From positions 1-51,327 of IMG/VR virus record IMGVR_UViG_3300043640_000192: DNA of 51,327 nt. The stretch is one strand, 5' to 3'. This DNA is from a virus. How positions within the stretch are numbered: position 1 is the first letter of the stretch; the number at the start of each line of letters is the position of its first letter. Shown piece by piece: positions 1 to 51,327 of the stretch. The position numbers and the translations under genes are program-made. The notes under the pieces are model-generated. The model had not been told where the DNA came from, did no database searches, and was given only the letters and a program-made list of their open reading frames with translations.

Positions 1-117
1 AGGTGCTGGATGACCCGGACCAGCCGTGGAACCCGATGCGGGCCCGGATCTACTTCTACGGCCGGCAGATGTCCCGCGACGAGCTGTTCCACATCCGGGC
101 GTTCAGCGTGCCGGGGA
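1..117. repeat. Terminal overlap copy 1 (identical to 51211-51327); marks a circular/permuted assembly
   Basis: Read directly: 'aggtgctggatgacccggaccagccgtgg...ttcagcgtgccgggga' occurs at both window ends and lies inside the portal ORF. Unit length is 51210 bp. Confidence 0.95.
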
Positions 118-995
118 AGCTGGCGGGGCTGTCACCGCTGCGGCTGTTCATGAACCTGATCAGCTCCGGGAACGACGCGCTGGAGTACGGCGCGTCGTGG
201 TACCGGGCGGGCGGCTGGCCGCCGGGGACGTTCCAGAACTCCGAGACCGAGGTTGAGCCGGAGCAGGCGAACGAGATCCGTAACCGGCTGACCCAGGCGA
301 TCCGCCGCCGCGAGCCGCTGGTGTACGGCCGGGACTGGGACTACAAGCCGGTATCGGTGCCGCCGTCGGAGGCGCAGTTCATCGAGGCGATGCAGCTGAA
401 CGCCACCCAGATCGCGGCGGTCCTGGGGCTGCCCCCGGAGCGGATCGGCGGCAAGCGCGGCGACTCGCTCACCTATTCGACGCAGGAGGACGAGTCGATC
501 TCGCTGATCACCGACACGCTGCGGCCGTGGCTGGTGCGGATCGAGACGGCCCTGTTCGACGTGCTGCCCGCGCAGCAGTACGTGCGGTTCAACGCGGACG
601 CGATGCTGAAGACGAACACCGAGACGCGGCACAAGATCTACCAGGTGGACCGGGACATCGGCCTGAAGACGGTCAATGAGATCCGGGAGCTCGAGGAGAT
701 GGAGCCGCTCGCGGGCGGCGGGGTCGGAACGGACCCGCTGCCGCTGCAGGTGCTGGTGGCGATGGCCCGCGGCATCAAGGAGATCCCGAAGTCCTTCGAG
801 CAGCTGGTGACCGAGGGGCCGGCGGACCAGCTGGCACGGGAGCAGGCGGCGGTGCTGGCGAAGGAAGCCGCCGCGCAGCCCGCCGCCCCGCCCCCGCCGG
901 TGTACCCCGCGGCCCCGGCCGCGGTGAACGGGAGCGGGGCGCCAGTGAACGGGAAGGCCCCGGCGATGAACGGGAACGGGAACGGACATGGCTGA
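3..995 (+). CDS. Portal protein, C-terminal part (HK97-family portal)
   Basis: ORF track 330 aa. The ORF is open at the window start and is followed by protease and capsid genes in the canonical order. Confidence 0.85.
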   Translation: MLDDPDQPWNPMRARIYFYGRQMSRDELFHIRAFSVPGKLAGLSPLRLFMNLISSGNDALEYGASWYRAGGWPPGTFQNSETEVEPEQANEIRNRLTQAIRRREPLVYGRDWDYKPVSVPPSEAQFIEAMQLNATQIAAVLGLPPERIGGKRGDSLTYSTQEDESISLITDTLRPWLVRIETALFDVLPAQQYVRFNADAMLKTNTETRHKIYQVDRDIGLKTVNEIRELEEMEPLAGGGVGTDPLPLQVLVAMARGIKEIPKSFEQLVTEGPADQLAREQAAVLAKEAAAQPAAPPPPVYPAAPAAVNGSGAPVNGKAPAMNGNGNGHG

Positions 996-1941
996 GCTTT
1001 CGACCGGCTCCATCAATGACCTGCCGGACGCCGATTTCGCCTTCATCGAGAGCGGCGGCACGAAGGACAGCTCAGGGAAGACCACGCCGCGGTCGCTGCG
1101 GCACTTCCCGATCCACGACGCCGCGCACGTCCGTAACGCGCTGGCGCGGGCCCCGCAATCACCGTTTGGAGACAAGGCGATGCCGAAGATCAGGGCAGCA
1201 GCTGCGAAGTTCGGCGTGACCGTCAGCGATTCCGGCCGGGCTGCCGCCGACCCGGCGGGTGAGCCGGAACGCCGGTACACGCCGGGTCTCATCGAGACGC
1301 GGGCCGCGGCGGACGGCCAGAAGATCGGCGGCTACGGCGCGGTGTTCGGGAAACTGTCCCGCAACCTCGGCGGGTTCGTCGAGCAGGTCGGCACGGGCGC
1401 GTTCAACCAGTCCCGCGCGCTCGGCTGGCCGAACGTGATCTGCCGGTACAACCACGACGCGAACATGGTGCTCGGCACGACCGCCGGCCAGACCCTGCAG
1501 CTGCGCACCGACGGCACCGGCCTGGACTACGAGGTGGACCCGCCGAAGGCCCGCGCCGACATCCTCGAGCTCGTCCAGCGCCACGACATCCAGTTCAGCT
1601 CGTTCGCGTTCCGGGTGCCGCCGGGTGGTGACGAGTGGTCGGTGACGGACCAGAACTACCCGATGCGGACCCTGCACGAGGTGCAGCTGGTGGACGTTGC
1701 CCCGGTGCTCGATCCCGCCTATCCCGACGCGAGTGCGGGGCTGCGGTCGCTGGCGCTGGCGAAGGAAGTGGAGCTCGAGGAGGTCGTCAGCCTGGCCGCG
1801 CAGGACGAGCTGCGCCGGTTCTTCATCCGCACCGACAACCGGGGTGCCCCGGTGAAGCCGCCGCAGCCGAAGATCACCGGGGCGGCCGCGATGATGAAGC
1901 TGATGGAGAAGCGCCGCGACCCGTTCGCTGACCAGGGGTAA
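988..1941 (+). CDS. Prohead (capsid maturation) protease, HK97/S78 family, with N-terminal extension
   Basis: 'GGYGAVFGKLSRNLGGFVEQVGTGAF...RYNHDANMVLGTT...LDYEVDPP...SSFAF' matches the HK97 protease pattern. The gene sits between portal and capsid. Confidence 0.85.
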   Translation: MAELSTGSINDLPDADFAFIESGGTKDSSGKTTPRSLRHFPIHDAAHVRNALARAPQSPFGDKAMPKIRAAAAKFGVTVSDSGRAAADPAGEPERRYTPGLIETRAAADGQKIGGYGAVFGKLSRNLGGFVEQVGTGAFNQSRALGWPNVICRYNHDANMVLGTTAGQTLQLRTDGTGLDYEVDPPKARADILELVQRHDIQFSSFAFRVPPGGDEWSVTDQNYPMRTLHEVQLVDVAPVLDPAYPDASAGLRSLALAKEVELEEVVSLAAQDELRRFFIRTDNRGAPVKPPQPKITGAAAMMKLMEKRRDPFADQG

Positions 1942-2024
1942 CGCGCTTTCACAACTGAATACCGAGGGCAGGCAACGCAACCACCCTCACGGCCAGTCAC
2001 CAGCACAAACTGAAGGGGAAGTCC

Positions 2025-3293
2025 GTGAGTGAGGTTGCGAAGAGGCTCCGTGACAGGCGCCTGAACGTGTGGAACGAGGCACGCAAGTACGTCGAGGACG
2101 CCGCCGATGAGAACCGCGAGATGACGCCGGAGGAGAACGGCGCCTGGGCGCGGCACATGGAGGAACTCGACAAGATCGACGAGAAGATCGGCGGCGTCCT
2201 CAAGGCCGAGAAGCGGTCGTCGGACACCGACGCCGCGTTCGACGCGATCGGCCGCAAGCCCGTCGAGCGCCGCGCCGGGGACGGTGCCTCCGCCGGGGGC
2301 TACGCGGACAGCAGCGGCAAGGACGCCGCCGCGGAGATCCGGGCGTTCCTGCGCGGCGAGACGAAGGCCGTCGAGCTGGCGCACAACACCGAGGGCCTCG
2401 GCCCGCTGAACTACCGCACCCTGCTGTCCAACACCGGCACGCCGACGGCGATCGTGCCGACCGACTTCTACGACCGGCTGATCGCCCACCTCATCGAGGT
2501 CAGCGGCATCATGCAGGCCGGGCCGACGGTGCTGAACACCGAGGGCGGCGAGACGCTGCAGATCCCGAAGACCACCGGCCACTCGACGGCGGCACTGACC
2601 GCCCAGTCCGGGACCCTGCCGACGTCCGACCCGGCGTTCGCGCTGTCCACCCTGACGTCGTTCAAGTACGGCATCATGCTGCAGCTCGGCCGTGAGCTGA
2701 TCGATGACTCCGGGGTGGACCTGATCGGCTACCTGGCCATGCAGGCCGGGCGTGCGGTCGGGAACGCGTTCGGCACCGACCTGGTCAACGGCAACGGCTC
2801 GTCCAAGCCTGCGGGCCTGATCTTCGCCACGTCGGCATCGCCGGGCGTGACGGGCGCCACCACCGGCCTGGCAGGTGCGCCGACGTACGCGAACCTGGTG
2901 GACCTGGAGTACTCGGTGATCGCCCCGTACCGCCAGTCCCGGTCGTGCTACTGGATGGCGGCGGACAAGACGATCGGCGGGTTCCGCAAGATCGTGGACG
3001 GGAACCAGCGCCCGATCTGGGAGCCGTCGGCGGTGCTGGGGTCGCCTGACCTGCTGCTGGGCAAGCCGATCGTCGCTGACCCGTTCATCCCGGCGTCGAC
3101 GACTGGCGCGTTCAGCGTCGCGTTCGGCGACTTCAGCCAGTTCTTCGTCCGGCTGGTTGGCGGGGTGCGGTTCGAGCGGTCGGACGACTTCGCGTTCGGC
3201 ACGGACCTGGTGACGTTCCGCTGCCTGCTCCGCGGTGACGGGGCGCTGGTCGATACCAACGCCGTGAAGCTCTACAAGGCCCCGACCACCTAA
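2025..3293 (+). CDS. Major capsid protein, HK97 fold
   Basis: 422 aa with an N-terminal coiled-coil delta-like domain rich in E/K/R, followed by an HK97-like body. Position is directly after the protease. SD 'gaagggga' lies upstream of the GTG start. Confidence 0.85.
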   Translation: MSEVAKRLRDRRLNVWNEARKYVEDAADENREMTPEENGAWARHMEELDKIDEKIGGVLKAEKRSSDTDAAFDAIGRKPVERRAGDGASAGGYADSSGKDAAAEIRAFLRGETKAVELAHNTEGLGPLNYRTLLSNTGTPTAIVPTDFYDRLIAHLIEVSGIMQAGPTVLNTEGGETLQIPKTTGHSTAALTAQSGTLPTSDPAFALSTLTSFKYGIMLQLGRELIDDSGVDLIGYLAMQAGRAVGNAFGTDLVNGNGSSKPAGLIFATSASPGVTGATTGLAGAPTYANLVDLEYSVIAPYRQSRSCYWMAADKTIGGFRKIVDGNQRPIWEPSAVLGSPDLLLGKPIVADPFIPASTTGAFSVAFGDFSQFFVRLVGGVRFERSDDFAFGTDLVTFRCLLRGDGALVDTNAVKLYKAPTT

Positions 3294-3569
3294 ATGTCGA
3301 ACCGCCGCCGCGTCAGGCAGCCCAGCGCGGGGCGGCAGCCGTGCGCACGCTGCGGCCGGGGCATCCGTCCCGGCCGCGGCGGCGCGGGCCTGCCTGACGG
3401 CCGGGCGGTGTGCGAGGCGTGCGTGGAGGGCGGGGCGCTCATACGGCGCCTGGACTGCGGCTGCGTGGGCATGCCGGGCATGACGATCATCCGTGAGGGC
3501 GGCATGTTCCGCTGCGCGAGGCATGTGTCCGCGGAGACCGCGGAGTACCTGACGACAAGGAAGGGCTGA
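3294..3569 (+). CDS. Cys-rich small protein (zinc-ribbon-like), unknown function
   Basis: ATG directly follows the capsid stop. High GC3 by eye. Contains CxxC pairs (CARCG, CEAC). Confidence 0.6.
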   Translation: MSNRRRVRQPSAGRQPCARCGRGIRPGRGGAGLPDGRAVCEACVEGGALIRRLDCGCVGMPGMTIIREGGMFRCARHVSAETAEYLTTRKG

Positions 3570-3573
3570 TCCC

Positions 3574-4089
3574 GTGACCACACCCAGTCCCGGATATGAC
3601 GGCGCGCCGTCGCGTGAGACCCCTGGTTATTCCGGCACGGCCCGCGGTGGTGACGCGACGGCTGAGCCTGGCCAGTACCCGGGTTCCCTGTTCGGCGTGG
3701 CCCTCCCGCCGGGTACCGGCGCCCCCGGCACCGCGGGCGCGTCCGGCGGGACTGACCCGACGAATGAGCCGGGGCAGCTGAACGAGGGGATCTCCGGTGA
3801 GGGCCCGGCGCAGACCGCTGACACGGGCGCGCCGGGGTCGGCTGGCGCGCAGGCCAGCGACGGCGGCGCGGACACGGTGAAGTTCACCCGGCCCGGCTCC
3901 TACCTGTCGGGCTCCTACGTGCAGGACACGGTGAACGACGACATCTCCGGCCCGAACGACTGGACGCAGGCGATCGACGGGTCGTACGCGGGCGGCGGCC
4001 CGCAGCTGCCGGGGATCAAGGGGAACGAGCCGACGTCGACCGGGTCCGGGCAGGGCCGGGTCATGCGCGGCGGGAGGAGCGTGAGCTGA
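3574..4089 (+). CDS. Gly/Pro/Thr/Ser-rich low-complexity protein, unknown function (possible virion-surface or glycan-acceptor protein)
   Basis: SD 'aaggaaggg' precedes the GTG start. High GC3. The N-terminal ~100 aa are low complexity. Confidence 0.6.
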   Translation: MTTPSPGYDGAPSRETPGYSGTARGGDATAEPGQYPGSLFGVALPPGTGAPGTAGASGGTDPTNEPGQLNEGISGEGPAQTADTGAPGSAGAQASDGGADTVKFTRPGSYLSGSYVQDTVNDDISGPNDWTQAIDGSYAGGGPQLPGIKGNEPTSTGSGQGRVMRGGRSVS

Positions 4090-4091
4090 GG

Positions 4092-4340
4092 ATGCAGGAT
4101 CTCTCAGGTGAGGCCAGGTTCGGCCCGTGGGCCACGTCGCAGGCCGGCGGCAACATGGTGTCCAGCAACGAGCAGGCGATGACGGCGCCGGGCAGTCAGC
4201 CGTCGGACCCGCTCCCCGACCGTGAGCACCAGGGCGACCCGGCCGTGCAGGCCAGCGCCACGCTGCCGGTGGGCACCGCGCCGTCGCGGCTGCCCATGGC
4301 GTACCAGCCGGTACCCGTGACATGGAAGGCGATGGACTGA
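4092..4340 (+). CDS. Hypothetical protein
   Basis: Track ORF in tight spacing within the late operon. No motif recognised. Confidence 0.5.
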   Translation: MQDLSGEARFGPWATSQAGGNMVSSNEQAMTAPGSQPSDPLPDREHQGDPAVQASATLPVGTAPSRLPMAYQPVPVTWKAMD

Positions 4341-4519
4341 TGGCTACCGCACCTGAGCCGGTCACTGCCGCACCCGACCAGCCCGGCCAGCCCTATGACG
4401 CGGCGGCCGGGGACGGTTCCATGCTCGGCCCGTGGGTGAAGCTGGCCAGCGGCCCGTGTGACATGTCCGGGAAGGTGTCCGGCGACTGGCCGTCGGACAG
4501 CGGCTGGCGGCAGACCTAG
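4340..4519 (+). CDS. Hypothetical protein
   Basis: ATGA stop/start overlap with the upstream gene. Same frame as track ORF 4322..4519. Confidence 0.45.
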   Translation: MATAPEPVTAAPDQPGQPYDAAAGDGSMLGPWVKLASGPCDMSGKVSGDWPSDSGWRQT

Positions 4520-4520
4520 C

Positions 4521-5051
4521 GTGCACCTGCCCTGGCGGCTCGTGGCACCTGGCGCGGGCCCGGGTATCAGCACGTCCGTCACCGCCGCGGAGGCCGCCCG
4601 GCTCCAGGCGCTCGCCGCCGGTAAGCGGGTGCTCGAGGTCGGCAGTGCGTTCGGGTACAGCGCCGTGACGATGGCCCTGGCCGGTGCCCAGGTGACAGCG
4701 GTGGACCCGCACGCCCAGATCGGCGGGTCGTTCGAGGCGATGACAGCCAACCTTGACGCCTACGGGGTGGCAGACCGGGTGGAGATGGTCCGGGAGCCGT
4801 CGCAGACGGCCCTGCCGCGGCTCGCGTCGCAGGACGCCCGGTTCGGGCTGATCTTCATCGACGGGGATCATCGGGCTCCCGGCGTGCGCCATGACATCGA
4901 GCAGGCGCTGAAGCTGCTGGAGCCGGGCGGCGTGCTGGCGGTGCATGACGTGGATGAGTGGTGCTGCTGCCCGGATGTGGGCCACGTGGCGGCGGAGATA
5001 TTCGGTGAGGGCCGCGAGATGGTGGATTCGATGATGCTGGTGAGCCCGTGA
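4521..5051 (+). CDS. Class I SAM-dependent methyltransferase (O-methyltransferase-like)
   Basis: 'VLEVGSAFGYSAVTMA' (SAM motif I) and 'LIFIDGDH'. GTG lies 1 nt after the upstream stop. Confidence 0.7.
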   Translation: MHLPWRLVAPGAGPGISTSVTAAEAARLQALAAGKRVLEVGSAFGYSAVTMALAGAQVTAVDPHAQIGGSFEAMTANLDAYGVADRVEMVREPSQTALPRLASQDARFGLIFIDGDHRAPGVRHDIEQALKLLEPGGVLAVHDVDEWCCCPDVGHVAAEIFGEGREMVDSMMLVSP

Positions 5052-5899
5052 AAGTCCTGGTCACCGGCAGCGCCGGGTTCATCGGCCGTCACCTGTCCGC
5101 CGAGCTGGCGCAGCGCGACCACGAGGTGGTCCCGTTCGACCGGCCGGGCCAGGACATCCGGTCGGCAGACGATACCGAGCGAGCCCTGTATGGCCGCGAC
5201 ATCGGCGCCGTGGTCAACCTGGCCGGGATGCTGGGAACCCCGGAGCTGCTCGGCGCCGAGCAGCAGGCCGCCGAGGTGAACATCCTGGGCGCGCTGAACA
5301 TCTACGACGCGGCGAAGCGTTACGGCGGCGTGCCGGTGGTGCAGATCGGCACCGGCCACAAGGGTCAGCCGAACCCGTACGCGATCACGAAGGCCTGCGC
5401 CGAGGACCTCGGCCTCGCCCGGGCCCGCTGGCTGGGCGAGAAGATCACCGTGGTCCGCGCCTACCACGTGTACGGCCCGGGCCAGATCCCGGGACCGCCG
5501 CACGGCCCCGCCTCGGTGCACAAGTTCTTCCCCACGTTCGCCTGCAACGCCCTCGAGGGCCTCCCGCTGGAGTTGTGCGGCGGCGGCGGCCAGCTCATCG
5601 ACCCGGTGCACGTCTCAGACGTGGCTGTAGCGCTCGCTGACGCGATAGGCGGCCCGTACGGCACGGTGACCGAGGCCGGATGCGGCAAGCCTGTCAGCGT
5701 CGCGCAGGTGGCTGCGGACATCGCCATCGCAGCCCGGTCCGGCTCGGCCGCGCTGGACGGAGCGCCCCGCCCGGGTGAGCCTGACTTCGCCGAGGTGGTC
5801 GCCGCGTCGCCGGTGTGCCGCAACCCGTGGCCCTACCTGGTCCCCGAGACGATCGACTGGTACCGGGAATGGCTGACCAGCCACTCGTCAGCGTCGTAA
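5048..5899 (+). CDS. NAD-dependent epimerase/dehydratase (extended SDR)
   Basis: 'VLVTGSAGFIG' Rossmann motif and 'YAITK' (YxxxK). GTGA overlap with the methyltransferase gene. Confidence 0.8.
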   Translation: MKVLVTGSAGFIGRHLSAELAQRDHEVVPFDRPGQDIRSADDTERALYGRDIGAVVNLAGMLGTPELLGAEQQAAEVNILGALNIYDAAKRYGGVPVVQIGTGHKGQPNPYAITKACAEDLGLARARWLGEKITVVRAYHVYGPGQIPGPPHGPASVHKFFPTFACNALEGLPLELCGGGGQLIDPVHVSDVAVALADAIGGPYGTVTEAGCGKPVSVAQVAADIAIAARSGSAALDGAPRPGEPDFAEVVAASPVCRNPWPYLVPETIDWYREWLTSHSSAS

Positions 5900-6474
5900 C
5901 GCCGACCTGGCGGCGGAACGACCTGCTGATCGGCCGCTGCATCGCCTCCGTCGGCGCCCAGACCCACGCCAGCATCCAGCACGTCGTCGTCTCCGACGGC
6001 CCGGACCCTGCGCTGGCCGCCAGGATGGCTGATCTTGGGGACCTGGTGACCTTCGAGGAACTTCCGGAGCATGACCCGGTCGCCAGGTGGGGCCACCGCG
6101 CCCGGCTGCGCGGCCTGGAACTCGCCAAGGGCGATTACATCGCCTACCTGGACGACGACAACGCGTTCCGCCCAGATCACGTCGCCCGCCTCGCCGCGGC
6201 ACTGGAGGCGGACCCGGGTGCCGGGTTCGCCTACAGCCTGATCCAGATGAACGGCCACGGGCCTGCGTACATCGTCGGGGCGGACCCGCCGTTCTGCGGC
6301 GGCATCGACACGTCCGCGATCATGCACCGCCGCACCCTGCTGGAAACGGCCACGTGGCGGGACGAGGGGTGGCAGGAAACCGTGGACTGGGACCTGGTGG
6401 CCCGCTGGATGTCCGCCGGGATCACCTGGGCGTTCGACGGCGAGATCACCGCCGACTACTACTTCAGCGGCTGA
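5869..6474 (+). CDS. Glycosyltransferase family 2 (GT-A fold)
   Basis: 'VSVVTPTWRR...CIASVGAQT...VVVSDG' and a 'DDD' acidic (DxD-type) motif. ATG at 5869 lies within the 3' end of the epimerase gene. Confidence 0.75.
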   Translation: MADQPLVSVVTPTWRRNDLLIGRCIASVGAQTHASIQHVVVSDGPDPALAARMADLGDLVTFEELPEHDPVARWGHRARLRGLELAKGDYIAYLDDDNAFRPDHVARLAAALEADPGAGFAYSLIQMNGHGPAYIVGADPPFCGGIDTSAIMHRRTLLETATWRDEGWQETVDWDLVARWMSAGITWAFDGEITADYYFSG

Positions 6475-7472
6475 TGAGGATCTTCGCCGGGCACGACGGC
6501 TCCGGCTGCGCCTGGTACCGGGTGATCCTGCCCCTGGAGGAACTGGGCCGCCACGGCCACGATGTGACCCTGGTTTCCGCCGACCAGAGCGACGGCCCGG
6601 GTGTCACTGCCGGCCAGGTCACCGGGCAGGACATCGTCATCGCCCAGCGGTGGGACAACCACGCCGGGATGGGCACCTGGCGGCGGATGGCCGCCCATTC
6701 GAAGCTGGTGTACGAGGTGGACGACGATGTCCAGGCCGTCGAGCCGGTCAACTGGGCCGCGTACACCCGGTACTCCCGGGCCGACGCGCAGGACGCGGTG
6801 GCGCACTCCGCGCAGGTCGCGAACCTGGTCACGGTCACCACGGAGCCGCTCGCCGAGGTGATGCGGGAGCACAACCCGAATGTGGCGGTCCTGCCGAACT
6901 TCATCCCCGGCTGGGTGTGTGACCTGCCGCGGGCCGTCCGGGAACGGCCCCGGGTCGGGTGGATGGGCGGCGCGTCCCACGGCCGGGACATCGGCGTGAT
7001 CGCCGCGCCGCTGCGCCGGTTCCTGAACCGTTTCCCCGGCTGGGACGGGCACCTGGGCGGCGTGGACTACCGGCCTACGATCCGCCATGAGCGGGTCACG
7101 TTCAGCCCCTGGTCACACGTGGTCGCTGACCCGGAGGCGTATTACCAGTCGGTGGACCTGGACATCGGCCTGGCGCCGCTGGTCCTGACGAAGTTCGCCC
7201 GGTCCAAGAGCGCGATCAAGGCGCTGGAGTACGCGGCCCGCGGCATCCCGGTGATCGCGACCGACTCGGAGCCGTACCGGGATTTCGTCCTGCACGGCGT
7301 GACCGGGTTCCTGGTCCGCCGCGACCACGAATGGCTGAAGTACATGTCGGAGCTGGCCGCTGACGGCGGGCTGCGCGAGTCGATGGGCGCGAAGGCCCGC
7401 GAGCTGGCCCGGGCGCACACGATCGAGCACGGATACAAGCTCTGGGAATCCGCCTACGGAGGTCTGCTGTGA
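6474..7472 (+). CDS. GT-B fold glycosyltransferase (GT1/GT4-like)
   Basis: ATGA overlap with the GT2 gene. C-terminal 'KSAIKALEYAARGIPVIATDSEPYRDFVLHGVTGFLV' is a typical GT-B donor-binding region. The track ORF 6087.. is an over-extension. Confidence 0.75.
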   Translation: MRIFAGHDGSGCAWYRVILPLEELGRHGHDVTLVSADQSDGPGVTAGQVTGQDIVIAQRWDNHAGMGTWRRMAAHSKLVYEVDDDVQAVEPVNWAAYTRYSRADAQDAVAHSAQVANLVTVTTEPLAEVMREHNPNVAVLPNFIPGWVCDLPRAVRERPRVGWMGGASHGRDIGVIAAPLRRFLNRFPGWDGHLGGVDYRPTIRHERVTFSPWSHVVADPEAYYQSVDLDIGLAPLVLTKFARSKSAIKALEYAARGIPVIATDSEPYRDFVLHGVTGFLVRRDHEWLKYMSELAADGGLRESMGAKARELARAHTIEHGYKLWESAYGGLL

Positions 7473-7687
7473 AGATCCGGATGCTCGAGGAACGGACCGG
7501 CCCGCGGCACGACGGCCGGATGTGGCCACCGGTCGGCGGCGAGATCGACGTGGACGACGAGGAAGGCGCGGCGGTGTGCGCGGCCGGATGGGCGCAGCCG
7601 GTCGCGCAGGAACGCAAGGCGGAGACCCGGCCCGCGCCGGATGCAGCTGAGAAGCGGACCGCGGCAAAGCCCGCGGCGAAGAGCTAA
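7469..7687 (+). CDS. Hypothetical protein
   Basis: GTGA overlap with the upstream gene. 72 aa. No motif recognised. Confidence 0.5.
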   Translation: MKIRMLEERTGPRHDGRMWPPVGGEIDVDDEEGAAVCAAGWAQPVAQERKAETRPAPDAAEKRTAAKPAAKS

Positions 7688-7701
7688 GGACGGGCTGACA
7701 G

Positions 7702-8217
7702 ATGGCACTGGCACGCGCATACAAGGTCGGCGTCTTCGACACCTCGACCCCCCTGGCCACCGGCGCCACGTCCACGGTGACCACTCCTATCCCGATCCTG
7801 TACGGGGTGACCACGGCCACCGCTGACTGCTACATCTCCGCCGTCCGGTGCAGCGTCCTGGGGGCGGCGGCGTTCCCGTCGAACGCGTCGGTGGTGTTCT
7901 CGCTGAACATCAACACCGGCGCGCAGGCCGGCGGTAACACGGCACTGGCCCGGCAGCTGGCCGGTAACGCGCTGGCCGCGAACACGCTGTTCAAGACGGC
8001 GGGCGGCACGTCCGCGGCGGCGATCACCGGCCTGACGATGACCACTGAGCTGTGGGCGCAGTCGGTGCCGTTCACCGCCGGGTCGAACTGGGGTGAGTGG
8101 AAGACGCCGGGGTTCGAGATCCCGGTCCCCATCTCCACGCAGTTCGCGCTGTTCGTGACGGCGTCGTCTGCGGGGACGGGCACGACGTTCGCCGGCGAGA
8201 TCGAGTTCACTGAGTGA
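7702..8217 (+). CDS. Hypothetical structural protein (predicted beta-rich)
   Basis: Track ORF of 171 aa with Thr/Ala/Ser-rich strand-like composition, located in the head/neck region. Confidence 0.5.
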   Translation: MALARAYKVGVFDTSTPLATGATSTVTTPIPILYGVTTATADCYISAVRCSVLGAAAFPSNASVVFSLNINTGAQAGGNTALARQLAGNALAANTLFKTAGGTSAAAITGLTMTTELWAQSVPFTAGSNWGEWKTPGFEIPVPISTQFALFVTASSAGTGTTFAGEIEFTE

Positions 8218-8260
8218 TGCCCCTCCGGTAGCTGAAGGGAGGTTGTGAGGGGAGGCCGCG

Positions 8261-9937
8261 GTGGCGATCACCCGCGTCAATAGCGCATCGATCACCGCCC
8301 GGGCCGCCGCCGCGTCGGCCACGGCCACGATCCCGGGCGGCACCGGCATCCAGGCCGGGGACCTGATCTACGTCTGCGCGGCCAGCAGCGGCACGCACGT
8401 CGCCAACACCATGTCCGTCCAGGACTCCGTCAACCTGACGCCGTTCACGAAGATCCTGGAGACCCAGCCGCCCGGTTCGGCGTTCTACCAGTCCACTCAC
8501 GTCTTCCAGACGCCTGTCAGCATCGCTGACGGCTCGACGATCACGCTGACCGGGTTCGCCGCGGCTACCGCCTGCGCGCTGGCGATCGACATTTTCCGCG
8601 GCGCGTCGGCGGTCATCGACCGGGCCGCGGTGGGTACCGGCAATGCGACGACCACCACGCCCGCGGGCCCGGCGCTGGGCGGGAACGCCACCGCGGGTGC
8701 GCTGGTCCTGACGACCTGCTCGACGGGTGCGACGGGGACCACGCAGGCGGCGGGGTCGCCGTTCACCGCGGGCAGCACGCAGGCCGTCTCCCCGGGCACC
8801 GGGATCGGCTTCGTCCTGTCGGCCAGCGGTTCCCTTACTTACGCCTCGACGTGGACGCTGGGCGTCACTTCGGTCAGCGCCACGCAGACGGTCTCCTTCC
8901 TGCCCGCCGCGGCCCCGGCTGCACAGCAGCGGAGCCGCCCGGTGATGGCCTCGCGGGCAGCGGGGATCCGGGGCTGGCTCGCCCGCCGCGCCGGGATCTT
9001 CGCCGGGACCGGCCCCGCCGTGCGGGCGCTCCACGGCCCGGTCCGCGCGCAGCCCGCCCGGACCCGCGGCGGGATCATCAGCCGCCGTGCTGGCATCTTC
9101 GCCGGGACCGGGCCGCCGTTGCGGGCACCTGATGGCCCGGTGCAGGCGCGGGCGCTCCCGCGGCGCGGCGGCAGCGTCAGCCACCGTGCCGGGACGCCCG
9201 CCACGGCGGCACCGCAGGCCGGGCCGCCGGTCTACCCGCTGCATGGCCCCGTGGCGGCCCGCAGGCTCCCGCAGCGCGGCGGGGATACCAGCAGCCGCGC
9301 CGGGACTTACGGCGGCACCGGGCCAGCGGTAAGGCCGCCAGACGGCCCGGTACGCGCGCAGCCCCCGCCGCAGCGCGGCGGGCGTACCGCCAGCCGGGCG
9401 GGGACGTTCACCGCGGTGTCCCTCACGTCAGGGCCGCCGGTCTATCCCCTGGGCCACCCGGTCCAGTCCCGCCGGCTGCCCGCCCGCGGCGGATCGGTAA
9501 GCCACCGCGCCGGGACGTTCGCGGGCTCGGGTCCTCCGGTCCCGGCGCTGAAGCAGCCGCTGGGCATCTACCGCCGCCAGCCACCCCCGCCAGCACGTGG
9601 CCGCGTCCTGTCGCTGGACGGGATACGGCAGGGCGCCGGGCCGGTGGTGCGGGCCCTGGACGGCCCGGTCCACGGCCAGCCGCAGAAGCCAGTGCTGTAC
9701 GGCCGGGCGGACAGCCGGGCGGGCATCGCGGTATTCGTGCCGCCACCAGTGCTCCAGAACGCTGCGAGCAGCCCCACGGTCACCGCCGGGGACACGTCCG
9801 CCGCCACGGCCACCGGAGCCGCCCACGGCACCACGCTGACCGCGCAGGGCACGTCAGCGGCCAGCGCCACCGGGCAGCCGGGCGCCAGCACTGTCACCCA
9901 GGCCGGAAGTTCTGGCCCCTCGGTATCAGACGGATAG
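8261..9937 (+). CDS. 558-aa protein: N-terminal beta-rich domain, central Arg-rich tandem repeats, Thr/Ser/Ala-rich C-terminus. Unknown function.
   Basis: SD 'gaggggagg' precedes the GTG start. The repeats were read directly from the translation. Confidence 0.7.
   Translation: MAITRVNSASITARAAAASATATIPGGTGIQAGDLIYVCAASSGTHVANTMSVQDSVNLTPFTKILETQPPGSAFYQSTHVFQTPVSIADGSTITLTGFAAATACALAIDIFRGASAVIDRAAVGTGNATTTTPAGPALGGNATAGALVLTTCSTGATGTTQAAGSPFTAGSTQAVSPGTGIGFVLSASGSLTYASTWTLGVTSVSATQTVSFLPAAAPAAQQRSRPVMASRAAGIRGWLARRAGIFAGTGPAVRALHGPVRAQPARTRGGIISRRAGIFAGTGPPLRAPDGPVQARALPRRGGSVSHRAGTPATAAPQAGPPVYPLHGPVAARRLPQRGGDTSSRAGTYGGTGPAVRPPDGPVRAQPPPQRGGRTASRAGTFTAVSLTSGPPVYPLGHPVQSRRLPARGGSVSHRAGTFAGSGPPVPALKQPLGIYRRQPPPPARGRVLSLDGIRQGAGPVVRALDGPVHGQPQKPVLYGRADSRAGIAVFVPPPVLQNAASSPTVTAGDTSAATATGAAHGTTLTAQGTSAASATGQPGASTVTQAGSSGPSVSDG
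8951..9751 (+). repeat. About 7.5 in-frame tandem repeats of 33-38 aa (consensus S-[RH]RAG-x-F-x-G-x-GP-x-V-x4-GPV-x5-P-x-RGG-x2-S)
   Basis: Example units: 'RRAGIFAGTGPAVRALHGPVRAQPARTRGGIIS', 'RRAGIFAGTGPPLRAPDGPVQARALPRRGGSVS', 'RAGTYGGTGPAVRPPDGPVRAQPPPQRGGRTAS'. The DNA copies are diverged. Confidence 0.85.
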
Positions 9938-9945
9938 GAGACCAG

Positions 9946-10854
9946 GTGTCAGCGACCGTCTTCTACTCCGGCGCCAGCGAGATCGCCACCCTCGCCAACA
10001 CGTTCAAGGTGAACGGCGTGGCCACCGACCCGACCGTGATCACGTGCGTCGTCACCGACCCCGCCGGCGGCCAGGTCACCTACGCCGTCACCGCCGGGCA
10101 GATCGTCCGCACCGGCACGGGTGTCTACACCCTGAACATCCCGTGCCTCCTCGACGGCATCTGGTCCTACGTGTGGATCGGCACCGGCACCGCCTCCGAC
10201 GTGGCCGCCGGGACGTGGACTGTCCAGCCCGTCACCGTCGGCCAGTATTACTGCACCGCCGAGGAACTGAAGTCGCGCCTGTCCATCACCGACACGTCCG
10301 ACGACGACCAGGTGATCCTCGCCTGCCAGGCCGCCTCCAGGTGGATCGAGGGCGCGACCGGCCGGTACTTCTGGCGGGGCACCGACACCCGCACCTACGT
10401 CCCGGAGAGCCTCTGGGGCCTGTCCACCGACGACCTGGTGTCCGTCACCACCCTGAAGACCGACGCGGACGGCGACGGGGTGTTCGAGACCACATGGACG
10501 GCGGGCACCGACTTCGAGCTGGCCCTGGGCGAGCGTGCCTACAACACGGGTGCGTCGGGGGAGCAGCGGCCCTACACCCAGATCCGGGTGACCGGCGGGA
10601 AGTTCTTCCCGTTCACGTGGGCGTTCACCCGCCAGGACCGCATCCAGGTCGTCGGCGTGTTCGGCTGGCCCGCGATCCCCCCCGCGGTCCGCCAGGCCGC
10701 CATGCAGCTCGCCGCCGACTATTTCAAGCTCAAAGATGCCCCGTTCGGCGTGGTCGGGTTCGGCGACATGGGCGTGGTCCGCGTCAAGCCGAACCCGCAG
10801 ATCTACGCCCTCCTGCAGCCCTACGTCCGCGGCAGCCGCAAGGTCGGGGTCTGA
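9946..10854 (+). CDS. Head-tail adaptor (gp6-like connector) with an extra ~100-aa N-terminal domain
   Basis: 'YCTAEELKSRLSITDTSDDDQVILACQAASRWIEGATGRYFW' is a typical gp6-type connector motif. It is preceded by an Ig-like looking N-terminal segment. Confidence 0.7.
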   Translation: MSATVFYSGASEIATLANTFKVNGVATDPTVITCVVTDPAGGQVTYAVTAGQIVRTGTGVYTLNIPCLLDGIWSYVWIGTGTASDVAAGTWTVQPVTVGQYYCTAEELKSRLSITDTSDDDQVILACQAASRWIEGATGRYFWRGTDTRTYVPESLWGLSTDDLVSVTTLKTDADGDGVFETTWTAGTDFELALGERAYNTGASGEQRPYTQIRVTGGKFFPFTWAFTRQDRIQVVGVFGWPAIPPAVRQAAMQLAADYFKLKDAPFGVVGFGDMGVVRVKPNPQIYALLQPYVRGSRKVGV

Positions 10855-11270
10855 TGGCCGTCCTGTCCGACGTCCGCGCCGCGCTCGCCGCCGCCGTCGA
10901 CGGCATCCCCGGCCTGCGCGCCACCGGATCCGTCACCGGCGAGGTCAGCCCGCCCATCGCCATCATCGTCCCCGCGCCCGGCACGTTCATCACCTACGGC
11001 GAGACCTTCGAGCCCGGCGTCGCCGGCTACCTCCTGGAGATCATCCTGCTCGTCTCCTACGCCGACGAGCGCAGCGGCCAGCTCCTCATCGACGGCTACC
11101 TGTCCGCCACCGGCCCCTCCTCGGTGCGCGCCGCCGTCGCTGCCGACCAGACCCTCGGCCACGTCGTGGACTACGCCGTCGTCACCACCGCCCAGACGTA
11201 CGGGCTGCTGGAGTGGGGTGGCGTCCAGTACCTCGGCGCCCGCCTGTCCGTCACGGCGGGGACCGAGTAA
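10854..11270 (+). CDS. Head-tail joining / tail-terminator-like protein
   Basis: ATGA overlap with the adaptor gene. 138 aa. Size and position fit a neck protein. Family not firmly recognised. Confidence 0.45.
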   Translation: MAVLSDVRAALAAAVDGIPGLRATGSVTGEVSPPIAIIVPAPGTFITYGETFEPGVAGYLLEIILLVSYADERSGQLLIDGYLSATGPSSVRAAVAADQTLGHVVDYAVVTTAQTYGLLEWGGVQYLGARLSVTAGTE

Positions 11271-11362
11271 TGCGGTGGCTGCGGCCTCCCGCTGAAGGGA
11301 GGTGGTGCCCGTGCGCTGGCTGCTAGTCCATCCAGGGCCGAATTTACTTCTCAGTCGCCGAC

Positions 11363-12370
11363 GTGTTCCGGGGCTGGTCCGAGGCGCTGACCGCCCTCGG
11401 CGAGCAGGTCATGGAATACAACCTCGACACCCGCCTCACCTTTTACGACGCGGCCATGATCGAGACCGGCACCTTCGACGATGACGGCCACACGCAGCTC
11501 CGCAAGGCCGTCACCCGGGAGCAGGCGGTCACGATGGCCGCCGACGGGCTCCTCGGCGCGGCCTACCGCTGGTGGCCGGACGTGATCCTCTGCACGTCGG
11601 CGTTCTTCACCCCGCCGTTCGTGCTGGAGGTCATGCGATCGCGCGGCCACAAGATCGTCATGCTGTTCACCGAGGGCCCGTACCAGACCGGCATGCAGCT
11701 GAAGATGGCGGAGTACGCGCACCTGTCCCTGGTGAACGACCCGTGCGACATAGAGAAGTACCGCGAACTCGGCCCGGCCGAGTACATGCCGCACGCCTAC
11801 CGCCCGGCCATCCACCATCCCGGCCCGGCGGTCCCGGAGCTGGCCTGTGACCTGGGATTCGTCGGTACCGGCTTCCCGTCCCGCATCGAGTTCCTCGAGG
11901 CGATGGACCTGGACGGGCTGGACGTGCTGCTGGCTGGGCACTGGCTGTCCCTGGCGGAGGACTCGCCGCTGCGCAGGCTCGTCGCCCACGACCTCGGCGA
12001 GTGCTTCGGCAACGACCAGGCCGCCGACGTGTATCGCTCGGCCCGGTGCGGCCTGAACCTGTACCGCCGCGAAGCCGAGGACGAGCACGCGGGCGAGGGC
12101 TGGGCGATGGGACCCCGCGAGGTGGAACTCGCCGCGTGCGGCACTTACTTCCTGCGGGACCCGCGGCCGGAATCGGATGAGCTGTTCCCGATGCTGCCCA
12201 GCTTCACCAGCCCGCAGGAGGCGTCGGAGCTGCTGCGCTGGGCGCTCGCCCACCCGCAGGAACGCGCCGAGGCTGCGCTGAAGGCCAGGTCCGCGATAGC
12301 CGGCCGCACGTTCGAAGCCAACGCCAGGTCATTGCTCCGGTTGCTCGACCGGCAGCCAGTCAGCAGGTAG
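11363..12370 (+). CDS. CgeB-like / Glyco_trans_1_2-type glycosyltransferase (body of the gene; the likely true start, GTG 11311, is in another frame)
   Basis: 'FVGTGFPSRIEFL', 'YRSARCGLNLYR', 'GPREVELAACGTYFL' resemble the CgeB/DUF3880 GT family. There is no SD before GTG 11363, whereas a strong SD precedes GTG 11311. Confidence 0.7.
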   Translation: MFRGWSEALTALGEQVMEYNLDTRLTFYDAAMIETGTFDDDGHTQLRKAVTREQAVTMAADGLLGAAYRWWPDVILCTSAFFTPPFVLEVMRSRGHKIVMLFTEGPYQTGMQLKMAEYAHLSLVNDPCDIEKYRELGPAEYMPHAYRPAIHHPGPAVPELACDLGFVGTGFPSRIEFLEAMDLDGLDVLLAGHWLSLAEDSPLRRLVAHDLGECFGNDQAADVYRSARCGLNLYRREAEDEHAGEGWAMGPREVELAACGTYFLRDPRPESDELFPMLPSFTSPQEASELLRWALAHPQERAEAALKARSAIAGRTFEANARSLLRLLDRQPVSR

Positions 12371-12388
12371 GGGAAAGGAACCGGAACC

Positions 12389-12811
12389 GTGGCAAGAATT
12401 CACGGCCGCAACGGCCAGGTGTACATGGGGATCGCCGCCGGGGCACTGGCGTCGCCGCTGCCGTTCCAGGCGTCCTGGACGATGAACATGGTCGTCAACA
12501 AGTCCGACGTCACTGCGTTCGGCGACGGCAACACCGTGTACGTTGCGGGCCTCCCCGACGCGAGCGGCGATTTTGGGGGCTTCATGGACGACGCGACCAG
12601 CCAGACCTACATCGCCGCCGTGGACGGATTGGCGCGCAACTTCTACCTCTATCCGAACATTACAGCAGATCCCTTGGTCTACTGGTTCGGAACTGTGCTC
12701 CCGGACTTTTCCGCTGACGGTGCTATTGGCGGTCCCGTTAACTTCAAATCAACTTGGAACGCTGCCTCGAAAGTGCAAAGGTATACGCAATGGGGCGGTT
12801 TGAATACCTGA
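12389..12811 (+). CDS. Major tail (tube) protein, putative
   Basis: 140 aa. '...WTMNMVVNKSDVTAFGDGNTVYVAGLPDASGDFGG' resembles siphovirus tube proteins. Position is upstream of the chaperone and tape measure genes. Confidence 0.5.
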   Translation: MARIHGRNGQVYMGIAAGALASPLPFQASWTMNMVVNKSDVTAFGDGNTVYVAGLPDASGDFGGFMDDATSQTYIAAVDGLARNFYLYPNITADPLVYWFGTVLPDFSADGAIGGPVNFKSTWNAASKVQRYTQWGGLNT

Positions 12812-13525
12812 CCACTTTGCCAGGTATTCAATGGCGGCTTGCAATACAGCGATGTCGTCGCGGGCATAGCCGAGCATGGGATTGCACCGGTCGCACAGCA
12901 GGCCGCGGACCTGGCCAGTCGCGTGATCATGGTCGAGACTCAGCCCGCGCTGCGTGGTGCCGCCGCAGATGGCACAGACGCCACCCTGCGCGTCCAGCAT
13001 CGCCAGGTACTCGGCGTAGCCAACACCATGCTTACGCTCCCGCTTCCGGTTCACGACCTGCATGCTTTCGCGGTGCCGTCCATCAGCGCTGTAACAATGC
13101 TGAGCGCAGTAACGGAAGCGGCCCGGTAGCTTCGGCACTGGACAGCCTGGTATGCGGCAAGGTTCCTCGGCCGCCTTGCGGAGGTGCTCCAGCTTCCGCT
13201 GATAGGCGTCGTCCCGGTGCTCCTGGCAGAGTTTGGAGCCCTGGCCTTGAACCTTCAGGTTTCCGCAGCCGGTCACCTGGCACAGCTGCGGTGCAACCTT
13301 AGCTGCGCGGCAACGGCGGCATTCGCGATAGCGGCTGCGGAATGACTTCCCGCAGGTGATGCACTGGCGTTCTGCGCGCGTGCACTGGGCGCACAGATGA
13401 TTGGTGCCACGGAAGGCGGTGCCGCAGGCGGTGCATGACCGGTCGGCCGCCCGGCATTCGTAGCACTTGCGGTAACGACCGCGGAACCCCTTCCCGCAGG
13501 CGACGCAGTCGCGCTCAGTGATCAT
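12749..13525 (-). CDS. Endonuclease VII-type (HNH-like) nuclease with three N-terminal zinc-ribbon repeats
   Basis: C-terminal 'GGVCAICGG...LSLDHDHATGQVRGLLCDRCNPMLGY' is the EndoVII signature. The N-terminus carries 3x 'C-x2-CG-x-FR-x5/6-C-x2-C'. Confidence 0.8.
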   Translation of the reverse strand: MITERDCVACGKGFRGRYRKCYECRAADRSCTACGTAFRGTNHLCAQCTRAERQCITCGKSFRSRYRECRRCRAAKVAPQLCQVTGCGNLKVQGQGSKLCQEHRDDAYQRKLEHLRKAAEEPCRIPGCPVPKLPGRFRYCAQHCYSADGRHRESMQVVNRKRERKHGVGYAEYLAMLDAQGGVCAICGGTTQRGLSLDHDHATGQVRGLLCDRCNPMLGYARDDIAVLQAAIEYLAKWSGIQTAPLRIPLHFRGSVPS

Positions 13526-13685
13526 AACTGCGCTTCTCTGTCCTCATAGCGTGCGCGGTAGGCGGCGAGCGCGGCGGCCAGGACCGCGTTGACGGCCTGC
13601 CCGGTGCGCTTGGCGTGGTCTCTGAGCCACGACTCATCCCCCTCCGATGGCCGGAAGGGAATGGGCCGTCGCTTGTGCCGGTCGG
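13521..13685 (-). CDS. Ribbon-helix-helix-like ORF with no canonical start, in frame directly after the lipoprotein TGA (possible pseudogene or recoded gene)
   Basis: Translation read by hand: 'PTRHKRRPIPFRPSEGDESWLRDHAKRTGQAVNAVLAAALAAYRARYEDREAQL*'. High GC3. The stop overlaps the EndoVII ATG. Confidence 0.35.
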
Positions 13686-14246
13686 TCATGACGCGGCCCC
13701 GGTGAAGCTGGCGGCGTTGTAGTCGAACCCGGGGGTGATGGTCACGTTCAGCTGGCTTTCCCAGCTGGCCTGCTGCGCGTCGAACTCGAACAGGTAGGTG
13801 CCGTGCTGGCCCGGGGTGATGGTGCCGGTCGGGTTGTCGATGCCGGTGTCGAACACGGCCTCGAGCTGGCTGCCATCGGGCCCGGCGTTGGCGTCAACGG
13901 TGATCTCGGAGGCGTCGAGGCTGGTTTTGCCGGCGGTGACGCGGACCTTGAGGACGATGGCCGGGTCGCCGGGGTGGCCGCCTCCCGCGTACTGGCCGAC
14001 GGCGGTGACGGTGGCGGAGACGACGGCGACCTGCAGGCCGTCGCTGTAGGTCCAGCCGTTGGCGCGGCCGAACTGCGCCGGGCCGCTGGGCGTCGCCGCG
14101 GGGGTGGTGGCTGGCGCGGCTGACGTGGCCGCGGCGGCCGGGGCGGTGGCTGCGGACGTGGGGTGGCCGGTGGTGGCGCAGCCTGCGGCGGTGAGCGCCG
14201 CTGCGGCGGTGAGCATGAGGCCGGCGGTGATCCTGGTGCGCTTCAT
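13686..14246 (-). CDS. Secreted lipoprotein (lipobox LTAAG|C), beta-sandwich-like
   Basis: 'MKRTRITAGLMLTAAAALTAAGC' is a signal peptide plus lipobox, followed by an Ala/Pro/Thr linker. The gene is on the reverse strand inside the tail operon. Confidence 0.7.
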   Translation of the reverse strand: MKRTRITAGLMLTAAAALTAAGCATTGHPTSAATAPAAAATSAAPATTPAATPSGPAQFGRANGWTYSDGLQVAVVSATVTAVGQYAGGGHPGDPAIVLKVRVTAGKTSLDASEITVDANAGPDGSQLEAVFDTGIDNPTGTITPGQHGTYLFEFDAQQASWESQLNVTITPGFDYNAASFTGAAS

Positions 14247-14330
14247 GTCGCTTCTCTCGTTGCGGTGGTGGTATCACCACTCGCTGCTCACTGTATGCGG
14301 TAATACCACATTGTCAAACAGGGAGGTCAG

Positions 14331-14711
14331 ATGCCCGGCTCGGAACAGGTGATCCTGGCCAACCGGCTCCGCAAGGCCGCCGCCCCCATCGCCGACTACG
14401 CCCGCATCAGCTCGGCCCGCTGGTCTCGCCGCGTCCCGGCGTCGGTGCGGCTGCAGGGCGGCGCGTCCCGCATCACCATCGCCGCTGGCGGCAGCCGCGC
14501 GCCCCAGGCCTACACCATGGAAGGCCGCTCCGACGGCAGGCCCATCGCCCACCCGGTCTACGGCCACGGCCCCCGCACCGGCTGGACGTGGGCGAAGCAG
14601 ATCCCTGTCCGCCCGTTCCTGGCCGAGGCCGTAGACGCCCGGCAGGACGAGATGGTCCGCATCTTCGCCGGGATCGTGGACGACTGGGCCCACGACCTCG
14701 GCTACCACTGA
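14331..14711 (+). CDS. HK97 gp10-like head-tail joining / tail completion protein
   Basis: SD 'gggagg' precedes the ATG. '...RAPQAYTMEGRSDGRPIAHPVYGHG...PVRPFLAEAV' resembles the gp10-like family. Confidence 0.55.
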   Translation: MPGSEQVILANRLRKAAAPIADYARISSARWSRRVPASVRLQGGASRITIAAGGSRAPQAYTMEGRSDGRPIAHPVYGHGPRTGWTWAKQIPVRPFLAEAVDARQDEMVRIFAGIVDDWAHDLGYH

Positions 14712-14726
14712 CCCGGAAGGCTCACC

Positions 14727-15089
14727 TTGATCATCGACTACGAGGGCCAGCAGTACCCGTTCGACATGGACGACATGGACATCAAGCAGGCCCTGAAGAT
14801 CGAGAAGCACATCGGCGGCACGATGGGGGACTTCATAGACGGCCTCCTGGAGACCACCCGCGCTGACTGCTACCAGGCGCTGGGCTGGCTGATCTTCGAG
14901 GAGGGCGGCCAAACCCCGATCGCGGACGTGAACTTCAAGTTCGGCAAGCTCTCACGGGCGTTCATGGCGTCCGCCGCGAAGGAAGCCGAAGAGGAGGCCG
15001 CCGCGAAACAGGCGGCTGGCGAGCCGCCGGACCCTACCGCGACGAATGGCTCCGGACCCATCCCCCTCGCATCTTCACTGACCGCATAA
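14727..15089 (+). CDS. Tail assembly chaperone (G-like)
   Basis: TTG start after SD 'ggaagg'. Acidic 120-aa protein immediately upstream of the tape measure gene. Confidence 0.6.
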   Translation: MIIDYEGQQYPFDMDDMDIKQALKIEKHIGGTMGDFIDGLLETTRADCYQALGWLIFEEGGQTPIADVNFKFGKLSRAFMASAAKEAEEEAAAKQAAGEPPDPTATNGSGPIPLASSLTA

Positions 15090-15226
15090 GCGAGCTGCGG
15101 TCTGAGTACCTGGTGCCGCTGGCCCGCTGGAACATGCCGCCCGCCGCGGTGAACGACCTGACCATCATCGACTTCGCGCAGATGACCGCGGCGATCGACG
15201 CCGCCTACGAACCGGACGGGGGGTGA
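15090..15226 (+). CDS. Putative -1 frame extension of the tail chaperone (GT-like product)
   Basis: The -1 frame is open from 14867 to the TGA at 15224-15226 and encodes '...ELRSEYLVPLARWNMPPAAVNDLTIIDFAQMTAAIDAAYEPDGG'. No canonical slippery heptamer was found. Confidence 0.4.
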
Positions 15227-15230
15227 CCCG

Positions 15231-17606
15231 TTGGCGCTGGTCAAGTCCGTAGAGATCGACATCGGCGTCAAGGGCGACACCGCGTCGAAGGCGAAGCTGG
15301 ACGCGATCAGCGTCCGCGCGGAGGAACTGAAGAAGGCGTTCCCTGAGTACACCCTGAAGATCGACTCGCTGGCGGCGTCGCAGAAGCTCGCGGTGTTCAA
15401 GGCCGACATGAAGTCGGTGGCCGCTGAGGTCAGCAAGCCGATGGACACCGTGGTCCTGACGGCGGACGCGAAGAAGAAGCTGCTCGAGGTCCAGGCGAAG
15501 GCCGAGGAGCTGAAGGGCCGGTTCCCTGAGCTTCACCTTGAGATCGATGACTCCGCCGCGAAGCGGAAGCTGGCGATCTTCGCGGCCGAGGCCAAGGCCA
15601 CGACGGACGCGGTTGACGCTGAGATGGCCACTGCTGGCGGCGGTGGCCGCAGCGGGATTCTCGGCAAGATCACGGGCCTGTTCGGCGGCGGCGGCGGCGC
15701 GGCCAGCTCGGGCGGCGGCGCGGCCAGCGGCGGCGGCCTGCTCTCCTCACCCGCCGGCATCGGCGGCATCGCGGGCGGTGGCCTGCTCGCCGCGGGCCTG
15801 GTTCCCGGCGCGGTCGGCCTGGGCATTGGCGGTGCTGTCGGCCTGGGTGCGATCGCCGGCGGCCTGTTCGGCGCGTCCCAGGGCACCACGGTCCTGAAGG
15901 CCGACACGGCGACCATCAAGCAGATCACCACCGGGCTGAAAACCGCGATCGGCAACCAGAAGAAGATCCTGTCCGCGGACCTGGTCGCCGCGAACAAGCA
16001 GTTCGCGAAGGACAGCAACTTCTTCGCCCCGTTCCTGGGGTTCCAGAAGAGCCTCAAGAGCCTGCTCCAGGTGTTCCTCGCGCCGCTGCGGTCCGTGATG
16101 GGGCCGCTGACCCAGATTTTCGCCCAGTTCGGCAAGGGCCTGACGCTGCTGGGCCCGCTGATGACGCAGATGTTCAAGGCGAGCCTGCCGTTCATCCGCC
16201 AGTTCCTGACGGTGATGCTGCAGGCCGGCAAGATCCTGATGCCCGCGTTCACGCAGGCCATGACCGAGATGGTGAAGTCCGGGGCGCTGAAGCAGATGAC
16301 CCAGGGCCTGGTCTACCTGGTGCAGGGCCTGGCCGGTTTCGTCGTCGCGCTCGGCCCCGGGATGAAGGCCAGCAGCCAGATCTTCGAGCGGATCTGCCTG
16401 GTGATCAAGGGCGCCATGATCGGCGTCGGCGTCGTCGTCTCCGCCGTCGCGAACATCCTGGAGCTCAACTGGCCCGCGGCGGTCGCCAGGATGCGCCACG
16501 ATGTCGCCTCGTCCTTCGATGCGCTGCGCCACGACGTCTCGTCCATCTGGGACAAAATGTGGGCAAATACCCTCGGTCGGCTGCAGCGCGGGATAGCCGA
16601 CGACCAGCGGCTGGTCGCCAATTTCCGCCATGCCGTCGCGGGTACCTTCGACGCGCTGCGCCACGACATCGCCGCCGTGTGGGACACCATCTGGTCAAAC
16701 ACGGTCACCCGGGTCCGCGGCGGGATCTCGGCGGTGGTCGGCTGGTTCGCTGGCCTGCCCCGGCGGGCCGTCGGCGCCCTGACCGGCCTGGGCCACTCCC
16801 TGGCCGCGTTCGCCTCGGCCGCCATTAACCAGATGTGGACCGGCTTTAAGAACACTTTCTCGGCGGTGATCCACTGGTTCACCGGCCTGCCGAAGATGAT
16901 CCTGCACGCGCTCGGCATCAAGTCGCCGCCGGGGTGGGCCATCAGCGCCGGGAAGTTCATCATGCAGGGCCTGCACATCGGCCTGGGCCACGGCCTGGGC
17001 CAGCTGACGAACTTCACGACCGGCATCGGCGCGAAGGTCGCCCAGGGCCTGGCCGGCGGGTTCCCCGGCGGGGCACCGAAGGGACCGGTGCAGGACTACG
17101 CGAAGAAACTCCTGTCCCTGTACGGGTGGGGCGGCCAGTTCGGGTCGCTGAACGCGCTGATCATGGGCGAGTCCGGGTGGAACCCGCTCATCGTCAACCA
17201 GTCCTCGGGTGCGTACGGGATCCCGCAGGCGCTGCCCGGCTCGAAGATGGCCGCCGCCGGGTCGGACTGGCGGACCAGCCCGTACACGCAGCTGCGGTGG
17301 ATGTTCGGCTACCTCAAGTCGGTGTACGGGTCACCCGCGAACGCCTACTCCACCTGGCTGGGCCGGTCCCCGCACTGGTACGACAAAGGCGGCTGGCTGA
17401 TGCCCGGCCTGACCCTGGCCATGAACAAGACGGGGCGCCCGGAGCGGGTTCTGCCTCCCGGCCACAGCGGTACCGTCACCCCCGTCGTGCTGCAGGTCCG
17501 CACCGCGCACGGGGCCACGAACCTGGACCGGGCCCTGGTGGAGATCATCCAGAAGTTCGTCACCGTCCAGGGCGGGGACGTCCAGTCGGCGCTGGGCCGG
17601 ACCTGA
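15231..17606 (+). CDS. Tape measure protein with C-terminal lysozyme-like (transglycosylase) domain
   Basis: 791 aa with coiled-coil and Gly-rich TM-like segments. 'GESGWNPLIVNQSSGAYGIPQALPGSKMAAAGSDWRTSPYTQLRWMFGYLKSVYGSP' is a lysozyme-like motif. Confidence 0.85.
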   Translation: MALVKSVEIDIGVKGDTASKAKLDAISVRAEELKKAFPEYTLKIDSLAASQKLAVFKADMKSVAAEVSKPMDTVVLTADAKKKLLEVQAKAEELKGRFPELHLEIDDSAAKRKLAIFAAEAKATTDAVDAEMATAGGGGRSGILGKITGLFGGGGGAASSGGGAASGGGLLSSPAGIGGIAGGGLLAAGLVPGAVGLGIGGAVGLGAIAGGLFGASQGTTVLKADTATIKQITTGLKTAIGNQKKILSADLVAANKQFAKDSNFFAPFLGFQKSLKSLLQVFLAPLRSVMGPLTQIFAQFGKGLTLLGPLMTQMFKASLPFIRQFLTVMLQAGKILMPAFTQAMTEMVKSGALKQMTQGLVYLVQGLAGFVVALGPGMKASSQIFERICLVIKGAMIGVGVVVSAVANILELNWPAAVARMRHDVASSFDALRHDVSSIWDKMWANTLGRLQRGIADDQRLVANFRHAVAGTFDALRHDIAAVWDTIWSNTVTRVRGGISAVVGWFAGLPRRAVGALTGLGHSLAAFASAAINQMWTGFKNTFSAVIHWFTGLPKMILHALGIKSPPGWAISAGKFIMQGLHIGLGHGLGQLTNFTTGIGAKVAQGLAGGFPGGAPKGPVQDYAKKLLSLYGWGGQFGSLNALIMGESGWNPLIVNQSSGAYGIPQALPGSKMAAAGSDWRTSPYTQLRWMFGYLKSVYGSPANAYSTWLGRSPHWYDKGGWLMPGLTLAMNKTGRPERVLPPGHSGTVTPVVLQVRTAHGATNLDRALVEIIQKFVTVQGGDVQSALGRT

Positions 17607-17607
17607 C

Positions 17608-20600
17608 GTGGCCCTGTTCCCGCTGAACATCGTGGTCGAGCTCCTGCTGAACGGCTCGTGGATCGACGTCTCCAAGTTCGTGTACCAGCGGGACACGATC
17701 ACGATCACGGGCGGCTCGACCGCCGCCGGGGACACCCCGTCGCCCGCCACGGCCACCATGACGTTCAACAACCGCGACGGCCGGTTCTCCCCGAACTACG
17801 CGGGCGGCGCGTACTACCCGTACCTGGTCCGGAACACGCAGCTGCGGATCTCGGTGAACGACACGTCCTCGAGCGGGAACGTCTACAACGGGTTCCGGTT
17901 CTGGGGTGAGGTGCCGGACTGGCCGCCGCTGAACGACCTGTCCGGCCACGACGTGTACGTGCCCATCACCGCGTCGGGGCCGCTGCGGCGGATCGGCCAG
18001 GGCGGTGGCGAGGGTTCCGCGCTGCAGCGGTATTTCGCGACCCTGACGGGAGGGTTCGCACCTGTCGCGTACTGGCCGTGCGAGGAGGAGGCGGACGCCG
18101 GGGTCATCGGCGCCGGGGTCCAGGGCGGCTCCAACATGACCGTCGTGTCGGGGACCCCGAAGTTCAAGGCCGTGTCCGATTTCAACGGCTCGTCGCCCAT
18201 CGGGGTGCTGAACGGCTCGACGTGGACGGGCGTGACGAGCTCGTTCGGGTCCTCCGGCGATGACCTGTTCATCGCCGCCGGGACCTACCAGTGGGTCGCC
18301 TCGACCACCACAGTGAACGCCAAGGTCATCGGCGGCGGCGGCGGCGGCACCAAGGGCAGCGAGGGCAACGGCGGGGGCACGGCCGGTGGCGGCGGTGCGT
18401 TCGCCCAGAACACTGCGCTGGCGGTGACGCCCGGCCAGGCGTACACGGTGACCGTCGGTGCCGGCGGGTCGCCGGGCAACTGGAACATAGGCGGCAGCCC
18501 GGGCAACGCGTCGTCCATCGCCGGTGACGCCGCCACGGTGACCGGGAATCCCGGCCAGGGCGGCGGTGCGAACGGTGTCTCCGGGGGCCTGGGCGGCACG
18601 AGCAGCGGTGCCCCGGTCAACCATCCTGGCGGCGCAGGCGGGGCAGTGCCGGGGACCGCGACGGGCGGCGGCGGTGGCGGCGGCTCCGGTGGCAGCGGCG
18701 CGACGGGCAACGCGGGAGCGAACTCCTCCGGCGGCAGCGGCGGCGCGGGCGGCGCGGCGGTCACCGGGGGCGGCAAGGGCGGCAACGGCGGCGGCAACGC
18801 CCCCAGTGACGGCCAGCCCGGCGGTGACCCCGGCGGCGGCGGTGGCGGCGGCTGGGCGAACAACGTCAACCACACCTACGGCGGCGCCGGGGCCCCCGGC
18901 TCGGTCGAGCTGGTCTACACCAGCTCCGGCGGCGGCACCCAGCCGAACAACAACGTGATCCGGTTCATCATGTTCGTCCCGAAGCACACCGGCAACGACG
19001 GCAAGGTGCTGGTCCGGGCCCTGACGTCCAGCACGACGGTCGCCCGCCTGGACGTGCAGTACCGCAAGGGCGGCAACATCCGCCTGCTGGGCTACAACTC
19101 CGGCGCGAGCCTGGTTTTTGATTCCGGTAACCTGGCCGTCGGGGCGGACGGCCAGACCCTGATGGTGTCCGCCGAGCTGGCCAAGTCCGGGACCGCGGTC
19201 GCGTGGGCGTTCTCCGCGATCATCCCCGGCGCGTCCGGGGTGGTCGCCAAGACGTCCGGGTCGGTCGCGGCGTCGTCGATGGGCAGCGTCTCCCAGATCG
19301 TGGTCGCCCCGGCCAGCGACATCACCAAGACGGCGATCGGGCACATCAGCGTCCAGTACGCCCTGATACCGCTGTGGAAGGTGTCGGAGGCGCTGGACGG
19401 CCACCACACCGAGGCGGGCATCGACCGGTTCATCCGCCTCGCGGGCGAGCAGGCGATGGGCGCGGTCGCCGAGTACAACGAGGGCGCGGACCACTGGGGC
19501 TTCGAGCCGGGCACCCAGTCCTGGACCGGGACGAACTGCGCGGTCACCCAGTCCTCGGTCACCCATTTCACATCGGGGGTCCAGGACTGGCCAACTGACG
19601 GAACCCATTCCCTGCTGCTGACCGCCACGGGCGGCGCGGGCCAGTGGTCCGCGTCCAGCCCAACTGGCACGTCCGGCCAGCCGGTCATCGCCGGGGACGT
19701 GGTGAGCGCCCACGCCGACGTCTACACCCCGGCCGCGCTCGGCGCTGTCGGTATCAACGTGAGCTGGTACAACGCGGCAGGCACCTTCCTGTCTGCGACG
19801 TCCGGGGCACCCCGGGCCACCGCTGCGGGTGACGTGGTGACCGTCCGGATCGGCGCGGCCGACGGCTGCATCGCGCCCGCCACGGCCGCGTTCTTCTCCG
19901 TCCAGGTCGCCGACAACGAGACCAAGACGGCCGGCACGCTGATGTACACCGACAACGTGCGGGTGAACCCGCAGATGGGCCCGCAGGCCACCAAGCAGTA
20001 CAAGTCGTTCCTGACCGAGATCAGGGACCTGGACCAGGGCATCATGAAGGAAGCCAAGACCCTGTGGGGCCTGGGCTACCGGACCCGGATCAGGCTGATC
20101 AACCAGTCCCCGGTGGTCACCCTGGACTACGCCCAGGGGATGCTGTCCCCGCCGCTCGCCCCGGTCGTGCAGGTGCTGAACCTGAAGAACGACATCACCG
20201 TCAAGCGGAAGAAGGGCTCGAAGGTCCAGGTCACCCTCTCCAATGGCCAGATGTCCATCCTGGAGCCGCCGCAGGGGACCGGCCGCTACAAGAAGAACCT
20301 GACCGCGGTCGCCGCCGCTGACGAGCAGCTGGCCGCGCTCGCCGCGCACCTGCTGACCGTCGGCACCGTCTCCGACGAGGCGTACCCGTCCATCACCGTG
20401 AACCTGGCCCGTGCCGGGATCGCCGGGAACCCGCTCGCGCCGCTGATGTCCGCCGTCGCTGGCGCCGAGGTGGGCGACGTGATCCAGCTGAACAATCTCC
20501 CCCTATGGTTCCCCTCGACGACAACGAAGCAGCTGGTGCTCGGCTACACCGAGACGCTGAACGCGTTCGAGTGGACGGTGACGTGGAACTGCCAGCCCTA

Positions 20601-20643
20601 CAGCCCGTACGTGCAGGTCACGACGAACATCCGGCGGTGGTGA
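17608..20643 (+). CDS. Minor tail protein: Dit-like ends with inserted glycine-rich domain and CBM-like domain
   Basis: The N-terminus 'LNGSWIDVS...FNNRDGRFSP' and the C-terminus 'LPLWFP...LVLGYTETL' are Dit-like. The centre holds 'GTYQWVA...VIGGGGGG...' Gly-rich repeats and 'HWGFEPGTQSWTG' (CBM-like). Confidence 0.7.
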   Translation: MALFPLNIVVELLLNGSWIDVSKFVYQRDTITITGGSTAAGDTPSPATATMTFNNRDGRFSPNYAGGAYYPYLVRNTQLRISVNDTSSSGNVYNGFRFWGEVPDWPPLNDLSGHDVYVPITASGPLRRIGQGGGEGSALQRYFATLTGGFAPVAYWPCEEEADAGVIGAGVQGGSNMTVVSGTPKFKAVSDFNGSSPIGVLNGSTWTGVTSSFGSSGDDLFIAAGTYQWVASTTTVNAKVIGGGGGGTKGSEGNGGGTAGGGGAFAQNTALAVTPGQAYTVTVGAGGSPGNWNIGGSPGNASSIAGDAATVTGNPGQGGGANGVSGGLGGTSSGAPVNHPGGAGGAVPGTATGGGGGGGSGGSGATGNAGANSSGGSGGAGGAAVTGGGKGGNGGGNAPSDGQPGGDPGGGGGGGWANNVNHTYGGAGAPGSVELVYTSSGGGTQPNNNVIRFIMFVPKHTGNDGKVLVRALTSSTTVARLDVQYRKGGNIRLLGYNSGASLVFDSGNLAVGADGQTLMVSAELAKSGTAVAWAFSAIIPGASGVVAKTSGSVAASSMGSVSQIVVAPASDITKTAIGHISVQYALIPLWKVSEALDGHHTEAGIDRFIRLAGEQAMGAVAEYNEGADHWGFEPGTQSWTGTNCAVTQSSVTHFTSGVQDWPTDGTHSLLLTATGGAGQWSASSPTGTSGQPVIAGDVVSAHADVYTPAALGAVGINVSWYNAAGTFLSATSGAPRATAAGDVVTVRIGAADGCIAPATAAFFSVQVADNETKTAGTLMYTDNVRVNPQMGPQATKQYKSFLTEIRDLDQGIMKEAKTLWGLGYRTRIRLINQSPVVTLDYAQGMLSPPLAPVVQVLNLKNDITVKRKKGSKVQVTLSNGQMSILEPPQGTGRYKKNLTAVAAADEQLAALAAHLLTVGTVSDEAYPSITVNLARAGIAGNPLAPLMSAVAGAEVGDVIQLNNLPLWFPSTTTKQLVLGYTETLNAFEWTVTWNCQPYSPYVQVTTNIRRW

Positions 20644-20644
20644 C

Positions 20645-21298
20645 ATGGCGACCACTCCCACCGTCCCGACCGGGTACACGCTGGAAGAGGCCGAGGCCCA
20701 GATCGCCACACTGACCGGCCTGGTGGACCGGCTCGCCGAGGCGGTCACGCTGGCCGACGGCCCTGTCCCGAACGTCCCGGCCGCGTCGGGCTGCGTGCTC
20801 TACAGCGCGGCGGGGAACCTCGACTACGAGGGGTTCGACGGCAACGAGTACGCCACCGGCCGGCTCACCCTGATCGGGCCGGCGACCAACACGGCGATTA
20901 CCTCGGCCACGCCGGTCGGCGTCTCAGGCATGACCTTTGCCGTGCAGGCTGGTGTCTACCGGATGACCGCCAAGGCCGGATATAACCAGGGTGGCGGTGC
21001 GTTCGGCGCGAGCTGGCTGCTCTCCTGCCCGGCGATGAACTACGCCGCCCTGGTGGTCAATTACTACGAGGCGGGCGTCGGATCGTCCACCGGCTCCGCC
21101 TGGTCCACGGCATCTGCCAGTCCTCTCACCGTCACCTCGCCGCCGTTCCCCAGTCCGAGCACGTTCTTCCTCGACCTGGACATGGTGGTGTCCTTCAGCG
21201 CGGCGGGGACCTGCAATGTTCAGGCCGCCGAGGGCACCACGGGGCACAGTTTCACGCTCCTGGCCAACTCGTTCATCGACATCATGCCCGTCAGCTAG
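20645..21298 (+). CDS. Minor tail protein / putative receptor-binding protein
   Basis: 217 aa with a short N-terminal coiled coil followed by a beta-rich region. Position is directly after the Dit-like gene. Confidence 0.45.
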   Translation: MATTPTVPTGYTLEEAEAQIATLTGLVDRLAEAVTLADGPVPNVPAASGCVLYSAAGNLDYEGFDGNEYATGRLTLIGPATNTAITSATPVGVSGMTFAVQAGVYRMTAKAGYNQGGGAFGASWLLSCPAMNYAALVVNYYEAGVGSSTGSAWSTASASPLTVTSPPFPSPSTFFLDLDMVVSFSAAGTCNVQAAEGTTGHSFTLLANSFIDIMPVS

Positions 21299-21307
21299 GA
21301 GGAACAG

Positions 21308-21589
21308 ATGGCAGTGATCGGGGCCGGTACGGGTGCGGTGCGGCTGTTCACCGACGGCCTGGCGGACCGGCTGATCCTGGTCGGCCTGCGCGACGTCACC
21401 ACGGGGGACACGGTGGACCTTGGGCCGTCGGGGATGGACCTGCTGGGTTTCATCAACCGGGCGGTGCTGCTGTCCGTCACGTCGTTCGTGGAGATCGCGG
21501 GGACGTGGAACGGGACCGTGGTGACGATGCCCGCCGGGCTGTCCAATGACGCCGCGTACCTGCTGGCGTGGGGCTCGGGCATCAACTGA
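21308..21589 (+). CDS. Hypothetical protein
   Basis: Track ORF with SD 'aggagg' upstream. Confidence 0.5.
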   Translation: MAVIGAGTGAVRLFTDGLADRLILVGLRDVTTGDTVDLGPSGMDLLGFINRAVLLSVTSFVEIAGTWNGTVVTMPAGLSNDAAYLLAWGSGIN

Positions 21590-21619
21590 CCGCACGCGAC
21601 CGGACCGGGGGATCTTCCT

Positions 21620-22132
21620 GTGCATGACCCGCTGGCCGCCCGCGGCCGCGACTGGCGGACGAGACTCCGGGCCCGCGTGAGACGGCTGGCCCGGCGCACC
21701 GGCCACCGGGGCGCGTTCCTCGCGTTCCTGACGATCCTTGACGTCGCCTACGGGTACTCCCTGTGGGCCACCGCCCCGCCGTTCCGCACCCTCGACCTGT
21801 TCCTGCCATGGCAGGCGTGGGGGTACATCTGGGTCGGCGTGGGGGCCGTGTGCGCGGCGTCGGTGTTTGCTCACCGGGACAGGTTCGCGTTCGCGTGCGC
21901 CGCCGCGGTCAAGACGGCGTGGGCCGGGATCATGGCGGACACGTGGATCGTGCAGGGCGTGGCCCGCGGGTGGGTGTCGATGGTCGTGTGGGCCTGCTTC
22001 GCCCTCACCGTCCTGGTGATCGCCTCATGGCCTGAACCGCCGGAACGCGCCGATTTCCACATGCCTGAGGAGATGGATGGCCTGGCCGCCGGCGGCCTGG
22101 GAAAAGACCCGGGCCCGGGGGAGCCGGGATGA
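21620..22132 (+). CDS. Membrane protein (about 4 TM), holin candidate
   Basis: Four hydrophobic stretches after a basic N-terminus. Sits at the start of the lysis region. Confidence 0.5.
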   Translation: MHDPLAARGRDWRTRLRARVRRLARRTGHRGAFLAFLTILDVAYGYSLWATAPPFRTLDLFLPWQAWGYIWVGVGAVCAASVFAHRDRFAFACAAAVKTAWAGIMADTWIVQGVARGWVSMVVWACFALTVLVIASWPEPPERADFHMPEEMDGLAAGGLGKDPGPGEPG

Positions 22133-22416
22133 CCGCCTCGCTGGTTGTCGAGATCCTGCTCGGCCTGATGGCGGCCGGGGTGACGTCCGCCGCGTTCTTC
22201 GCGGCGACCCGCGCCAACCGGGCGCAGTCACAGAGCACCCAGGTCTCTGTTGACGCCGCGGCGTACACGCGGGCGAAGGAGATCTACGAGGGGGCTCTGG
22301 GGACCCTGCGCACCGAGGTGGAGTCAATGAGGCTGGAGGTCACCCGGCTGCGGGAGTCCAACGACCGGCTCCGTGAGGAGATCGCCGGGCTGCGCCAGGA
22401 GCTGGGAAGGCACTAG
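22129..22416 (+). CDS. Membrane-anchored coiled-coil protein (lysis-associated candidate)
   Basis: ATGA overlap with the upstream gene. N-terminal TM segment 'LVVEILLGLMAAGVTSAAFFAA' followed by heptad-like 'LRTEVESMRLEVTRLRESNDRLREEIAGLRQEL'. Confidence 0.55.
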   Translation: MTASLVVEILLGLMAAGVTSAAFFAATRANRAQSQSTQVSVDAAAYTRAKEIYEGALGTLRTEVESMRLEVTRLRESNDRLREEIAGLRQELGRH

Positions 22417-22417
22417 C

Positions 22418-22442
22418 CCCGGGCACACCGCCGCGTGCCGGG
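22418..22442. terminator. Hairpin between convergent genes
   Basis: 'cccgggcac'-loop-'gtgccggg' (8 bp with one bulge), 2 nt after the stop at 22416. Confidence 0.35.
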
Positions 22443-22566
22443 CCAGGTCCGGCCGCGGCACGGCGCACCAGCAGCCGGGGCACGACACGAGCGACCCGGA
22501 CAGCACCGGGACAGGAAACGGCGGCATGCGGCGATTATCCCGCAGGCGTCACACCCGTCCCGCCGG

Positions 22567-22767
22567 TCACCAGTAGTCGTACTTGACCGAGCCCCGCGTC
22601 CGGGTCGGCTCGGGCTCCTCCGTCTGGCGCAGCGCGGTGCGCTCCCGCTGCCGCTGGCTCTTCTGCCACCTGCGCCGGAGATCGCGTCCCTGGCCACGGG
22701 TGAACTGCCACCAGCGCCAGCCGGGGGGCTGTGCCCGGTGCCACTCCGTGTTGTCACTGCGGCTCAT
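22567..22767 (-). CDS. Trp/Arg-rich small protein, reverse-oriented inside the lysis region
   Basis: Track ORF of 66 aa. High GC3 by hand translation. No motif recognised. Confidence 0.45.
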   Translation of the reverse strand: MSRSDNTEWHRAQPPGWRWWQFTRGQGRDLRRRWQKSQRQRERTALRQTEEPEPTRTRGSVKYDYW

Positions 22768-22801
22768 CCCCGCATCATCTCACCAGCCAGGAAGGCCAGC
22801 C

Positions 22802-23128
22802 ATGAAGCGAGCGCTGAGTCCCAGCACGAACGCGGCGGGGCTGAGTTCGGCGGGGCTGGCGGTCTACGCGGCCGTCGTCATGATCTACAACGCCGCCAGC
22901 CACCACGGCGTGATCAGCGTGCCGGTGATCATCGCCGCCGTGGCAGCGGTCGCCGCGTGGTACACCCGCACCAAGGTCACACCCGTCGCCGACCCCAAGG
23001 ACGGCAACAAGACGCCGCTCGTGGCGGCCGGGCCGCTGCCGGTATACACGCTGCCTGGCACGGTAGAGCCACCGCCCCCCGCGCCGGGGGAGAAGACGCT
23101 GCAGCCGCCACCCGGGGCGGGCATGTGA
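22802..23128 (+). CDS. Membrane protein (2 TM) with Pro-rich tail, holin candidate
   Basis: SD 'aggaagg' precedes the ATG at 22802. TM segments 'LAVYAAVVMIY' and 'VPVIIAAVAAVAAWY'. Confidence 0.55.
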   Translation: MKRALSPSTNAAGLSSAGLAVYAAVVMIYNAASHHGVISVPVIIAAVAAVAAWYTRTKVTPVADPKDGNKTPLVAAGPLPVYTLPGTVEPPPPAPGEKTLQPPPGAGM

Positions 23129-23219
23129 TGGGGTCCTTGTGGGGAACCTCCCAATCTCCTGGAGCGGAATCGTCCCGGACGTTGGAGGTCTCCTCCAAAG
23201 AGGGCGGGGAGGCCACCTG

Positions 23220-23336
23220 ATGGCCCGCGCCGCCGCTGGTTTCGCCGCCGGGGTCCTGGCGGTCCTCGCCGTCCAGCACGCCGTGTACTTCCACCTGCGG
23301 CGCATCTACCTGCGCCGGTTCAGGACGTCCGCGTGA
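23220..23336 (+). CDS. Small single-TM protein
   Basis: SD 'ggggagg' precedes the ATG at 23220. Sequence: 'MARAAAGFAAGVLAVLAVQHAVYFHLRRIYLRRFRTSA'. Confidence 0.45.
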   Translation: MARAAAGFAAGVLAVLAVQHAVYFHLRRIYLRRFRTSA

Positions 23337-23746
23337 CCAGGACGGATCTCCTGACCACCTCCGAGATGTACAACCTCGACATCGCCTGCCAGGTCATCAG
23401 CCGGGCGTTCCGGGGCGGGCCGCCCTACCTCGTCGGCACAGCGGGCGTGGGCGGGGCGGACAGCTACCGGGACGTGGATGTCCGGCTAATGCTGGACGAC
23501 GAGGAGTTCGCCGAGGTCTGTCCCACCCGGGAGCGCTGGGAACTGCTCTGCGCGGCTATCAGTACCTACCTGCGCGACCGGACCGGCCTGCCGGTCGATT
23601 TTCAGCTCCAGCGCATCCGCGAGGCGAACGAGCGGTACGGCGACCGGCCGCGTAACCCGGTGGGCACGGGCCGCATCTTCGCTGGCGGCGGCGACTGCAC
23701 GCCTGAGTGGGGCCATGCCGACTCAACCACTAGGAGCACCCCGTGA
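23333..23746 (+). CDS. Pol-beta superfamily nucleotidyltransferase-like protein
   Basis: 'YLVGTAGVGGADSYRDVDVRLML' fits the G[ST]-x(n)-D-x-D NTase motif. GTGA overlap with the upstream gene. Confidence 0.5.
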   Translation: MTRTDLLTTSEMYNLDIACQVISRAFRGGPPYLVGTAGVGGADSYRDVDVRLMLDDEEFAEVCPTRERWELLCAAISTYLRDRTGLPVDFQLQRIREANERYGDRPRNPVGTGRIFAGGGDCTPEWGHADSTTRSTP

Positions 23747-24234
23747 GCTCACCCCAGCCGGGCAGCTACGGCGTGTCCCACGGCTCCGGGATGGTGGGCG
23801 AGCTCATCCGCCACGCCACCGAATCCTGGGCCGGGCACGCCTTCGTGTACGTCGGCCAGGGCATGATCATCGAAGGCGCACCCCCGGCTACACGATTGGC
23901 CCCGGCCGCCTCCCACCCCGACGCGGTGTGGAACCTACGGGAAGTGATCACCGATGATCAGCGCAAGGCGATCGTCGCCCGGGCGCACGCCCTCGTGGGC
24001 ACCCCGTACGACTACGCGGCGTACATCGGGTTCGCCCTCGAGGTACTCGGCCTGAAGACGGGGAAGCAGCTCGACCCGGTGTTCCGGCGTGATCACTGGC
24101 GGGTGTGCTCCGCCGACGTGGCCGACGAGTACGCGTTCGCGGGGATCGACCTGACCGCCGGGCTGAAGGTCCCCAACCTGGTGTCCCCGGCCGACCTGTA
24201 CGACCGCATCGCCAAGCAGAACGGGACCGCATGA
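23743..24234 (+). CDS. Endolysin, permuted papain-like (YiiX/C92, NlpC/P60-related) peptidase domain
   Basis: His-before-Cys arrangement: 'SWAGHAFVYVGQGMIIEG' ... 'HWRVCSADVADEY'. Confidence 0.6.
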   Translation: MSSPQPGSYGVSHGSGMVGELIRHATESWAGHAFVYVGQGMIIEGAPPATRLAPAASHPDAVWNLREVITDDQRKAIVARAHALVGTPYDYAAYIGFALEVLGLKTGKQLDPVFRRDHWRVCSADVADEYAFAGIDLTAGLKVPNLVSPADLYDRIAKQNGTA

Positions 24235-25052
24235 CATTGCGCATGCTTGACTCCGTCACGCCGGGCAACCTGCCGCCCGGCGCTGACGCCTACCTCGGCT
24301 ACGTGGACGGCCACTGGGCTAATGCAGCCGCCGTGAAGGCGAAGTTCCCCGGCAAGCCGGTCCTGACGATGGCCGTGTTCGCCTCCAGCGACGCCGAGGG
24401 CGCCGACTGCGAGACGGGCGACATGATGCCCGCGCAGATCCCGCCGTGGGTGCTCAGGCAGCGGCGGCGCGGCGTCGCACGGCCGGTGGTGTACGCGTCC
24501 GCGTCGGTGATGCCCGAAGTCCTGCGCCAGCTGACGTTGTCGGGGATCGCCCGGGGGGACGTCCGGCTGCTGTCGGCGCACTACACCACCAGGCACATCT
24601 GCGGGCCCGCGACGTGCGCCTACCCCGGCGTCCCCGCGTGCGACGGCACACAATGGCGCGACAACGCGCTCGGCGCGGGCGGCAGCCAGGTAGACGAGTC
24701 TGTCCTGCTTGACGACTTCTTCCAGGAGGCACCGATGGCCATCAGCGCAGCTGACCTCGCGGCGATCGCCCGCGCGGTATGGACGACCGACGGGCTGATC
24801 GCGAACCCGAACGGCAACCCGAAGAACCCGTTCTGGACCGGCGCGGAGGTCGCCGCTGACACCGATCAGCGGGTCCGCGGGCTGCAGACGTCGCTGGCCG
24901 CGCTGGTGGGGCAGGATGACCCGGCGGCGCTGGCTAAGGCGATCCTGGCGGGGCTGGACGCGGCGTCGATCGCGTCGGCTGTCGCGGCGGCGGTCGGCCC
25001 GGACGTGGCACGGGAGGTCGTGACCGCGCTGGCCGCGCAGCTCGGGAAGTAG
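24231..25052 (+). CDS. Endolysin, glycoside-hydrolase-like (Rv2525c/DUF1906- or GH25-like) domain
   Basis: ATGA overlap with the upstream gene. 'DAYLGYVDGHW...VVYASAS...LLSAHYT...TQWRD...GSQVDESV' follows the pattern of TIM-barrel cell-wall hydrolases. Confidence 0.5.
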   Translation: MTLRMLDSVTPGNLPPGADAYLGYVDGHWANAAAVKAKFPGKPVLTMAVFASSDAEGADCETGDMMPAQIPPWVLRQRRRGVARPVVYASASVMPEVLRQLTLSGIARGDVRLLSAHYTTRHICGPATCAYPGVPACDGTQWRDNALGAGGSQVDESVLLDDFFQEAPMAISAADLAAIARAVWTTDGLIANPNGNPKNPFWTGAEVAADTDQRVRGLQTSLAALVGQDDPAALAKAILAGLDAASIASAVAAAVGPDVAREVVTALAAQLGK

Positions 25053-25216
25053 TAGCGTTCGAATGCCTCTAGGGCGCGGAAGCGAGTCGTCAGCCTGTTC
25101 CCGGGATATGGGCGCGGCGAGGCCAAAGGGTAACCATGCAGCCAAAGCCAGGTAGCTCCTGGCGGTAGCTGCAGGGGGGCCCGAGTAGCTGACCCTAGAG
25201 GGACGACCTGAACGAC

Positions 25217-25252
25217 GAAGCCGCCCCGGCCGATGCTGGCCGGGGCGGCTTC
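25217..25252. terminator. Strong bidirectional intrinsic terminator hairpin
   Basis: 'gaagccgccccggcc'-gatgct-'ggccggggcggcttc': a perfect 15-bp stem between the convergent late and leftward operons. Confidence 0.85.
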
Positions 25253-25299
25253 TGCATGCCCTCAGGTGATCTTCCGTTTCGTGAAGTACCGGCCGGTAG

Positions 25300-25431
25300 T
25301 CAGGGCTTCGGCTTGGCTTTGTGGTAGCCGTCCGAGCACCAGTGGCTGCCGTGCAGATGACAGAATCCGGGGCATTCAGTGCCACCGCACGCGCACGACT
25401 GGATCCGCTCGCGGCAGTTGGTGCAGTTCAC
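25300..25431 (-). CDS. Cys-rich 43-aa protein
   Basis: Hand translation: 'MNCTNCRERIQSCACGGTECPGFCHLHGSHWCSDGYHKAKPKP'. GTGA overlap with the upstream gene. Confidence 0.45.
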   Translation of the reverse strand: MNCTNCRERIQSCACGGTECPGFCHLHGSHWCSDGYHKAKPKP

Positions 25432-25682
25432 CTGACCACCTTCCCATGCACCGGGGCCGGGCCGACCTTGCCGGTGACGACCCCCGGGAGGGCCCGCGCC
25501 GCATCCCCCGCCGCCGTGGGAAAGGTCTCATCCCGCTGGCTGGCCTTCCGGATCGCGTCGTCAGCCAGAACCTCCAGGCACAGCGCCACGAGGACCGGGG
25601 CCACACCCTCGTGAAGCTTCGCGGCAAGGTAGCGGAGTTCGTCCGACGCGCTGCGGCGCTTGATGACGACCTCGGCGCTCAT
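25428..25682 (-). CDS. Chimeric small protein whose 3' half is built from repeats R2 and R1
   Basis: The C-terminal '...AIRKASQRDETFP' duplicates the FtsK-like C-terminus, and 'ARALPGVVTGKVGPAPVHGKVVR' duplicates the end of gene 26361-26834. Confidence 0.5.
   Translation of the reverse strand: MSAEVVIKRRSASDELRYLAAKLHEGVAPVLVALCLEVLADDAIRKASQRDETFPTAAGDAARALPGVVTGKVGPAPVHGKVVR
25432..25500. repeat. R1 copy 1: 69-bp perfect direct repeat
   Basis: 'ctgaccaccttcccatgcaccggggccgggccgaccttgccggtgacgacccccgggagggcccgcgcc' is identical to 26365-26433. Confidence 0.9.
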
Positions 25683-25954
25683 CCGCGGCCTCCAATACCA
25701 CCCGTGCCGCCAATCTCGGGCTCAAAATCATCCAGTGGCTCGTAGCCGCTCACGACACGCCTGACCGCTTCCGCGAGCCGCGTGAAGGCCGCGTCGTCCT
25801 TGCCGCCCAATTGCTTAGCCGCCGGGGCAGGTGGTGGCACCGGGTACACCCGGGCCTCGATCGCCGTCCGGCACTCGGGGCAGATGATCCCGCCCGGGCC
25901 GATGGGGTTCTCGCCGCACTTGCGGCACCGCCACTCGGGCAGTTCGGTGGTCAT
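25679..25954 (-). CDS. Zinc-ribbon protein
   Basis: ATGA overlaps on both sides. Contains 'WRCRKCGENPIGPGGIICPEC'. Confidence 0.55.
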   Translation of the reverse strand: MTTELPEWRCRKCGENPIGPGGIICPECRTAIEARVYPVPPPAPAAKQLGGKDDAAFTRLAEAVRRVVSGYEPLDDFEPEIGGTGGIGGRG

Positions 25955-26364
25955 GGCCTCTCCCACTCCATCTGGTGGTAGTCCGGGTGGTCGGAATAGA
26001 CGGCGGCGAGGAAGTAGAGCGTGGGGCACGGTGCCGGGAACCGTGTGGCGCGGCCGTCGGCTATGGCGGTGCAGACGTGGCACCGCCCGTCAGTAATGCG
26101 GTGCGCGTTCAGGATGGCCCGCTTGGCACCAACCTCGCGCAGCACGCGCTCCGGGTCATGGCGAGCGATGTGGGCTGCGTGCTCGCGAAGCTCCGTCTGA
26201 TAGGTGACGATGTTCCCGGAATTGGTACCGATGACTCCGGGTGGGGGGCGCACCGGGTCGGTCTCGAACCAGTGGTAGTCACCTTGCTTGAGGCCACCGG
26301 AAGCCCGTGCCGCGGCTTCGTCCTCGTCCAGCCGCGCCCGCAGGAAGGCCACCAGATCGCTCAT
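25951..26364 (-). CDS. DUF6221-like protein
   Basis: 'VAFLRARLDEDEAAAR...HIARHDPERVLREVGAKRAIL...DHPDY' matches a family common in Streptomyces and actinophages (recognised from memory). Confidence 0.6.
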   Translation of the reverse strand: MSDLVAFLRARLDEDEAAARASGGLKQGDYHWFETDPVRPPPGVIGTNSGNIVTYQTELREHAAHIARHDPERVLREVGAKRAILNAHRITDGRCHVCTAIADGRATRFPAPCPTLYFLAAVYSDHPDYHQMEWERP

Positions 26365-26834
26365 CTGACCACCTTCCCATGCACCGGGGCCGGGCCGACC
26401 TTGCCGGTGACGACCCCCGGGAGGGCCCGCGCCGGGGCCGGGAGGGCCTGCCGCCGCCCGGTCAGGCTGCGCACCATCGCCCGGGGCAGCGCCGGACGGG
26501 CTGCCTGCCCGGGTGCGGGGATCGGCCGCAGCCCCCGTGCGGCCAGCGCGGCCCGCATCTGCGGCGTGGGCTCGGGCCGGGAGAGCACGGCGCTGCGGTG
26601 CAGGACCCGCGCGTACGCCAGCCCTGCGGCTGACAGCGCGGCGGCCAGGGCCACGAGGGCGATCGTCCACCAGCCGAAGACGCCCACCACCGCGAACGGC
26701 AGCAGGGGCACGCAGAACCCCCAGAACAGCACCCTGCGGCCGGGCTTGGTCAGGGCCGCGCCGACCGCCAGGCCGAGTGCGCCGCCAGCCACCTCGCCGG
26801 GGCCCGGGATGTGCGCGGGGCAAGTGTCACACAT
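26361..26834 (-). CDS. Integral membrane protein (about 3 TM)
   Basis: Track ORF with hydrophobic segments 'VLFWGFCVPLLPFAVVGVFGWWTIALVALAAAL'. The 3' end equals R1. Confidence 0.55.
   Translation of the reverse strand: MCDTCPAHIPGPGEVAGGALGLAVGAALTKPGRRVLFWGFCVPLLPFAVVGVFGWWTIALVALAAALSAAGLAYARVLHRSAVLSRPEPTPQMRAALAARGLRPIPAPGQAARPALPRAMVRSLTGRRQALPAPARALPGVVTGKVGPAPVHGKVVR
26365..26433. repeat. R1 copy 2
   Basis: Identical to 25432-25500. Confidence 0.9.
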
Positions 26835-26973
26835 GACGCCCCCGCTTCCCGCTGCCGCCGCAGTGCAGGCAGCTGTACTTCCGTTTGCCGGCAGTGGGGA
26901 ACGGGTTGAAAACCCAGATCCATCCGCGGCCGCCGCAGGCTCCGCACTTCTTCTTGCCGCCGAGCAGTCTCAT
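26827..26973 (-). CDS. DnaJ-type zinc-finger mini-protein (2x CxxCxGxG)
   Basis: 'MRLLGGKKKCGACGGRGWIWVFNPFPTAGKRKYSCLHCGGSGKRGRHV'. ATGA overlap with the upstream gene. Confidence 0.5.
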   Translation of the reverse strand: MRLLGGKKKCGACGGRGWIWVFNPFPTAGKRKYSCLHCGGSGKRGRHV

Positions 26974-27215
26974 CTCGATCTCCTCTTCGGTTCTGGTAGT
27001 CCCGGGCGGACCAGCCTGGCCCCGGCCCGCACACGGCGGCGGGTGCCCTTGCACCGGCCGCACACGCCATACCTCCGGGGCGACGACCCCCGGTTCCAGC
27101 CGCCCTTCCTCTTCCGGCACGCCTGGCAGCGGCTGTAGGGATGCCACCGCAGGTCGATCCCGTACGCCACGGCGGCGAGGAAGACCAGCGCGGCGATGAC
27201 CGCGGCGAGTTCCAT
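26970..27215 (-). CDS. N-terminal TM plus basic Cys4 zinc-finger protein
   Basis: 'MELAAVIAALVFLAAVAYGI...CQACRKRKGG...CGRCKGTRRR'. The start overlaps the FtsK-like stop. Confidence 0.5.
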   Translation of the reverse strand: MELAAVIAALVFLAAVAYGIDLRWHPYSRCQACRKRKGGWNRGSSPRRYGVCGRCKGTRRRVRAGARLVRPGLPEPKRRSR

Positions 27216-28909
27216 CAGCGCCTCCCCGCGGACCACTCGGCGAGCTGCAGCGGGTCATACTCACCGGCCGCGCCGCGCATCCCCCGCCGCCGCGGGAAGG
27301 TCCCGTCCCGCTGGCTGGCCTTCCGGATCGCGTGCAGCGTCTCCGCGACCATGCCCTCATCCACCGCCTCTTTCAGCGTCACCAGACCTCCCGGAAGGGC
27401 TGGGACAGGACCCCCTGTCCTAGCGACAAACGGCATGTCAGGGCCGGGCGACCCGATTTCGCCCGCTGGCGTCTCACCTGCGACAGTCGCCGCGCCGGGC
27501 ATCCCCGCCGGGCACACGGCCACCTCGCCAGCGGTCGCCAGCGCCCGCGCCTCCCTCGCCGACATGAACGCCCCCTGCGTCTCCCGCGGCCGGTCCGACA
27601 CCACCTGGATACGGCCCGGCGCGAGCGACTTCGGCGGCATCGGGTGATCACCCGCGAGCATCTTCCAGTTGCTGGCCGAGTACCGGCCGAACGCGATCAC
27701 GCCGATGTTCTCCCGCGCGTCCCCGTCACCGCCGGACGCCTTCACCGACAGCCGCTGGCCGATGTAGATGATGTTGGTCAGCACCTGGCGGCCCATGAAG
27801 CTCGCCGAGTCCAGGGCCTCCAGCGCGGGGGAGCGGACCTGGTCCTCACGGTCCCGGGTCTGCCGCCAGTAGGCGCGCAGCTTCGCGATCGTCGCGTTCA
27901 GCTCCTCGCCGACGACGATCAGCCGGGGCCCGACCACGGCGTGGACGTTGCCTTCCAGGTCGGCCCCGGCCAGCGCCACCTCGTTCCGCCGGTCCACCTC
28001 CCGGCCGAGCCACAGCAGCGCGGCGTGGATCTCGTGCGGCCGGCGGGCGATCGCCACGTTCGGCAGGCCAGCGGCCCACTGGTGACTGATCATCTTGTGG
28101 TCGAGGATCAGGCCGATGCAGCCGCGGTACAGCATCTGTGCCAGCAGCGCCCGGGCGGTCACGCTCTTGCCCGCGCCGGAACCCATCGAGAGGCCGATGT
28201 GCGGGGAGTCGGCGGACAGGCTGGAGGTGACCGGCCGGGCCTGCTTGCCGAGGCCCCACACCATCTCGTCAGCGCGGGCCCGGTCGATCGCCTCCCGGAT
28301 GTCGGCCAGGCTCACCCGGGCGGGCGGCGGCTGGCTGGCGGTCAGCTCGAGCGTGGGCTTCGGCCCGGCCAGCCGCCACGCCACGTCGGGGGACTCCATG
28401 CCCAGCTTGGCCGTGGTGATGGCCACCAGCCGCGACTTGTCCTTGTCATCGGCTGGCCAGCCCGGCGGCAGCGCCAGCGCGGCGCGCTGCCGGTCCGGGC
28501 TGACCTCGATCCACGACCCTGGCGGCCGCCCGCGGGGGATCATCGCCACGTCGCACGCGGCCAGGTGCAGCGGCCGGAGCCAGGTGCGATGGTGGCGGAA
28601 GCGCCAGACCAGCCGGGACATCCACCAGATGCCGTAGCCGACTGCGGCCAGGAGGCCCCCGAGGGCGATCCACTGGGTGACCTGCGGGCTGGCGATGTAC
28701 CCGGCGACCAGCGCCACAGCCAGGAGCACGCTGCCGTTCCTGCGGAGCACCCGCTTCCACCGCGGGACCCGGTCGCTCTCGGACACCCCGGCCAGCCACC
28801 GCGCGGCGAGGCCCAGGAACCACTGGGCAGCGACGAACCGGCCGAGCCGCGCGAGCCCGTACGCGGCTGCGACAACGATTACGACAGCTCCCAGGAGCCG
28901 CTCAGCCAT
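27215..28909 (-). CDS. FtsK/SpoIIIE (TraB-like) DNA translocase with N-terminal TM segments and C-terminal wHTH
   Basis: Walker A 'GSGAGKS', Walker B-like 'LIVVGEE', 3-4 N-terminal TM helices, and a C-terminal 'AIRKASQRDGTFPRRRGMRGAAGEYDPLQLAEW'. Confidence 0.8.
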   Translation of the reverse strand: MAERLLGAVVIVVAAAYGLARLGRFVAAQWFLGLAARWLAGVSESDRVPRWKRVLRRNGSVLLAVALVAGYIASPQVTQWIALGGLLAAVGYGIWWMSRLVWRFRHHRTWLRPLHLAACDVAMIPRGRPPGSWIEVSPDRQRAALALPPGWPADDKDKSRLVAITTAKLGMESPDVAWRLAGPKPTLELTASQPPPARVSLADIREAIDRARADEMVWGLGKQARPVTSSLSADSPHIGLSMGSGAGKSVTARALLAQMLYRGCIGLILDHKMISHQWAAGLPNVAIARRPHEIHAALLWLGREVDRRNEVALAGADLEGNVHAVVGPRLIVVGEELNATIAKLRAYWRQTRDREDQVRSPALEALDSASFMGRQVLTNIIYIGQRLSVKASGGDGDARENIGVIAFGRYSASNWKMLAGDHPMPPKSLAPGRIQVVSDRPRETQGAFMSAREARALATAGEVAVCPAGMPGAATVAGETPAGEIGSPGPDMPFVARTGGPVPALPGGLVTLKEAVDEGMVAETLHAIRKASQRDGTFPRRRGMRGAAGEYDPLQLAEWSAGRR

Positions 28910-29316
28910 CAGCCCAGGTCCCCCTGTCCCAGGTGTCTCAATGAGGGACGGAGGGACGCACCTTCCGTTTCCGGTTTTCTTCCTCTCTCCTTGTCCCCCT
29001 CGTTCTCCACCCGGCTGCCCCAGCGCAGGTTGGCAGGGCGGCTGTCCAGCCGGTCCCCGTTCCCGTGCAGCGCCTCCGGCGGACCCGCCCACGCCAGCTG
29101 CACCAGGATGGCCACCCGGATCCGCCTGCCACCAAGTTTGACCGTGGGGTATCCGTCCTTATCCAGCTGCTGGGCCAGTACCTTGCCCCCATGGCGGCGG
29201 CCATTGGCCAGGATCCGGGGCACCGACCGGACGTTGCCCAGCGACGACGCCTGGTAGCCAGCCCGCACGCCGAGCATGCGGCTGGCCGGGACCGGCTTCC
29301 AGGTCTCGTCAGGCAT
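28909..29316 (-). CDS. HNH_3/NUMOD4-type homing endonuclease
   Basis: 'WKPVP...GYQASSLGNVRS' (NUMOD4) and 'GYPTVKL...HGNGDRLDSRPANLRWGSRVEN'. Confidence 0.7.
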   Translation of the reverse strand: MPDETWKPVPASRMLGVRAGYQASSLGNVRSVPRILANGRRHGGKVLAQQLDKDGYPTVKLGGRRIRVAILVQLAWAGPPEALHGNGDRLDSRPANLRWGSRVENEGDKERGRKPETEGASLRPSLRHLGQGDLG

Positions 29317-29848
29317 GGGTGCGCTCCGTCTCTCGCCCGACGTGTCCCCATCGATGGCCGCTGAGGATGCTCTTGACCGTCTCCGTACTCAGGTCGTGCT
29401 CAGCCGCCATCTCCTTCCTTGTTTTGCCGTTCTGGCGGCCCAGCCGGATCGCAAGCACAGTTACTTCGGTGATCCTGGCGTTGCCGTTGCGCTCGCCTCG
29501 CGGGTGGAATGTTCTGCCATGGCGCCGCTTATCGGCTTCGTTGTCGACCTGAGTGCCGTAACACAGATTGCTCAATGTGCAGTTGGTTTCGTCACCATCC
29601 AGGTGCCGTACCTGGGGTGCAGTCCGCGGCCCCACGAACGCGAGCATGACCAGCGCATGGACGAGTTGCGACTTAGCGCCCGAACCCAGACCTACTTGCA
29701 GGTAGCCCCATGGATGCTTTTGCAGCCGCAGCATCCTGCCGCGGCAATGGCGCCCGTTGGGCAGCACGCGGTCCAGTGAGCGGACCCGGCCAAGATCCGA
29801 TACCTCGTAACCCTCGTGACCCGGAATGGGTAGCCAGCGCTCAGCCAT
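29309..29848 (-). CDS. HNH_3/NUMOD4-type homing endonuclease with C-terminal HTH
   Basis: 'WLPIPGHEGYEVSDLGRVRS', 'HLDGDETNCTLSNLCYGTQVDN', then an HTH-like tail. The local GC content is lower than the surroundings. Confidence 0.75.
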   Translation of the reverse strand: MAERWLPIPGHEGYEVSDLGRVRSLDRVLPNGRHCRGRMLRLQKHPWGYLQVGLGSGAKSQLVHALVMLAFVGPRTAPQVRHLDGDETNCTLSNLCYGTQVDNEADKRRHGRTFHPRGERNGNARITEVTVLAIRLGRQNGKTRKEMAAEHDLSTETVKSILSGHRWGHVGRETERTHA

Positions 29849-30422
29849 GACTCTTCATCGCCTTCAGCTCGGCGCGGATCTTCTCCGCTGTCGCCTGGCT
29901 GCAGCTGCGGCGGTCCCGTATCTCCCGCACCGACGGCAGCGGCCGGTGGCCGTTCAGCGCGGCGGGTACAGCGGGAGGTACGTCCCGCCGCGGCCGGACG
30001 GTCACCATCACCATCTCGACCACACCGACGAACGCCGCACCCGGCCACCCTGAGATCACCGCCGCCAGCCACCCGTGCGGCAGGCCGTAGGCGACGTTCG
30101 CGGCGACGGTGGCGCCGATCCCCGCCCACAGCACGATGCGGGGAAGCCAGCGCGCCAGCCACGTCTCAGGCGGGGGCCCGGACGACTGGATGAACAGCAC
30201 CAGCGACGCGGCGATGATCAGCAGGTCCACCGACAGCGGCAGCAGCCGGGCCGCGATGCCGTGCTGGGCGTGCGCCTGGCCGAGGTCGTAGATGTGCGCG
30301 TAGGAGACGATGAACGCGAACGCGGCGACGGCGACGGCGGTCAGGTAGACGGCGGTCCGCAGATCGGCCAGCGGTTCGAGCCACGCTCTAGCACGCGGGG
30401 CTGCTGGTTCCGTAGGGTTCAT
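29841..30422 (-). CDS. DUF2637-like membrane protein with C-terminal HTH-like tail
   Basis: 'AVAVAAFAFIVSYAHIYDLG...LLPLSVDLLIIAASLVL' fits the DUF2637 pattern seen next to FtsK-like genes in actinomycete mobile elements. Confidence 0.6.
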   Translation of the reverse strand: MNPTEPAAPRARAWLEPLADLRTAVYLTAVAVAAFAFIVSYAHIYDLGQAHAQHGIAARLLPLSVDLLIIAASLVLFIQSSGPPPETWLARWLPRIVLWAGIGATVAANVAYGLPHGWLAAVISGWPGAAFVGVVEMVMVTVRPRRDVPPAVPAALNGHRPLPSVREIRDRRSCSQATAEKIRAELKAMKSHG

Positions 30423-30457
30423 CTGGGCCTCTTCCTGCTAGCTCAGGTTGGGGTCAA

Positions 30458-30491
30458 GGGGCCGCAGGCGATGGGAGTCGCCGGTGGCCCC
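30458..30491. terminator. Interrupted hairpin between the DUF397 and DUF2637 genes
   Basis: 'ggggcc..ggcga-tgggag-tcgcc..ggcccc' (6+5 bp). Confidence 0.35.
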
Positions 30492-30498
30492 GCCTTCT

Positions 30499-30720
30499 TT
30501 ATGTGCCTGCGCTGTCGTACCTGCCGGCCTTCACCGCGGCGAGGAACTCGGCCCACTCGGCGGCGGAGAAGTGCCACGTCTCGGGTACGCGGTGACGGCG
30601 GTCGATGAGGTCCACCGCGCCGGACGGCTCACACGCCTTCACCACGATCCGCTGGGCGGCCGAGGCGGAGCCATCCCCGACATCCGCCCCGGCCGCGTCA
30701 TTGCGGGAGGTATGGTCCAT
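30499..30720 (-). CDS. DUF397 (BldB-like) small protein
   Basis: The C-terminal 'WHFSAAEWAEFLAAVKAGRYD' matches the DUF397 signature. Confidence 0.6.
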   Translation of the reverse strand: MDHTSRNDAAGADVGDGSASAAQRIVVKACEPSGAVDLIDRRHRVPETWHFSAAEWAEFLAAVKAGRYDSAGT

Positions 30721-30808
30721 GACCCGGACTCTACGCTCCCACGGGTTACCACGGGAAGCCGTGGCGTCTCTCGCATACCCATGTACTCCCCCGATACGGT
30801 TTGATCTT

Positions 30809-31042
30809 GTGGAGATCGATCATGGCGGGGCCGAGTTCCCCTACCGGCAGCTCGCCGCGATCCTGCGGGAGCGGATCACCGCCGGCGAGTACCCGGCCGG
30901 GCGTCGGCTGCCGTCGATCATGGAGCTGCAGGGCGAGTCCGGGCTGTCGGCCAAGACGGTGCAGCGGGCCATCGCGGTGCTCGCGGCGGAGGGGCTCGTG
31001 GTGACGGTGCCGAACCGCGGCACGTTCGTCACGAACCGCTAA
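30809..31042 (+). CDS. GntR-type winged-HTH regulator (DNA-binding domain only)
   Basis: 'PYRQLAAILRERITAGEYPAGRRLPSIMELQGESGLSAKTVQRAIAVLAAEGLVVTVPNRGTFV'. The GTG start at 30809 is uncertain. Confidence 0.7.
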   Translation: MEIDHGGAEFPYRQLAAILRERITAGEYPAGRRLPSIMELQGESGLSAKTVQRAIAVLAAEGLVVTVPNRGTFVTNR

Positions 31043-31208
31043 CCTGTTGGCTTGGTTCGATAGTGCGGCCGTACATGTCCTTGCCGTCGCCACGTTCGTA
31101 AGCGCTGATCCAGTAACTGACCTGTCCGTACGGGAAGTCCTTCTGCTTGGCTCCCCATCTCAGGAAGGCCTGAAGCTCGGCACTGGTCACGTCATCCTCC
31201 ACTGTCAT
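31029..31208 (-). CDS. Hypothetical 59-aa protein in a lower-GC patch next to the integrase region (moron candidate)
   Basis: Internal ATG of track ORF 31029..31340. 14-nt convergent overlap with the GntR gene. Confidence 0.4.
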   Translation of the reverse strand: MTVEDDVTSAELQAFLRWGAKQKDFPYGQVSYWISAYERGDGKDMYGRTIEPSQQVSGS

Positions 31209-31419
31209 CTTTAGGATGTGGCTGCTTTCCGGCGGTCCCAGTCCAGGGCTTGCACCAGTGACGGGCCGCCGTAGCCGACGGCAAGTGACCCCACCCTGGG
31301 CACGCTCTCCCACCGCACCGGCAGGGCTCAATCGGCTCACCGCACCGGCAGCCCCGGATGATCTCAGCGCCGGTTCCCGTGGCTTCCCGTGGCAGCATCT
31401 GGTTCACCCTCGTTTCCGG

Positions 31420-31443
31420 GGGGTTGCGGACGTCCGCAACCCC
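31420..31443. repeat. Perfect 24-bp palindrome
   Basis: 'ggggttgcggacgtccgcaacccc', read directly. Confidence 0.9.
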
Positions 31444-31570
31444 GTACTGGCGGCCCGCAGGCCCGTTTCCGGCGGTTCCCGGCAGCGTGATCCTGCCACC
31501 GCCGGGTATCTTGCGAGCCAGGGAACATGGAACCTTTCATGTCTCCTAGCCCGCAAGATATCATCGCAGC

Positions 31571-33145
31571 GTGACAACTGACCCGCAAGAGGCGGTGCTG
31601 GCCGGGATCTACACCCGGATGTCCGTCGCCGCCATCGGTGACACCACGAAGGTTGAGGACCAGGAGAGCATCAGCCGCGGCCTTGCGAAGCACCGCGACT
31701 GGGAAGTCGTGGAGGTGTACTGCGACAACAGCCGGTCGGCGTGGCAGCGCAACCGCAAGCGCCCGGGCTGGGACCGGATGCTCGCCGACGTCGAGGCCGG
31801 GAAGATCAACGCGATCATCGTCTACCACGGCGACCGCCTCGTCCGGCAGCCCCGTGATCTTGAGGACCTGCTCGACCTCGCGCACGGCAAGGGGATCAAG
31901 CTCGCCTCGCCGACCGGCACCCGGGACCTGGACGACGACGAGGCCCAGTTCATCCTCGGCATCGAGGCGAACATGGCCCGCCGCGAGTCGGCCAATACCT
32001 CCCGCCGCCGTAAGGCCCAGTACGCACGCTGGCGCCGCGAGGGCCGGGTGCGGCCGGGTGGCCGCGGCGGCCGGGCGTTCGGCTTCGCCACCGACGGTGT
32101 CAGCCACCTGCCGCCCGACCGCTGCGACGTCGCCACCCGCGAAGAGCTCACCGAGGCGGACGTGATCCGGGAGATGGCCCGCCGCATCCTGGACGGCGAG
32201 ACCACCGGGACGGTGTCGAGGGACATCTCAGCCCGCGGCTGGCGCACCCCTGCTGGCGGCAAATTCACGCACGGCACGCTCCGCAAGATGCTCGCCCGGG
32301 CGCGGTACGCCGGGCTGATGCCCGACGGCGTGAGCAAGGCCGCGTGGGAGCCCATCCTGGACAGGGAGACCTGGGAAGCGCTCGCCGTGGTGCTGGACTC
32401 GAAGGCGGCGGCGTTCCGCTATGCGACGAACGCGCGACGGTACCTGCTGTCCGGCATCGCCCGGTGCGGCGCGTGCGGCGCCCCCCTTCATATGCGCGCC
32501 GCCTACCACCGGCCTGGCCAGACCGGGTACGCGTGCATCGAGGACGGGTGCAAGAAGGTCTACCGCTCAGTGGCGCTGCTTGACATGTACGTGGCCGCTG
32601 CCGTGGTGGGCCGCCTGGCCAAGGAGGGCAACCCGGAGGGGCATCTTCCCTCGGTGCCCGGGCTGGCCGCCGAGTGGCGGGCCCTTGACGAGGAGCGCGC
32701 CGCGGTGGAGGCCAGGATTGCCGACTACCGGAAGGGCGGCCTGACCTCCCTGCTTGCCCGCCTTGACTCCCTCGACGCCCGGCTGGCCGAGCTCCGCGAG
32801 CTGGCCCGGGGGGACGCGGACGCCCGGCTGCGGGGCCGCCACGCCGGGATCACGCTCGCGGAGTTCCTCGCTGAGCCCCTCGGTACCCGCCGTGCGCTGG
32901 TCTCGGCGTGCCTTGAGGTGACCGTGCTGCCCGCCTCGCGGCGCGGGCCCGGGTTCCGTACGGAAGACGTGCGGCTGGTACCCCGTGTCAGCGGCCAGGG
33001 GGCCGCGGGCCAGGGCGGCGACGGCGTAAGCGGCGCCGATGCCGAGGATGACGGCGGCGATGACCTTGACGATGCCGAGGTGACGGGGGCCGAGGGGCCT
33101 GGGGGGCTTGCGGTGCCGGACGGGGATGCGGGGCTCCTCGCTTAA
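31571..33145 (+). CDS. int: Large serine recombinase (integrase)
   Basis: 'GIYTRMSV' holds the catalytic Ser. Resolvase domain, recombinase domain, zinc ribbon 'CGACGAPL...CIEDGC' and coiled coil are present. A start at GTG 31598 after SD 'aagagg' is also possible. Confidence 0.85.
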   Translation: MTTDPQEAVLAGIYTRMSVAAIGDTTKVEDQESISRGLAKHRDWEVVEVYCDNSRSAWQRNRKRPGWDRMLADVEAGKINAIIVYHGDRLVRQPRDLEDLLDLAHGKGIKLASPTGTRDLDDDEAQFILGIEANMARRESANTSRRRKAQYARWRREGRVRPGGRGGRAFGFATDGVSHLPPDRCDVATREELTEADVIREMARRILDGETTGTVSRDISARGWRTPAGGKFTHGTLRKMLARARYAGLMPDGVSKAAWEPILDRETWEALAVVLDSKAAAFRYATNARRYLLSGIARCGACGAPLHMRAAYHRPGQTGYACIEDGCKKVYRSVALLDMYVAAAVVGRLAKEGNPEGHLPSVPGLAAEWRALDEERAAVEARIADYRKGGLTSLLARLDSLDARLAELRELARGDADARLRGRHAGITLAEFLAEPLGTRRALVSACLEVTVLPASRRGPGFRTEDVRLVPRVSGQGAAGQGGDGVSGADAEDDGGDDLDDAEVTGAEGPGGLAVPDGDAGLLA

Positions 33146-33292
33146 AGCGTCGGCGCGGCCCGCCTCGTAGAACAGGTCCGCGACGTGGATGCGCAGCGCG
33201 ACCTCGTCGCGAAGCGCGATGATCTCATCCCGCAATGCCCTGATCTCAGCGTGTAGCGCGTCCGGGTCAGGGGTGTGCGCTGACTCACTCAT
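32567..33292 (-). CDS. Coiled-coil plus TM protein; its ORF runs antisense into the integrase 3' end
   Basis: SD 'gggaga' precedes the ATG at 33292. 'LHAEIRALRDEIIALRDEV' is followed by the TM segment 'IVKVIAAVILGIGAAYAVAAL'. No stop occurs until 32567. Confidence 0.4.
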   Translation of the reverse strand: MSESAHTPDPDALHAEIRALRDEIIALRDEVALRIHVADLFYEAGRADALSEEPRIPVRHRKPPRPLGPRHLGIVKVIAAVILGIGAAYAVAALARGPLAADTGYQPHVFRTEPGPAPRGGQHGHLKARRDQRTAGTEGLSEELRERDPGVAAPQPGVRVPPGQLAELGQPGVEGVKAGKQGGQAALPVVGNPGLHRGALLVKGPPLGGQPGHRGKMPLRVALLGQAAHHGSGHVHVKQRH

Positions 33293-33378
33293 GGGTTGTC
33301 TCCCGCGGTTGCCCGCGGATGCCGGGGATGGGGGCACGGCGCGGGTGGTGGTGCTGCCCAAGGGCCAGGGGCAGCCTG

Positions 33379-33720
33379 TTATAAGGCAGGCGGCTCGTGG
33401 GCCCTCGGCAGGTGCTCCAGGCGCCGGGCCCTCAGCTGGGCTATGAGGACGAGTTTCTCGCTGCGGGGAAGGCGGGGATCTTCCGCGAGCGCGCTCTCCA
33501 CCGGGTCGTCCCGGTCATACCAGTCGTCCCGGTCATCGGTAAGGCTGACGCCGAGGACCGCCTCGATGGCTCCCTCGGTGCGCTGGGGCAGCTGCCGGCC
33601 GCGTTCCCACATGGAAACTGTTGCGCGATTGACGCCGAGCTTGTCCGCCAGTTGCTGCTGGGTGAGCTTCAGGGCCTGCCTGCGCAGGCGGATCCGCTTG
33701 CCCATGGGCGCGTCAGCCAT
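33379..33720 (-). CDS. CI-like immunity repressor (XRE-family HTH)
   Basis: 'IRLRRQALKLTQQQLADKLGVNRATVSMWERGRQLP'. Divergent from a Cro-like gene. Confidence 0.75.
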   Translation of the reverse strand: MADAPMGKRIRLRRQALKLTQQQLADKLGVNRATVSMWERGRQLPQRTEGAIEAVLGVSLTDDRDDWYDRDDPVESALAEDPRLPRSEKLVLIAQLRARRLEHLPRAHEPPAL

Positions 33721-33888
33721 GACCGCAATCATGAACGCATAACGCAACACAAGTCAACCTTGTGCAACCAGGAAGCCTGATCGTACACAAGGTGTCACCA
33801 CCCCGCAACCGTTCAGCGTTTAAGCAGGTCATGAGGTTTTGTGAAATGGGACTTGCGGTGTTGCGTTGGGTTGAGTAGGTTCTACGGC
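33721..33888. promoter_or_regulatory. Divergent genetic-switch region with repeated GCAAC/CACAAG half-sites
   Basis: Lower GC. 'aacgcaacac' (33741-50) is the inverted complement of 'gtgttgcgtt' (33858-67). Also contains 'cacaag-tcaac-cttgtg'. Confidence 0.6.
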
Positions 33889-34122
33889 ATGGCATCTCGT
33901 CGAACCAATGGTGTTGCGATCCGCGAGCTACGCAGCGCCCTTGGCATCTCCCAGGGAGACCTCGCGGCTGCGGTGGGGGTGGACCGGACCGCCATCTGGC
34001 GCATCGAGAGAGACGGCACCCAGCCCAGGCCAGACACCCTGCGGAAGATCGCTGACCGTCTTGGGGTGCCGCTCGACGCGATCAGCATCACGGTCCCTGA
34101 GCCCGAGGACGTGGCGTCGTGA
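33889..34122 (+). CDS. Cro-like XRE-family HTH regulator
   Basis: 'IRELRSALGISQGDLAAAVGVDRTAIWRIERDGTQP'. Confidence 0.7.
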   Translation: MASRRTNGVAIRELRSALGISQGDLAAAVGVDRTAIWRIERDGTQPRPDTLRKIADRLGVPLDAISITVPEPEDVAS

Positions 34123-34289
34123 GCCGGGTTACGCGGCGTGCCGGCACCAAGTCGCTGGTGTGCGCCGAATGCCAGCGGCACGTGAAGGTCAAGCAGGGCC
34201 TGTCACCCCGGACGGTCATGACGTTCCGCGGCAAGGGCCGCGCCCGGCTGGACCGGCACCTGCGAGAGGTGCACGGGAGGCCATCGTGA
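34119..34289 (+). CDS. Small basic protein (56 aa)
   Basis: GTGA overlap with the cro-like gene. Hand translation: 'VSRVTRRAGTKSLVCAECQRHVKVKQG...'. Confidence 0.4.
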   Translation: MSRVTRRAGTKSLVCAECQRHVKVKQGLSPRTVMTFRGKGRARLDRHLREVHGRPS

Positions 34290-34420
34290 TCTGCCGCAGC
34301 GAGGCCGAGGTCATCGCCGCGGGGCTCGCTGCCGGTGACGCCATGCCCCCGCTCACGCAGGACCAGGCCGACCTCGTCGCCGTGATTTTGGCACCAAGCC
34401 AGGCGGCCGAGGCCGCGTAA
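34286..34420 (+). CDS. Small protein (44 aa)
   Basis: GTGA overlap with the upstream gene. Matches the C-terminal part of track ORF 33908..34420. Confidence 0.35.
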   Translation: MICRSEAEVIAAGLAAGDAMPPLTQDQADLVAVILAPSQAAEAA

Positions 34421-34514
34421 CGCAGCGACGCCGCCACGGCCTGCAGACCCGGCGGCGCCGCGCTGGCCCAGGGCACTCCGTCCAGGGCCTGACCAACAGC
34501 ATAGGAGCACTCCA

Positions 34515-34709
34515 GTGAGTATCAGCGTCAACATCCACCCCGAGGGCTTCCAGGCCCAGTCCAACCACGGCACCTTCTGGCTCGTCGTCCAGGCCGGAGA
34601 TGGCGGCGACGCCGCCATCTTCCTCAGCCCAAAGCGGTGCGACGAGCTGATCGAGGCCGCCACCGCCCTGAAGCAGCTGCAGGCCGCCGCAGAGGGTGAG
34701 GGCAAGTGA
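34515..34709 (+). CDS. Hypothetical protein
   Basis: Track ORF, early operon. Confidence 0.5.
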   Translation: MSISVNIHPEGFQAQSNHGTFWLVVQAGDGGDAAIFLSPKRCDELIEAATALKQLQAAAEGEGK

Positions 34710-34924
34710 ACCGCGACGAGCACCTCGCGTGGGCCAAGGACCGCGCGCTGGAGTACGCCGACCAGGGCGACGTGGCGCTGGCCACCGCCTCGCTGATCTC
34801 CGACCTCGGCAAGCACAAGGAGACCTCCGGCCACGCGGGCATCCAGCTCATGATGATGGAGGCCACCGCCGGGATGCTGAACACGCCCCAGCGGCTGCGC
34901 GAGTGCATCGAGGGCTTCCGGTGA
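34706..34924 (+). CDS. Hypothetical protein
   Basis: Track ORF with a 4-nt overlap with the upstream gene. Confidence 0.5.
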   Translation: MNRDEHLAWAKDRALEYADQGDVALATASLISDLGKHKETSGHAGIQLMMMEATAGMLNTPQRLRECIEGFR

Positions 34925-35673
34925 ACGGCCAGCCGGACATCCCCGCGGCCCTCGCCTACATCGACCAGGGGATGAAGGCCTGGGCGGCGGCGAAGTCGGC
35001 GCTGCTCGGCCAGGGCGGTGCCGCGCTGCTCATCAGCACCGACCTCGCCGTGGCTGAGGCGTCCGCGGGCAACCCGTACGGGTCGGCCGAGGCCCCCGGC
35101 GGCGGCGGTGACCCGTACTGCACCACCTGCGACGGCGACGTCCGTGTCAGGCGTGACCTGGACGGCGGCCTGGTCCACGCGGCCACATGGGAGAAGACCG
35201 GCAGCGCGCCGCACCCGGTGACGCTGAGCTGGCGCGAGAAGGACACGCACGGCCGGTACGACGCCGGGAGCGCGGCCGAGGTGGCCGAGGGCGCAGACCC
35301 CACAGACATAGAGCTCTGCGGTGCCCGGGAACGGGCCGGATGGATGTGCGTCCGTGCCGATGGCCATGAGGGCCCGCACGAGGCGGATGGCCCGACCATG
35401 GCGAACCCGCTGATCACCTGGGAGGACCCCCGCCCCCTCTCGCCGCCCCTCTGCCCCGCGCGGTGGGGTGAGCCGCCGGAGACGATGCTGTGCTCCCTGG
35501 CGTCCGGCCACGACGGCTGCCACGCGACCGCCGAGGGCATCGAGTGGGGCGGCCGGTGGGAAACCGCCGAGCCTGCCACGCAGGCGGAGCGCGACCTGGC
35601 CGCGCACCAGGCCATCACGTACCCGTACACCAAGCGCGAGCCGGAGCGCGGCGCGAAGGACGGTGCCCGGTGA
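34921..35673 (+). CDS. Hypothetical protein (250 aa, Cys/His-containing)
   Basis: GTGA overlap with the upstream gene. In frame with track ORF 34696..35673. Confidence 0.5.
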   Translation: MNGQPDIPAALAYIDQGMKAWAAAKSALLGQGGAALLISTDLAVAEASAGNPYGSAEAPGGGGDPYCTTCDGDVRVRRDLDGGLVHAATWEKTGSAPHPVTLSWREKDTHGRYDAGSAAEVAEGADPTDIELCGARERAGWMCVRADGHEGPHEADGPTMANPLITWEDPRPLSPPLCPARWGEPPETMLCSLASGHDGCHATAEGIEWGGRWETAEPATQAERDLAAHQAITYPYTKREPERGAKDGAR

Positions 35674-35912
35674 CCGCCCGCAGGCCCTTCCCGGAGCTGA
35701 TGACCCCGGCCCAGGTCAGCGCCGCGCTCTACCTCCACCCCAAGACCGTGACCCGGTATGCGCTGGAAGGCAGGCTCCGCTCCGTCCAGCTGCCCGGCGG
35801 GATCACGCCCGGCCACCGCCGCTACTTCCGCGCCGAGATCGACGCGCTCATCGCCGGGAAGCCGCTGACGGGTGAGCAGCTCGACGCGCTGGTGAGAGGG
35901 GAGGCGTGGTGA
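35670..35912 (+). CDS. Excisionase/MerR-like HTH DNA-binding protein
   Basis: 'LMTPAQVSAALYLHPKTVTRYALEGRLRSVQLPG...RRYFRAEIDALI'. Confidence 0.6.
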   Translation: MTARRPFPELMTPAQVSAALYLHPKTVTRYALEGRLRSVQLPGGITPGHRRYFRAEIDALIAGKPLTGEQLDALVRGEAW

Positions 35913-36163
35913 GCACCCCCGACGGCCACATGACCGCCCCCGTCACCTTCCGGGTCACCACCTACTGGAAGCGCAAGCGCAACGAGCCGGGCCTGACCCA
36001 GATGGCCAGCAAGCGCCTCACCATCAGCCAGGCCATCGACTGGATCCTCGCTGAACTGCCGGACGAGGCATGGGACGTCAAGAACGACGACGAGGACGGC
36101 GTGACACTCACCATCGACTGGGCCAAGGTCCCGAACGAGATCCGGCTCGGGGGCCTGCTGTGA
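35906..36163 (+). CDS. Hypothetical protein
   Basis: Track ORF. Confidence 0.5.
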   Translation: MVSTPDGHMTAPVTFRVTTYWKRKRNEPGLTQMASKRLTISQAIDWILAELPDEAWDVKNDDEDGVTLTIDWAKVPNEIRLGGLL

Positions 36164-36555
36164 CCGCCCCCGACGGCCACCTGAGCCCGCTGGACCCCCG
36201 GTTCCCGATCAGCCTGACCCACGGCATCCCCTTGTTCGGCGGCCTGCTGGAGGAGTGGGTGAACCGGGAAACCGTCATCGACCAGGCCAAGCGCGCTGCC
36301 GAGCAGGCCGCCCGCCGCGAGGAACGGTTCGTCACGCCCGCGCCGGAACCCCGGTACGTGCCCGCGCTGGCCCATGAGGACACGGTCATCGACATGCGGA
36401 TCACTGACGGGGACTGGTTCCCCGGCGAGGGCGAGCCCAGGCCGGAGGACACGGACACCTTCCTCGTCGTGAGCGCCCAGGCCGAGGCGTACGAGGCCCG
36501 GGCCGCCCAGCGGCGGACGTGGCGCCGGGCCTGGCGCTGGCTCAGGGCGACGTGA
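36160..36555 (+). CDS. Hypothetical protein
   Basis: GTGA overlap with the upstream gene. Its 5' end shares the 14-mer 'cccccgacggccac' with gene 35906. Confidence 0.5.
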   Translation: MTAPDGHLSPLDPRFPISLTHGIPLFGGLLEEWVNRETVIDQAKRAAEQAARREERFVTPAPEPRYVPALAHEDTVIDMRITDGDWFPGEGEPRPEDTDTFLVVSAQAEAYEARAAQRRTWRRAWRWLRAT

Positions 36556-36770
36556 TGGACATCCTCTGCGCCAACGAAGGCCACCTCGACGAGATGGATG
36601 AGCTGCCCCCGGCGGTCGCGAAGCTGACGTGGCCGGATGGCCGCTTCAAGCCGACCACGGCATGCGATGAGTGCGTGACCACCCTGGTCATCGTTTACGT
36701 CCTGGACGACACCAACGACGGCCAGAGGCACCCGCTGCTGATCGAGCCCGTTGAAATCGGGGGGACGTGA
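36555..36770 (+). CDS. Hypothetical protein
   Basis: ATGA overlap with the upstream gene. Confidence 0.45.
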   Translation: MDILCANEGHLDEMDELPPAVAKLTWPDGRFKPTTACDECVTTLVIVYVLDDTNDGQRHPLLIEPVEIGGT

Positions 36771-36994
36771 TGGCTGAGCCCCGCACCGCCCGCATCCGCA
36801 CTGAGCGCCCGCTGGCCACCCGGCCGCTCACTGACGCCGAGCAGATGCGCCGCTACCGCAGGGGCGTCACCAGCCGCAGCAACAGCGGGCGCCCCGTCTG
36901 GGCCGAGGCGCTCCCCAACGGGCTGCCCGAGTTCAGGCCGTACGTCTACCGGGGCACCGGGGCGGACGCGTACACCGGGGAGGTCGTGCTGTGA
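36767..36994 (+). CDS. Hypothetical protein
   Basis: Track ORF, overlapping its neighbours. Confidence 0.45.
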   Translation: MMAEPRTARIRTERPLATRPLTDAEQMRRYRRGVTSRSNSGRPVWAEALPNGLPEFRPYVYRGTGADAYTGEVVL

Positions 36995-37200
36995 AGCGCC
37001 CCGTCCAGCCGTGCGGCACCCCGGCCGCCTACGAACGGCACCTCTACCACCACGAGATCCCCGACGCTAAGTGCCTGGCCGCGAACGCCGCCCGCAAGAA
37101 CGCCGAGAGGCGTGGCCGCAGCCCCGGGATGAAGGCCCTGTTCACCGAGCTGCTGGACCTGATCAGCGCCGAGTGCCGGCGGGCGGGGATGCTGCCGTGA
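36991..37200 (+). CDS. Hypothetical protein ('CGTPAAYERH' motif)
   Basis: Track ORF with a GTGA overlap with the upstream gene. Confidence 0.45.
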   Translation: MKRPVQPCGTPAAYERHLYHHEIPDAKCLAANAARKNAERRGRSPGMKALFTELLDLISAECRRAGMLP

Positions 37201-37475
37201 TCTGGCTCGCGGTCATCATCGCCGCCTCCGGCCTGGTGGGCCTGTTCGTCTGGTGGGCCACCCGCCCGCTGCACCTGGCCGTCATGGACGCGCCCGTGCC
37301 GTACTGGCCAGCGAGTAACCCGTGCACCTGGTGCAAGCCGTCCCCGGACGGGATCTGCACCTGCACCAGCGTGTGCGGCCACGTCAACTGCGTCGGGGAC
37401 CACACGTCGATGGCCACTCTCACTGAGCAGGACGTGCAGTGGCTGCGCGAGCAGAGCATCAGGGGGCCCGAGTGA
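37197..37475 (+). CDS. N-terminal TM, Cys-rich protein
   Basis: GTGA overlap with the upstream gene. 'VIWLAVIIAASGLVGLFVWW' followed by CxxC/CxC motifs. Confidence 0.45.
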   Translation: MIWLAVIIAASGLVGLFVWWATRPLHLAVMDAPVPYWPASNPCTWCKPSPDGICTCTSVCGHVNCVGDHTSMATLTEQDVQWLREQSIRGPE

Positions 37476-38401
37476 GCGCCATCCTGATCCCCACGGCTGG
37501 TGAGGCGGAGTGGCTGGAGGCCAGGCGGCAGGGGATCACCGCGTCGGAGATCGCGATCGTGATGGGCCTGTCCCCGTACAGCAGCCCGTTCGCGCTCTAC
37601 CACGCCAAGCGCGGGGACCTGCCGCAGCAGGCCGACAACGTCGAGATGGAGCTGGGCCGGTACCTCGAACAGTTCGTCTGCCGGAAGTTCGCTGACCGGC
37701 GGCCGGAGTTCGGAGTCGGTGGCGACGGCCGCCAGCTGTACGCCCACCCTGACCGCCCCTGGCAGCTCGCCACGCCCGACCGGCTGATCCGCGAGGTCGG
37801 CCGCGGGCTTGACCCGCTGGCCGTGCTCGAAGCCAAGACGGACGCTGGCTACGACGGGTGGGGCGAGGACGGCAGCGACGAGATCCCGGTTCATTATCGC
37901 TGCCAGGTGCTCTGGCAGATGGACGTCATGGGCGTCAGCGCGGGCTTCGTCGCCTGCCTGTTCCTGCACTCCCGCACGCTGCGCGTCTACGAGCTGGCCA
38001 TGGACGACGCGGCCCGGGCCGACCTGAAGCTGATGCGGGACGAGGCACGCGACTTCCTGCGCCGGATCGAGACGGGCCACGAGCCGGACGTGGACTGGCG
38101 GCCGGCCACCACGGCGGCACTGAAGCGCCTGCACCCGTCGCTGGAGGACCGGCAGGTGATCGTCCCGAAGGGGATGGCCCGCGCCTACCGGGCCGCGTGC
38201 GGCCGGTACAAGTCCGCTGAGCAGCGCAAGAAGCGGCTGGAGAACCAGATCCGCCAGCGTCTCGGATCCGCGAACGCAGCGCTGACGCGGGACGGCGCGA
38301 AGGTCGCTGCCCGCCAGGTCTACGAGGTGAAAGAGCACACCCGCAAGGCCAGCACCGTCGACAAGCTCGTCCCATCGAAGATCAGGGAAGAAGCGAAATG
38401 A
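37472..38401 (+). CDS. YqaJ-like (lambda Exo-type) recombination exonuclease
   Basis: 'EWLEARRQGITASEIAIVMGLSPYSSPFALYHAKRG...MELGRYLE...EAKT' is the YqaJ pattern. Confidence 0.8.
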   Translation: MSAILIPTAGEAEWLEARRQGITASEIAIVMGLSPYSSPFALYHAKRGDLPQQADNVEMELGRYLEQFVCRKFADRRPEFGVGGDGRQLYAHPDRPWQLATPDRLIREVGRGLDPLAVLEAKTDAGYDGWGEDGSDEIPVHYRCQVLWQMDVMGVSAGFVACLFLHSRTLRVYELAMDDAARADLKLMRDEARDFLRRIETGHEPDVDWRPATTAALKRLHPSLEDRQVIVPKGMARAYRAACGRYKSAEQRKKRLENQIRQRLGSANAALTRDGAKVAARQVYEVKEHTRKASTVDKLVPSKIREEAK

Positions 38402-39546
38402 CCGCCACCACCGTTACCGGCGCTGTCGCGAAGCGGGAGACCGGGATCGTCAACGTCATGTGGGACCGCAAAACCCACTTCGCCGCGATCCTGCCCGACC
38501 ACATCGAGGTCAAGGGATTCCTCGGCACCGCCGCCGCCGCCCTGTACGGCAACGCCGACCTGATGAAGGCCGCCGAGACGTCCCCGGACACGCTGATCAC
38601 CGCCCTCATGCGGTGCGCCGCGCTCGGCCACCAGCCCGGCACGGACGAGTTCTACCTGACCCCGCGCAAGAAGAAGGGCGTGCCGCAGGTCCTCGGCATC
38701 GAGGGCTACCGGGGGATCGTCGAGCGGATGTACCGCTCCGGCGCCGTCGCCTCGGTCGTGGTCCGCGAGGTGTGCGCGAAGGACCGCTTCCGCTACGTCG
38801 AGGGCGCCGATGAGAAGCCCATGCACGCCATCGGGGGCGGCGACGTGCACAACTCCAACTCCACGGGCGCGGACTTCTTCGGCCAGCACGGCACCCGGGA
38901 CCGCGGCGAGATGGTCGGCGTGTACGCCTATGCCCAGCTCACCACGGGCGCGGTGTCCCGCGTCGTCATCCTGAACCGCGACGACGTGCTGGCCGCCCGC
39001 GACGCTGGCGGCTACCGGGCCGACGACTCCTACAGCCCGTGGAACCGCTACGACGCCGGGAAGGACCACCCGGAGTTCGTGGGCCGGTCGATGTGGTGGA
39101 AGACCGCGGCCCGCCGCCTGGAGCCCTGGGTGCCGACCTCCGCCGAGTTCCGCCGCGAGCAGCTCCGCGCCGCTGTCCAGGCCGCCGGGCCCGCTGCCGC
39201 CCCGCCAGAGATCCACGACGCGGTCATCGTGGACGACCCATCAGACACCCCGCCCGCGGCTGCGCCCACCCCCCCGGCGCCCGCGGGCGGGGGCTCACCC
39301 GACCGGGCCACCACCGGCCAGCTCCGCGCCGTCGACGCACTGTGGCGCGGCCTCGGCTACGACGACAGCGACCCGGCACAGCAGGAAGAACGGCTCACCT
39401 GGACGGCGCAGCTCGCCGGGCTGGACGAGCTGGCCACCACGTCCGACCTGACGCAGGACCAGGCGGCCAGGGTGCGGGAGGCGCTGAAGCCGTGCAAGAC
39501 ACGCGCCGACGTGGTCGAGCTGATCCACGGCGGCGGCAATGGCTGA
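38398..39546 (+). CDS. recT: RecT-family single-strand annealing protein
   Basis: 'LMRCAALGHQPGTDEFYLTPRKKKGVPQVLGIEGYRGIVERMYRSG' is RecT-like. The gene is paired with the exonuclease. Confidence 0.8.
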   Translation: MTATTVTGAVAKRETGIVNVMWDRKTHFAAILPDHIEVKGFLGTAAAALYGNADLMKAAETSPDTLITALMRCAALGHQPGTDEFYLTPRKKKGVPQVLGIEGYRGIVERMYRSGAVASVVVREVCAKDRFRYVEGADEKPMHAIGGGDVHNSNSTGADFFGQHGTRDRGEMVGVYAYAQLTTGAVSRVVILNRDDVLAARDAGGYRADDSYSPWNRYDAGKDHPEFVGRSMWWKTAARRLEPWVPTSAEFRREQLRAAVQAAGPAAAPPEIHDAVIVDDPSDTPPAAAPTPPAPAGGGSPDRATTGQLRAVDALWRGLGYDDSDPAQQEERLTWTAQLAGLDELATTSDLTQDQAARVREALKPCKTRADVVELIHGGGNG

Positions 39547-39757
39547 CCCCTACGTCCGCGAGATCGGCCGCGTCGTGCTCGACATGGACGCCCCGGTGCG
39601 CGTCGGCGTGGACTACGACGCGATCTCGCTGCGCATCGGCGACCGGCTCTGCACGCTCGCCCAGGCCCAGGCCGAGGAGTTCGCCCAGCTGTTCGTCAGC
39701 GCCGTGTGGCAGGCCGGGCAGCAGAAGGCGCGGCTGGACGGCGAGTCCAGTGGCTGA
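39539..39757 (+). CDS. Hypothetical protein
   Basis: Track ORF. Confidence 0.5.
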   Translation: MADPYVREIGRVVLDMDAPVRVGVDYDAISLRIGDRLCTLAQAQAEEFAQLFVSAVWQAGQQKARLDGESSG

Positions 39758-40025
39758 CGAGCACTTTCCCGGCTGCCACCCGGAGGACGCCGAGGACCCG
39801 CGCGAGTCACCCGGGACACCAGCGGAGACCGAGGACTGCTGGCACTGCGGCACCCCGACGCCGCACGGCTGCGACTGTGCGGACTGCTGGAAAGACGCTG
39901 ACGTCATCTCGCCAACCGCCATCTACCACTGCCCGACCTGCGGGCGCTGGTGGGCGTACATGACCGGGCTGAACATCACCACGATCACCTTCGGGGCAGA
40001 ACCGGAGGCCAGCGATGGCAGCTGA
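39750..40025 (+). CDS. Cys-rich zinc-finger protein
   Basis: GTG start in frame with track ORF 39039..40025. Contains 'CWHCGTPTPHGCDCADC...CPTCG'. Confidence 0.45.
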   Translation: MADEHFPGCHPEDAEDPRESPGTPAETEDCWHCGTPTPHGCDCADCWKDADVISPTAIYHCPTCGRWWAYMTGLNITTITFGAEPEASDGS

Positions 40026-40170
40026 CCGCACCCTCGGCCAGGTGGCGTACGAGAAGTACGCGCGGCTGTTCGCCGCGAACCCCGGGCTGCCGTGGGGGCA
40101 GCTGAGGCCGCCGGTCCGGGCCCGGTGGGAAGCCATCGCCACGGCCGTCGTCGAAGCGTGCGGCGGGTGA
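40015..40170 (+). CDS. Small protein (51 aa)
   Basis: Hand translation: 'MAADRTLGQVAYEKYARLFAANPGLPWGQLRPPVRARWEAIATAVVEACGG'. Confidence 0.4.
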   Translation: MAADRTLGQVAYEKYARLFAANPGLPWGQLRPPVRARWEAIATAVVEACGG

Positions 40171-40175
40171 GCGTC

Positions 40176-40709
40176 ATGGCCGAGGTGCGGACCTGCACCA
40201 TGGAAGGCTGCGAGCGGAAGCACTACGCCCACGGCCTGTGTGACACGCATGAGAAGCGGCTGCGCAGGCATGGCAACCCCAAGCACGGGTTTCCCGCACT
40301 CCGCGAGCGCCTGTTCTCGCGGCTGATCATCAACCCTGAGACTGGCTGCCTGCTCTGGACCGGGAGCTGCAGCGAAGAGGGCTATGGACGCCTTGGGCGC
40401 GACGGTCGAAAGGCGCTCGTCCACCGGGTTATGTACGAGTTGTTCGTCGGTCCGATCCCCGACGGCCTGGAGATCGATCACCTGTGCCGCGTCCGGAACT
40501 GCGCTGCGCCGGGCCACCTCGAAGCGGTCACTGGGCGGGTGAACAAGCTGCGGGGCAACACCATCACTGCCGCTGCCGCAGGAGCGACCCACTGCCCGCA
40601 GAAGCATGAATACGACCTGCTCAACACCTGGATCTCACCCGCGGGCCAGAGAAGGTGCCGAGCGTGCCGGCGGGAAAAGCGGCGCGCAAAGAAGGCAGCG
40701 CGGTCGTGA
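40176..40709 (+). CDS. HNH endonuclease (HNH_3-like)
   Basis: 'GCLLWTGSCSEEGYGRL...LVHRVMYELFVGPIPDGLEIDHLCRVRNCAAPGHLEAVT'. Confidence 0.75.
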   Translation: MAEVRTCTMEGCERKHYAHGLCDTHEKRLRRHGNPKHGFPALRERLFSRLIINPETGCLLWTGSCSEEGYGRLGRDGRKALVHRVMYELFVGPIPDGLEIDHLCRVRNCAAPGHLEAVTGRVNKLRGNTITAAAAGATHCPQKHEYDLLNTWISPAGQRRCRACRREKRRAKKAARS

Positions 40710-40924
40710 CCAGCTACCAGGCATGCGACGACTGCGGCGCCAGGATTCTGATCGTCCGAGGGGTGCCCGTGTTGAACCATGGCCGCGATCCCGCCGGTGG
40801 CGTGGCCGTCACCTTCACCCACCCGCGTGCGGCGCGGTTCCTGGCGCGCGGTGAGGAGCCCGGCTGGGACGAGCATCGCCATTCGGTGCACCAGTGCGGG
40901 GCCGTGGCGGAGGTGACGGGGTGA
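40706..40924 (+). CDS. Hypothetical protein
   Basis: GTGA overlap with the upstream gene. Confidence 0.45.
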   Translation: MTSYQACDDCGARILIVRGVPVLNHGRDPAGGVAVTFTHPRAARFLARGEEPGWDEHRHSVHQCGAVAEVTG

Positions 40925-41529
40925 GCAGGCCGCGGCTGCTGGACCTGTTCTGCGGGGCGGGCGGCGCGGCCATGGGCTACCACCGCGCCGGGTTCGACGT
41001 GGTGGGCGTGGACATAGAGCCGCAGCCGCACTATCCGTTCGAGTTCATCCGGGCCGACGCCATGACGTACGCGCTCGACGGGTTCGATGCAATCCATGCC
41101 AGCCCGACCTGCCAGCACTACTCCCGGGCGACCGCCTGGCGGGGTGACCGCGGCGACCATCCGGATCTGCTGACGCCAATGCTCGCGCGGCTGGCCACGG
41201 CCCGCATTCCGTGGGTGGTCGAGAACGTCCCGGAGGCATGCCCGCCGCTACGGCCGGACTACAGGCTCTGCGGCACCCAGTTCGGCCTGCCGGTGCGCCG
41301 CCATCGCAGCTTCCAGCGCGGCAACTGGACGGCATACGAGCTGATGCCGGGCTGCCAGTGCTACCGCAATCCCCGGCTGCTGCCGTTCATGCACAAGGGC
41401 GAACGGGCGTTCGCCGACGCCATGGGCTGCACCTGGATGACCAAAGAGGAAGGCCGCCAGGCCATTCCGCCCACCTACACCGAGCACATCGGCCGCCAGC
41501 TCCTCGCCGCCATGGCGCTCACCCCATAG
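40921..41529 (+). CDS. DNA (cytosine-5) methyltransferase, short form
   Basis: Motif I 'LDLFCGAGG', motif IV 'SPTCQ', motif VI 'ENV', and 'QFGLPVRRHR'. Confidence 0.8.
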   Translation: MSRPRLLDLFCGAGGAAMGYHRAGFDVVGVDIEPQPHYPFEFIRADAMTYALDGFDAIHASPTCQHYSRATAWRGDRGDHPDLLTPMLARLATARIPWVVENVPEACPPLRPDYRLCGTQFGLPVRRHRSFQRGNWTAYELMPGCQCYRNPRLLPFMHKGERAFADAMGCTWMTKEEGRQAIPPTYTEHIGRQLLAAMALTP

Positions 41530-41532
41530 ACG

Positions 41533-41572
41533 CCGCTGCGCGCCCGTATCCCGCTCGGCGGGCGCGCAGCGG
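41533..41572. terminator. Hairpin terminator (14-bp stem)
   Basis: 'ccgctgcgcgcccg'-12 nt-'cgggcgcgcagcgg'. Confidence 0.65.
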
Positions 41573-41605
41573 TCACCATGCACCACCCAACAGGAAAGGC
41601 ATCAC

Positions 41606-42136
41606 ATGATCCGCAAGCTCAGCATCATCGCCAGCGCACTGGCGCTCGCCACGGCGGGCACCGCCCTGGCCATCCCCGCGGCCAGCGCGGCCACCGCCCC
41701 GGTCAACTGCGGGTCGTCCAGCCTGACCCAGACCGGCCAGGCCCGCGAGAGCGTCACCGTCGCGGGCGTCGTCTACAACCTGGCCGCGCCGAACAAGCTG
41801 GCCAACGGCAAGCTCGCCGTCTTCAAGACCGCCGTGACCCCGGCCTCCGCGATGACGTACTGCAACACCTCCGGGTCCGCGTCGGAGATCGTCATCGTCG
41901 GCCAGGACGGCCTGACCTACGCCCTCACCAACCGCGGCGGGGACCGCGTGTTCTTCGAGGTGGCCCACGGGTACGCCTCGCAGATCTGGAGCTGGGCTGG
42001 CAGCGTCTCCCCGAACTTCACCTTCAAGAACGTGAAGTCGGGCCTGTCGATCCGCACCCCCAACGCCGGGCCGGCCAACTTCGGCCCGGTCTCGGCCGGG
42101 GCGCACGCCACCACGTTCACCCAGACGGCGGCCTGA
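41606..42136 (+). CDS. Secreted protein (Sec signal peptide), unknown function
   Basis: 'MIRKLSIIASALALATAGTALAIPAASA|A'. One QxW-like 'QIWSW' and two Cys residues. Confidence 0.65.
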   Translation: MIRKLSIIASALALATAGTALAIPAASAATAPVNCGSSSLTQTGQARESVTVAGVVYNLAAPNKLANGKLAVFKTAVTPASAMTYCNTSGSASEIVIVGQDGLTYALTNRGGDRVFFEVAHGYASQIWSWAGSVSPNFTFKNVKSGLSIRTPNAGPANFGPVSAGAHATTFTQTAA

Positions 42137-42154
42137 CCAGAAAGGAACGCACCG

Positions 42155-42370
42155 ATGGAAATCAGGATCAGGAGGGCTTCAGAGGCGAAGGGCAGGCACC
42201 TGACCACTTCGTCCCTCGAAAAGCTCGACCAGGTGATCCCCACGCTGGAGTCGATCGGCTTCGCCGACCCAGATGAAGGCAGGCCGCTGGACGGCCGGAT
42301 CTGCGTCGATGACGTGGAGGACGGCGGCCGGGCCTTCTACGAGGTCGTCATAGACGACAGCGAGGACTGA
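42155..42370 (+). CDS. Small acidic protein
   Basis: Track ORF of 71 aa with a D/E-rich C-terminus. Confidence 0.5.
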   Translation: MEIRIRRASEAKGRHLTTSSLEKLDQVIPTLESIGFADPDEGRPLDGRICVDDVEDGGRAFYEVVIDDSED

Positions 42371-42377
42371 CGTGACA

Positions 42378-42422
42378 GTGCCCGCACGGCCGTGGGCTCT
42401 TCCCCGGCGGCCGTGCGGGCAC
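42378..42422. terminator. Hairpin terminator (15-bp stem)
   Basis: 'gtgcccgcacggccg'-15 nt-'cggccgtgcgggcac'. Confidence 0.65.
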
Positions 42423-42460
42423 CTTCCGGCCCCTAGATCCCCATCGAGGAAAGGATAGCG

Positions 42461-42736
42461 ATGAACGTACGCCGGATGTTCCGCTACGTGGTGCCCGTGG
42501 ATGACAGGGCGTACCCCTTCTCGCTGTCGCACAGCCCGGTGGCCGTCGCGGCGCACAACGACAGCCGCGCCGTTGAGTTCTGGGTTGAGGACACCTCCGG
42601 CGCACCTGCCGTCAGGCGGTGGTTCCGGGTGTTCGGCACCGGCCATCCCCTGCCCGATGACGCGCGATGGGTCGGCACCTGCCAGCGCACGCCAGCCGGG
42701 CTTGTGTGGCACCTGTACGAAGTGAGCAAGCCATGA
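42461..42736 (+). CDS. Hypothetical protein
   Basis: Track ORF with SD 'gaggaaagg' upstream. Confidence 0.55.
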   Translation: MNVRRMFRYVVPVDDRAYPFSLSHSPVAVAAHNDSRAVEFWVEDTSGAPAVRRWFRVFGTGHPLPDDARWVGTCQRTPAGLVWHLYEVSKP

Positions 42737-43020
42737 TCGGCCGCCAGCTCATCGATGCGCTGCGCGGGCCTGAGCCCGCACCCGCGCCAGCGTCCAAGCC
42801 GCCCATGACCAGCCTGCCGCCAACCGCAGCGGACACCCAGCACATGAAGCCGCCGGGGGTCCTCGGCTACGCCGTGGCACGCTACGACGGCCCCCGCGTG
42901 GTCCTCACCCACACCAGCCCCATGCCGCTGGACGAGGCGCGGCGGGAAGCGGACGCGCAGCGGGCGGCGGACCGGAGCGGGTTCGGCTGGGCGGTCGTGC
43001 CCATCGGGAGGCCGGTGTGA
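42733..43020 (+). CDS. Hypothetical protein
   Basis: ATGA overlap with the upstream gene. Confidence 0.45.
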   Translation: MIGRQLIDALRGPEPAPAPASKPPMTSLPPTAADTQHMKPPGVLGYAVARYDGPRVVLTHTSPMPLDEARREADAQRAADRSGFGWAVVPIGRPV

Positions 43021-43217
43021 GTGACGACATCGCGGTTGAGCGCACCGCCCGCAAGCGCCACACCTGCGCCCAGTGCCAGAAGGCCATCGAGCCCGGCCAG
43101 CGGTACATCGACTCGCGGCTGCCGCCTGGCGGCGATCTCGGCTACACCCGCTGGCTGCGGGCCAAGTACCACCTGGCGGAGGACCACCTGCCCGGACGGC
43201 CGCCCATGCCTCCCTAG
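43017..43217 (+). CDS. Hypothetical protein (CxxC)
   Basis: Track ORF. Confidence 0.45.
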   Translation: MSDDIAVERTARKRHTCAQCQKAIEPGQRYIDSRLPPGGDLGYTRWLRAKYHLAEDHLPGRPPMPP

Positions 43218-43364
43218 GCGCGGGGCGCGGGCCTGTTCCAGCAGGTCCCCTCGCAAGGCCGCCCGCCTGTGCACGGGCGCGGCGGCAGCTCCCCGGCCGG
43301 TGCTGTGGACGGCACACCCGGCCGGGGAGCACCACCTATCCGTGACCGGAGGAGACAGGACGGC

Positions 43365-43760
43365 ATGAGCGTGGGATACAAGCTCTACCGCCAGATCCGC
43401 GACTACGCGCCGCAGGACTGGACGAGTGGTGAGCTTGTCGTTGCCTGGGTCATCGCCGACGACGCCAACGACGACACGCGCCGCTCCTTTATCCCGAACG
43501 ACGAATTGTGCAGGCGTACGAGAATGAGCGCCAGCGGCGTCCGCAAGGCCCTCGAAAAGCTCAACGCCAAGGGCTTCGAATTCCGGGTACCGCATGGCAA
43601 GGGAAAAGACGGAAGGGAGGTTTACAGCGCACGCGGAAAGCCACCTGAATATGTCGTGCCGGACATTTTCATGCTCCTCGTCCGGGGCGCGCAGGTGGCC
43701 TACGGCCTGACGGAAGGCGGGACTGTGGTCCCGGCTCAGGTCAAGTTATCCACAGGATAA
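43365..43760 (+). CDS. Winged-helix DNA-binding protein, possible replication initiator
   Basis: SD 'ggaggag' upstream. 'ELCRRTRMSASGVRKALEKLNAKGF' is wHTH-like. The gene's 3' end carries the first iteron. Confidence 0.45.
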   Translation: MSVGYKLYRQIRDYAPQDWTSGELVVAWVIADDANDDTRRSFIPNDELCRRTRMSASGVRKALEKLNAKGFEFRVPHGKGKDGREVYSARGKPPEYVVPDIFMLLVRGAQVAYGLTEGGTVVPAQVKLSTG

Positions 43761-43805
43761 GGCGGGACTGTGGTCCGCTTAAGGCGGGACTGTGGTCCCG
43801 GCTCA
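43714..43805. repeat. Three direct repeats of 'aaggcgggactgtggtcc' (iteron-like)
   Basis: Copies at 43714-43738, 43759-43776 and 43781-43805. Copies 1 and 3 share 25 nt. Confidence 0.9.
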
Positions 43806-43898
43806 CGACAGGCATGCTGTTTATTGGGGTTCCTCAGCCTTACCTCAAACCCTTCCAATGGAACTGCCCGGCACAACCTAAGCTGGAAGGCAGGAAAG

Positions 43899-44420
43899 TT
43901 GTCCACAGGCGAAGCGGAAAGCGTTACGAGTGAGCCGGTCCCATTCACCGCCCTCCTCGGTGCCGCACTTGACGACCTCGAACGCTACGCCAATGCCGCA
44001 TGGCAGGAAGAGCGCTGGCCATTCATCCGTTCCGGTGACCGGAAATGGATACCACGGGATGTGCGCCGCCTCATATTCGAGCGTGACGGCGGCATATGCC
44101 TTTCCTGCGGCACGAGACTCACGCTCGGCACCGCCCAGCTCGACCACATCGTTCCGTGGTCCGCCGGAGGGCCGGACACCAGTGACAACCTGCGGATCCT
44201 GTGTGAGCGGTGCAACGCCGACCGCAGCAACTTCGTCACCGGCCTGGACGACCACGCCGCACGACGGCCGCCGGTCACGCTCTGGTGCGTCGCCTGCGCC
44301 CACCTTGACGGCCACGGCCAGGAGGTAAGCGACCCGCTCGAGGTCATCCCCGGGCTGGTCCCGGCCTACTGCGGCTGGTGCGGCATCGTCTCCCAGACCT
44401 GGCCGGAGGAGCTGTACTGA
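43899..44420 (+). CDS. HNH endonuclease
   Basis: 'RRLIFERDGGICLSCG...LDHIVPWSAGGPDTSDNLRILCERCNADR'. TTG start follows SD 'ggaagg'. Confidence 0.7.
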   Translation: MSTGEAESVTSEPVPFTALLGAALDDLERYANAAWQEERWPFIRSGDRKWIPRDVRRLIFERDGGICLSCGTRLTLGTAQLDHIVPWSAGGPDTSDNLRILCERCNADRSNFVTGLDDHAARRPPVTLWCVACAHLDGHGQEVSDPLEVIPGLVPAYCGWCGIVSQTWPEELY

Positions 44421-44422
44421 CC

Positions 44423-45028
44423 ATGACCGCTGACCTCGCCGAGTCCTGCGACGCCATCCAGAAGTGGCTCCCCGTCGCCCAGGCCCTCATCGCCGAACCC
44501 GACCAGGACGGCACTGCCACCGGCGGCCAGCCCACCTCACGGCCGCCCTGGAACCCCTCCGCAGCATCCGCGGCCATGGACGCCCACGAAGGCCTCAGGC
44601 GGCTCCGCGCGTCGATGCTGCTCGCCATCACCGGCCACCCAGGCGCGCGCTGCGGCGGGTCCGACGCCAACACCATCGCCGCCATCGCCGCGATCGAGCG
44701 GCTCGGCTCCGGCATGACCGCCGACGCCGCTGCTGCGGCCGCCCGGATCATCGACCGCTGGTCCGCCGCCATCCAGCAGCTCGCCGCGGTGGACCAGATG
44801 CCGCGGTGGGAGCGGATCCGGCGCGGGCCGGACGGGCTGCCGCCAGCGTGCCCGTTCTGCCGCACGTTCTCGCTGCGGGTGGCCGTGGCCAGCGGTGCGG
44901 TCATCTGCGTCTACCCGGGGTGCATGGATTCGCGCGGGCAGCGTCCGCAGGCGCGGATGGAGATCGGGCGCGTCAGCGGGGAACCGTGCGTGATCTGGGC
45001 AGATGGCACCGTTCAGGCAGCGCCATGA
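44423..45028 (+). CDS. Hypothetical protein (conserved-looking; C-terminal Cys cluster)
   Basis: In frame with the track ORF. Contains 'RPPWNPSAA...CGGSDANT...CPFC'. Confidence 0.55.
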   Translation: MTADLAESCDAIQKWLPVAQALIAEPDQDGTATGGQPTSRPPWNPSAASAAMDAHEGLRRLRASMLLAITGHPGARCGGSDANTIAAIAAIERLGSGMTADAAAAAARIIDRWSAAIQQLAAVDQMPRWERIRRGPDGLPPACPFCRTFSLRVAVASGAVICVYPGCMDSRGQRPQARMEIGRVSGEPCVIWADGTVQAAP

Positions 45029-45231
45029 AGGCCCTCAGGCACTGCTGGTGGTGCGGGCGGCTAGCCGAGGTGGACACGGAGCTTCCCGAGTCGGACGGCA
45101 TGGTCCGGGACAGCGAGACGAGCTGGATCTGCGCCGACAGCAAGGCGTGCAGCCAGCGGGCCTACGCGGACATGGCCAATCCCGTCTACCGGCGCAACCG
45201 GGGCAAGCCTGAAGAGTCACCCGCACCGTGA
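45025..45231 (+). CDS. Hypothetical Cys-containing protein
   Basis: ATGA overlap with the upstream gene. Confidence 0.45.
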   Translation: MKALRHCWWCGRLAEVDTELPESDGMVRDSETSWICADSKACSQRAYADMANPVYRRNRGKPEESPAP

Positions 45232-45255
45232 GCCGCATCGTGCACCATAGGCGTC

Positions 45256-45483
45256 ATGCCTGCGACGGTCACGCTCACCCTGGCCGAGGCCGCGCAGGTC
45301 CTCGACCCGCCCATGACCGAGCAGCAGCTACGGGAGATCATCCGCGCGCTGCGATGGGAACCCGAGGGCTACCGGCGCACCGGCAGGCCAGGCCACCCGT
45401 GGCCCGTCTACGATGCCCGGGAGATCATGAAGCTCCATGCGGCCCTGGCGCCATGGCTGGGAGTTGCTGATGTGCCGCGCTGA
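45256..45483 (+). CDS. Hypothetical protein, possible HTH
   Basis: Track ORF. Contains 'LTLAEAAQVL...QLREIIRAL'. Confidence 0.45.
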   Translation: MPATVTLTLAEAAQVLDPPMTEQQLREIIRALRWEPEGYRRTGRPGHPWPVYDAREIMKLHAALAPWLGVADVPR

Positions 45484-45634
45484 CGTGGCACCGGAAGCAG
45501 CGGGCGTGCTTGAGTGGGTGCTGGCCGAGATCTGCGCTGCGCTCGCCGCGGAGGCGGGTATCGATCCGTCGGGCGTGATCATCGGGCCCGTTGACTTCGG
45601 CGATGATGACGCCATGGTTGGTGACGGGACGTGA
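45470..45634 (+). CDS. Hypothetical small protein
   Basis: Internal ATG of track ORF 45437..45634. Confidence 0.35.
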   Translation: MCRADVAPEAAGVLEWVLAEICAALAAEAGIDPSGVIIGPVDFGDDDAMVGDGT

Positions 45635-45687
45635 TTAGCGTGGTTCAATGTGCCTGACTCCCCATGCCCAGATCCCGGAGATGACGC

Positions 45688-45903
45688 ATGAGCTGGTCCC
45701 TGAACGCCTCCGGCCACGTGCCCGCCGCCGCGCCGCCTGTGGACCCGGCCGAAACGCCAGCGCCAGGACCGGACGCCGTGGCCACCGAGGTCGAGTTGTA
45801 CGAGGCGCTGAAAGCCGTCCTGGCCGACCCGAGGTACGGGACCGCGGCGTCCAGCTTCGGCGGCAGCCACGTCAGCGGCTCCCTGCACGTGGCGGACGCG
45901 TAG
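45688..45903 (+). CDS. Hypothetical protein
   Basis: Track ORF. Confidence 0.45.
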   Translation: MSWSLNASGHVPAAAPPVDPAETPAPGPDAVATEVELYEALKAVLADPRYGTAASSFGGSHVSGSLHVADA

Positions 45904-45911
45904 GCCTGACC

Positions 45912-46097
45912 ATGGCGCTGTGCTACTCCTGCCCGCATGGCAAGCCCCGGCAGCCAGCCGTCTACCGGTGGACATGCGCCCTGTCAGGCAACACCGTCCC
46001 GCTCTGCGCAGAGTGCTGCGCCTACTGGCGGGCGACTGCCCGCGATGAGCCAGATCTCGCGCCGTCAGCCATCCACCAGATAGCACTGGCAGCCTGA
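45912..46097 (+). CDS. Cys-rich small protein
   Basis: 'MALCYSCPHG...LCAECCAYW'. Confidence 0.45.
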   Translation: MALCYSCPHGKPRQPAVYRWTCALSGNTVPLCAECCAYWRATARDEPDLAPSAIHQIALAA

Positions 46098-46101
46098 AGC
46101 C

Positions 46102-46257
46102 ATGGCCGAGCCCATCCGGGAGAACGGCTGGTACCGGATCACCACCCGCGGCTGGGAACGCGTCAGCGACGAGGACGCCGAACTGGAGGAACTCGCCGGC
46201 GGCGGCTGGGACCTCGTCTGCGTCCAGCTCGAAGCTGCCGAAGTCCCGCTCTGGTGA
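46102..46257 (+). CDS. Small acidic protein (51 aa)
   Basis: Hand translation; high GC3. Confidence 0.4.
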   Translation: MAEPIRENGWYRITTRGWERVSDEDAELEELAGGGWDLVCVQLEAAEVPLW

Positions 46258-46258
46258 G

Positions 46259-46444
46259 GTGACCATGACGATGCCCAGCGACCCGATCACGGTCATGGGG
46301 CAGGGTGCTGCCGAACTGCATGAGTTGTTCCTGAGCAACATCAAGGCAGGGTTCACCCGCAAGGAAGCCCTGTACCTGACCGGCAAGTACCTGCAGGCGG
46401 TCGTGATGGCAAACGCGGCCGGGACCGACAGCTCCGAGGAATAA
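46259..46444 (+). CDS. Hypothetical protein
   Basis: Track ORF. Confidence 0.45.
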   Translation: MTMTMPSDPITVMGQGAAELHELFLSNIKAGFTRKEALYLTGKYLQAVVMANAAGTDSSEE

Positions 46445-46446
46445 CC

Positions 46447-46620
46447 ATGGACACCGTGCCCGTGCGGCTCCCCGGTGACGCCCAGCCTGGCGCTGTCGTG
46501 GAGCTGTACCGCACCACAGACGGCCGCCATGGCCGCCCAGGTGCGCATCCCCGCACCAGCGCCGGAGGAGCCGTGAACTGCTGCGCGACCGCCCGATACG
46601 AGCACTACGACCCACGCTGA
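46447..46620 (+). CDS. Hypothetical protein (57 aa)
   Basis: Hand translation; high GC3. Confidence 0.4.
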   Translation: MDTVPVRLPGDAQPGAVVELYRTTDGRHGRPGAHPRTSAGGAVNCCATARYEHYDPR

Positions 46621-46629
46621 GGTGACGCC

Positions 46630-46722
46630 GTGCCGCGCTGGCTGATCTGGCTGATCGCCATCCTGGTTGTGCTGGCGATCATCATCCTGCTCGTCGAGCA
46701 CTTCCACGTGGCCGCGCACTAG
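46630..46722 (+). CDS. 30-aa single-TM peptide
   Basis: 'VPRWLIWLIAILVVLAIIILLVEHFHVAAH'. Confidence 0.35.
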   Translation: MPRWLIWLIAILVVLAIIILLVEHFHVAAH

Positions 46723-46726
46723 CACC

Positions 46727-47056
46727 ATGGCACGCAGCCGCCGCATGCAGCGGCAGTCGCGCACCTACCGGCCGCGCGTCAGCGGGAAGACCACCGAGCG
46801 CGGGTATGGATCTCCCCACCAGGCAGCGCGTGCAGCGTGGGTGAAAGCATTCCGGCCAGGCCAGCCATGCGCCATCGGCGGAGAGGCACTCTGGCGGCAC
46901 ACCACCCGCAGGTGGTGCGACCTCCTCGACCTGGCGCATGACCACCAGCACGGCGGGTACCTGGGACTGGCCTGCCGCAAGCACAACCGCGGCCACCACG
47001 ACAGGCCCCAGCCATCCACGGCAGCGGTGACAGTGAGCAGCGGCAGGCGATGGTGA
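46727..47056 (+). CDS. HNH endonuclease next to the terminase (HK97 gp74-type position)
   Basis: 'LDLAHDHQHGGYLGLACRKHN'. Located immediately upstream of the cos-like region and TerS. Confidence 0.6.
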   Translation: MARSRRMQRQSRTYRPRVSGKTTERGYGSPHQAARAAWVKAFRPGQPCAIGGEALWRHTTRRWCDLLDLAHDHQHGGYLGLACRKHNRGHHDRPQPSTAAVTVSSGRRW

Positions 47057-47288
47057 CGGTCGCACTGTCATCCACTGAGCCGCCATCCACTGATCGTCCA
47101 TCCGGGGATGGGCATCGCGCATCGTCGCAGGTCACAGGCATGATCGGCGAGGCCGTGAAGCATCCCGGGCCCTCCGCGCCGCGTTCCAGTTTTTGATCAT
47201 GACACCCTCATGACTGCCGCAGTCATGGCACATTTACACAGCGTGAAACTAGGGCCTGACCTGCGACGATACGGATGGGGGGCCCTCG
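47057..47288. other. Candidate cos/packaging-recognition region
   Basis: One of the lowest-GC non-coding stretches by eye. 2x 'catccactga', palindrome 'ccatccggggatgg', and hairpin 'catgactg-ccg-cagtcatg'. Confidence 0.5.
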
Positions 47289-47570
47289 GTGGCCGAGCGT
47301 AAGCCTGTCGGTTCGGTCGAGAAGGCCGCCCGGTCTGAGCTGCGCAGGCTCGGCTGTTCCGTGCAGACGGAGGCCAAGGCTGCGCTGGCTGTGAGCCTGG
47401 CGCGGCAGATCGACACCAGCCGCGGTGCTGTCGCCGCCGCCGCCGCCGCCGCCCAGTTGCGGCTGATCCTTGATGACCTTGTGCGAGAGGCCCGTTCGCG
47501 GCGGCCGGAGAAGGACGTGATCGATGAGCTCAACGCTCGCCGTGCCGTCCCGAGATCTGCTGCTGGGTGA
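47289..47570 (+). CDS. terS: Terminase small subunit, putative
   Basis: 93-aa helical protein directly upstream of, and overlapping, TerL. SD 'ggatgggggg' upstream. Confidence 0.5.
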   Translation: MAERKPVGSVEKAARSELRRLGCSVQTEAKAALAVSLARQIDTSRGAVAAAAAAAQLRLILDDLVREARSRRPEKDVIDELNARRAVPRSAAG

Positions 47571-48975
47571 TCAGCGGCCCCGGCTATCGTCGGTGCCGCC
47601 GTCGGCGAAGTCGGAGGGAAGCCGGGTAGCGGACCTGGCCGCGTCGGCCGGGCTGTACCTGGATGACTGGCAGAGGTGGGTGCTTGACCAGGGTCTCGGC
47701 CGCATGGCCGATGATCAGTGGGCCGCGTTCGAGGTGGGCCTGATCGTGTCCCGGCAGAACGGGAAGGGCTCAATCCTCGAGGCCCTGGAGATGGCGGCGC
47801 TGTTCCTCGACGACTTCGGCGCACGGCTGATCCTGCACAGCGCGCATGAGTTCAAGACGGCCGCTGAGGCTTTCCTGAGGATCCGGGCACTTATCGCCGA
47901 TAATCCCCTGTTCGAGCGGCGTATCGAGCGGATCCGGACGGGCGCCGGGTCTGAGGCGATCGAGCTGAAGAACGGGAAGCGGCTGCGGTTCATCGCCCGC
48001 TCCTCCGGGTCGGGCCGGGGGTTCTCCGGCGACCTGGTGATCATGGATGAGGCGTACGAGCTCGGCGACGACGCTATGGCCGCGCTGCTGCCCACGCTGT
48101 CGGCGCGGCCGAACCCGCAGGTCTGGTATGCATCGACGGCCGGGAAGCCGACGAGTGTGCAGCTGGGCCGCGTGCGGCAGCGTGGCGTGGCCGGGAATGA
48201 CCCGTCGCTGGCGTTCTTCGAGTGGTCGGTAGACCCGGACGCCTGCGATCCGGCGGATCCGGCGGACTGGGCCCGGGCGAACCCGGGGCTCGGGATCCGG
48301 ATCACGCCGGAGTACGTGGCGCGTGAGCGTGCGGCCCTCGCCCCGGATGTGTTCGCGCGGGAGCGGCTGGGGATCGGCCTGTACCCGACGGATCTGGCGG
48401 ACGCGTGGCTGGTGATCCCGCGGGCGGCGTGGGTGGCGCTGCTGGACGCGAAGTCGGAGCCGTCGGGGAAGGTGTGCTTCGCCGTGGACGCGGAGTGGCA
48501 CGGTTCCCATGCGGCGGTCGCGATCGCGGGGCGGCGCCCTGACGGCCTGCTGCATGTCGAGGTCCCGGATGACCTGCACCGTGATGGCACGGCGTGGGTG
48601 GTGCCGCGGCTGGCGGAGATGGTGCGGAAGCACAAGCCTGCCGCCGTGGTGGTTGACGCGGGCGGCCAGGCGGGGTCGCTGATCGGCCCGCTGGAGGACG
48701 CCGGGGTCACGGTGACGCAGCCCTCGACCCGGGAGGCCGCGCAGGCGTGCGGCCAGTTCTACGAGGCGGCCGTGGATTCCGGGTCGCTGCGGCACCGCGG
48801 GGACCAGTCGCTGATGGCGGCTCTCGGCGGGGCGACGTCCCGGCCGCTGAGCGACGCGTGGGCGTGGGACCGCAGGGCCGCGGTCGTGGATATCTGCCCG
48901 CTCACCGCCGCCACGCTGGCGCTGTGGGGGCTCAGCAAGCACCCCGGCTACAACCTGCTCAACTCGGTCCGCTAG
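47524..48975 (+). CDS. terL: Terminase large subunit
   Basis: Walker A-like 'VSRQNGKGS', 'LVIMDEAYE' (Walker B), and a nuclease half. Confidence 0.85.
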   Translation: MSSTLAVPSRDLLLGDQRPRLSSVPPSAKSEGSRVADLAASAGLYLDDWQRWVLDQGLGRMADDQWAAFEVGLIVSRQNGKGSILEALEMAALFLDDFGARLILHSAHEFKTAAEAFLRIRALIADNPLFERRIERIRTGAGSEAIELKNGKRLRFIARSSGSGRGFSGDLVIMDEAYELGDDAMAALLPTLSARPNPQVWYASTAGKPTSVQLGRVRQRGVAGNDPSLAFFEWSVDPDACDPADPADWARANPGLGIRITPEYVARERAALAPDVFARERLGIGLYPTDLADAWLVIPRAAWVALLDAKSEPSGKVCFAVDAEWHGSHAAVAIAGRRPDGLLHVEVPDDLHRDGTAWVVPRLAEMVRKHKPAAVVVDAGGQAGSLIGPLEDAGVTVTQPSTREAAQACGQFYEAAVDSGSLRHRGDQSLMAALGGATSRPLSDAWAWDRRAAVVDICPLTAATLALWGLSKHPGYNLLNSVR

Positions 48976-48982
48976 GAGCGCG

Positions 48983-49267
48983 ATGACCTCGACTGCCCTG
49001 CTCGACCGCATCCCGGTTGACGAGATCAGCGAGCGTGCCCGGGCGGCGAAGCCTGGCCGCACCGCGCTGACAGTGATCGCCGGGGTGCTGTTCGGGCTGG
49101 GCTGGGTGACGGCGAAGACGCTGGGCACGCTGTGGCTGGCTGTGGCGTGGTGCGTGACGGCGGCGCGGCTGGGGTGGCGTGAGGCGCACGGTAACCAGCC
49201 GTCGCGGGCGTCGCTGCGCGAGGAGAACGACCGGCTGCGCCAGCAGCTCCAGCGGCTGGGCGCGTGA
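48983..49267 (+). CDS. Membrane protein (2 TM) with C-terminal coiled coil
   Basis: 'ALTVIAGVLFGLGWV', 'LWLAVAWCVTAA', 'LREENDRLRQQLQRL'. Confidence 0.5.
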   Translation: MTSTALLDRIPVDEISERARAAKPGRTALTVIAGVLFGLGWVTAKTLGTLWLAVAWCVTAARLGWREAHGNQPSRASLREENDRLRQQLQRLGA

Positions 49268-49395
49268 TGAGGCTGTGGCGTTTCCTGCGGCGCGTCCGGA
49301 AGCCCATCGTGCTGGACGGCAGCTTCCCCGACAGCGATTTCGAGCGGTGGATGGTTGCGTGGCTGACCAGGGCGGTGCATGGGCGGGAAAGTTAG
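49267..49395 (+). CDS. Small protein (42 aa)
   Basis: ATG overlaps the upstream TGA. Hand translation. Confidence 0.35.
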   Translation: MRLWRFLRRVRKPIVLDGSFPDSDFERWMVAWLTRAVHGRES

Positions 49396-49421
49396 GAATC
49401 CTCGGCTAGCTACCGGGGTTA

Positions 49422-49460
49422 GAGGGACCCTTGCGTGCTCCCAGGCCGCGAGGGTCCCTC
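49422..49460. terminator. 14-bp-stem hairpin
   Basis: 'gagggacccttgcg'-11 nt-'cgcgagggtccctc' (one G-U pair). Confidence 0.55.
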
Positions 49461-49482
49461 GCATACCTGGGAGATCTCGGAA

Positions 49483-50166
49483 ATGTTCTATGCCACATCG
49501 CTATCTGGTGAGCGCATCCCAGCTACACCGGAAATGCAGGCGGTCTGCCCGACCTGTAGCGCAGCGGTGGCGCCCAAGTGCGGGCAGATCGTAGCTTGGC
49601 ACTGGGCCCATCACGCACGCGAGGACTGCGACCCGTGGGCCGAGTCGGACACCACATGGCACCGGGACTGGCAGGCGTCCGCACCGCCTGGCCGCCGTGA
49701 AGTCGTCATGGGCCCGCACCGCGCAGATCTCGTCACCGCAACCGGCTGGGTTGTCGAGCTACAGCACAGCGGCATCTCCCCGGCGGAGATCGCCGAACGG
49801 GAAGCGTTCTACGGCGCCCGGATGATCTGGCTGTTCGACGCCTCCGAGGCCGCGACCGCAGGCCGGCTCGACATCCGGTACCCGTCAGGCGGCTACTTCG
49901 GCGACCCGGGCGAGTACGTCACATTCCGGTGGAAGCACCCGCGCAAGTCGATCGCCTGCTGCCAGCGGCGCGTGCTCCTCGACCAGGGCGATGGCTGGCT
50001 GCTGTCAATCCGCCGAATTTATCCGCATGGCCGCTGCGGTGGATGGGGCTACATGTTCCCGGCCGAAGATTTCCGCAGGTGGATAGACGGCATCCAGGAC
50101 GATGCACACCGTTCCCACGGTGTGACGGTCCACGCTGACAGCGTCCGCGATAGCACCGACGGCTAG
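49483..50166 (+). CDS. CoiA-like competence-family nuclease
   Basis: 'CPTCSAAVAPKCGQIVAWHWAH...ESDTTWH...HRADLVTATGWVVELQHSGISPAEIAEREAFYGARMIWLF' matches the CoiA family pattern. Confidence 0.6.
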   Translation: MFYATSLSGERIPATPEMQAVCPTCSAAVAPKCGQIVAWHWAHHAREDCDPWAESDTTWHRDWQASAPPGRREVVMGPHRADLVTATGWVVELQHSGISPAEIAEREAFYGARMIWLFDASEAATAGRLDIRYPSGGYFGDPGEYVTFRWKHPRKSIACCQRRVLLDQGDGWLLSIRRIYPHGRCGGWGYMFPAEDFRRWIDGIQDDAHRSHGVTVHADSVRDSTDG

Positions 50167-50703
50167 CTTCTGAGCGTGAAGCCGCTGGATGTCCAGCACC
50201 TTCTCCGGGGTCAGCCTGGTACGCCTCGTGTTCCGCGCCTGCTGGGCTGAGGTAGCCCACCGGCAGTTCCCGGGCTCGTAGTTCCCGTCGTTGTCGATCC
50301 GATCGAGCGTCATGCCGCGTGGCTTCTCGCCCATGTCTGCCAGGAACGCCGGATATTCACGCCACGCCTCGCAGACCGTGATGCCCCGGCCACCCCAGTC
50401 GGCCCAGCGGGGATGGTCCGGGTTGGTGCACCGCCCGATCATGTTCTGCCAGCTGTAGTAGGTCGGCGTCCTGCCAGACCGCGTCGCCAGCCCGTGCTTG
50501 GTGGAACGCGCGGCTGTCACCTCACGCCGCAGGCAGCCACAGCTCATGGTGGTGCCGCGCTGCAGCACCGAGCCACGGATGATCTTCCCGGTGCCGCACT
50601 CGCACCGGCAGCGCCAGCAGGCGTCACCTTTCAATGTGAAGCCGTACGACAGCACCAGCAGTCGGCCGAAACGCTGTCCGACCAGGTCTTTCCGCAGGGA
50701 CAT
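50005..50703 (-). CDS. HNH-type homing endonuclease with C-terminal HTH
   Basis: 'LVGQRFGRLLVL...CRCECG...YYSWQNMIGRCTNP...TLDRIDNDGNYEPGNCRWAT'. 162-nt convergent overlap with the CoiA-like gene. Confidence 0.7.
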   Translation of the reverse strand: MSLRKDLVGQRFGRLLVLSYGFTLKGDACWRCRCECGTGKIIRGSVLQRGTTMSCGCLRREVTAARSTKHGLATRSGRTPTYYSWQNMIGRCTNPDHPRWADWGGRGITVCEAWREYPAFLADMGEKPRGMTLDRIDNDGNYEPGNCRWATSAQQARNTRRTRLTPEKVLDIQRLHAQKLAVGAIADAVSVDRHTVGTVCIVLDAVYPPAEIFGREHVAPSTAAAMRINSAD

Positions 50704-50825
50704 ACCCGAATTATAGGGGTTGCTCGCTGGCTGCCACTGACCAAACGCCAATGACGCTCGGAAGGGGGTGGCCATGAGCCTGGTAGACCGCATCAACGCC
50801 GAATTCACTGAGGCACGCACCATCG

Positions 50826-51327
50826 GTGGGGTCCCCTGGCGATTACCGCCCCTGGGACAGTCCCTACGTCAGGTTCGACGCTGGCGGCCCGGCCCACCCA
50901 TCGGAGGCCACGGGCGGCGTTGAGGCGTCGCTGCGCCTCTCGCCGCTGTACTCAGGCACGCGGCTGCTCGCCGACGCGGTCGCCTCCCTGCCGCTGCAGC
51001 AGTACCGCAAGCTGCCGGGCGGCAAGCCGCAGCGGCTGGACACGCCCTCGCCGCTGCTGGCCAGGCCGTCGGCGACCGGCACCGTGTACGACTGGCTGTT
51101 CCAGGCGATGACGTCGCTGGTGCTGCAGGGCAACGCGTGGGGCTACATCACCGGCCGCGACGGCTACGGCTACCCGACCGGAATCGAGTGGCTCCCGGCC
51201 GAGCGGGTCCAGGTGCTGGATGACCCGGACCAGCCGTGGAACCCGATGCGGGCCCGGATCTACTTCTACGGCCGGCAGATGTCCCGCGACGAGCTGTTCC
51301 ACATCCGGGCGTTCAGCGTGCCGGGGA
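50826..51327 (+). CDS. Portal protein, N-terminal part (continues at 118-995 after circular closure). Conservative GTG start; see the finding on the ATG at 50774.
   Basis: Frame is continuous with ORF 3..995 through the terminal overlap. Peptide '...EASLRLSPLYSGTRLLADAVASLPLQQYRK' is typical of HK97-family portals. The frame opens after TAG at 50784, and the first in-frame start is GTG 50826, which has no SD. Confidence 0.75.
   Translation, partial: MGSPGDYRPWDSPYVRFDAGGPAHPSEATGGVEASLRLSPLYSGTRLLADAVASLPLQQYRKLPGGKPQRLDTPSPLLARPSATGTVYDWLFQAMTSLVLQGNAWGYITGRDGYGYPTGIEWLPAERVQVLDDPDQPWNPMRARIYFYGRQMSRDELFHIRAFSVPG
51211..51327. repeat. Terminal overlap copy 2 (identical to 1-117)
   Basis: Same 117-nt string as the window start. 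Confidence 0.95.

What the first reader, a model, noticed from the sequence alone, without database searches (positions are those of the whole stretch)
4521..7472. Five-enzyme virion glycan-modification set inside the structural operon
Four translationally coupled genes (GTGA/ATGA or short coding overlaps) sit between the capsid and neck genes:
- a SAM methyltransferase;
- an SDR epimerase/dehydratase ('GSAGFIG', 'YAITK');
- a GT2 ('DDD');
- a GT-B enzyme.

A third, CgeB-like GT (11311/11363-12370) sits between the neck and tail-tube genes.

Established knowledge: some mycobacteriophages (Che8, Corndog, Myrna are the published examples I recall) glycosylate capsid and tail tube using phage GTs.

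Inference: a sugar-nucleotide-modifying enzyme plus a methyltransferase plus three GTs implies a more elaborate, possibly O-methylated, glycan. Possible acceptors lie next door: the Gly/Pro/Thr-rich protein 3574-4089, the Thr/Ser-rich tail of 8261-9937, the capsid and the tail tube.
Basis: partly seen in the sequence, partly recalled or inferred. Interest (0 to 1): 0.62.

Follow-up and report, generated by a model that had tools for sequence, protein, structure and literature searches.

The report
Phage virion sugar-coating gene set
A temperate soil phage of high-GC actinobacteria carries five sugar-handling enzyme genes inside its head and tail operon, most likely to coat its own capsid and tail tube with sugars, a trick already shown for mycobacterial phages; one of the five genes is broken by a 4-base gap that ribosomes probably skip.

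Summary
All five genes pass Pfam's curated cut-offs: a Methyltransf_24 methyltransferase, an extended-SDR epimerase, a GT2, a GT4-like GT-B, and a CgeB-like GT-B. The first four are stop-start coupled, and all five sit in a promoter-free and terminator-free late operon.

Virion glycosylation is the best reading, but it rests on indirect evidence:
- The CgeB-like gene lies next to the tail-tube gene in every relative tested (76/76, 22/22 and 21/21 loci).
- A variable sugar island follows the capsid gene in 25 of 29 relatives.
- 44 of 52 related capsid proteins end in Thr or Ser. The capsid and tube proteins of Che8 and Corndog end in Gly-Ser or Asp-Ser.

The enzymes are not orthologues of the mycobacteriophage ones. 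The set is no more elaborate than Corndog's methyltransferase plus three GTs.

New here: the third GT has a 4-nt TTA-led coding gap, shared by a relative in another metagenome sample. Other alleles have gaps of 6-18 nt at the same site, and some have an HNH endonuclease gene upstream. The portal gene has a similar 7-nt gap. This matches the UUA-triggered translational bypassing proposed for phiHau3 terminase.

The scan has noted virion-glycosylation cassettes on other DNA (211 findings).

Verdict: a new variant of a known kind.

The parts
2025..3293 (+). Major capsid protein (HK97 fold). It ends ...LYKAPTT and is the candidate C-terminal Thr acceptor.
   Evidence: Pfam Phage_capsid 2e-55. 44 of 52 distinct relatives end in T or S, typically G-[AP]-x-[TS].
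3574..4089 (+). Conserved Gly/Pro/Thr-rich protein with no family hit. It always lies just after the capsid gene. Possible accessory protein or acceptor.
   Evidence: Present in 26 of 30 related loci. Conserved linear motifs PGQYP, GTGAPGT, DPTNEPGQ, GGPQLPGIKGNEP. No Pfam, PHROG or NCBIfam hit.
4521..5051 (+). Class I SAM methyltransferase (Methyltransf_24), a probable sugar O-methyltransferase.
   Evidence: Pfam 1.7e-20. Same Pfam family as the methyltransferase domain of Che8 gp108 and as Corndog gp35. Only 55% identical between this phage and its ~90% relative L004.
5048..5899 (+). Short extended-SDR nucleotide-sugar enzyme, most likely a 4-epimerase or reductase. It lacks the Asp-Glu pair that follows the catalytic Thr in 4,6-dehydratases.
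   Evidence: Pfam Epimerase 9e-30. phrog_540 nucleotide-sugar epimerase 4e-35. Best solved relatives are MoeE5 and T. thermophilus UDP-glucose 4-epimerase. GSAGFIG, IGTG and YAITK read from the sequence.
5869..6474 (+). GT2 (GT-A) glycosyltransferase with a DDD (DxD) motif. Soluble.
   Evidence: Pfam Glycos_transf_2 3.4e-15. It is the only PF00535 match in the genome. No transmembrane-like segment.
6474..7472 (+). GT-B (GT4-like) glycosyltransferase.
   Evidence: Pfam Glycos_transf_1 1.3e-8. phrog_7162 4.4e-50. 34% identical to Streptomyces phage Zuko gp5. Homologues in L010-L012 carry a LAGLIDADG intein in the SK|SAIK motif.
7469..9937 (+). Three ORFs between the sugar genes and the adaptor: 7469-7687 (weak DUF7302 match), 7702-8217 (Ala/Thr-rich) and 8261-9937 (Arg-rich repeat protein with a Ser/Thr-rich tail). 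This is a swappable region.
   Evidence: In L004, 7702-9880 is replaced by three unrelated ORFs. Only the last ~56 nt of 8261-9937 are conserved. GC3 about 0.9 supports coding.
11271..11310 (+). Insert of about 41 nt relative to L004. It carries a strong ribosome-binding site (GAAGGGAGG) and follows a duplicated old GT3 start (ATG 11270, MRWL). It looks like the remnant of an HNH endonuclease cassette.
   Evidence: Alignment with L004. The same leader follows an HNH_3 gene in L123/L129, L131, L190 and L124.
11311..11343 (+). First 11 codons of the CgeB-like GT (VRWLLVHPGPN). They form beta-strand 1 of the N-terminal Rossmann domain.
   Evidence: The motif is conserved in all relatives. It is a strand at residues 2-7 in the AlphaFold model.
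11344..11347 (+). 4-nt coding gap TTAC, led by the rare codon TTA. It separates the GT3 start from its body.
   Evidence: 4-nt insertion relative to L004. An identical gap occurs in L122 (78% identity, a different sample) and L131. Gaps of 6, 7, 15 and 18 nt, all TTA-led, sit at the same site in 10 other loci.
11348..12370 (+). Body of the CgeB-like GT-B glycosyltransferase (GT3), immediately upstream of the tail-tube gene.
   Evidence: Pfam Glyco_trans_1_2 1.4e-14. Every invariant column of the 14-sequence alignment is kept. AlphaFold pLDDT 85.6. Best PDB matches are the GT4 enzymes MshA, BshA and sucrose-phosphate synthase.
12389..12811 (+). Major tail (tube) protein. It ends ...WGGLNT and is the candidate acceptor of GT3.
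   Evidence: phrog_10528. A GT3 homologue lies directly upstream in 76/76, 22/22 and 21/21 loci. 46 of 76 tube proteins end in T or S, mostly G-[LI]-N-T.

Best explanation
The five genes are a phage-encoded system that glycosylates the phage's own particle in the cytoplasm late in infection.

**Capsid-side unit.** The methyltransferase, SDR enzyme, GT2 and GT-B are translated from the late structural transcript together with the capsid gene.
- The SDR enzyme converts a host nucleotide sugar into a rarer epimer.
- The GT2 and GT-B enzymes build a short glycan on a virion protein. The most likely site is the exposed C-terminal Thr tail of the capsid subunit (...APTT).
- The methyltransferase O-methylates a sugar.

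**Tail-side unit.** The CgeB-like GT-B (GT3), which in relatives is always encoded directly in front of the tube gene, glycosylates the tube subunit (...GGLNT).

**GT3 expression.** GT3 can be made full length only if ribosomes skip the 4-nt gap TTAC after codon 11. Peptidyl-tRNA-Asn would leave AAU while the rare UUA codon waits in the A site, then resume at UUC.

**What is shown and what is inferred.**
- Shown: gene identities, operon structure, synteny, conserved tails, and the conserved gap.
- Inferred: that the acceptors are virion proteins, which residues are modified, which sugars are used, and that bypassing occurs.
For: 1. All five families pass curated cut-offs. The GT3 fold is confirmed as GT-B/GT4-like.
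2. The genes are stop-start coupled. No sigma-70-like promoter or intrinsic terminator lies on the + strand of 1-13,000.
3. None of the five has a transmembrane-like segment, so they are soluble enzymes acting in the cytoplasm.
4. GT3 and the tube gene form an invariable pair: 76/76, 22/22 and 21/21 loci. This holds even in phages at 45% identity that have no room for a capsid-side island (L112-L120).
5. A sugar island follows the capsid gene in 25 of 29 relatives with at least 8 kb of downstream sequence. Its content varies and includes NDP-hexose C-methyltransferase, cupin and further Methyltransf_24 genes.
6. 44 of 52 distinct related capsid proteins end in T or S. The capsid and tube proteins of Che8 and Corndog end ...TGS...DGS...VGS and ...GDS.
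7. The sugar genes diverge faster than the structural genes between this phage and L004: methyltransferase 55%, GT3 62% and GT2 77%, against 88-95% for structural genes. That is expected for a surface trait under diversifying selection.
8. Che8 and Corndog use the same Pfam families, Methyltransf_24 and GT2. Cluster O phages are described as carrying three GTs downstream of an O-methyltransferase that modify capsid and tube (PMC11600133).
9. An intein sits in the catalytic SK|SAIK motif of GT-B homologues, and an HNH cassette sits at the invariant HPGP motif of GT3. Selfish elements that persist in such sites usually mark genes the phage cannot afford to lose.
Against: - There is no biochemical evidence of any glycan.
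- No relative without the enzymes was found, so the Thr tails could not be tested against a negative control. They may simply be a lineage trait.
- 30 of 76 GT3-linked tube proteins do not end in T or S, so the C-terminal residue cannot be the universal GT3 acceptor.
- The enzymes share no detectable sequence similarity with the validated Che8 and Corndog enzymes.
- GT3 is frame-broken in this genome. It would be inactive if the gap is not bypassed.
- Freeman et al. 2023 could not be read here. The statement that glycans sit on the C-termini comes from my memory of its abstract.
Confidence: 0.6

Rival explanations
1. The enzymes glycosylate other virion parts and not the capsid and tube termini. 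Candidates are the conserved Gly/Pro/Thr-rich protein 3574-4089 and the Ser/Thr-rich tail of the repeat fibre protein 8261-9937.
For: - 3574-4089 accompanies the island in 26 of 30 loci and is 20% Ser+Thr.
- 8261-9937 ends in a Ser/Thr-rich stretch.
- 30 of 76 tube proteins lack a terminal T or S.
Against: - 8261-9937 and 7702-8217 are replaced in the closest relative L004 while the enzymes stay.
- GT3 tracks the tube gene, not these genes.
Confidence: 0.15
2. The genes change the host envelope (cell-wall glycopolymer or lipoglycan). The purpose would be superinfection exclusion or easier release, as in lysogenic-conversion glycosyltransferases.
For: - The phage is temperate. It has a large serine recombinase at 31571-33145.
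- Weak NCBIfam similarity of the GT2 to TuaG, EpsD and WcaA-type polysaccharide enzymes, all far below cut-off.
Against: - The genes are embedded in and translationally coupled to the late structural operon, far from the integrase and immunity region.
- None of the five enzymes has a membrane segment, and no flippase or polyprenol-phosphate transferase was found among the neighbouring ORFs scanned.
- GT3 is bound to the tube gene in every relative.
Confidence: 0.1
3. In this particular genome the third GT is a dead gene. A 4-nt insertion frameshifts it, or it is an assembly error, so only four enzymes act.
For: - The frame break is real in the record.
- GTG 11363 has no ribosome-binding site, and a protein starting there would lack beta-strand 1.
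Against: - The same AAT-TTA-C break occurs in L122 (78% amino-acid identity, another sample) and in L131.
- Ten further loci carry different TTA-led gaps at the same codon. Removing each gap restores the consensus sequence exactly.
- The body keeps every invariant residue.
- The portal gene, which tailed phages need for head assembly (general knowledge), has the same kind of break.
Confidence: 0.2
4. The enzymes glycosylate phage DNA (hypermodified bases), as the T4 glucosyltransferases do.
For: GT-B enzymes glucosylate DNA in T-even phages (general knowledge).
Against: - No thymidylate-synthase-like hydroxymethylase is found anywhere in the genome. The same search matched 10 of 14 control genomes.
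- The genes lie in the structural module, not the replication module.
- A sugar methyltransferase and an SDR enzyme have no role in the known DNA glucosylation systems.
Confidence: 0.03

Closest known systems
Virion O-glycosylation of mycobacteriophages Che8 (gp108-110), Corndog (gp35-38) and Myrna (Freeman et al. 2023, Cell Host Microbe 31:1216; cited through PMC11600133 and PMC12363180)
   Same: - Phage-encoded GTs plus a Methyltransf_24 methyltransferase.
- In Corndog the genes also sit inside the structural operon, between portal and protease.
- Capsid and tube subunits end in a small residue followed by Ser or Thr.
- The host is an actinobacterium.
   Different: - No sequence similarity between the enzymes.
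- Two GT-B (GT4-like/CgeB-like) enzymes here, against GT2-type and GT25 matches in Che8 and Corndog (one Corndog GT, gp36, has no Pfam hit).
- An added SDR sugar-nucleotide enzyme.
- The system is split into a capsid-adjacent island and a tube-adjacent GT.
- Thr tails here, not Gly-Ser tails.
- One GT carries a coding gap.
- Nothing has been tested experimentally.
Streptomyces phages Zuko and KimJongPhill: gp5 glycosyltransferase next to gp4 UDP-glucose dehydrogenase
   Same: Closest isolated-phage relative of the GT-B 6474-7472, at 34% identity over 96% of its length. It is likewise paired with a sugar-nucleotide enzyme.
   Different: - The pair lies upstream of the terminase, not after the capsid gene.
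- No methyltransferase, GT2 or CgeB-like GT lies in the region examined, the first 15.4 kb of the Zuko record.
- Function untested.
UUA-triggered translational bypassing proposed for the terminase genes of Streptomyces phage phiHau3, prophage StrepC.1 and a S. catenulae prophage (Smith et al. 2013; Antonov et al. 2023, PMC10732093)
   Same: - An in-frame rare UUA is followed by a short non-coding block (7 or 10 nt there; 4 nt in GT3 and 7 nt in the portal here).
- The block breaks the frame at a junction that is conserved and uninterrupted in relatives.
   Different: - The genes affected here are a glycosyltransferase and a portal, not a terminase.
- There are many allelic gap variants at one site (4, 6, 7, 15 and 18 nt).
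- Some alleles have an HNH endonuclease gene directly upstream.
Phage T4 gene 60 coding gap with the MobA HNH homing endonuclease cassette (Bonocora et al. 2011; bioRxiv 10.1101/2022.08.31.505936)
   Same: - A gap in a conserved motif lies next to an HNH gene.
- Take-off and landing codons match: CCN to CCN, GGT to GGC, CGA to CGC.
   Different: - The gaps are 4-18 nt, not 50 nt.
- A rare sense codon follows the take-off codon, not a stop codon.
- No evidence here for a nascent-peptide signal or a take-off hairpin.
CgeB-family glycosyltransferases (Pfam PF13524)
   Same: The C-terminal domain of GT3 matches PF13524 at 1.4e-14. JGI names homologues 'spore maturation protein CgeB'.
   Different: The phage clade has its own invariant motifs (HPGP, TExPY, NDP, FVGTGFPSR) and is tied to tail-tube genes. 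It has no link to spore coats.

Membership tests
Actinobacteriophage virion glycosylation system (Che8/Corndog type) | Phage-encoded glycosyltransferases, with or without a sugar O-methyltransferase | tested here: met
   Three GTs and a Methyltransf_24 methyltransferase pass Pfam cut-offs. Che8 gp108 and Corndog gp35 carry the same methyltransferase family.
Actinobacteriophage virion glycosylation system (Che8/Corndog type) | Homology of the GTs to Che8 gp108-110 or Corndog gp36-38 | tested here: not met
   blastp of all window proteins against these proteins gave no significant match. tblastn of the GT2 and GT3 against 50,697 phage records found no actinophage.
Actinobacteriophage virion glycosylation system (Che8/Corndog type) | Capsid and tail-tube subunits with a C-terminal Ser/Thr acceptor tail | tested here: met
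   Capsid ends APTT and tube ends GLNT. 44 of 52 related capsids and 46 of 76 related tubes end in T or S. This shows sequence only, not modification.
Actinobacteriophage virion glycosylation system (Che8/Corndog type) | Glycan demonstrably attached to virion proteins | not testable with these tools
   This needs MS or glycoprotein staining of virions. The phage is known only from a metagenome.
Extended SDR nucleotide-sugar epimerase/dehydratase | GxxGxxG NAD site, catalytic Ser/Thr and YxxxK; Pfam PF01370 | tested here: met
   GSAGFIG, IGTG and YAITK. PF01370 at 104 bits. The Asp-Glu pair typical of 4,6-dehydratases is absent after the Thr, as read from the sequence.
GT2 (GT-A fold) | PF00535 match with a DxD motif | tested here: met
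   56.8 bits. YLDDDN.
GT-B / GT4-like retaining glycosyltransferases | Two Rossmann-like domains, with a C-terminal Glycos_transf_1-type nucleotide-sugar domain | tested here: met
   - GT-B 6474-7472: PF00534, PF13692 and PF13524 hits.
- GT3: AlphaFold pLDDT 85.6, Foldseek probability 1.00 to MshA, BshA, sucrose-phosphate synthase and PglA.
- Retaining chemistry is inferred from these matches, not tested.
UUA-mediated translational bypass (phiHau3 terminase type) | In-frame UUA followed by a short frame-breaking block at a junction that relatives keep uninterrupted | tested here: met
   - GT3: AAT [TTAC] TTC at 11341-11350.
- Portal: CGA [TTACCGC] CCC at 50840-50852.
- In the 80 best viral-contig loci, 9 are interrupted, 45 were scored uninterrupted and 4 gave no usable match; I read the remaining 22 from three-frame translations as uninterrupted.
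- Removing the gap gives the consensus sequence.
UUA-mediated translational bypass (phiHau3 terminase type) | Full-length protein is made across the gap | not testable with these tools
   This needs a reporter assay or MS.
T4 gene 60 / MobA-type mobile bypass cassette | Homing endonuclease gene adjacent to the gap-bearing allele only | tested here: inconclusive
   - An HNH_3 gene lies directly upstream of GT3 in 4 distinct interrupted alleles (L123/L129, L131, L190, L124).
- It was not detected beside any locus I read as uninterrupted (about 67).
- The window's own GT3 keeps only an insert of about 41 nt upstream of the gene.
- An HNH-like ORF (50005-50703, minus strand) lies beside the portal gap, but Pfam gave only a weak HTH_38 hit for it.

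The most novel reading that the evidence does not exclude
The tail-tube glycosyltransferase and the portal of this phage would be made only by ribosomes that hop over TTA-led coding gaps of 4 and 7 nt. These gaps would be the self-protection scars of HNH homing-endonuclease cassettes that target invariant motifs, as with T4 MobA and gene 60. Because UUA decoding in actinomycetes depends on the growth-phase-regulated bldA tRNA, virion assembly and tail glycosylation would be coupled to the physiological state of the host. This would extend UUA-triggered bypassing from three terminase genes to other late genes and to many uncultivated actinophages.
Probability: 0.4. Interest if true: 0.75.

Novelty: new variant of a known kind. 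Interest (0 to 1): 0.5.

Why it matters
Glycosylation of phage particles has been shown experimentally only for mycobacteriophages, where it blunts antibody recognition. The following would matter if true:
- A large, uncultivated family of soil actinophages (455 viral contigs encode a GT3 relative; 165 encode a relative of the capsid protein) would carry a different, non-orthologous enzyme set for the same purpose.
- That set would be organised as target-adjacent modules: a variable sugar island after the capsid gene, and a dedicated GT fused in synteny to the tube gene.
- Virion glycosylation would then be a convergent and widespread trait whose role must lie in soil ecology (adsorption, stability, escape from host or predator recognition), not in mammalian immunity.
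- The TTA-led gap in the tube-linked GT offers a second, independent gene family, with many natural allelic variants, in which to test UUA-triggered translational bypassing. That mechanism currently rests on three terminase genes.

Tried and rejected
1. Megablast of 4400-12400 against isolated phages gave no match. The closest isolated capsid is 31% identical, so no cultured relative exists to lean on.
2. The Freeman et al. 2023 paper is not held. Two other papers searched for C-terminal glycan details gave nothing useful.
3. I looked for tube-gene relatives without GT3 as a negative control. None exist among 21 loci. Likewise, no capsid relative clearly lacks the island. The co-occurrence test of tails against enzymes was therefore impossible.
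4. A terminal Thr as the universal GT3 acceptor is rejected, because 30 of 76 tubes end otherwise.
5. A simple +1 frameshift at TTA is judged less likely than hopping:
   - In L123 the +1 codon is TAG.
   - In L124 and L125 the gaps are in frame but contain TAG or TGA.
   - Only hopping restores the consensus without extra residues.
6. A phage-encoded suppressor tRNA is rejected. There are no tRNA genes.
7. DNA glucosylation is rejected. There is no hydroxymethylase-like gene.
9. phmmer of the GT-B against PDB sequences gave no hit.

Full report
**What the window is.**
The window is a complete 51,327-bp viral genome from IMG/VR with 117-bp direct terminal repeats and about 70% G+C. It encodes a large serine recombinase, YqaJ/RecT recombination genes and a siphovirus-type tail module, so it is a temperate siphophage.

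No isolated phage is close. Megablast found nothing, and the best isolated capsid is 31% identical. Relatives are uncultivated viral contigs, plus contigs of a Micromonosporaceae MAG and a Trebonia MAG. This points to a soil actinomycete host.

**Checking the observation.**
On the + strand the gene order is:
- portal (wraps the record ends);
- protease/scaffold 988-1941;
- capsid 2025-3293;
- four small ORFs 3294-4519;
- methyltransferase 4521-5051;
- SDR 5048-5899;
- GT2 5869-6474;
- GT-B 6474-7472;
- three ORFs 7469-9937;
- adaptor 9946-10854;
- a 137-aa neck ORF 10857-11270;
- the CgeB-like GT (GT3);
- tube 12389-12811.

All five enzymes exceed Pfam's curated cut-offs, and PHROG and NCBIfam agree. 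The overlaps GTGA, TGATG and a 31-nt overlap are as described. The + strand of 1-13,000 has no promoter-like or terminator-like site. None of the five has a transmembrane-like segment.

**Is it a virion system?**
Three lines of comparative evidence bear on this.

1. GT3 is tied to the tube gene.
   - In 22 loci found with the window protein, in 76 of 76 loci found with a family profile that have enough downstream DNA, and in 21 of 21 loci found starting from the tube protein, the two genes are neighbours. The usual spacing is 2-25 nt.
   - This holds in phages at 45% identity whose capsid and adaptor genes are only about 900 nt apart, so they have no capsid-side island (L112-L120).
2. The other four genes belong to a variable island that follows the capsid gene.
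   - 25 of 29 relatives with at least 8 kb of downstream sequence have a GT2 or GT-B homologue there.
   - The island's content changes between relatives. It includes NDP-hexose C-methyltransferase (Methyltransf_13/14), cupin, extra Methyltransf_24 genes and Ig-like TIG/PKD proteins.
   - Between this phage and its closest relative L004, structural proteins are 88-95% identical. The methyltransferase is 55%, GT3 62% and GT2 77% identical, and two ORFs are swapped outright.
3. The capsid and tube proteins have conserved C-terminal tails.
   - 44 of 52 distinct related capsid proteins end in Thr or Ser after a G-[AP]-x motif. 46 of 76 tube proteins end in Thr or Ser, mostly G-[LI]-N-T.
   - The capsid and tube proteins of Che8 and Corndog end ...TGS...DGS...VGS and ...GDS.
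   - From my memory of the Freeman et al. 2023 abstract, glycans there are attached to the C-termini of capsid and tube subunits. I could not read the paper.

**Limits of that evidence.**
No relative lacking the enzymes was found, so the tails have no negative control. In addition, 30 of 76 GT3-linked tubes do not end in Thr or Ser. The C-terminal residue is therefore a candidate acceptor, not a rule.

**Comparison with the known systems.**
Corndog gp35-38 (O-methyltransferase plus three GTs) lie between portal and protease. Che8 gp108-110 lie at the right end of its genome. Their Pfam content is Methyltransf_24/TylF, GT2 and GT25.

The window shares the methyltransferase family and the GT2 family. 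It shows no pairwise similarity to any of those proteins. It uses two GT-B enzymes and adds an SDR enzyme.

The AlphaFold model of GT3 (pLDDT 85.6, pTM 0.84) is a GT-B. Its nearest solved structures are GT4 enzymes: MshA, BshA, sucrose-phosphate synthase, GlgM and PglA, with the protein O-GlcNAc transferase SdgB further down the list. The fold does not reveal the acceptor.

The SDR enzyme is closest to MoeE5 and GalE-type 4-epimerases. It lacks the dehydratase Asp-Glu pair. The claim that the set is 'more elaborate' than the published cases is therefore not supported. It is a non-orthologous, differently organised version.

**Rivals.**
- Host-envelope modification is unlikely. The enzymes are soluble, no flippase or polyprenol-phosphate transferase was found among the neighbouring ORFs scanned, and the genes are coupled to late structural genes far from the integrase.
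- DNA glucosylation is unlikely. No thymidylate-synthase-like hydroxymethylase is present.
- Glycosylation of the Gly/Pro/Thr-rich protein 3574-4089 (conserved in 26 of 30 loci) or of the fibre-like 8261-9937 cannot be excluded.

**The third GT is interrupted.**
All uninterrupted relatives begin (M/V)RWL(L/V)(V/I)HPGP(N/S)(F/W)SVADV. In the window, GTG 11311 (preceded by GAAGGGAGG) encodes VRWLLVHPGPN. Then TTA-C follows, and the body continues in the +1 frame.

Relative to L004 there is a 4-nt insertion, plus an insertion of about 41 nt upstream that duplicates the old start. The model places residues 2-7 as beta-strand 1 of the N-terminal domain, so a product starting at GTG 11363 would lack a core strand.

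The break is not private to this record. The alleles seen are:

| Locus | Sequence at the gap | Note |
|---|---|---|
| Window, L122, L131 | AAT [TTAC] TTC | L122 is 78% identical and from another sample |
| L123/L129, L175 | CCG [TTAG CCG] AAY | |
| L202/L204, L190 | CCT [TTAG CCC] | |
| L177 | CCT [TTAG CCT] | |
| L183 | CAT [TTAG CGC] TTC | |
| L196 | GGT [TTA GGC] CCC | |
| L124 | CCT [TTA CGG CGG ATA TAG CCC] AAC | in-frame TAG |
| L125 | CCT [TTA GGG TGA GCG CCC] AAC | in-frame TGA |

Every gap starts with an in-frame TTA. In most alleles the last three bases of the gap are a synonym of the codon before it, and in the window, L122, L131 and L183 they match it in two of three positions. 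Deleting the gap restores the consensus protein with no extra residue. The window's GT3 body keeps all invariant residues.

The portal gene shows the same pattern. ATG 50774 reads ...VPWR, then CGA [TTAC CGC] CCC TGG..., while relatives read VPWRPWDS without interruption. No other in-frame TTA codon turned up in a + strand gene apart from one at 22535, and the phage has no tRNA genes.

An HNH_3 endonuclease gene lies directly upstream of GT3 in four distinct interrupted alleles. It lies upstream of none of about 67 uninterrupted ones. The window keeps only the cassette's 3' leader.

**How the gap fits the literature.**
UUA-triggered translational bypassing was proposed for the phiHau3, StrepC.1 and S. 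catenulae terminase genes, with 7-nt and 10-nt blocks, and was supported experimentally in 2023 (PMC10732093). The T4 gene 60/MobA cassette links a bypass gap to an HNH homing endonuclease.

I therefore read the GT3 gap as a probable bypass site of the phiHau3 type, in a new gene family and with an HNH link. A dead gene or an assembly error is the rival, at about 0.2.

**Earlier notes of this scan.**
I confirmed both and added the allelic series and the HNH link.

The scan has recorded virion-glycosylation cassettes with C-terminal tags on other DNA, in 211 findings. It has also recorded several bypass candidates. This is thus a recurrent theme of the scan, though still unproven outside mycobacteriophages.

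**Verdict.**
- The most likely function is cytoplasmic O-glycosylation of capsid and tube subunits by a non-orthologous, two-module enzyme set (confidence 0.6).
- It is a new variant of a known kind, of moderate interest. A more novel side result is the TTA-led coding gap.

Noticed in passing
window 50774-50852 and 50005-50703 (minus strand): The portal gene is broken like GT3. ATG 50774 reads ...VPWR (CGA at 50840-50842), then the 7-nt block TTACCGC (50843-50849), then CCC TGG GAC in the +1 frame. Relatives read VPWRPWDS without a break. An ORF with an HNH-like motif (...DRIDNDGNYEPGNCRWAT...) lies just upstream on the opposite strand, but Pfam gave it only a weak HTH_38 hit.
   Followed up: partly
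L010:10001-12145, L011:8001-10110, L012 (homologues of window 6474-7472): The GT-B homologue carries an in-frame insert of about 390 aa with intein hallmarks: Cys at the start (CIDS), a LAGLFEADG homing-endonuclease motif, and HN followed by Ser at the end. It splits the conserved SK|SAIKA motif.
   Followed up: partly
window 7702-9880 versus L004 8279-11040: The closest relative (about 90% identical elsewhere) replaces ORFs 7702-8217 and 8261-9937 with three unrelated ORFs of 148, 195 and 580 aa. The 580-aa ORF has long Ala/Thr repeats. Only the last ~56 nt (...SASDG or ...SVSDG) are shared, so this is a swappable fibre or decoration slot.
   Followed up: partly
L021:16312-17670, L057:19797-20459, L041:5217-5915, L078:11541-13544: The capsid-side islands of relatives carry further genes: an NDP-hexose C-methyltransferase (Methyltransf_13/14), a cupin, a TIG+PKD Ig-like protein and, oddly, a 667-aa protein with an animal haem peroxidase match (6.6e-10).
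   Followed up: no
window 3574-4089: A Gly/Pro/Thr-rich 171-aa protein is conserved in 26 of 30 related loci. It has short invariant motifs (PGQYP, GTGAPGT, DPTNEPGQ, GGPQLPGIKGNEP, RGGR) and matches no known family. It is probably disordered. Its role is unknown.
   Followed up: partly
window 22535-22537: This is the only other in-frame TTA found in a + strand gene (CGA TTA TCC). Its preceding codon is the same as at the portal gap. Here the frame is the same on both sides.
   Followed up: no
window 40296-40697: A second HNH_3-type endonuclease homologue, 39% identical to the HNH that sits upstream of interrupted GT3 alleles in L123. It lies in the early or replication arm.
   Followed up: no
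L038 (capsid gene end, about 2434): One relative's capsid ORF reads past the usual ...GASS end for about 38 more codons. This may be a lost stop codon or a sequencing error.
   Followed up: no

What the first reader, a model, noticed from the sequence alone, without database searches (positions are those of the whole stretch)
8951..9751. Arg-rich 33-38-aa tandem-repeat array in a 558-aa head/neck-region protein
Translation shows about 7.5 repeats with the invariant skeleton RAG..F.G.GP.V....GPV.....P.RGG..S. The DNA copies are diverged, so this is an old duplication rather than an assembly artefact.

The array is flanked by a beta-rich N-terminal domain and a Thr/Ser/Ala-rich C-terminus. I do not recognise this repeat from any described phage structural family. 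It is strongly basic and sits directly after the glycosylation genes.

Possible roles: a decoration or fibre protein that binds anionic cell-wall polymers, an ejected or internal DNA-binding protein, or a modification substrate.
Basis: seen in the sequence. Interest (0 to 1): 0.65.

Follow-up and report, generated by a model that had tools for sequence, protein, structure and literature searches.

The report
Polycationic repeat fibre protein with acidic partner
A soil phage encodes a protein with a folded head and seven strongly positive 33-37-residue repeats; the repeat matches no described family, always travels with one small acidic partner gene, and may tether sugar-binding modules to the virus particle.

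Summary
ORF 8261-9937 (+, 558 aa) is the true coding frame. It holds seven 33/37-aa units (aa 243-485, nt 8987-9715), a degenerate lead-in and a partial eighth unit. The region carries net charge +33.

The repeat matches nothing in Pfam, PHROGs, NCBIfam, PADLOC, PDB sequences, cultured phages or 185,579 species genomes. It is nevertheless a real family: about 1,100 units in about 106 metagenomic phage proteins, 1-41 units each.

AlphaFold2 gives a confident N-terminal beta-sandwich whose fold resembles actinophage "minor tail proteins". The repeat region has no monomeric structure.

The 171-aa acidic protein at 7702-8217 (p171) lies upstream of a repeat ORF in 16 of 16 close and 11 of 11 distant informative loci. 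It is 63-89% identical where the neighbouring adaptor is only 28-56%. It co-diverges with the repeat and not with the adaptor.

Best reading, inferred and at about 0.4 confidence: a late-operon accessory virion fibre or adhesin. Interchangeable N-terminal modules would be tethered by polycationic docking units that work with p171, inside a virion-glycosylation gene block. The function is untested.

The parts
8261..9937 (+). ORF of 558 aa: N-terminal beta-sandwich, polycationic repeat array, Ser/Thr/Ala/Gly tail
   Evidence: ORF list; GC3 0.85-0.94 in frame along most of the ORF; 47 and 118 homologous clusters
8261..8905 (+). N-terminal domain, aa 1-215, all-beta sandwich
   Evidence: AF2 pLDDT 89.8, pTM 0.86. 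Foldseek BFVD TM 0.6-0.77 to uncharacterised phage proteins and mycobacteriophage/Gordonia 'minor tail proteins'. No PDB match. The domain also occurs alone or joined to other repeat types.
8906..8986 (+). Linker and degenerate lead-in half unit, aa 216-242 (AAAPAAQQRSRPVMASRAAGIRGWLAR)
   Evidence: Weak unit-HMM hit at aa 217-235. Conserved P227/V228/G238 in alignment A1.
8987..9085 (+). Unit 1 (33 aa, type A) RAGIFAGTGPAVRALHGPVRAQPARTRGGIISR
   Evidence: Independent unit HMM, E 1.1e-14
9086..9184 (+). Unit 2 (33 aa, type A)
   Evidence: E 1.5e-14
9185..9295 (+). Unit 3 (37 aa, type B, GPPVYPLHGPV)
   Evidence: E 7.1e-14
9296..9394 (+). Unit 4 (33 aa, type A)
   Evidence: E 1.9e-15
9395..9505 (+). 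Unit 5 (37 aa, type B, GPPVYPLGHPVQSRRLPARGG)
   Evidence: E 5.7e-16. Position conserved in homologues.
9506..9616 (+). Unit 6 (37 aa, variant LKQPLGIYRRQPPPPARGR)
   Evidence: E 6.8e-11. Positionally orthologous in nearly all relatives.
9617..9715 (+). Unit 7 (33 aa, terminal variant ...PQKPVLYGRADS)
   Evidence: E 1.9e-11. Conserved in relatives.
9716..9760 (+). Partial eighth unit, RAGIAVFVPPPVLQN
   Evidence: Read directly from the sequence. Conserved RAG..(F/Y)..PPP in A1.
9761..9934 (+). C-terminal Ser/Thr/Ala/Gly-rich tail of 58 aa with loose ~10-aa periodicity, ending SVSDG
   Evidence: Composition. Similar endings PAVSDG and PSASDG occur in P0018, P0024 and P0002.
7702..8217 (+). p171: a 171-aa acidic protein (family pI 4.45-5.22), genetically obligate partner of the repeat array; invariant C-terminal Glu and motif PFTAGSNWGEWxTPGFE
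   Evidence: 82-89% identical to the L001-L003 proteins although portal and capsid there are ~24-28%. 169 clusters at E <= 0.001, almost all 171-175 aa. Co-occurrence with repeats 16/16 and 11/11. Mirror-tree r = 0.63 with the repeat and 0.13 with the adaptor. No hit in Pfam, PHROGs, NCBIfam, PDB or PADLOC.
4458..5051 (+). SAM-dependent O-methyltransferase (Methyltransf_24 / Methyltransf_3); a homologue lies 1-3 kb upstream of p171 in most loci
   Evidence: Pfam 1.7e-20; gene-order table; L045 homologue hits RMNT_CmcI
5048..5899 (+). NAD-dependent sugar epimerase/reductase (Epimerase, RmlD_sub_bind)
   Evidence: Pfam 9e-30
5815..6474 (+). GT-A glycosyltransferase (Glycos_transf_2); the true start may lie a little downstream of 5815
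   Evidence: Pfam 3.4e-15
6474..7472 (+). GT-B glycosyltransferase (Glycos_transf_1). Start taken at the ATG at 6474, which overlaps the preceding stop codon.
   Evidence: Pfam. The alignment to L005 begins at aa 130 of the longer ORF.
9946..10854 (+). Head-tail adaptor, 9 nt downstream of the repeat gene
   Evidence: phrog_442 at 2.3e-35 and Phage_connect_1
11363..12370 (+). Further glycosyltransferase (Glyco_trans_1_2), conserved in related loci
   Evidence: Pfam 1.4e-14; gene-order table

Best explanation
SHOWN. Gene 8261-9937 encodes a three-part protein: a folded N-terminal beta-sandwich, an array of seven polycationic Pro/Gly/Arg-rich units of 33-37 aa with no predicted monomeric structure, and a Ser/Thr-rich tail. 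The unit defines a family found only in uncultured phages, with 1-41 copies per protein. It sits behind interchangeable N-terminal modules. It is inherited together with the acidic 171-aa protein p171, usually next to sugar O-methyltransferase and glycosyltransferase genes.

INFERRED. The protein is an accessory component of the virion surface, on the head or neck, made with the late structural genes. Its N-terminal module would bind or act on host-surface glycans. The repeat units would be multivalent docking motifs that attach the protein by binding p171, roughly one acidic p171 (about -3.5) per unit (about +4.3). Invariant Trp/Phe/Glu residues of p171 would recognise the Pro/Arg core of the unit. 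Copy number would set avidity or reach. Because the attachment pair travels as a cassette, different phage lineages can use it whatever their capsid lineage.
For: Gene and repeats are real.

Family. 1,095 units were collected from ~106 proteins. The consensus is R-A-G-T-[FY]-x-x-x-G-P-P-V-[YR]-P-L-x-G-P-V-[RQ]-A-R-x-P-L-P-x-R-G-[GR]. Spacing peaks at 33-34 and 37-38 residues.

Late-operon position. The gene ends 9 nt before the adaptor gene. It overlaps the adaptor gene by 4 nt in L001 and L003. The order capsid, glyco genes, p171, repeat gene, adaptor recurs in many loci.

N-terminal modules.
- The window's N-domain has a fold like actinophage minor tail proteins.
- Other family members carry He_PIG, Big_9, DUF4082 or Spherulin4 domains.
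- Neighbouring genes in related loci look like a pectate lyase and an SGNH hydrolase; this is my reading of the translations.
- P0002 has a C-terminal ~180 aa about 95% identical to the window's (by eye from the alignment), an unrelated N-domain and a two-unit indel.

Link to p171.
- p171 is 63-89% identical across loci where the adaptor is 28-56% and portal and capsid ~25%.
- L004 and L005 have the same N-domain with a different repeat type, and they lack p171 even at lenient thresholds.
- A repeat ORF lies downstream of p171 in 16/16 close-clade loci. In the distant clade it is 10/11 by the array profile and 11/11 with the unit profile.
- Some proteins downstream of p171 carry only 1-4 units. 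One has a single unit near its C-terminus. That suits a docking tag better than a shaft.
- Similarity of p171 correlates with that of the repeat (r = 0.63). It does not correlate with the adaptor (r = 0.13).

Charge match. Units average +4.27 +/- 1.29 with 0.8% Asp+Glu. p171 has pI 4.45-5.22 and charge -2.3 to -6.3.

Structure. The repeat region has pLDDT 48 with a 29-sequence alignment. This is consistent with folding only on a partner.

Portability. The cassette sits between terminase and portal in L045 and outside the head module in L007.
Against: - No experiment or complex model supports a p171-unit contact. Co-inheritance would equally fit a chaperone, a modifying factor or joint action on a third partner.
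- Presence in the virion is inferred from gene position only. In L007 the cassette is not near recognisable head genes.
- One locus (L050) has a distant p171-like protein and no unit within 10 kb. The motif shared by all p171-like proteins is therefore not proven to be a unit-binding site.
- Low pLDDT does not tell a disordered tether from an obligate trimeric fibre.
- The charge match is numerology until a stoichiometry is measured.
Confidence: 0.4

Rival explanations
1. Electrostatic adhesin. The polycationic array itself binds anionic host envelope polymers (teichoic, teichuronic or lipoteichoic acids, capsule, extracellular DNA) and gives reversible first-contact adsorption. The N-domain adds sugar specificity. 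p171 is a cytoplasmic chaperone or shield that keeps the array off nucleic acids until assembly.
For: Net charge is +33, and +4.3 per unit, with almost no acidic residues across 1,095 units. Arg is far commoner than Lys (13.5% against 1.3%). By my reading of the sequences, the unit's R-G-R core stays Arg-rich in a 58% GC relative. N-terminal modules are adhesin-like. Variable copy number fits tunable avidity.
Against: A chaperone is rarely this conserved: p171 is the best-conserved gene of the region at 63-95% identity. The polarity is unusual for an adhesin, because the conserved end of such proteins is normally the virion anchor and the variable end the ligand binder. The host is unknown, so no target polymer can be named.
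Confidence: 0.2
2. Fibre shaft. The units form an obligate oligomeric, probably trimeric, extended beta or polyproline-type shaft. Its length is set by copy number, it holds the N-terminal module away from the particle, and p171 is its assembly chaperone or distal/proximal cap.
For: Regular 33/37-aa periodicity with invariant Gly and Pro positions. Relatives with the same N-domain carry a different ~17-aa Ala/Thr/Gly/Pro repeat in the equivalent place, which looks like an alternative shaft. Monomer AF2 models of obligate trimers are typically poor. Copy number ranges from 1 to 41.
Against: A trimer carrying about +100 charge with no acidic residues would need counter-ions. Proteins with only one unit, or 1-4 units, exist, and one unit cannot be a shaft. 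There are few hydrophobic core positions per unit.
Confidence: 0.15
3. Modification substrate. The array or the Ser/Thr tail is the acceptor for the adjacent glycosyltransferases and O-methyltransferase, as an extension of known actinophage virion glycosylation. Arg-directed glycosylation or methylation of the RGG/RGR sites is also conceivable. This reading can coexist with the others.
For: An O-MTase, an epimerase/reductase, a GT2 and a GT1 lie just upstream and another GT downstream. An MTase homologue sits 1-3 kb upstream of p171 in most loci, including distant ones. Actinophages are reported to glycosylate the C-termini of capsid and tail-tube proteins using O-MTase plus GT clusters (Freeman et al. 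2023, as summarised in PMC12619734 and PMC11600133). The tail is 38% Ser+Thr. Ser and Thr are moderately conserved at unit positions 4 and 33-34.
Against: L004 and L005 have the glyco genes without Arg units or p171, so the enzymes are not tied to the array. The MTase is of the small-molecule/sugar O-methyl type, not a protein-arginine methyltransferase type. No acceptor motif is known.
Confidence: 0.15
4. Internal or ejected DNA-binding protein. The polycation neutralises packaged DNA inside the head or travels with it into the cell.
For: High positive charge and a head-module position. Arg-rich segments that neutralise nucleic acid are common in viral capsid proteins (PMC7096446, abstract seen).
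Against: The N-terminal modules are extracellular-type binding or hydrolase domains with a minor-tail-like fold. Family members reach 2,636 aa. An obligate acidic partner is not expected for a DNA condenser. No similarity to known internal or ejection proteins was found.
Confidence: 0.05

Closest known systems
Neck passage structure (collar-whisker) proteins of lactococcal 936 and P335 siphophages such as TP901-1 (PMC6669499)
   Same: They are non-essential accessory virion fibres encoded with the head/neck genes. They are modular, display interchangeable carbohydrate-binding or glycan-hydrolase-like modules, and add avidity to host binding.
   Different: Polarity is reversed: NPS has a conserved N-terminal BppU-like anchor and a variable C-terminus. 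NPS uses a coiled-coil stalk, not polycationic Pro/Gly/Arg units. It has no p171-like partner. There is no sequence similarity.
Mycobacteriophage and Gordonia phage 'minor tail proteins' (PP, Stubby, Gaia, Hawkeye, Tweety, Phendrix and others)
   Same: The window's N-terminal domain shares their beta-sandwich fold (Foldseek BFVD, TM 0.56-0.77, probability 1.0).
   Different: Sequence identity is 10-22%, and no cultured phage matches by tblastn. From my own knowledge, those genes lie downstream of the tape measure, whereas this one lies upstream of the head-tail adaptor. No cultured phage gave a match to the repeat protein or to p171.
Actinophage virion glycosylation clusters (Che8, Corndog and cluster O phages; Freeman et al. 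2023, as cited in PMC12619734 and PMC11600133)
   Same: An O-methyltransferase and several glycosyltransferases are embedded in the structural operon.
   Different: The known substrates are the C-termini of capsid and tail-tube subunits. The window's capsid and tail-tube proteins have no long Ser/Thr extension. The p171 plus repeat-protein pair has not been described with such clusters.
Cohesin-dockerin and nebulin-actin (analogies of mechanism only, from my own knowledge)
   Same: In both, a short repeated motif tethers variable modules to, or lines up along, a conserved partner subunit. Nebulin repeats are ~35 aa, basic, and unstructured alone.
   Different: There is no homology, and no evidence that p171 polymerises or binds the unit. 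These are offered as models to test, not as classifications.
Head fibres and decoration proteins encoded next to the capsid gene (phi29 gp8.5, SPP1 gp12, T4 Hoc; from my own knowledge)
   Same: The gene sits in the head module before the connector genes, and the protein is a dispensable surface-displayed accessory.
   Different: Those proteins use coiled-coil, collagen-like or Ig-like folds and bind the capsid protein directly. Here the attachment candidate is a portable two-gene pair that does not track capsid lineage.

Membership tests
Any curated protein family or repeat (Pfam-A, PHROGs v4, NCBIfam, PADLOC) | Significant profile match of the repeat region or the whole protein | tested here: not met
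   0 families for the 558-aa protein in all four libraries. Among 48 family members only sporadic N-terminal domains matched: He_PIG, DUF4082 and Big_9.
Proteins with a solved structure (PDB) | Sequence-profile or fold match | tested here: not met
   Profiles A3, A4, A5 and A6 give no significant hit; A5 gave eight chance-level hits at E 0.13-0.4. Foldseek PDB on the N-domain gives best E 0.024 and TM <= 0.32.
Lactococcal neck passage structure proteins | Conserved N-terminal BppU-like beta-sandwich ring domain followed by a trimeric coiled coil and a C-terminal carbohydrate-binding module | tested here: not met
   No helix in either AF2 model. Here the variable end is N-terminal and the conserved end C-terminal. 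No sequence match to PDB entries.
Actinophage minor tail proteins | Shared beta-sandwich fold | tested here: met
   Foldseek BFVD TM 0.56-0.77, E down to 1e-10
Actinophage minor tail proteins | Gene located in the tail-tip block downstream of the tape measure gene | tested here: not met
   The gene lies at 8261-9937, upstream of the adaptor (9946) and 5 kb upstream of the tape measure gene at 15231-17606.
Actinophage virion glycosylation system | O-methyltransferase and glycosyltransferase genes within the structural operon | tested here: met
   Methyltransf_24, Epimerase, Glycos_transf_2, Glycos_transf_1 and Glyco_trans_1_2
Actinophage virion glycosylation system | The protein in question carries the glycans | not testable with these tools
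   Needs mass spectrometry. Only indirect hints exist: a Ser/Thr-rich tail and gene linkage.
RGG/RG-box disordered regions (eukaryotic type) | Clustered RGG or RG in a low-complexity Gly-rich context, substrate of a protein-arginine methyltransferase | tested here: inconclusive
   RGG occurs once in each of five units. However, the element is a defined 33-37-aa Pro-rich unit with ordered invariant positions. The nearby methyltransferase is of the O-methyl/sugar type.
Collagen-like phage fibres | Gly-X-Y triplet periodicity | tested here: not met
   The period is 33-37 residues and no Gly-X-Y runs are present.
New family proposed here: p171-linked polycationic unit | Unit consensus RAGT[FY]xxxGPPV[YR]PLxGPVxARxPLPxRG[GR] in tandem at 33-38-aa spacing | tested here: met
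   Seven units, each E <= 7e-11 against a model built without the window
New family proposed here: p171-linked polycationic unit | A p171 homologue encoded within ~4 kb upstream on the same strand | tested here: met
   p171 lies at 7702-8217, 43 nt upstream. Co-occurrence is 16/16 in close loci and 11/11 in distant loci.

The most novel reading that the evidence does not exclude
p171 and the polycationic unit form a portable two-part attachment system for phage particles, comparable in logic to cohesin-dockerin or nebulin-actin. A conserved acidic beta-protein on (or coating) the virion captures 1-41 copies of a short Arg/Pro docking unit. Phages of unrelated capsid lineages could then hang interchangeable glycan-binding or glycan-degrading modules on their heads or necks, and could tune avidity by unit number. 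The system may act together with the phage-made virion glycans.
Probability: 0.25. Interest if true: 0.8.

Novelty: new variant of a known kind. Interest (0 to 1): 0.55.

Why it matters
Accessory adhesins on phage heads, necks and tails influence host range and adsorption. They are also handles for engineering. If this reading is right, a widespread group of uncultured soil phages uses an undescribed attachment logic:
- a polycationic short docking repeat paired with a small, highly conserved acidic partner;
- both genes moving between phage lineages as a cassette;
- the cassette usually lying beside virion-glycosylation genes.

This would give a lineage-independent way to display modules on virions, which is useful for phage engineering. 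It would also define two new protein families (the unit and p171) that annotate about 100-300 currently hypothetical metagenomic protein clusters. If the reading is wrong, the finding remains a well-defined orphan repeat family with a clear genetic partner, ready for a simple binding test.

Tried and rejected
- DNA-level repeat finding sees only the first two units. Protein-level HMMs were needed.
- Library searches were all negative for the repeat protein and p171: Pfam, PHROGs, NCBIfam and PADLOC. PDB sequence profiles gave only chance-level hits at E >= 0.13.
- Cultured phages (INPHARED) gave no match by megablast of 20 kb, or by tblastn with the whole protein, the N-domain or p171. Only the adaptor has distant cultured relatives, in Pontimonas and Rhodococcus phages.
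- 185,579 species genomes hold no p171 or repeat relative, so no prophage or host clue was found. One attempt failed for lack of conserved columns.
- AF2 of the repeat region gave pLDDT 48 and no secondary structure, so no fold search was possible. Foldseek PDB for the N-domain found nothing.
- Profile-profile comparison shows p171 is not related to the N-domain.
- An IMG/VR scan with the repeat as a protein query failed at tblastn confirmation. A degenerate DNA pattern for GPPVYPLGHPV found 11 stretches, all either already known or truncated upstream.
- Apparent exceptions to p171-repeat linkage (L042, L033) turned out to carry 1-4 units.
- Capsid charge as a binding surface was considered and dropped: all structural proteins are similarly acidic.
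- The Freeman 2023 paper is not held, so it is cited only through papers that summarise it.
- My impression that some N-domains (P0002, P0004) are LamG/ConA-like was not confirmed by Pfam and is not claimed.
- Reverse-strand and other-frame ORFs across the region (for example 8207-9244 on the minus strand) are rejected as GC-rich artefacts by the GC3 analysis.
Full report
**1. The observation**

The window is GC-rich (about 70%), so long spurious ORFs occur in all frames. Third-codon-position GC identifies the real frame. In the frame of ORF 8261-9937 (+) it is 0.85-0.94 along most of the ORF. The start is supported by a GGGAGG site 5 nt upstream and by the conserved N-terminus MAITRVNSAS in homologues.

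The 558-aa product has units starting at aa 243, 276, 309, 346, 379, 416 and 453. There are two subtypes:
- Type A, 33 aa: RAGxFAGTGPxxRxxDGPVxAQPxxxRGGxxS.
- Type B, 37 aa: RAGTFTAxxxxxGPPVYPLGHPVQxRRLPxRGGSVSH.

A degenerate lead-in (aa 216-242) precedes the array and a partial unit (aa 486-500) follows it.

A unit HMM trained only on other proteins recovers exactly seven units at nt 8987-9715. Each has E <= 7e-11. The total is 211.6 bits, against at most -16.7 bits in 200 shuffles. The DNA copies are 45-72% identical, and Tandem Repeats Finder sees only the first two.

The array has net charge +33 and pI 12. The last 58 residues are Ala/Thr/Ser/Gly-rich.

**2. Surroundings**

The window is a complete circular assembly. 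It has a 117-bp exact terminal overlap, and the portal gene runs across the ends. It is a temperate siphovirus-type genome. The gene order is:
- portal, S78 prohead protease, HK97-type capsid;
- O-methyltransferase 4458-5051, sugar epimerase/reductase 5048-5899, GT2 about 5815-6474, GT1 6474-7472;
- a 72-aa ORF, then the 171-aa protein at 7702-8217, then the repeat protein;
- head-tail adaptor 9946-10854, a tail-terminator-like gene, and another glycosyltransferase at 11363-12370;
- a small protein at 12389-12811 that I take by position to be the tail tube, then the tape measure gene at 15231-17606 and a 1011-aa Gly_rich_2 tail protein;
- a serine integrase and RecET-type recombination genes.

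**3. The repeat is an orphan but a real family**

The protein has no match in Pfam, PHROGs, NCBIfam or PADLOC. It has no match to PDB sequences, to 50,697 cultured-phage records, or to one genome from each of 185,579 bacterial and archaeal species.

In metagenomes it has 47 relatives in the indexed search. It has 118 clusters among 1.84 billion representatives. Some of these match the array and others match only the N-terminal domain.

Iterated unit HMMs collected 1,095 units from about 106 proteins. The consensus is R-A-G-T-[FY]-x-x-x-G-P-P-V-[YR]-P-L-x-G-P-V-[RQ]-A-R-x-P-L-P-x-R-G-[GR]-x-x-S. Spacing peaks at 33-34 and 37-38 residues. Proteins carry 1-41 units. Units average +4.27 charge, and only 0.8% of residues are Asp or Glu.

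The last three to four units are positionally orthologous across relatives, while upstream units vary in number. The closest relative, P0002, has a C-terminal ~180 aa about 95% identical (estimated by eye from the alignment). It lacks two units (a 70-aa gap) and has an unrelated N-terminal domain. So unit indels and N-domain swaps are recent and ongoing.

**4. Structure**

With a 16-sequence alignment, AlphaFold2 models aa 1-235 as an all-beta sandwich (pLDDT 89.8, pTM 0.86).
- Foldseek finds nothing convincing in the PDB (best E 0.024, TM <= 0.32).
- In BFVD, 71 matches have E <= 0.001. The 50 listed, all at probability 1.0 and TM 0.56-0.77, include many mycobacteriophage and Gordonia phage "minor tail proteins".

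The C-terminal 344 aa, with a 29-sequence alignment, give pLDDT 48 and no secondary structure. This could mean a disordered region that folds on a partner. It could equally mean an obligate oligomer.

Other family members carry different N-terminal modules: He_PIG, Big_9 and DUF4082, and a Spherulin4 glycoside-hydrolase-like domain. Neighbouring genes in related loci look, by my reading of their translations, like a pectate lyase or tailspike (L002) and an SGNH hydrolase (L004). Together these point to host-surface glycans as the target.

**5. The partner gene**

Comparing the window with loci recovered through the repeat protein (L001-L003) gave an unexpected result. The 171-aa protein (p171) is 82-89% identical there, although portal and capsid are about 24-28% identical. 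Adaptors are about 30% identical over part of their length.

L004 and L005 share the window's N-domain, adaptor and glycosyltransferases at 45-58% identity. They carry a different ~17-aa Ala/Thr/Gly/Pro repeat, and they have no p171 even at lenient thresholds.

p171 defines a family of 169 clusters at E <= 0.001. Among the 120 listed, almost all are 171-175 aa and 61-95% identical to the window's protein. It is acidic (pI 4.45-5.22). Its motifs include KVGVFDT and PFTAGSNWGEWxTPGFE, and the C-terminus is ...EFTE. In the wider superfamily the final residue is always Glu. It has no match in any library or in the PDB.

A scan of IMG/VR with the p171 profile gave 49 loci. The co-occurrence counts are:
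- Close p171 clade: all 16 distinct loci with at least 4.7 kb downstream have an Arg-unit ORF 0.1-4 kb downstream on the same strand.
- Distant clade (32-42% identity): 10 of 11 by the array profile. The eleventh, L042, and also L033 carry 1-4 units when searched with the unit profile. This includes a protein with a single unit near its C-terminus.
- Only L050, a very distant p171-like gene, shows none.

The distant clade goes with a distant unit variant (RGRxxSNPGAPVxNPxxGPVFRQxxxPVxARxPLPxRGR) and with Trp-rich C-terminal mini-repeats.

Across 11 loci, pairwise similarity of p171 correlates with that of the repeat region (r = 0.63). It does not correlate with the adjacent adaptor (r = 0.13), and the repeat against the adaptor gives 0.07.

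The pair therefore moves as a cassette, independent of the head-tail backbone. It also sits in other genome positions: between terminase and portal in L045, and among replication-type genes in L007. A Methyltransf_24-type O-methyltransferase homologue lies 1-3 kb upstream of p171 in most loci. In L045 it hits the rhamnosyl O-methyltransferase family and is accompanied by a GT1.

**6. Interpretation**

Shown:
- a real, expressed-frame gene for a modular protein;
- a new repeat family;
- a tight genetic partnership with p171;
- frequent linkage to sugar-modification genes;
- recombinational exchange of N-terminal modules and of unit number.

Inferred, at about 0.4 confidence: the protein is an accessory component of the virion surface (head or neck). 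It would display a glycan-directed module and would be tethered through its units, which act as multivalent docking motifs for p171.

Four observations favour docking over a mere shaft or a free polycation:
- The conserved end of such modular proteins is normally the attachment end, and the variable end is the ligand binder.
- Single-unit and few-unit proteins exist.
- p171 is the most constrained gene of the region.
- The charges roughly cancel at one p171 per unit (+4.3 against about -3.5). The invariant Trp/Phe/Glu residues of p171 are the kind that recognise Pro/Arg peptides; that last point is my own inference.

Rivals:
- Direct electrostatic binding of anionic wall polymers, with p171 as a chaperone (0.2).
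- An obligate oligomeric shaft whose length is set by unit number (0.15).
- A substrate for the neighbouring glycosyltransferases and methyltransferase, which is not exclusive of the others (0.15).
- An internal DNA-binding protein (0.05), disfavoured by the extracellular-type N-terminal modules.

None of these can be settled without a complex model or an experiment.

**7. Comparison with what is known**

The closest functional analogue is the lactococcal neck passage structure. It is an accessory collar-whisker protein made with the head genes that displays swappable carbohydrate-binding modules (PMC6669499). Its polarity, coiled-coil stalk and BppU-like anchor differ from this protein, and there is no homology.

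The N-domain shares a fold with actinophage minor tail proteins, but it is encoded in the head/neck block.

The neighbouring enzymes match the known kind of actinophage virion-glycosylation cluster. Such clusters are reported to modify capsid and tail-tube C-termini (Freeman et al. 2023, via PMC12619734 and PMC11600133). [quoted passage not shown]

Cohesin-dockerin and nebulin-actin are analogies of logic only.

**8. Verdict**

The feature is real, and the family is not described in any library searched. The protein most likely belongs to a known general kind, the accessory phage adhesin or fibre. Its attachment and repeat element, and the obligate partner, are undescribed. I rate it a new variant of a known kind, with interest 0.55.

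Noticed in passing
window 7702-8217 (+): A 171-aa acidic protein (p171) is the best-conserved gene of the region: 61-95% identical among the 120 listed of 169 metagenomic clusters, almost all 171-175 aa. It has an invariant C-terminal Glu and the motif PFTAGSNWGEWxTPGFE. It matches no library. It is always encoded upstream of Arg-unit proteins.
   Followed up: yes
window 1-117 and 51211-51327: The two ends of the window are an exact 117-bp direct repeat, and the portal gene runs across the junction (50787..51327 joined to 1..995). The window is therefore a complete circular assembly of a phage genome of about 51.2 kb.
   Followed up: partly
window 4458-7472 and 11363-12370 (+): A virion-glycosylation-type gene block lies inside the structural operon. 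It comprises an O-methyltransferase, an epimerase/reductase, a GT2, a GT1 whose ATG overlaps the preceding stop codon, and a third glycosyltransferase after the neck genes. The capsid and putative tail-tube proteins lack the Ser/Thr C-terminal extensions reported for glycosylated mycobacteriophages.
   Followed up: partly
window 12749-13525 (-) and 13686-14246 (-): Two opposite-strand genes are inserted between the putative tail-tube gene and the tail-assembly genes. One is a Cys-rich zinc-finger protein with an HNH/endonuclease-VII-like C-terminus. The other is a lipoprotein with a lipobox (LTAAGC). Both look like morons; both assignments are my reading of the translations.
   Followed up: no
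L004 8001-10339; L005 8001-10853; proteins P0032, P0037: The same N-terminal domain is joined to a quite different ~17-aa Ala/Thr/Gly/Pro repeat (for example AGIPVATGTAPQPV) in phages that lack p171. In L004 the N-domain is a separate 208-aa ORF. The next ORF starts 36 nt later with the basic linker GGPSYQRRYRRKQQPL.
   Followed up: partly
alignment A1; proteins P0004, P0018, P0019, P0024 and others: A conserved basic linker motif, RPGxTWLRRF(R/H)HRQQLP, separates the variable N-terminal domains from the unit array in many relatives. In the window it is degenerate (QQRSRPVMASRAAGIRGWLAR).
   Followed up: no
L045 9989-18982; L007 10001-14979: The p171-plus-repeat cassette occurs at other genome positions. 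In L045 it lies between the large terminase and a 1414-aa portal protein fused to a NUDIX domain. In L007 it lies among DnaB and DUF932 genes, away from recognisable head genes.
   Followed up: partly
L035, L043, L045, L048, L054 (C-termini of the repeat proteins): Distant family members end in short Trp-rich mini-repeats (for example DWSTGDVF..W, YQWSYG.PE, ARWAWEAG) in place of the Ser/Thr tail.
   Followed up: no
L002-L008 and related loci (for example L006 11306-11914): A ~190-200-aa protein family ('p200', beginning MSG..MTQ.ELL...) sits immediately upstream of the N-domain or repeat gene in many loci, with or without p171. It is absent from the window and has no annotation.
   Followed up: no
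window 31571-33145, 37439-39546: The phage has a large serine integrase and a RecE/RecT-type (YqaJ plus RecT) pair, so it is probably temperate. Even so, no relative of p171 or of the repeat was found in 185,579 species genomes.
   Followed up: partly

Follow-up and report, generated by a model that had tools for sequence, protein, structure and literature searches.

The window analysed here is a complete virus record of 51,327 nt from a soil phage, with terminal repeats and a GC content of ~70%. It encodes head genes, a sugar-enzyme cluster, tail genes and a serine integrase, and this gene content, together with its relatives, identifies a temperate phage of high-GC actinobacteria. The nearest cultured phages share about 41-44% terminase identity at most. 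One glycosyltransferase (GT) gene sits in the head-tail operon, close to two further GTs, an epimerase and a methyltransferase; a search of 50,697 phage records, cultured phages included, returned no GT match. It is directly preceded by a gene for a 138-aa protein (10854..11270, + strand) whose TAA overlaps an ATG (TAATG). The same gene directly precedes the intact GT in the sister locus L472 and likewise in L325. Given that a Pfam search with the 138-aa protein gave no match, its neck/tail-completion-like role is assigned from position only.

The start codon and the body of the GT are in different frames, and this frame break, pointed out in the original prediction, is real. An extended Shine-Dalgarno (SD) sequence (11294..11306, + strand; core GGAGGTG at 11298-11304) is the strongest found in the window, at -18.4 kcal/mol with the anti-SD, and it precedes GTG 11311; both this start codon and the SD first placed at 11294-11302 were confirmed. 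The frame of GTG 11311 reads VRWLLVHPGPN, followed by TTA and a dead end, with 57 codons to the TGA at 11482-11484. The GT frame is open from 11327 to 12370, and its first canonical start, GTG 11363, lacks an SD. Three parts of the gene, all on the + strand, can be distinguished: a first coding segment of 11 codons encoding strand 1 and a loop (11311..11343), which ends in the take-off codon AAT (11341-11343); a 4-nt coding gap, TTAC (11344..11347), consisting of the slow codon TTA (11344-11346) and C 11347, again at the positions originally given; and the GT body (11348..12370). The joined product has 351 aa, as does the sister protein P0121; gene callers annotate a 335-aa form (P0001).

The first 11 codons are part of the protein. 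GTG 11311 is the true start, and homologues start MRWLLVHPGPNF, with N-termini that read MRWLLVHPGPNFSVADV. The body matches PF13524 (54.6 bits, cut-off 25; E 1.5e-14) and is thus a CgeB-like GT, as had been suggested. A PDB sequence search with the GT gave nothing useful. A model of the intact homologue P0002 (pLDDT 90.5) matches MshA, BshA and sucrose-phosphate synthase (E about 1e-11), with residues 2-7 as strand 1 of the GT-B fold, in agreement with the N-terminal Rossmann strand anticipated earlier, and residues 11-27 as helix 1. A protein begun at 11363, where the start is annotated, would therefore lack part of the core of this fold. The GT-B fold and the position in a head-tail operon are common to the window GT and other PF13524/CgeB-like enzymes, including the virion-glycosylating enzymes of mycobacteriophages such as Che8 (as cited in PMC11256854). 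By gene position and this mycobacteriophage precedent, the enzyme probably glycosylates virion proteins.

The TTAC gap and its intact sister allele

The original prediction held that one extra T shifts the frame and that TAC is then read as Tyr. An intact sister allele points to a different insert. L472 is the DNA of the intact 351-aa member of the database cluster of the window's protein; the two sequences agree at ~97% of the first 700 nt, and their bodies differ at 10 positions within the initial 408 nt. Where L472 reads CCG AAC TTC, the window reads CCG AAT TTA C TTC, so the extra DNA is 4 nt and not one T. The same change separates a second pair, L376 (CAT TTA C TTC) and its intact sister L337 (CAC TTC). 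At the protein level, exactly three residues lie between PG and SV in 113 of 114 proteins with an N-terminus, and the single exception is itself an in-frame TTA gap. The intact sister and the 113 homologues pass directly from N to F, and given the 4-nt insert and the absence of an extra residue, the Tyr reading is probably wrong. What stands of the proposed junction is the rare TTA as the recoding point, without the one-base skip. The flanks of the gap are adjacent in intact homologues, with no added residue, as in UUA bypass of the phiHau3 type. The triplet TAC (11345-11347) is most likely where the P-site tRNA lands, and not a decoded codon.

The window record is a metagenomic assembly, in which a sequencing or assembly error could produce such a junction. 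The chance of this is negligible: AAT-TTAC-TTC is also present in L024 (JGI, 62% aa identity) and L025 (Logan, 76% aa identity), and CAT-TTAC-TTC in L376, so that phages which have diverged share the TTAC junction in assemblies made independently by JGI and Logan. Chance occurrence of the TTA can also be set aside, since none of the 1003 Leu codons in the listed genes of the window (12,639 codons, the 55-aa ORF described next not included) and 6 of about 3,560 Leu codons in homologous GT bodies are TTA. That 55-aa RHH-like ORF (13522-13689, - strand; ATG at 13689) ends CAG TTA TGA, with TTA as its last sense codon and a stop that overlaps the ATG of an EndoVII gene (13525). This is the third in-frame TTA of the phage, in a placement like that of the UUA in the adpA uORF.

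Gaps in glycosyltransferase and portal genes

The window allele belongs to a family. An insert is present in 13 of 102 distinct GT 5´ ends and opens with an in-frame TTA in 12 of them. GT gap lengths are 4, 6, 7, 15 and 18 nt, and the two longest gaps contain an in-frame stop. The portal gene has a break of the same kind, as had been predicted: gaps were found in 30 of 54 distinct portal 5´ ends, this phage among them. Its portal gap is 7 nt, TTACCGC (50843-50849, within the feature 50774..50849, + strand), downstream of an ATG at 50774 that follows a strong SD; the take-off codon is CGA and the landing triplet, CGC, is synonymous.

A relation between the two edges of the gap runs through the family. 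The final triplet of the gap and the take-off codon are synonyms in 27 of the 36 distinct GT and portal gaps (4-18 nt, TTA-starting); in the remaining 9 they agree at two of three bases, and a poorer match occurs in none. With permuted take-off codons the mean was 6.3 synonymous cases and the maximum 15 in 50,000 permutations; P values from such comparisons overstate the effect, because related alleles are not independent samples. Gap boundaries were drawn by eye from consensus alignments and afterwards checked against the sequences. Gap lengths are spread over the three frames (16/12/8). Of the 31 take-off codons other than Trp, 27 have T or A at the third position, where landing triplets mostly have C. 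This bias toward weak pairing before the gap and stronger pairing after it is a signature of P-site re-pairing. A 4-nt gap that opens with TTA can only end in a TAN landing triplet. All four types of 4-nt gap have N-A-T before the TTA (AAT, CAT, and TAT twice). Both TAT types have a fully cognate landing (TAT to TAC or TAT); in the window allele, AAT to TAC falls short of a strict landing match, with 2 of 3 bases.

Two inserts were treated separately. L407, with an 8-nt insert that lacks TTA on a contig with many fragmented genes, is a probable error and was left out. L394, from a Micromonosporaceae genome bin, was counted as an insert and kept out of the TTA statistics; its 7-nt insert (9964 onward) follows TTC, opens with TAG and closes with GTC, and the allele is possibly a stop-hop version. 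A scan with a degenerate DNA pattern (TTA after HPG) was too loose, and its one true locus, L233, duplicated L026.

Other loci show related arrangements. In L428 (6094 onward), a terminase segment restarts after a very strong SD (-20.4 kcal/mol) and contains AAA TTA AAA in the Walker A motif (SRQNGK), likely a 6-nt hop in a third gene. The portal 5´ end of L452 has two gaps, the 7-nt gap of the window and an apparent 2-nt slip from TTT to TTT at TTT TTA GC; L298, L300, L465 and L466 also have two gaps each. The intact GT alleles of L327, L351 and L357 (possibly also L393) apparently start with ATT after an SD, perhaps another way to damp the same gene.

Purifying selection acts on the bodies of gap alleles as it does on intact ones. 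The dN/dS of the window body against other gap alleles is 0.27-0.33, within the 0.12-0.34 seen for gap alleles in general and close to the 0.21-0.28 of intact pairs.

Start-site signals and the origin of the gap

A strong start-site SD is strongly associated with the gap in both genes. With the threshold set at -16 kcal/mol or stronger, such an SD stands before 12 of 13 gap alleles of the GT and 2 of 89 intact ones; for the portal the counts are 28 of 30 with a gap and 0 of 24 intact. In many intact GT alleles the start overlaps the stop of the preceding gene instead. From these sequences, the strong SD may either stimulate the hop or only compensate for its losses. A second SD-like element lies inside the first segment, which is synonymously recoded relative to the sister allele and contains CCA GGG, a candidate mini-SD and/or hairpin arm. 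In the window the order is AGGG (11334-11337), CCG, AAT, TTA. A mini-SD triplet (GGG/GGA/AGG) is found 5-7 nt before the landing triplet in 11 of 12 GT alleles, against a background of 18%, although it is partly forced by a Gly codon; the spacing holds for Pro take-off with a 7-nt gap and for Asn/His take-off with a 4-nt gap. The mini-SD is not enriched at portal gaps (5 of 27).

RNA structure is a further candidate signal. CCA at Pro8, present in 11 of 13 gap and 4 of 89 intact alleles, permits a shared hairpin. For the window allele, 20% of synonymous recodings give an equally stable 5´ hairpin, and fold z-scores are near zero, so that the hairpin is at most a candidate stimulator. Separately, a 6-bp hairpin (11285-11302), in which CCTCCC from the relic of a nuclease gene described below can pair with GGGAGG, can occlude the start-site SD. 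Judging from the sequence, ribosomes arriving from the relic ATG 11270, or from the nuclease gene in relatives, would open it.

The region between the 138-aa gene and GTG 11311 retains traces of how the gap arrived. The window contains, in order, the original start of the sister, the tail of an HNH_3 nuclease gene, the SD, and the recoded first codons with the gap. The first relic, M-R-W-L (ATG CGG TGG CTG; 11270..11282, + strand), is identical to the start of L472; its ATG is coupled to the upstream stop and opens a 19-codon ORF ending at TAG 11324-11326. The second (11277..11295, + strand; ..A-A-S-R-stop) matches the end of the L024 HNH gene (PF13392, E 1e-10) at 19 of 19 nt, and similar ends are found in L026, L406 and L410. 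An HNH_3 gene lies directly upstream in 4 of 13 gap alleles (L024, L026, L406 and L410) and in 0 of 89 intact alleles; sister L472 has neither HNH gene nor gap, and the window retains the HNH tail only. The cassette is nearly identical in L024, whose GT falls in another clade (62% identity to the P0002 query, compared with 77% for the window GT).

We suggest that a mobile 5´ cassette, consisting of an HNH gene, the SD, recoded first codons and the gap, replaced the start of an intact allele, and that the HNH gene would later have been lost. Initially, the gap would probably have destroyed the target of the nuclease. This origin fits a homing cassette like that of MobA and gene 60 with the nuclease later lost. 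Most gap alleles now have no HNH gene upstream, and the gap label on a GT body tree required 10 changes, at least 8 of them forced, in a quick tree search. Because recoded residues in the other alleles follow the local clade with no HNH left, repeated origin or re-copying of gaps is also likely.

The association with HNH genes does not extend to the portal. Of 22 portal 5´ ends tested, only that of the window has an HNH gene upstream: a 248-aa ORF with HNH-like motifs (50005-50751, - strand), divergent and just upstream of the portal start, an arrangement that resembles a nuclease next to its gap and is absent from the 21 other loci. Given portal gaps without HNH, a general requirement for HNH was rejected. 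Upstream HNH genes in L325, L326, L336 and L361 were also rejected, as the matches came from a non-HNH query. In P0050 (560 aa), a GT homologue, a C-terminal HNH_3 domain is fused in frame.

A proposed short UUA-triggered hop and its alternatives

We consider it probable that the GT is expressed by a programmed short translational bypass, a 4-nt hop triggered by UUA. In this model, ribosomes would initiate at GTG 11311 from the unusually strong SD, read 11 codons, and pause with the rare UUA in the A site, while AAU in the P site pairs through a weak U-G wobble. The peptidyl-tRNA-Asn would then release, the ribosome would slide 4 nt, and the tRNA would re-pair at UAC through positions 2 and 3, possibly aided by anti-SD pairing to the AGGG 7 nt before the landing triplet. 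Decoding would restart at UUC to give the normal 351-aa GT-B enzyme, ..PGPNFSV.., with the junction peptide ..GPNFSVADVFR. Ribosomes that decode UUA instead would make the 57-aa dead-end peptide. The first-position mismatch (U-U) at the landing triplet of the window allele counts against the hop.

The closest competitor, and an unlikely one, is an RF2-like +1 shift, in which tRNA-Asn slips from AAU to AUU at the slow UUA and UAC is read as Tyr. The product would have one extra residue in the loop after strand 1, with the junction peptide ..GPNYFSVADVFR. At the prfB (RF2) +1 site, an SD-like run lies 3 nt before the P-site codon. The window similarly has AGGG 3 nt 5´ of AAU, followed by a slow A-site codon and then C, and some weight is left to the +1 shift because of this resemblance. 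The junction also lies in a loop (residues 8-10 of the model) that might accommodate one residue, and the apparent 2-nt slip in the L452 portal indicates that very short slips may occur in this family. However, good +1 re-pairing is not available: AUU mismatches the Asn anticodon at the middle position, and in alleles that combine a TTAC gap with CAT or TAT the mismatch extends to two positions. The hop is favored since the CAT and TAT tRNAs cannot re-pair at ATT and can do so at TAC or TAT four bases on. In addition, the single extra residue occurs in none of the homologues, and gap lengths in all three frames are inexplicable by a +1 rule. Compared with prfB, the A-site codon is a sense codon and homologous alleles skip 4-18 nt.

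It is improbable that the allele is dead or truncated, either because the cassette inactivated a dispensable gene, or with translation starting at GTG 11363, or by read-through of TAG 11324 from ATG 11270. A virion-modifying GT may be dispensable, gene callers do report the 335-aa form, the relic ATG shares the frame of the body, from which a single stop separates it, and the window allele is young, so that selection on this allele alone is not measurable. However, a product starting at 11363 would lose strand 1 and half of helix 1 of the model, from a GTG without an SD, and TAG read-through would substitute 22 unrelated residues. Gap alleles of separate clades keep open bodies under the constraint described above, and the same kind of gap is carried by more than half of the distinct alleles of the essential portal gene.

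Correction at the RNA level, by transcriptional slippage or excision, is very improbable: the TTT run at the junction has three T residues, far below known slippage runs, an intron of four nt is impossible, and neither process predicts an in-frame TTA at the start of the gap or a codon-level match at its end. A tRNA with a four-base anticodon was rejected as an explanation, with no tRNA gene found in the 51,327-nt window and variable gap lengths.

The hop proposed for the window GT resembles UUA-initiated bypass in the large terminase gene of Streptomyces phage phiHau3, which has two 10-nt gaps and is backed by mass spectrometry, and in the StrepC.1 and S. catenulae prophage terminases, the latter with a 7-nt gap (PMC10732093; Smith et al., 2013, as cited there). 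In phiHau3, as in the window, where TTA is codon 12, an in-frame UUA opens a short frame-breaking insert, intact homologues join the two flanks directly, and the gene has a role in making virions; SD-like and stem-loop signals have been proposed for phiHau3 and are candidates in the window. By this analogy the mode of action is probably that of phiHau3, though shorter and imperfectly matched. The window gap differs in its length of 4 nt, in a landing triplet that overlaps UUA and agrees with the take-off codon at only 2 of 3 bases, and in its place at codon 12 of a GT gene, with the start-site SD as the strong SD. It is HNH-linked, no Streptomyces host is indicated, and the family has at least 36 variants, compared with UUA bypass in 3 genes among 100 terminases (PMC10732093).

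With the 50-nt bypass of T4 gene 60 and its MobA HNH cassette (bioRxiv 10.1101/2022.08.31.505936; PMC5009743), the window shares a mobile unit of HNH gene, recoded start-region copy and bypass gap, near-identical relatives without the unit, and frequent loss of the nuclease while the gap stays. It also shares a candidate mini-SD 5-7 nt before landing, the spacing described for T4 (bioRxiv 10.1101/2022.08.31.505936). In contrast to gene 60, the A-site codon is a rare sense codon and not a stop, the gap is 4 nt and not 50, there is no room for a take-off stem-loop, and the gene is not split into two proteins. The window gap is thus not a member of the gene 60 family, and has a MobA-type cassette history. 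The 81 bypass elements of Magnusiomyces capitatus mitochondria, as reviewed in PMC5009743, are likewise short inserts with an avoided codon at the start and a matched or near-matched landing at the end; in the window, however, the ribosome is bacterial, the codon is rare but assigned, and gaps occur only at the 5´ end after a strong SD.

The hop may be constitutive, or a switch set by the host supply of UUA tRNA. By analogy with phiHau3 (PMC10732093), efficient UUA decoding would switch the allele off, and a scarce tRNA would allow the hop. Candidate-host DNA, prophages included, has TTA at 2 of 955 Leu codons, and because TTA is rare there too, a constitutive hop at a low-abundance tRNA seems no less likely than a developmental switch, a role for which in-frame 6-nt gaps would be ill suited. 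Homologues occur in genomes labelled Trebonia, Micromonosporaceae, Amycolatopsis, Klenkia and others, with no Streptomyces among the 17. A first genome scan for the host gave no match, and a portal profile search matched 0 of 401 in the class, with one distant match in the family of the Trebonia genome. With a narrow search pattern, tRNA-Leu(UAA) was found in 2 of 5 candidate genomes; this count is silent on regulation. Control of the bldA type may be limited to Streptomycineae (PMC4255298).

A broader reading is that, in a large clade of soil actinophages, UUA-triggered sliding over 2-18 nt near gene starts is routine and re-evolvable. The extended start-site SD would be a required stimulator, for example through a ribosome queue behind the stalled one, and non-Streptomyces hosts with a condition-dependent UUA tRNA would switch the portal and virion-glycosylation genes together. 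We regard this as tentative and rather doubtful as a whole. If it holds, AAU-to-UAC would be among the shortest natural bypasses, working without a cognate landing codon. If host UUA supply is regulated, bldA-like control would extend beyond Streptomycineae, which was considered doubtful (PMC4255298).

In our literature search, of incomplete coverage, gaps of this kind were not described for any GT or portal gene. Natural bacterial bypassing has so far rested on T4 gene 60 and three UUA-containing terminase genes. The window GT offers a minimal 4-nt case, for which a nearly identical intact allele serves as control. Throughout this phage group, portal and GT proteins come out truncated from gene callers. 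The 36 gap designs in two genes form a natural allelic series that varies in take-off codon, in the length of the gap, in the landing match and in the strength of the SD; with it, the rules of hopping can be put to the test, as can the line that divides bypassing from +1 frameshifting.

Follow-up and report, generated by a model that had tools for sequence, protein, structure and literature searches.

A plasmid-type tra/kor-like operon with an FtsK-like ATPase between the lysis genes and the integrase of a temperate actinobacterial siphovirus

Why does a temperate phage carry what resembles the DNA transfer operon of a plasmid? The window (the whole stretch of DNA that was analysed, 51,327 nucleotides) is a complete temperate siphovirus of high-GC actinobacteria: genes for portal, major head protein, tape measure, TerL and RecE/RecT bear out the siphovirus setting proposed in a first-pass annotation. 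Between the lysis genes and a large serine integrase, a leftward operon of 12 genes (30720 to 25300) is transcribed opposite to the late genes; an operator-like palindrome separates it from the divergent gene of its own candidate repressor, a GntR wHTH protein of 77 aa. The answer that we tentatively prefer is that this is a kil/kor-style operon, common to actinomycete plasmids and a temperate actinophage lineage, that serves virion-independent DNA spread. The features of the region are, with coordinates and strand:

25217-25252, no strand: perfect 15-bp-stem hairpin, terminator candidate between the convergent lysis and module operons
25300-25431, minus: 43-aa protein with 7 Cys, last operon gene (paralogue at 31192-31398, minus)
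25428-25682, minus: 84-aa ORF, copy of the C-terminal ATPase domain (diverged, frame-shifted in part) joined to a 74-nt repeat (repeats, GC3)
25679-25954, minus: 91-aa zinc-ribbon protein (sequence features, overlap)
25951-26364, minus: DUF6221 protein (Pfam 9e-29, phrog_6326)
26361-26834, minus: 157-aa lineage-specific protein with two TM helices (GC3 0.9-1.0, hydrophobicity)
26827-26973, minus: 48-aa DnaJ-type CXXCXGXG zinc-finger protein (Pfam DnaJ_CXXCXGXG 9e-4; ATGA overlap with the upstream gene)
26970-27236, minus: short protein, single TM helix, two CxxC pairs (4 Cys), conserved directly downstream of the ATPase
27215-28909, minus: membrane-anchored FtsK-like P-loop ATPase, 564 aa, with C-terminal HTH-like domain (AF2, Foldseek, motifs)
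28909-29316, minus: NUMOD4 + HNH_3-like endonuclease, 135 aa, conserved partner directly upstream of the ATPase (Pfam NUMOD4 6e-12)
29309-29848, minus: NUMOD4 + HNH_3 endonuclease, 179 aa, extra paralogue (Pfam; PADLOC 'homing endonuclease' 3.5e-10)
29841-30422, minus: DUF2637 membrane protein, four TM helices and a short C-terminal two-helix domain (Pfam 9e-9, hydrophobicity)
30499-30720, minus: first operon gene, 73 aa, acidic (GC3 phase; faint DUF397-like C-terminus, Pfam E 0.099 only)
30721-30808, no strand: divergent control region; CCACGGG repeated directly at 30740 and 30750, palindrome CCACGGGAAGCCGTGG at 30750-30765
30809-31042, plus: GntR-family wHTH-only regulator, 77 aa, candidate Kor-like repressor, divergent from the operon (Pfam GntR 2e-17)
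31374-31393, minus: two tandem 10-bp motif copies (GCCACGGGAA x2) between GntR and integrase, at the 5' end of a Cys-rich ORF
31571-33145, plus: large serine integrase next to the module (Pfam Resolvase 5e-25, Recombinase 5e-11, Zn_ribbon_recom)

Third-codon-position GC periodicity backs the frames of all genes listed by the first-pass annotation, and each of its items was found where it had been placed: the FtsK-type ATPase, the DUF2637 membrane protein, five small membrane, zinc-finger or Cys-rich proteins, the DUF6221-like protein, the divergent GntR gene, the palindrome and the serine integrase. Its operon inventory had missed the two NUMOD4/HNH genes, which stand between the DUF2637 and ATPase genes, and the first gene. 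From the DUF2637 gene to the last one, stop/start overlaps of 1-8 nt join successive genes (two nominal junctions of 22 and 31 nt become 1 and 4 nt with downstream ATG starts) and, judged by this arrangement, the operon is translationally coupled from DUF2637 onward. The ORF at 25428-25682, described before as chimeric, is indeed composite: it shares 85-93% nucleotide identity with the 3' end of the ATPase gene, and the 74-nt repeat, 99% identical, ties it to the 3' end of 26361-26834.

The ATPase has at least two hydrophobic N-terminal helices, and its AF2 model (pLDDT 84) ends in a helix-helix-hairpin-helix domain, so the TraB-like layout of membrane anchor, motor and C-terminal DNA-binding-like domain is present. 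No Pfam family matched above threshold, PF01580 included. Foldseek gave the FtsK motor as closest PDB fold (2iut, 2ius, 6t8b; E about 1e-16 to 4e-16), with about 350-376 columns aligned across its alpha and beta domains and with P-loop, Walker B and a TQRPS-like motif in common; the gamma (KOPS-binding) domain of FtsK is replaced by the different HTH-like domain and the N-terminal membrane anchor is short. Next in the ranking comes TcpA (E 1e-14), a membrane-anchored FtsK-like type IV coupling protein; TcpA of Clostridium perfringens pCW3 (PDB 6o1w) is also the top PDB sequence-profile match, at E 2e-4 over the Walker A region only. HerA-type defence structures are among the weaker matches, and viral packaging ATPases are far weaker (E about 1e-4). 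Residues S244, G245, G247, K248 and S249 of the Walker A motif GSGAGKS are invariant in 44 homologues. The EE Walker B is invariant too, and so is the GQRLS motif, which was aligned to TQKPT of pIJ101 Tra. The assignment of an FtsK-type motor fold is supported.

With FtsK as its best structural match, the ATPase might handle phage DNA within the cell in lytic growth or lysogeny, much as FtsK and SffA do and without cell-to-cell transfer: it could keep septa clear of replicated or concatemeric DNA, separate such DNA there, or see to its inheritance by spore compartments. In Streptomyces, SmeA, a small membrane protein, directs SffA to septa, a parallel in favour of such a role. In six phage loci, distant members of the ATPase family immediately precede TerL and portal genes in the same orientation, which points to a DNA function that serves the phage, and Streptomyces phage Dagobah has a TM-less core version, the only match among 50,697 cultured-phage records (tblastn with the DUF2637 protein of the window found none in the same set). 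We nevertheless consider purely intracellular DNA handling quite unlikely: membrane anchor, DUF2637 partner and Kor-like control are transfer-module features common to plasmids, the phage already has its own terminase and RecET, and the packaging ATPases are remote in fold.

The architecture is like that of pIJ101 (korA-tra(kilA)-spdA/spdB) and pSVH1 (traR-traB-spd): in all of them the gene of a GntR repressor points away from an operon of translationally coupled genes, with a membrane-associated FtsK-like ATPase that has a C-terminal DNA-binding domain, followed by small membrane proteins. The protein families differ. In a comparison that covered the pIJ101 family only, the ATPase family profile scored 1.9 bits against pIJ101 Tra and hhalign gave a probability of 31% over the P-loop core only; pIJ101 Tra matches PF01580 (9e-10) and a MarR-type wHTH, while the phage ATPase matches neither. 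Membership of the classical TraB/Tra family, as first suggested, is not supported by this comparison with the pIJ101 family, nor is the proposed Spd-type identity of 29841-30422, for which hhalign against pIJ101 SpdB gave a probability of 0.3%. The AF2 model of the DUF2637 protein (pLDDT 75) has no fold match in the PDB. That the ATPase family has no detectable relationship to the genetically proven pIJ101 Tra family beyond the P-loop core, and the DUF2637 protein none to pIJ101 SpdB, weakens the case for virion-independent spread, and so does the failure to find a clt-like cluster of short repeats.

Full-length relatives are on other plasmids. Homologues of the ATPase, annotated as 'Tra/DUF87/pRL2-11', are present on at least 68 actinomycete plasmid records, 62 of them from Streptomyces, and the homology runs end to end, from the N-terminal membrane helices through the motor to the C-terminal HTH-like domain: the family profile scores 299-393 bits over the full length of plasmid 'Tra/DUF87' proteins, which are 28-36% identical to the phage ATPase over 81-96% of its length. 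We compared Streptomyces sp. NBC_00691 (NZ_CP109008), Planobispora pPR2 (NC_019291), S. goshikiensis (NZ_CP108772) and pFRL6 (NC_023286). Among the plasmids examined, a DUF2637 gene precedes the ATPase gene on pPR2, pFRL6 and NZ_CP109008, and the two genes are neighbours in phage and plasmid loci alike; the plasmid-type relationship proposed earlier is supported. On three plasmids of 15-34 kb (pPR2, the S. goshikiensis plasmid and NZ_CP109008), the ATPase homologue is the sole translocase candidate, and the 34-kb NZ_CP109008 has GntR+UTRA divergent from DUF2637-x-ATPase, matching the korA/tra arrangement of pIJ101. There are differences: the plasmid DUF2637 proteins are longer (321-445 aa), the GntR protein of NZ_CP109008 is full-length with UTRA whereas that of the phage is wHTH-only, and no NUMOD4/HNH gene is coupled to the plasmid ATPase. 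TcpC and a VirB4-like ATPase are neighbours of the pair on pFRL6, a large plasmid, where the homologue may serve a T4SS as coupling protein instead of pumping alone. In the phage ORFs examined, no VirB4, TcpC or relaxase turned up, and this lack of partners again counts against spread. We found no experimental work on the plasmid modules, on DUF2637 or on any member of the ATPase family, and in the open-access literature DUF2637 is named in two papers only.

In phages, the core of GntR divergent from DUF2637, HNH, ATPase and the small TM/zinc-finger gene recurs in many uncultured contigs (IMG/VR and MAG loci), with overlapping stop and start codons and between tail/lysis genes and integrase. 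Homologues of 26970-27236 are present in nine related loci, one of which also has a small gene resembling 26827-26973; none was found for 26361-26834. The same position across the whole lineage indicates an established phage module and not a recent chimera. Scans of the seven largest early ORFs gave no Rep match, and a NUDIX gene was not seen among the scanned ORFs; together with the stable position, this speaks against the 'phage-AICE hybrid' that had been suggested. Judged from sequence, the module is plasmid-type and tra/kor-like but of a separate, uncharacterised family, and it is a stable phage feature.

It could still be passenger DNA, a plasmid-derived module with homing endonucleases that persists selfishly without benefit to phage fitness. 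NUMOD4/HNH genes are classic free-standing homing endonucleases and here two stand in tandem, their products 44% identical, the one at 29309-29848 with lowered GC3 (0.70-0.78); the HNH gene shifts position, being downstream instead of upstream of the ATPase in two loci; and the operon's left half (25300-26970) shows recombination scars and lacks conservation among relatives. We nevertheless consider this reading very unlikely: in the core, order, position and coupling are kept while ATPase identity ranges from 35 to 71% with all catalytic residues invariant, and the full-length architecture is found across the ATPase family, which comprises 656 clusters at E<=1e-30. This indicates purifying selection on function.

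The 135-aa nuclease (HNH_3 at 23.9 bits, slightly below the Pfam cutoff) is translationally coupled to the ATPase in at least ten loci, and pairwise HNH identities follow those of the ATPase (rho 0.66). This coupling, seen in most phage copies, and the co-divergence fit the main rival to virion-independent spread, exclusion or defence: a membrane complex of DUF2637 protein and ATPase would engage incoming phage or plasmid DNA for the HNH nuclease to destroy or the ATPase to expel, with GntR restraining toxicity. ATPase-nuclease pairs of the FtsK-HerA superfamily are common in defence systems, and HerA-type defence structures are among the weaker fold matches. A place flanked by lysis genes and integrase, read against the late genes and with its own repressor, is usual for accessory genes expressed in lysogeny. 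Both this place and the conserved nuclease, which has no counterpart in the TraB systems of pIJ101 and pSVH1, weaken the spread reading. We regard exclusion as unlikely, given that PADLOC returned only a P-loop match (E 0.0025) and the 'homing endonuclease', that plasmid copies lack HNH and small plasmids have no candidate transfer gene other than the ATPase, that distant family members are co-oriented with terminase genes and that the fold is nearest to FtsK and TcpA, not HerA.

Pfam found no effector domain in the 77-aa GntR protein, which lacks the UTRA of KorA and other Kor proteins; short GntR genes have the equivalent divergent position in six related loci. The 6+6 palindrome by itself is not significant in an 88-bp spacer, but the 51-kb window has no more than three exact copies of the 9-mer CCACGGGAA (30749, 31374, 31384), and these cluster in 650 bp about the GntR gene. 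Related loci have palindromes of different sequence at the equivalent place. The CCACGGG-type repeats are candidate operators.

Virion-independent spread is favoured by the FtsK/TcpA fold, the homology to plasmid modules, the conservation of the core in phages, the place of distant family members beside TerL and the clustering of the operator motif, and by the lack of a match to a known defence family in PADLOC. By binding CCACGGG-type operators between the divergent genes, the minimal GntR repressor would hold down the leftward operon. On expression, the four-TM DUF2637 protein, the HNH nuclease, the membrane-anchored ATPase and the small TM/zinc-finger accessory proteins would be made; the ATPase would form a hexameric ring that pumps dsDNA selected by its conserved C-terminal HTH-like domain, the nuclease may supply a DNA end, and the phage genome, excised or replicating, could pass through membranes or septal cross-walls and so reach adjoining compartments or cells of a filamentous host. 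Virion-free, plasmid-like spreading would be the most likely use of such movement.

The presence of plasmid genes for spread or transfer in actinophages is an idea already in the literature: Thoma et al. 2015 (PMC4447253) proposed that actinophage Spd homologues might spread phage DNA, which supports the spread reading, and reported SpdB2 homologues in phiC31 and VWB, PMC11536984 reports Streptomyces phages with FtsK-like genes, and a title cited in PMC3583192 names the plasmid-phage pZL12. In the 50,697 cultured-phage records, the present ATPase family is represented by the Dagobah core fragment only. The conserved five-gene core with its GntR switch is previously undescribed, and the operon's occurrence on actinomycete plasmids suggests that the phage may be able to carry DNA from one cell or hyphal compartment to another independently of virions.

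Every feature that the first-pass annotation had listed for the module is present, and the listed genes are real; three more had been missed, namely the 73-aa first gene of the operon and two genes for HNH endonucleases (HNH1 and HNH2). The main features of the module and its surroundings are:

25217-25252: perfect hairpin with a 15-bp stem at the operon end, separating the operon from the convergent lysis genes
27215-28909 (-): FtsK-like ATPase, 564 aa
28909-29316 (-): HNH2, NUMOD4 and HNH_3 domains (Pfam), adjoining the ATPase gene
29309-29848 (-): HNH1, NUMOD4 and HNH_3 domains (Pfam), lying with HNH2 exactly between the DUF2637 and ATPase genes
29841-30422 (-): DUF2637 gene
30499-30720 (-): 73-aa first gene of the operon
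30750-30765: palindrome CCACGGGAAGCCGTGG between the GntR gene and the operon, unremarkable alone
30809-31042 (+): GntR gene
31571-33145: large serine integrase beside the module, with Resolvase, Recombinase and Zn_ribbon_recom domains
33379-34122: divergent pair of XRE-type HTH genes
50826-51326 joined to 3-995: portal ORF, in frame across the window ends

All ORFs of the module are backed by third-codon-position GC periodicity. From the DUF2637 gene through to the last gene, stops and starts overlap by 1-8 nt (ATGA, GTGA, TGATG), a range that presumes downstream ATG starts for two small zinc-protein genes; to judge from this arrangement, the 12 genes form one translationally coupled leftward operon. 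A promoter scan found no sigma-70-like promoter, and the sole terminator-like site of a terminator scan is intragenic and at chance level. The wHTH of the GntR protein was the only match of the module in NCBIfam. Related loci do not share the left half of the operon (25300-26970), which encodes DUF6221, zinc-ribbon and Cys-rich proteins. Two scars of recombination mark this half. One is a direct repeat of 74 nt (25428-25501 and 26361-26434, 99% identical) that in each of two different genes takes in the final 24 codons and the start of the overlapping gene that follows; it has the look of a junction left within the operon by recent recombination or duplication. The other is an 84-aa ORF that duplicates the 3' end of the ATPase gene, partly in a shifted frame.

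Only three exact copies of the 9-mer CCACGGGAA exist in the whole window: one at the palindrome and a tandem pair at 31374-31392, in the stretch from the GntR gene to the integrase. Such clustering is what operator sites would be expected to show, making these copies candidate operators. The tandem pair falls in the 5' end of a small Cys-rich ORF (31192-31398, (-)), which together with its paralogue at 25300-25431 (-) brackets the module (CxCGG..CPG..H..HWC in both). It is followed by a 60-aa ORF (31029-31211) that is convergent with the GntR gene and overlaps it at its 3' end; neither ORF 31192-31398 nor the 60-aa ORF has a Pfam match. The GntR protein itself has 77 aa, with a wHTH, and is encoded divergently from the operon. 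Kor-type repressors (KorA, KorSA, TraR) are likewise GntR wHTH proteins that are divergent from a tra operon and bind intergenic repeats, but they have a C-terminal UTRA/effector domain: UTRA is present in pIJ101 KorA and in the GntR protein of plasmid NZ_CP109008, and absent from the GntR protein of the window.

The ATPase has no match in Pfam, including FtsK_SpoIIIE (PF01580), or in NCBIfam; its PHROG match is marginal (FtsK/SpoIIIE-like, E 0.006), and 14 of 44 relatives match PF01580 weakly (best E 3.5e-4). Modelled by AlphaFold2 from 44 homologues (pLDDT 84), the protein has four long N-terminal helices, a P-loop core (130-460), a disordered linker and, at the C-terminus, a small helix-helix-hairpin-helix domain (510-563). 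In Foldseek searches of the PDB the FtsK motor ranks first (E 4e-16 to 1e-15, 350-376 aligned columns, TM (target) 0.53-0.62), followed by the pCW3 coupling protein TcpA (1e-14) and then EccC/EssC, with HerA and VirB4 far behind. GSGAGKS, an EE Walker B and GQRLS are invariant in the family; the protein thus has the RecA-like motor, Walker A/B motifs and alpha+beta fold of the FtsK clade of the FtsK-HerA superfamily. Fold and motifs together therefore bear out the name FtsK-like translocase at fold level. The nearest viral models are other phage 'FtsK' translocases; packaging ATPases are just remote fold matches, on which ground, and because a TerL is present, a packaging role was rejected.

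The membrane anchor and C-terminal wHTH proposed at first pass held up in part. At least two N-terminal helices are hydrophobic enough to span a membrane (TM-like at 5-23 and 59-77), and the model has an HTH-like C-terminal domain. This domain, searched alone, has no Pfam match and no PDB sequence match, hence 'wHTH' as a fold type rests on AlphaFold2 secondary structure and motif likeness: the motif VTLxEA...AxRKAxxRDxxFP...Y...L..W, common to phage and plasmid family members, appears to resemble an excisionase/MerR-type HTH.

The module had been read as a tra-spd-kor-like set, with the ATPase as TraB-like and the products of 29841-30422 and 26361-26834 as proteins to be compared with Spd. 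Neither the TraB relationship of the ATPase nor an Spd relationship of the DUF2637 protein was borne out by comparison with pIJ101, whose proteins were the sole representatives of TraB and Spd. pIJ101 Tra matches PF01580 and a MarR-type wHTH. BLASTP between it and the ATPase was not significant, and the ATPase-family HMM scores it at 1.9 bits, below FtsK (19.6) and TcpA (23.4) from the PDB; hhalign of the family against 28 relatives of pIJ101 Tra gave a probability of 31%, over 149 columns of the P-loop core only. The counterpart of GQRLS in pIJ101 Tra is TQKPT. With pIJ101 Tra as reference, and as far as tested, the ATPase does not appear to belong to the TraB family. Its architecture is TraB-like: N-terminal membrane association, a translocase and a putative C-terminal DNA-recognition domain, from the AlphaFold2 model and hydrophobicity. 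A search of 1.84 billion representatives placed 656 clusters in the ATPase family at E<=1e-30 and just 1,498 at E<=0.001, so the profile does not reach the huge canonical FtsK/SpoIIIE family. Streptomyces Tra/TraB systems have a clt locus, a cis-acting site where 8-bp recognition repeats cluster. A search blind to the recognition sequence found no clustered 8-10-mer repeats in or near the module. Elsewhere in the window, four copies of GAACGGGA at 21-bp spacing (920-985, the cluster at 926-974) were rejected as a clt-like site, being a coding repeat (VNG-type low complexity) at the portal C-terminus.

For the DUF2637 protein, BLASTP against pIJ101 SpdB was not significant and hhalign of the family gave a probability of 0.3%; pIJ101 SpdB has no Pfam domain, and the DUF2637 model has no fold match in the PDB (best E 1). 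Neither the phage nor the plasmid collection gave a tblastn match to the window protein, which is too divergent for BLAST, although genes annotated as DUF2637 by Pfam do neighbour the plasmid ATPases.

These plasmid relatives are what support the plasmid side of the earlier reading. In tblastn searches of PLSDB, ATPase homologues are found on 68 plasmid records, 62 of them from Streptomyces; in 18 records a single locus covers 80% or more of the query, with an identity of 28-36% over 81-96% of the length, and the remaining matches are partial. They are annotated 'DUF87', 'pRL2-11', 'Tra protein' or 'FtsK', and the family HMM aligns with them throughout, N-terminal region and C-terminal domain included (299-393 bits). 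A DUF2637 gene precedes the ATPase gene on pPR2, pFRL6 and NZ_CP109008; the last, a 34-kb plasmid, has a GntR gene (with UTRA) divergent from DUF2637, a small ORF and the ATPase, the layout both of the phage module and of pIJ101 korA/tra. With full-length ATPase homology and an adjacent DUF2637 gene, the phage module belongs with the plasmid DUF2637-Tra (DUF87/pRL2-11) modules. Full-length homology and DUF2637/GntR synteny thus make it plasmid-type and kil/kor-like, yet of a family distinct from textbook TraB/Spd. We found no experimental work on this DUF2637-ATPase family in the literature, and just two open-access papers mention DUF2637.

On three plasmids of 15-34 kb, pPR2 (NC_019291; L003) and S. 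goshikiensis NZ_CP108772 and NZ_CP109008 (L002 and L036), the ATPase is the sole translocase candidate. MOB-suite types all three as 'non-mobilizable'; the DUF2637 gene preceding the ATPase is annotated in L003 and L036. pPR2 also has a NUDIX gene, as does pSAM2. On pFRL6 (NC_023286), a 390-kb linear Streptomyces plasmid, DUF2637-Tra is followed at 4532-14124 by a TcpC-family protein and an 867-aa VirB4-like AAA_10 ATPase; by gene content this is a putative Tcp/T4SS-like conjugation locus in Streptomyces, in which the ATPase homologue may act as coupling protein. Pseudonocardia plasmid NZ_CP080522 has a GmrSD_C/HNH-superfamily nuclease gene (11681-12439) two genes downstream of the ATPase homologue, of a family different from the phage NUMOD4/HNH.

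The window itself (GC about 70%) is a complete temperate siphovirus genome with portal, major head protein, head-tail adaptor, tape measure, TerL and RecE/RecT genes; since the portal ORF reads in frame from one end into the other, the metagenomic contig represents a whole genome, in circularly permuted or terminally redundant form. Megablast with the module and the structural half found no nucleotide-level relatives among 50,697 deposited phage genomes. A candidate attP site, judging by its shape and location, is an imperfect inverted repeat at 31507-31560 (26-nt arms, 81% complementary, 2 nt between), which lies 10 nt upstream of where the serine integrase starts. Outside the module, a 558-aa ORF (8261-9937) contains a 99-bp tandem repeat (8983-9192; 2.1 copies, 76% matches) within the kilobase that has the highest GC content in the window (0.78), and an early-region ORF (40894-41529) partially matches C-5 cytosine DNA methylases (E 1e-5).

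Metagenomic data contain more than 329 close relatives of the ATPase, each annotated as hypothetical, with 19 loci in IMG/VR and seven in GTDB genomes, the latter including MAGs of Streptosporangiaceae, Pseudonocardiaceae and Kribbellaceae as well as Streptomyces isolates. Mapping by HMM and tblastn revealed a recurring core: a short GntR gene divergent from DUF2637, NUMOD4/HNH, ATPase and a protein of 80-110 aa with one TM helix and two CxxC pairs, with overlapping genes as in the window. In each mapped case the core lies between tail/lysis genes and the integrase; in one locus (L009) the integrase is a tyrosine recombinase, so this adjacency is independent of integrase family. The divergent region of each locus has its own, different palindrome, a pattern to be expected from co-evolution of repressor and operator. 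In other phage contigs, more distant members of the family are found just upstream of TerL and in the same orientation. Among 50,697 phage records, the only cultured phage with the family is Streptomyces phage Dagobah, with the core domain alone.

This conserved position speaks against the phage-AICE hybrid proposed initially. AICEs are defined by an integrase, a Rep (RepSA, RepAM or Prim-Pol) and a PF01580 FtsK_SpoIIIE Tra (Ghinet et al. 2011). Here an integrase is present, no Rep match was found in the early ORFs scanned, the ATPase falls below PF01580 and the element is a complete siphovirus; a recent AICE insertion was rejected, as the position is kept across the phage lineage next to integrases of different families. 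Nor was the gene set of a T4SS seen: no VirB4-like ATPase, TcpC or relaxase is among the window ORFs examined.

Both HNH proteins have the NUMOD4 and HNH_3 domains of free-standing homing endonucleases. HNH2 is the orthologue of the HNH copy conserved in relatives, and HNH and ATPase pairwise identities correlate across 12 loci (Spearman 0.66; pairs are not independent). HNH1 is 44% identical to HNH2 and has a third-position GC of 0.70-0.78 versus 0.9 or more for its neighbours; it looks like a later, horizontally acquired homing-endonuclease copy. The HNH protein may work together with the ATPase, or it may be a homing endonuclease whose gene accompanies that of the ATPase. Sporadic, mobile behaviour is seen in part, in the switched position in two loci (L011 and L012, with HNH downstream of the ATPase) and in the extra copy in the window; apart from this, the gene is retained and diverges in step with the ATPase. 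Plasmid copies of the module have no NUMOD4/HNH gene.

A nuclease coupled to an ATPase, together with the location of the module, would also suit an exclusion or defence system, the main rival to DNA transfer. PADLOC-DB 2.0 defence models gave nothing significant (mad8 at E 0.0025, through the P-loop, and a 'homing endonuclease' model for HNH1), however, and the plasmid context of the ATPase family and the relatives adjoining terminase genes also argue against this reading, which we consider rather unlikely. Less likely are a role in intracellular DNA handling, which we think improbable, and selfish passenger DNA, the least probable of these readings.

Beyond the anatomy, fold, homology and synteny demonstrated for the module, we tentatively propose, as a real possibility, a GntR-gated membrane apparatus for dsDNA translocation by which the phage genome crosses septa, or moves from cell to cell, in a filamentous host. 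A minimal GntR repressor would gate a toxic (kil-like) operon, whose products would assemble a membrane dsDNA translocator from a presumed ring of the ATPase, the DUF2637 protein as four-helix membrane partner and small TM/Zn accessory proteins; its substrate would be the phage genome, moved across septa or between cells as with Streptomyces plasmids. The same spread role has been suggested for Spd homologues on phiC31 and VWB (Thoma et al., PMC4447253). The fuller version, that in a temperate actinophage lineage a plasmid-type, GntR-gated complex of DUF2637, HNH and ATPase passes the genome between compartments or cells in a virion-independent, conjugation-like way with HNH supplying the DNA end for the translocase, is doubtful.

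The concept is not new: plasmid-like spread or transfer genes in actinophages and FtsK-like phage genes are already in the literature (PMC4447253, PMC11536984), and pZL12 is, by the title of its report (cited in PMC3583192), a plasmid-phage with transfer function. What is new is a core of five genes from uncharacterised families, defined and conserved, that is common to plasmids and an uncultured temperate phage lineage, with a coupled HNH nuclease. Should the module serve exclusion instead, it would represent a new type of defence, based at the membrane and pairing an ATPase with a nuclease. If it moves DNA, tailed phages of filamentous actinobacteria would have a second, virion-free route of spread or lysogeny establishment through septate mycelium, the boundary between phages and conjugative elements would be blurred, and two uncharacterised families, DUF2637 and the ATPase (about 650-1,500 clusters at 50% identity), would gain a function. 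The module appears to be the sole candidate transfer gene set on several small 'non-mobilizable' actinomycete plasmids and may mark an overlooked class of conjugative plasmids.
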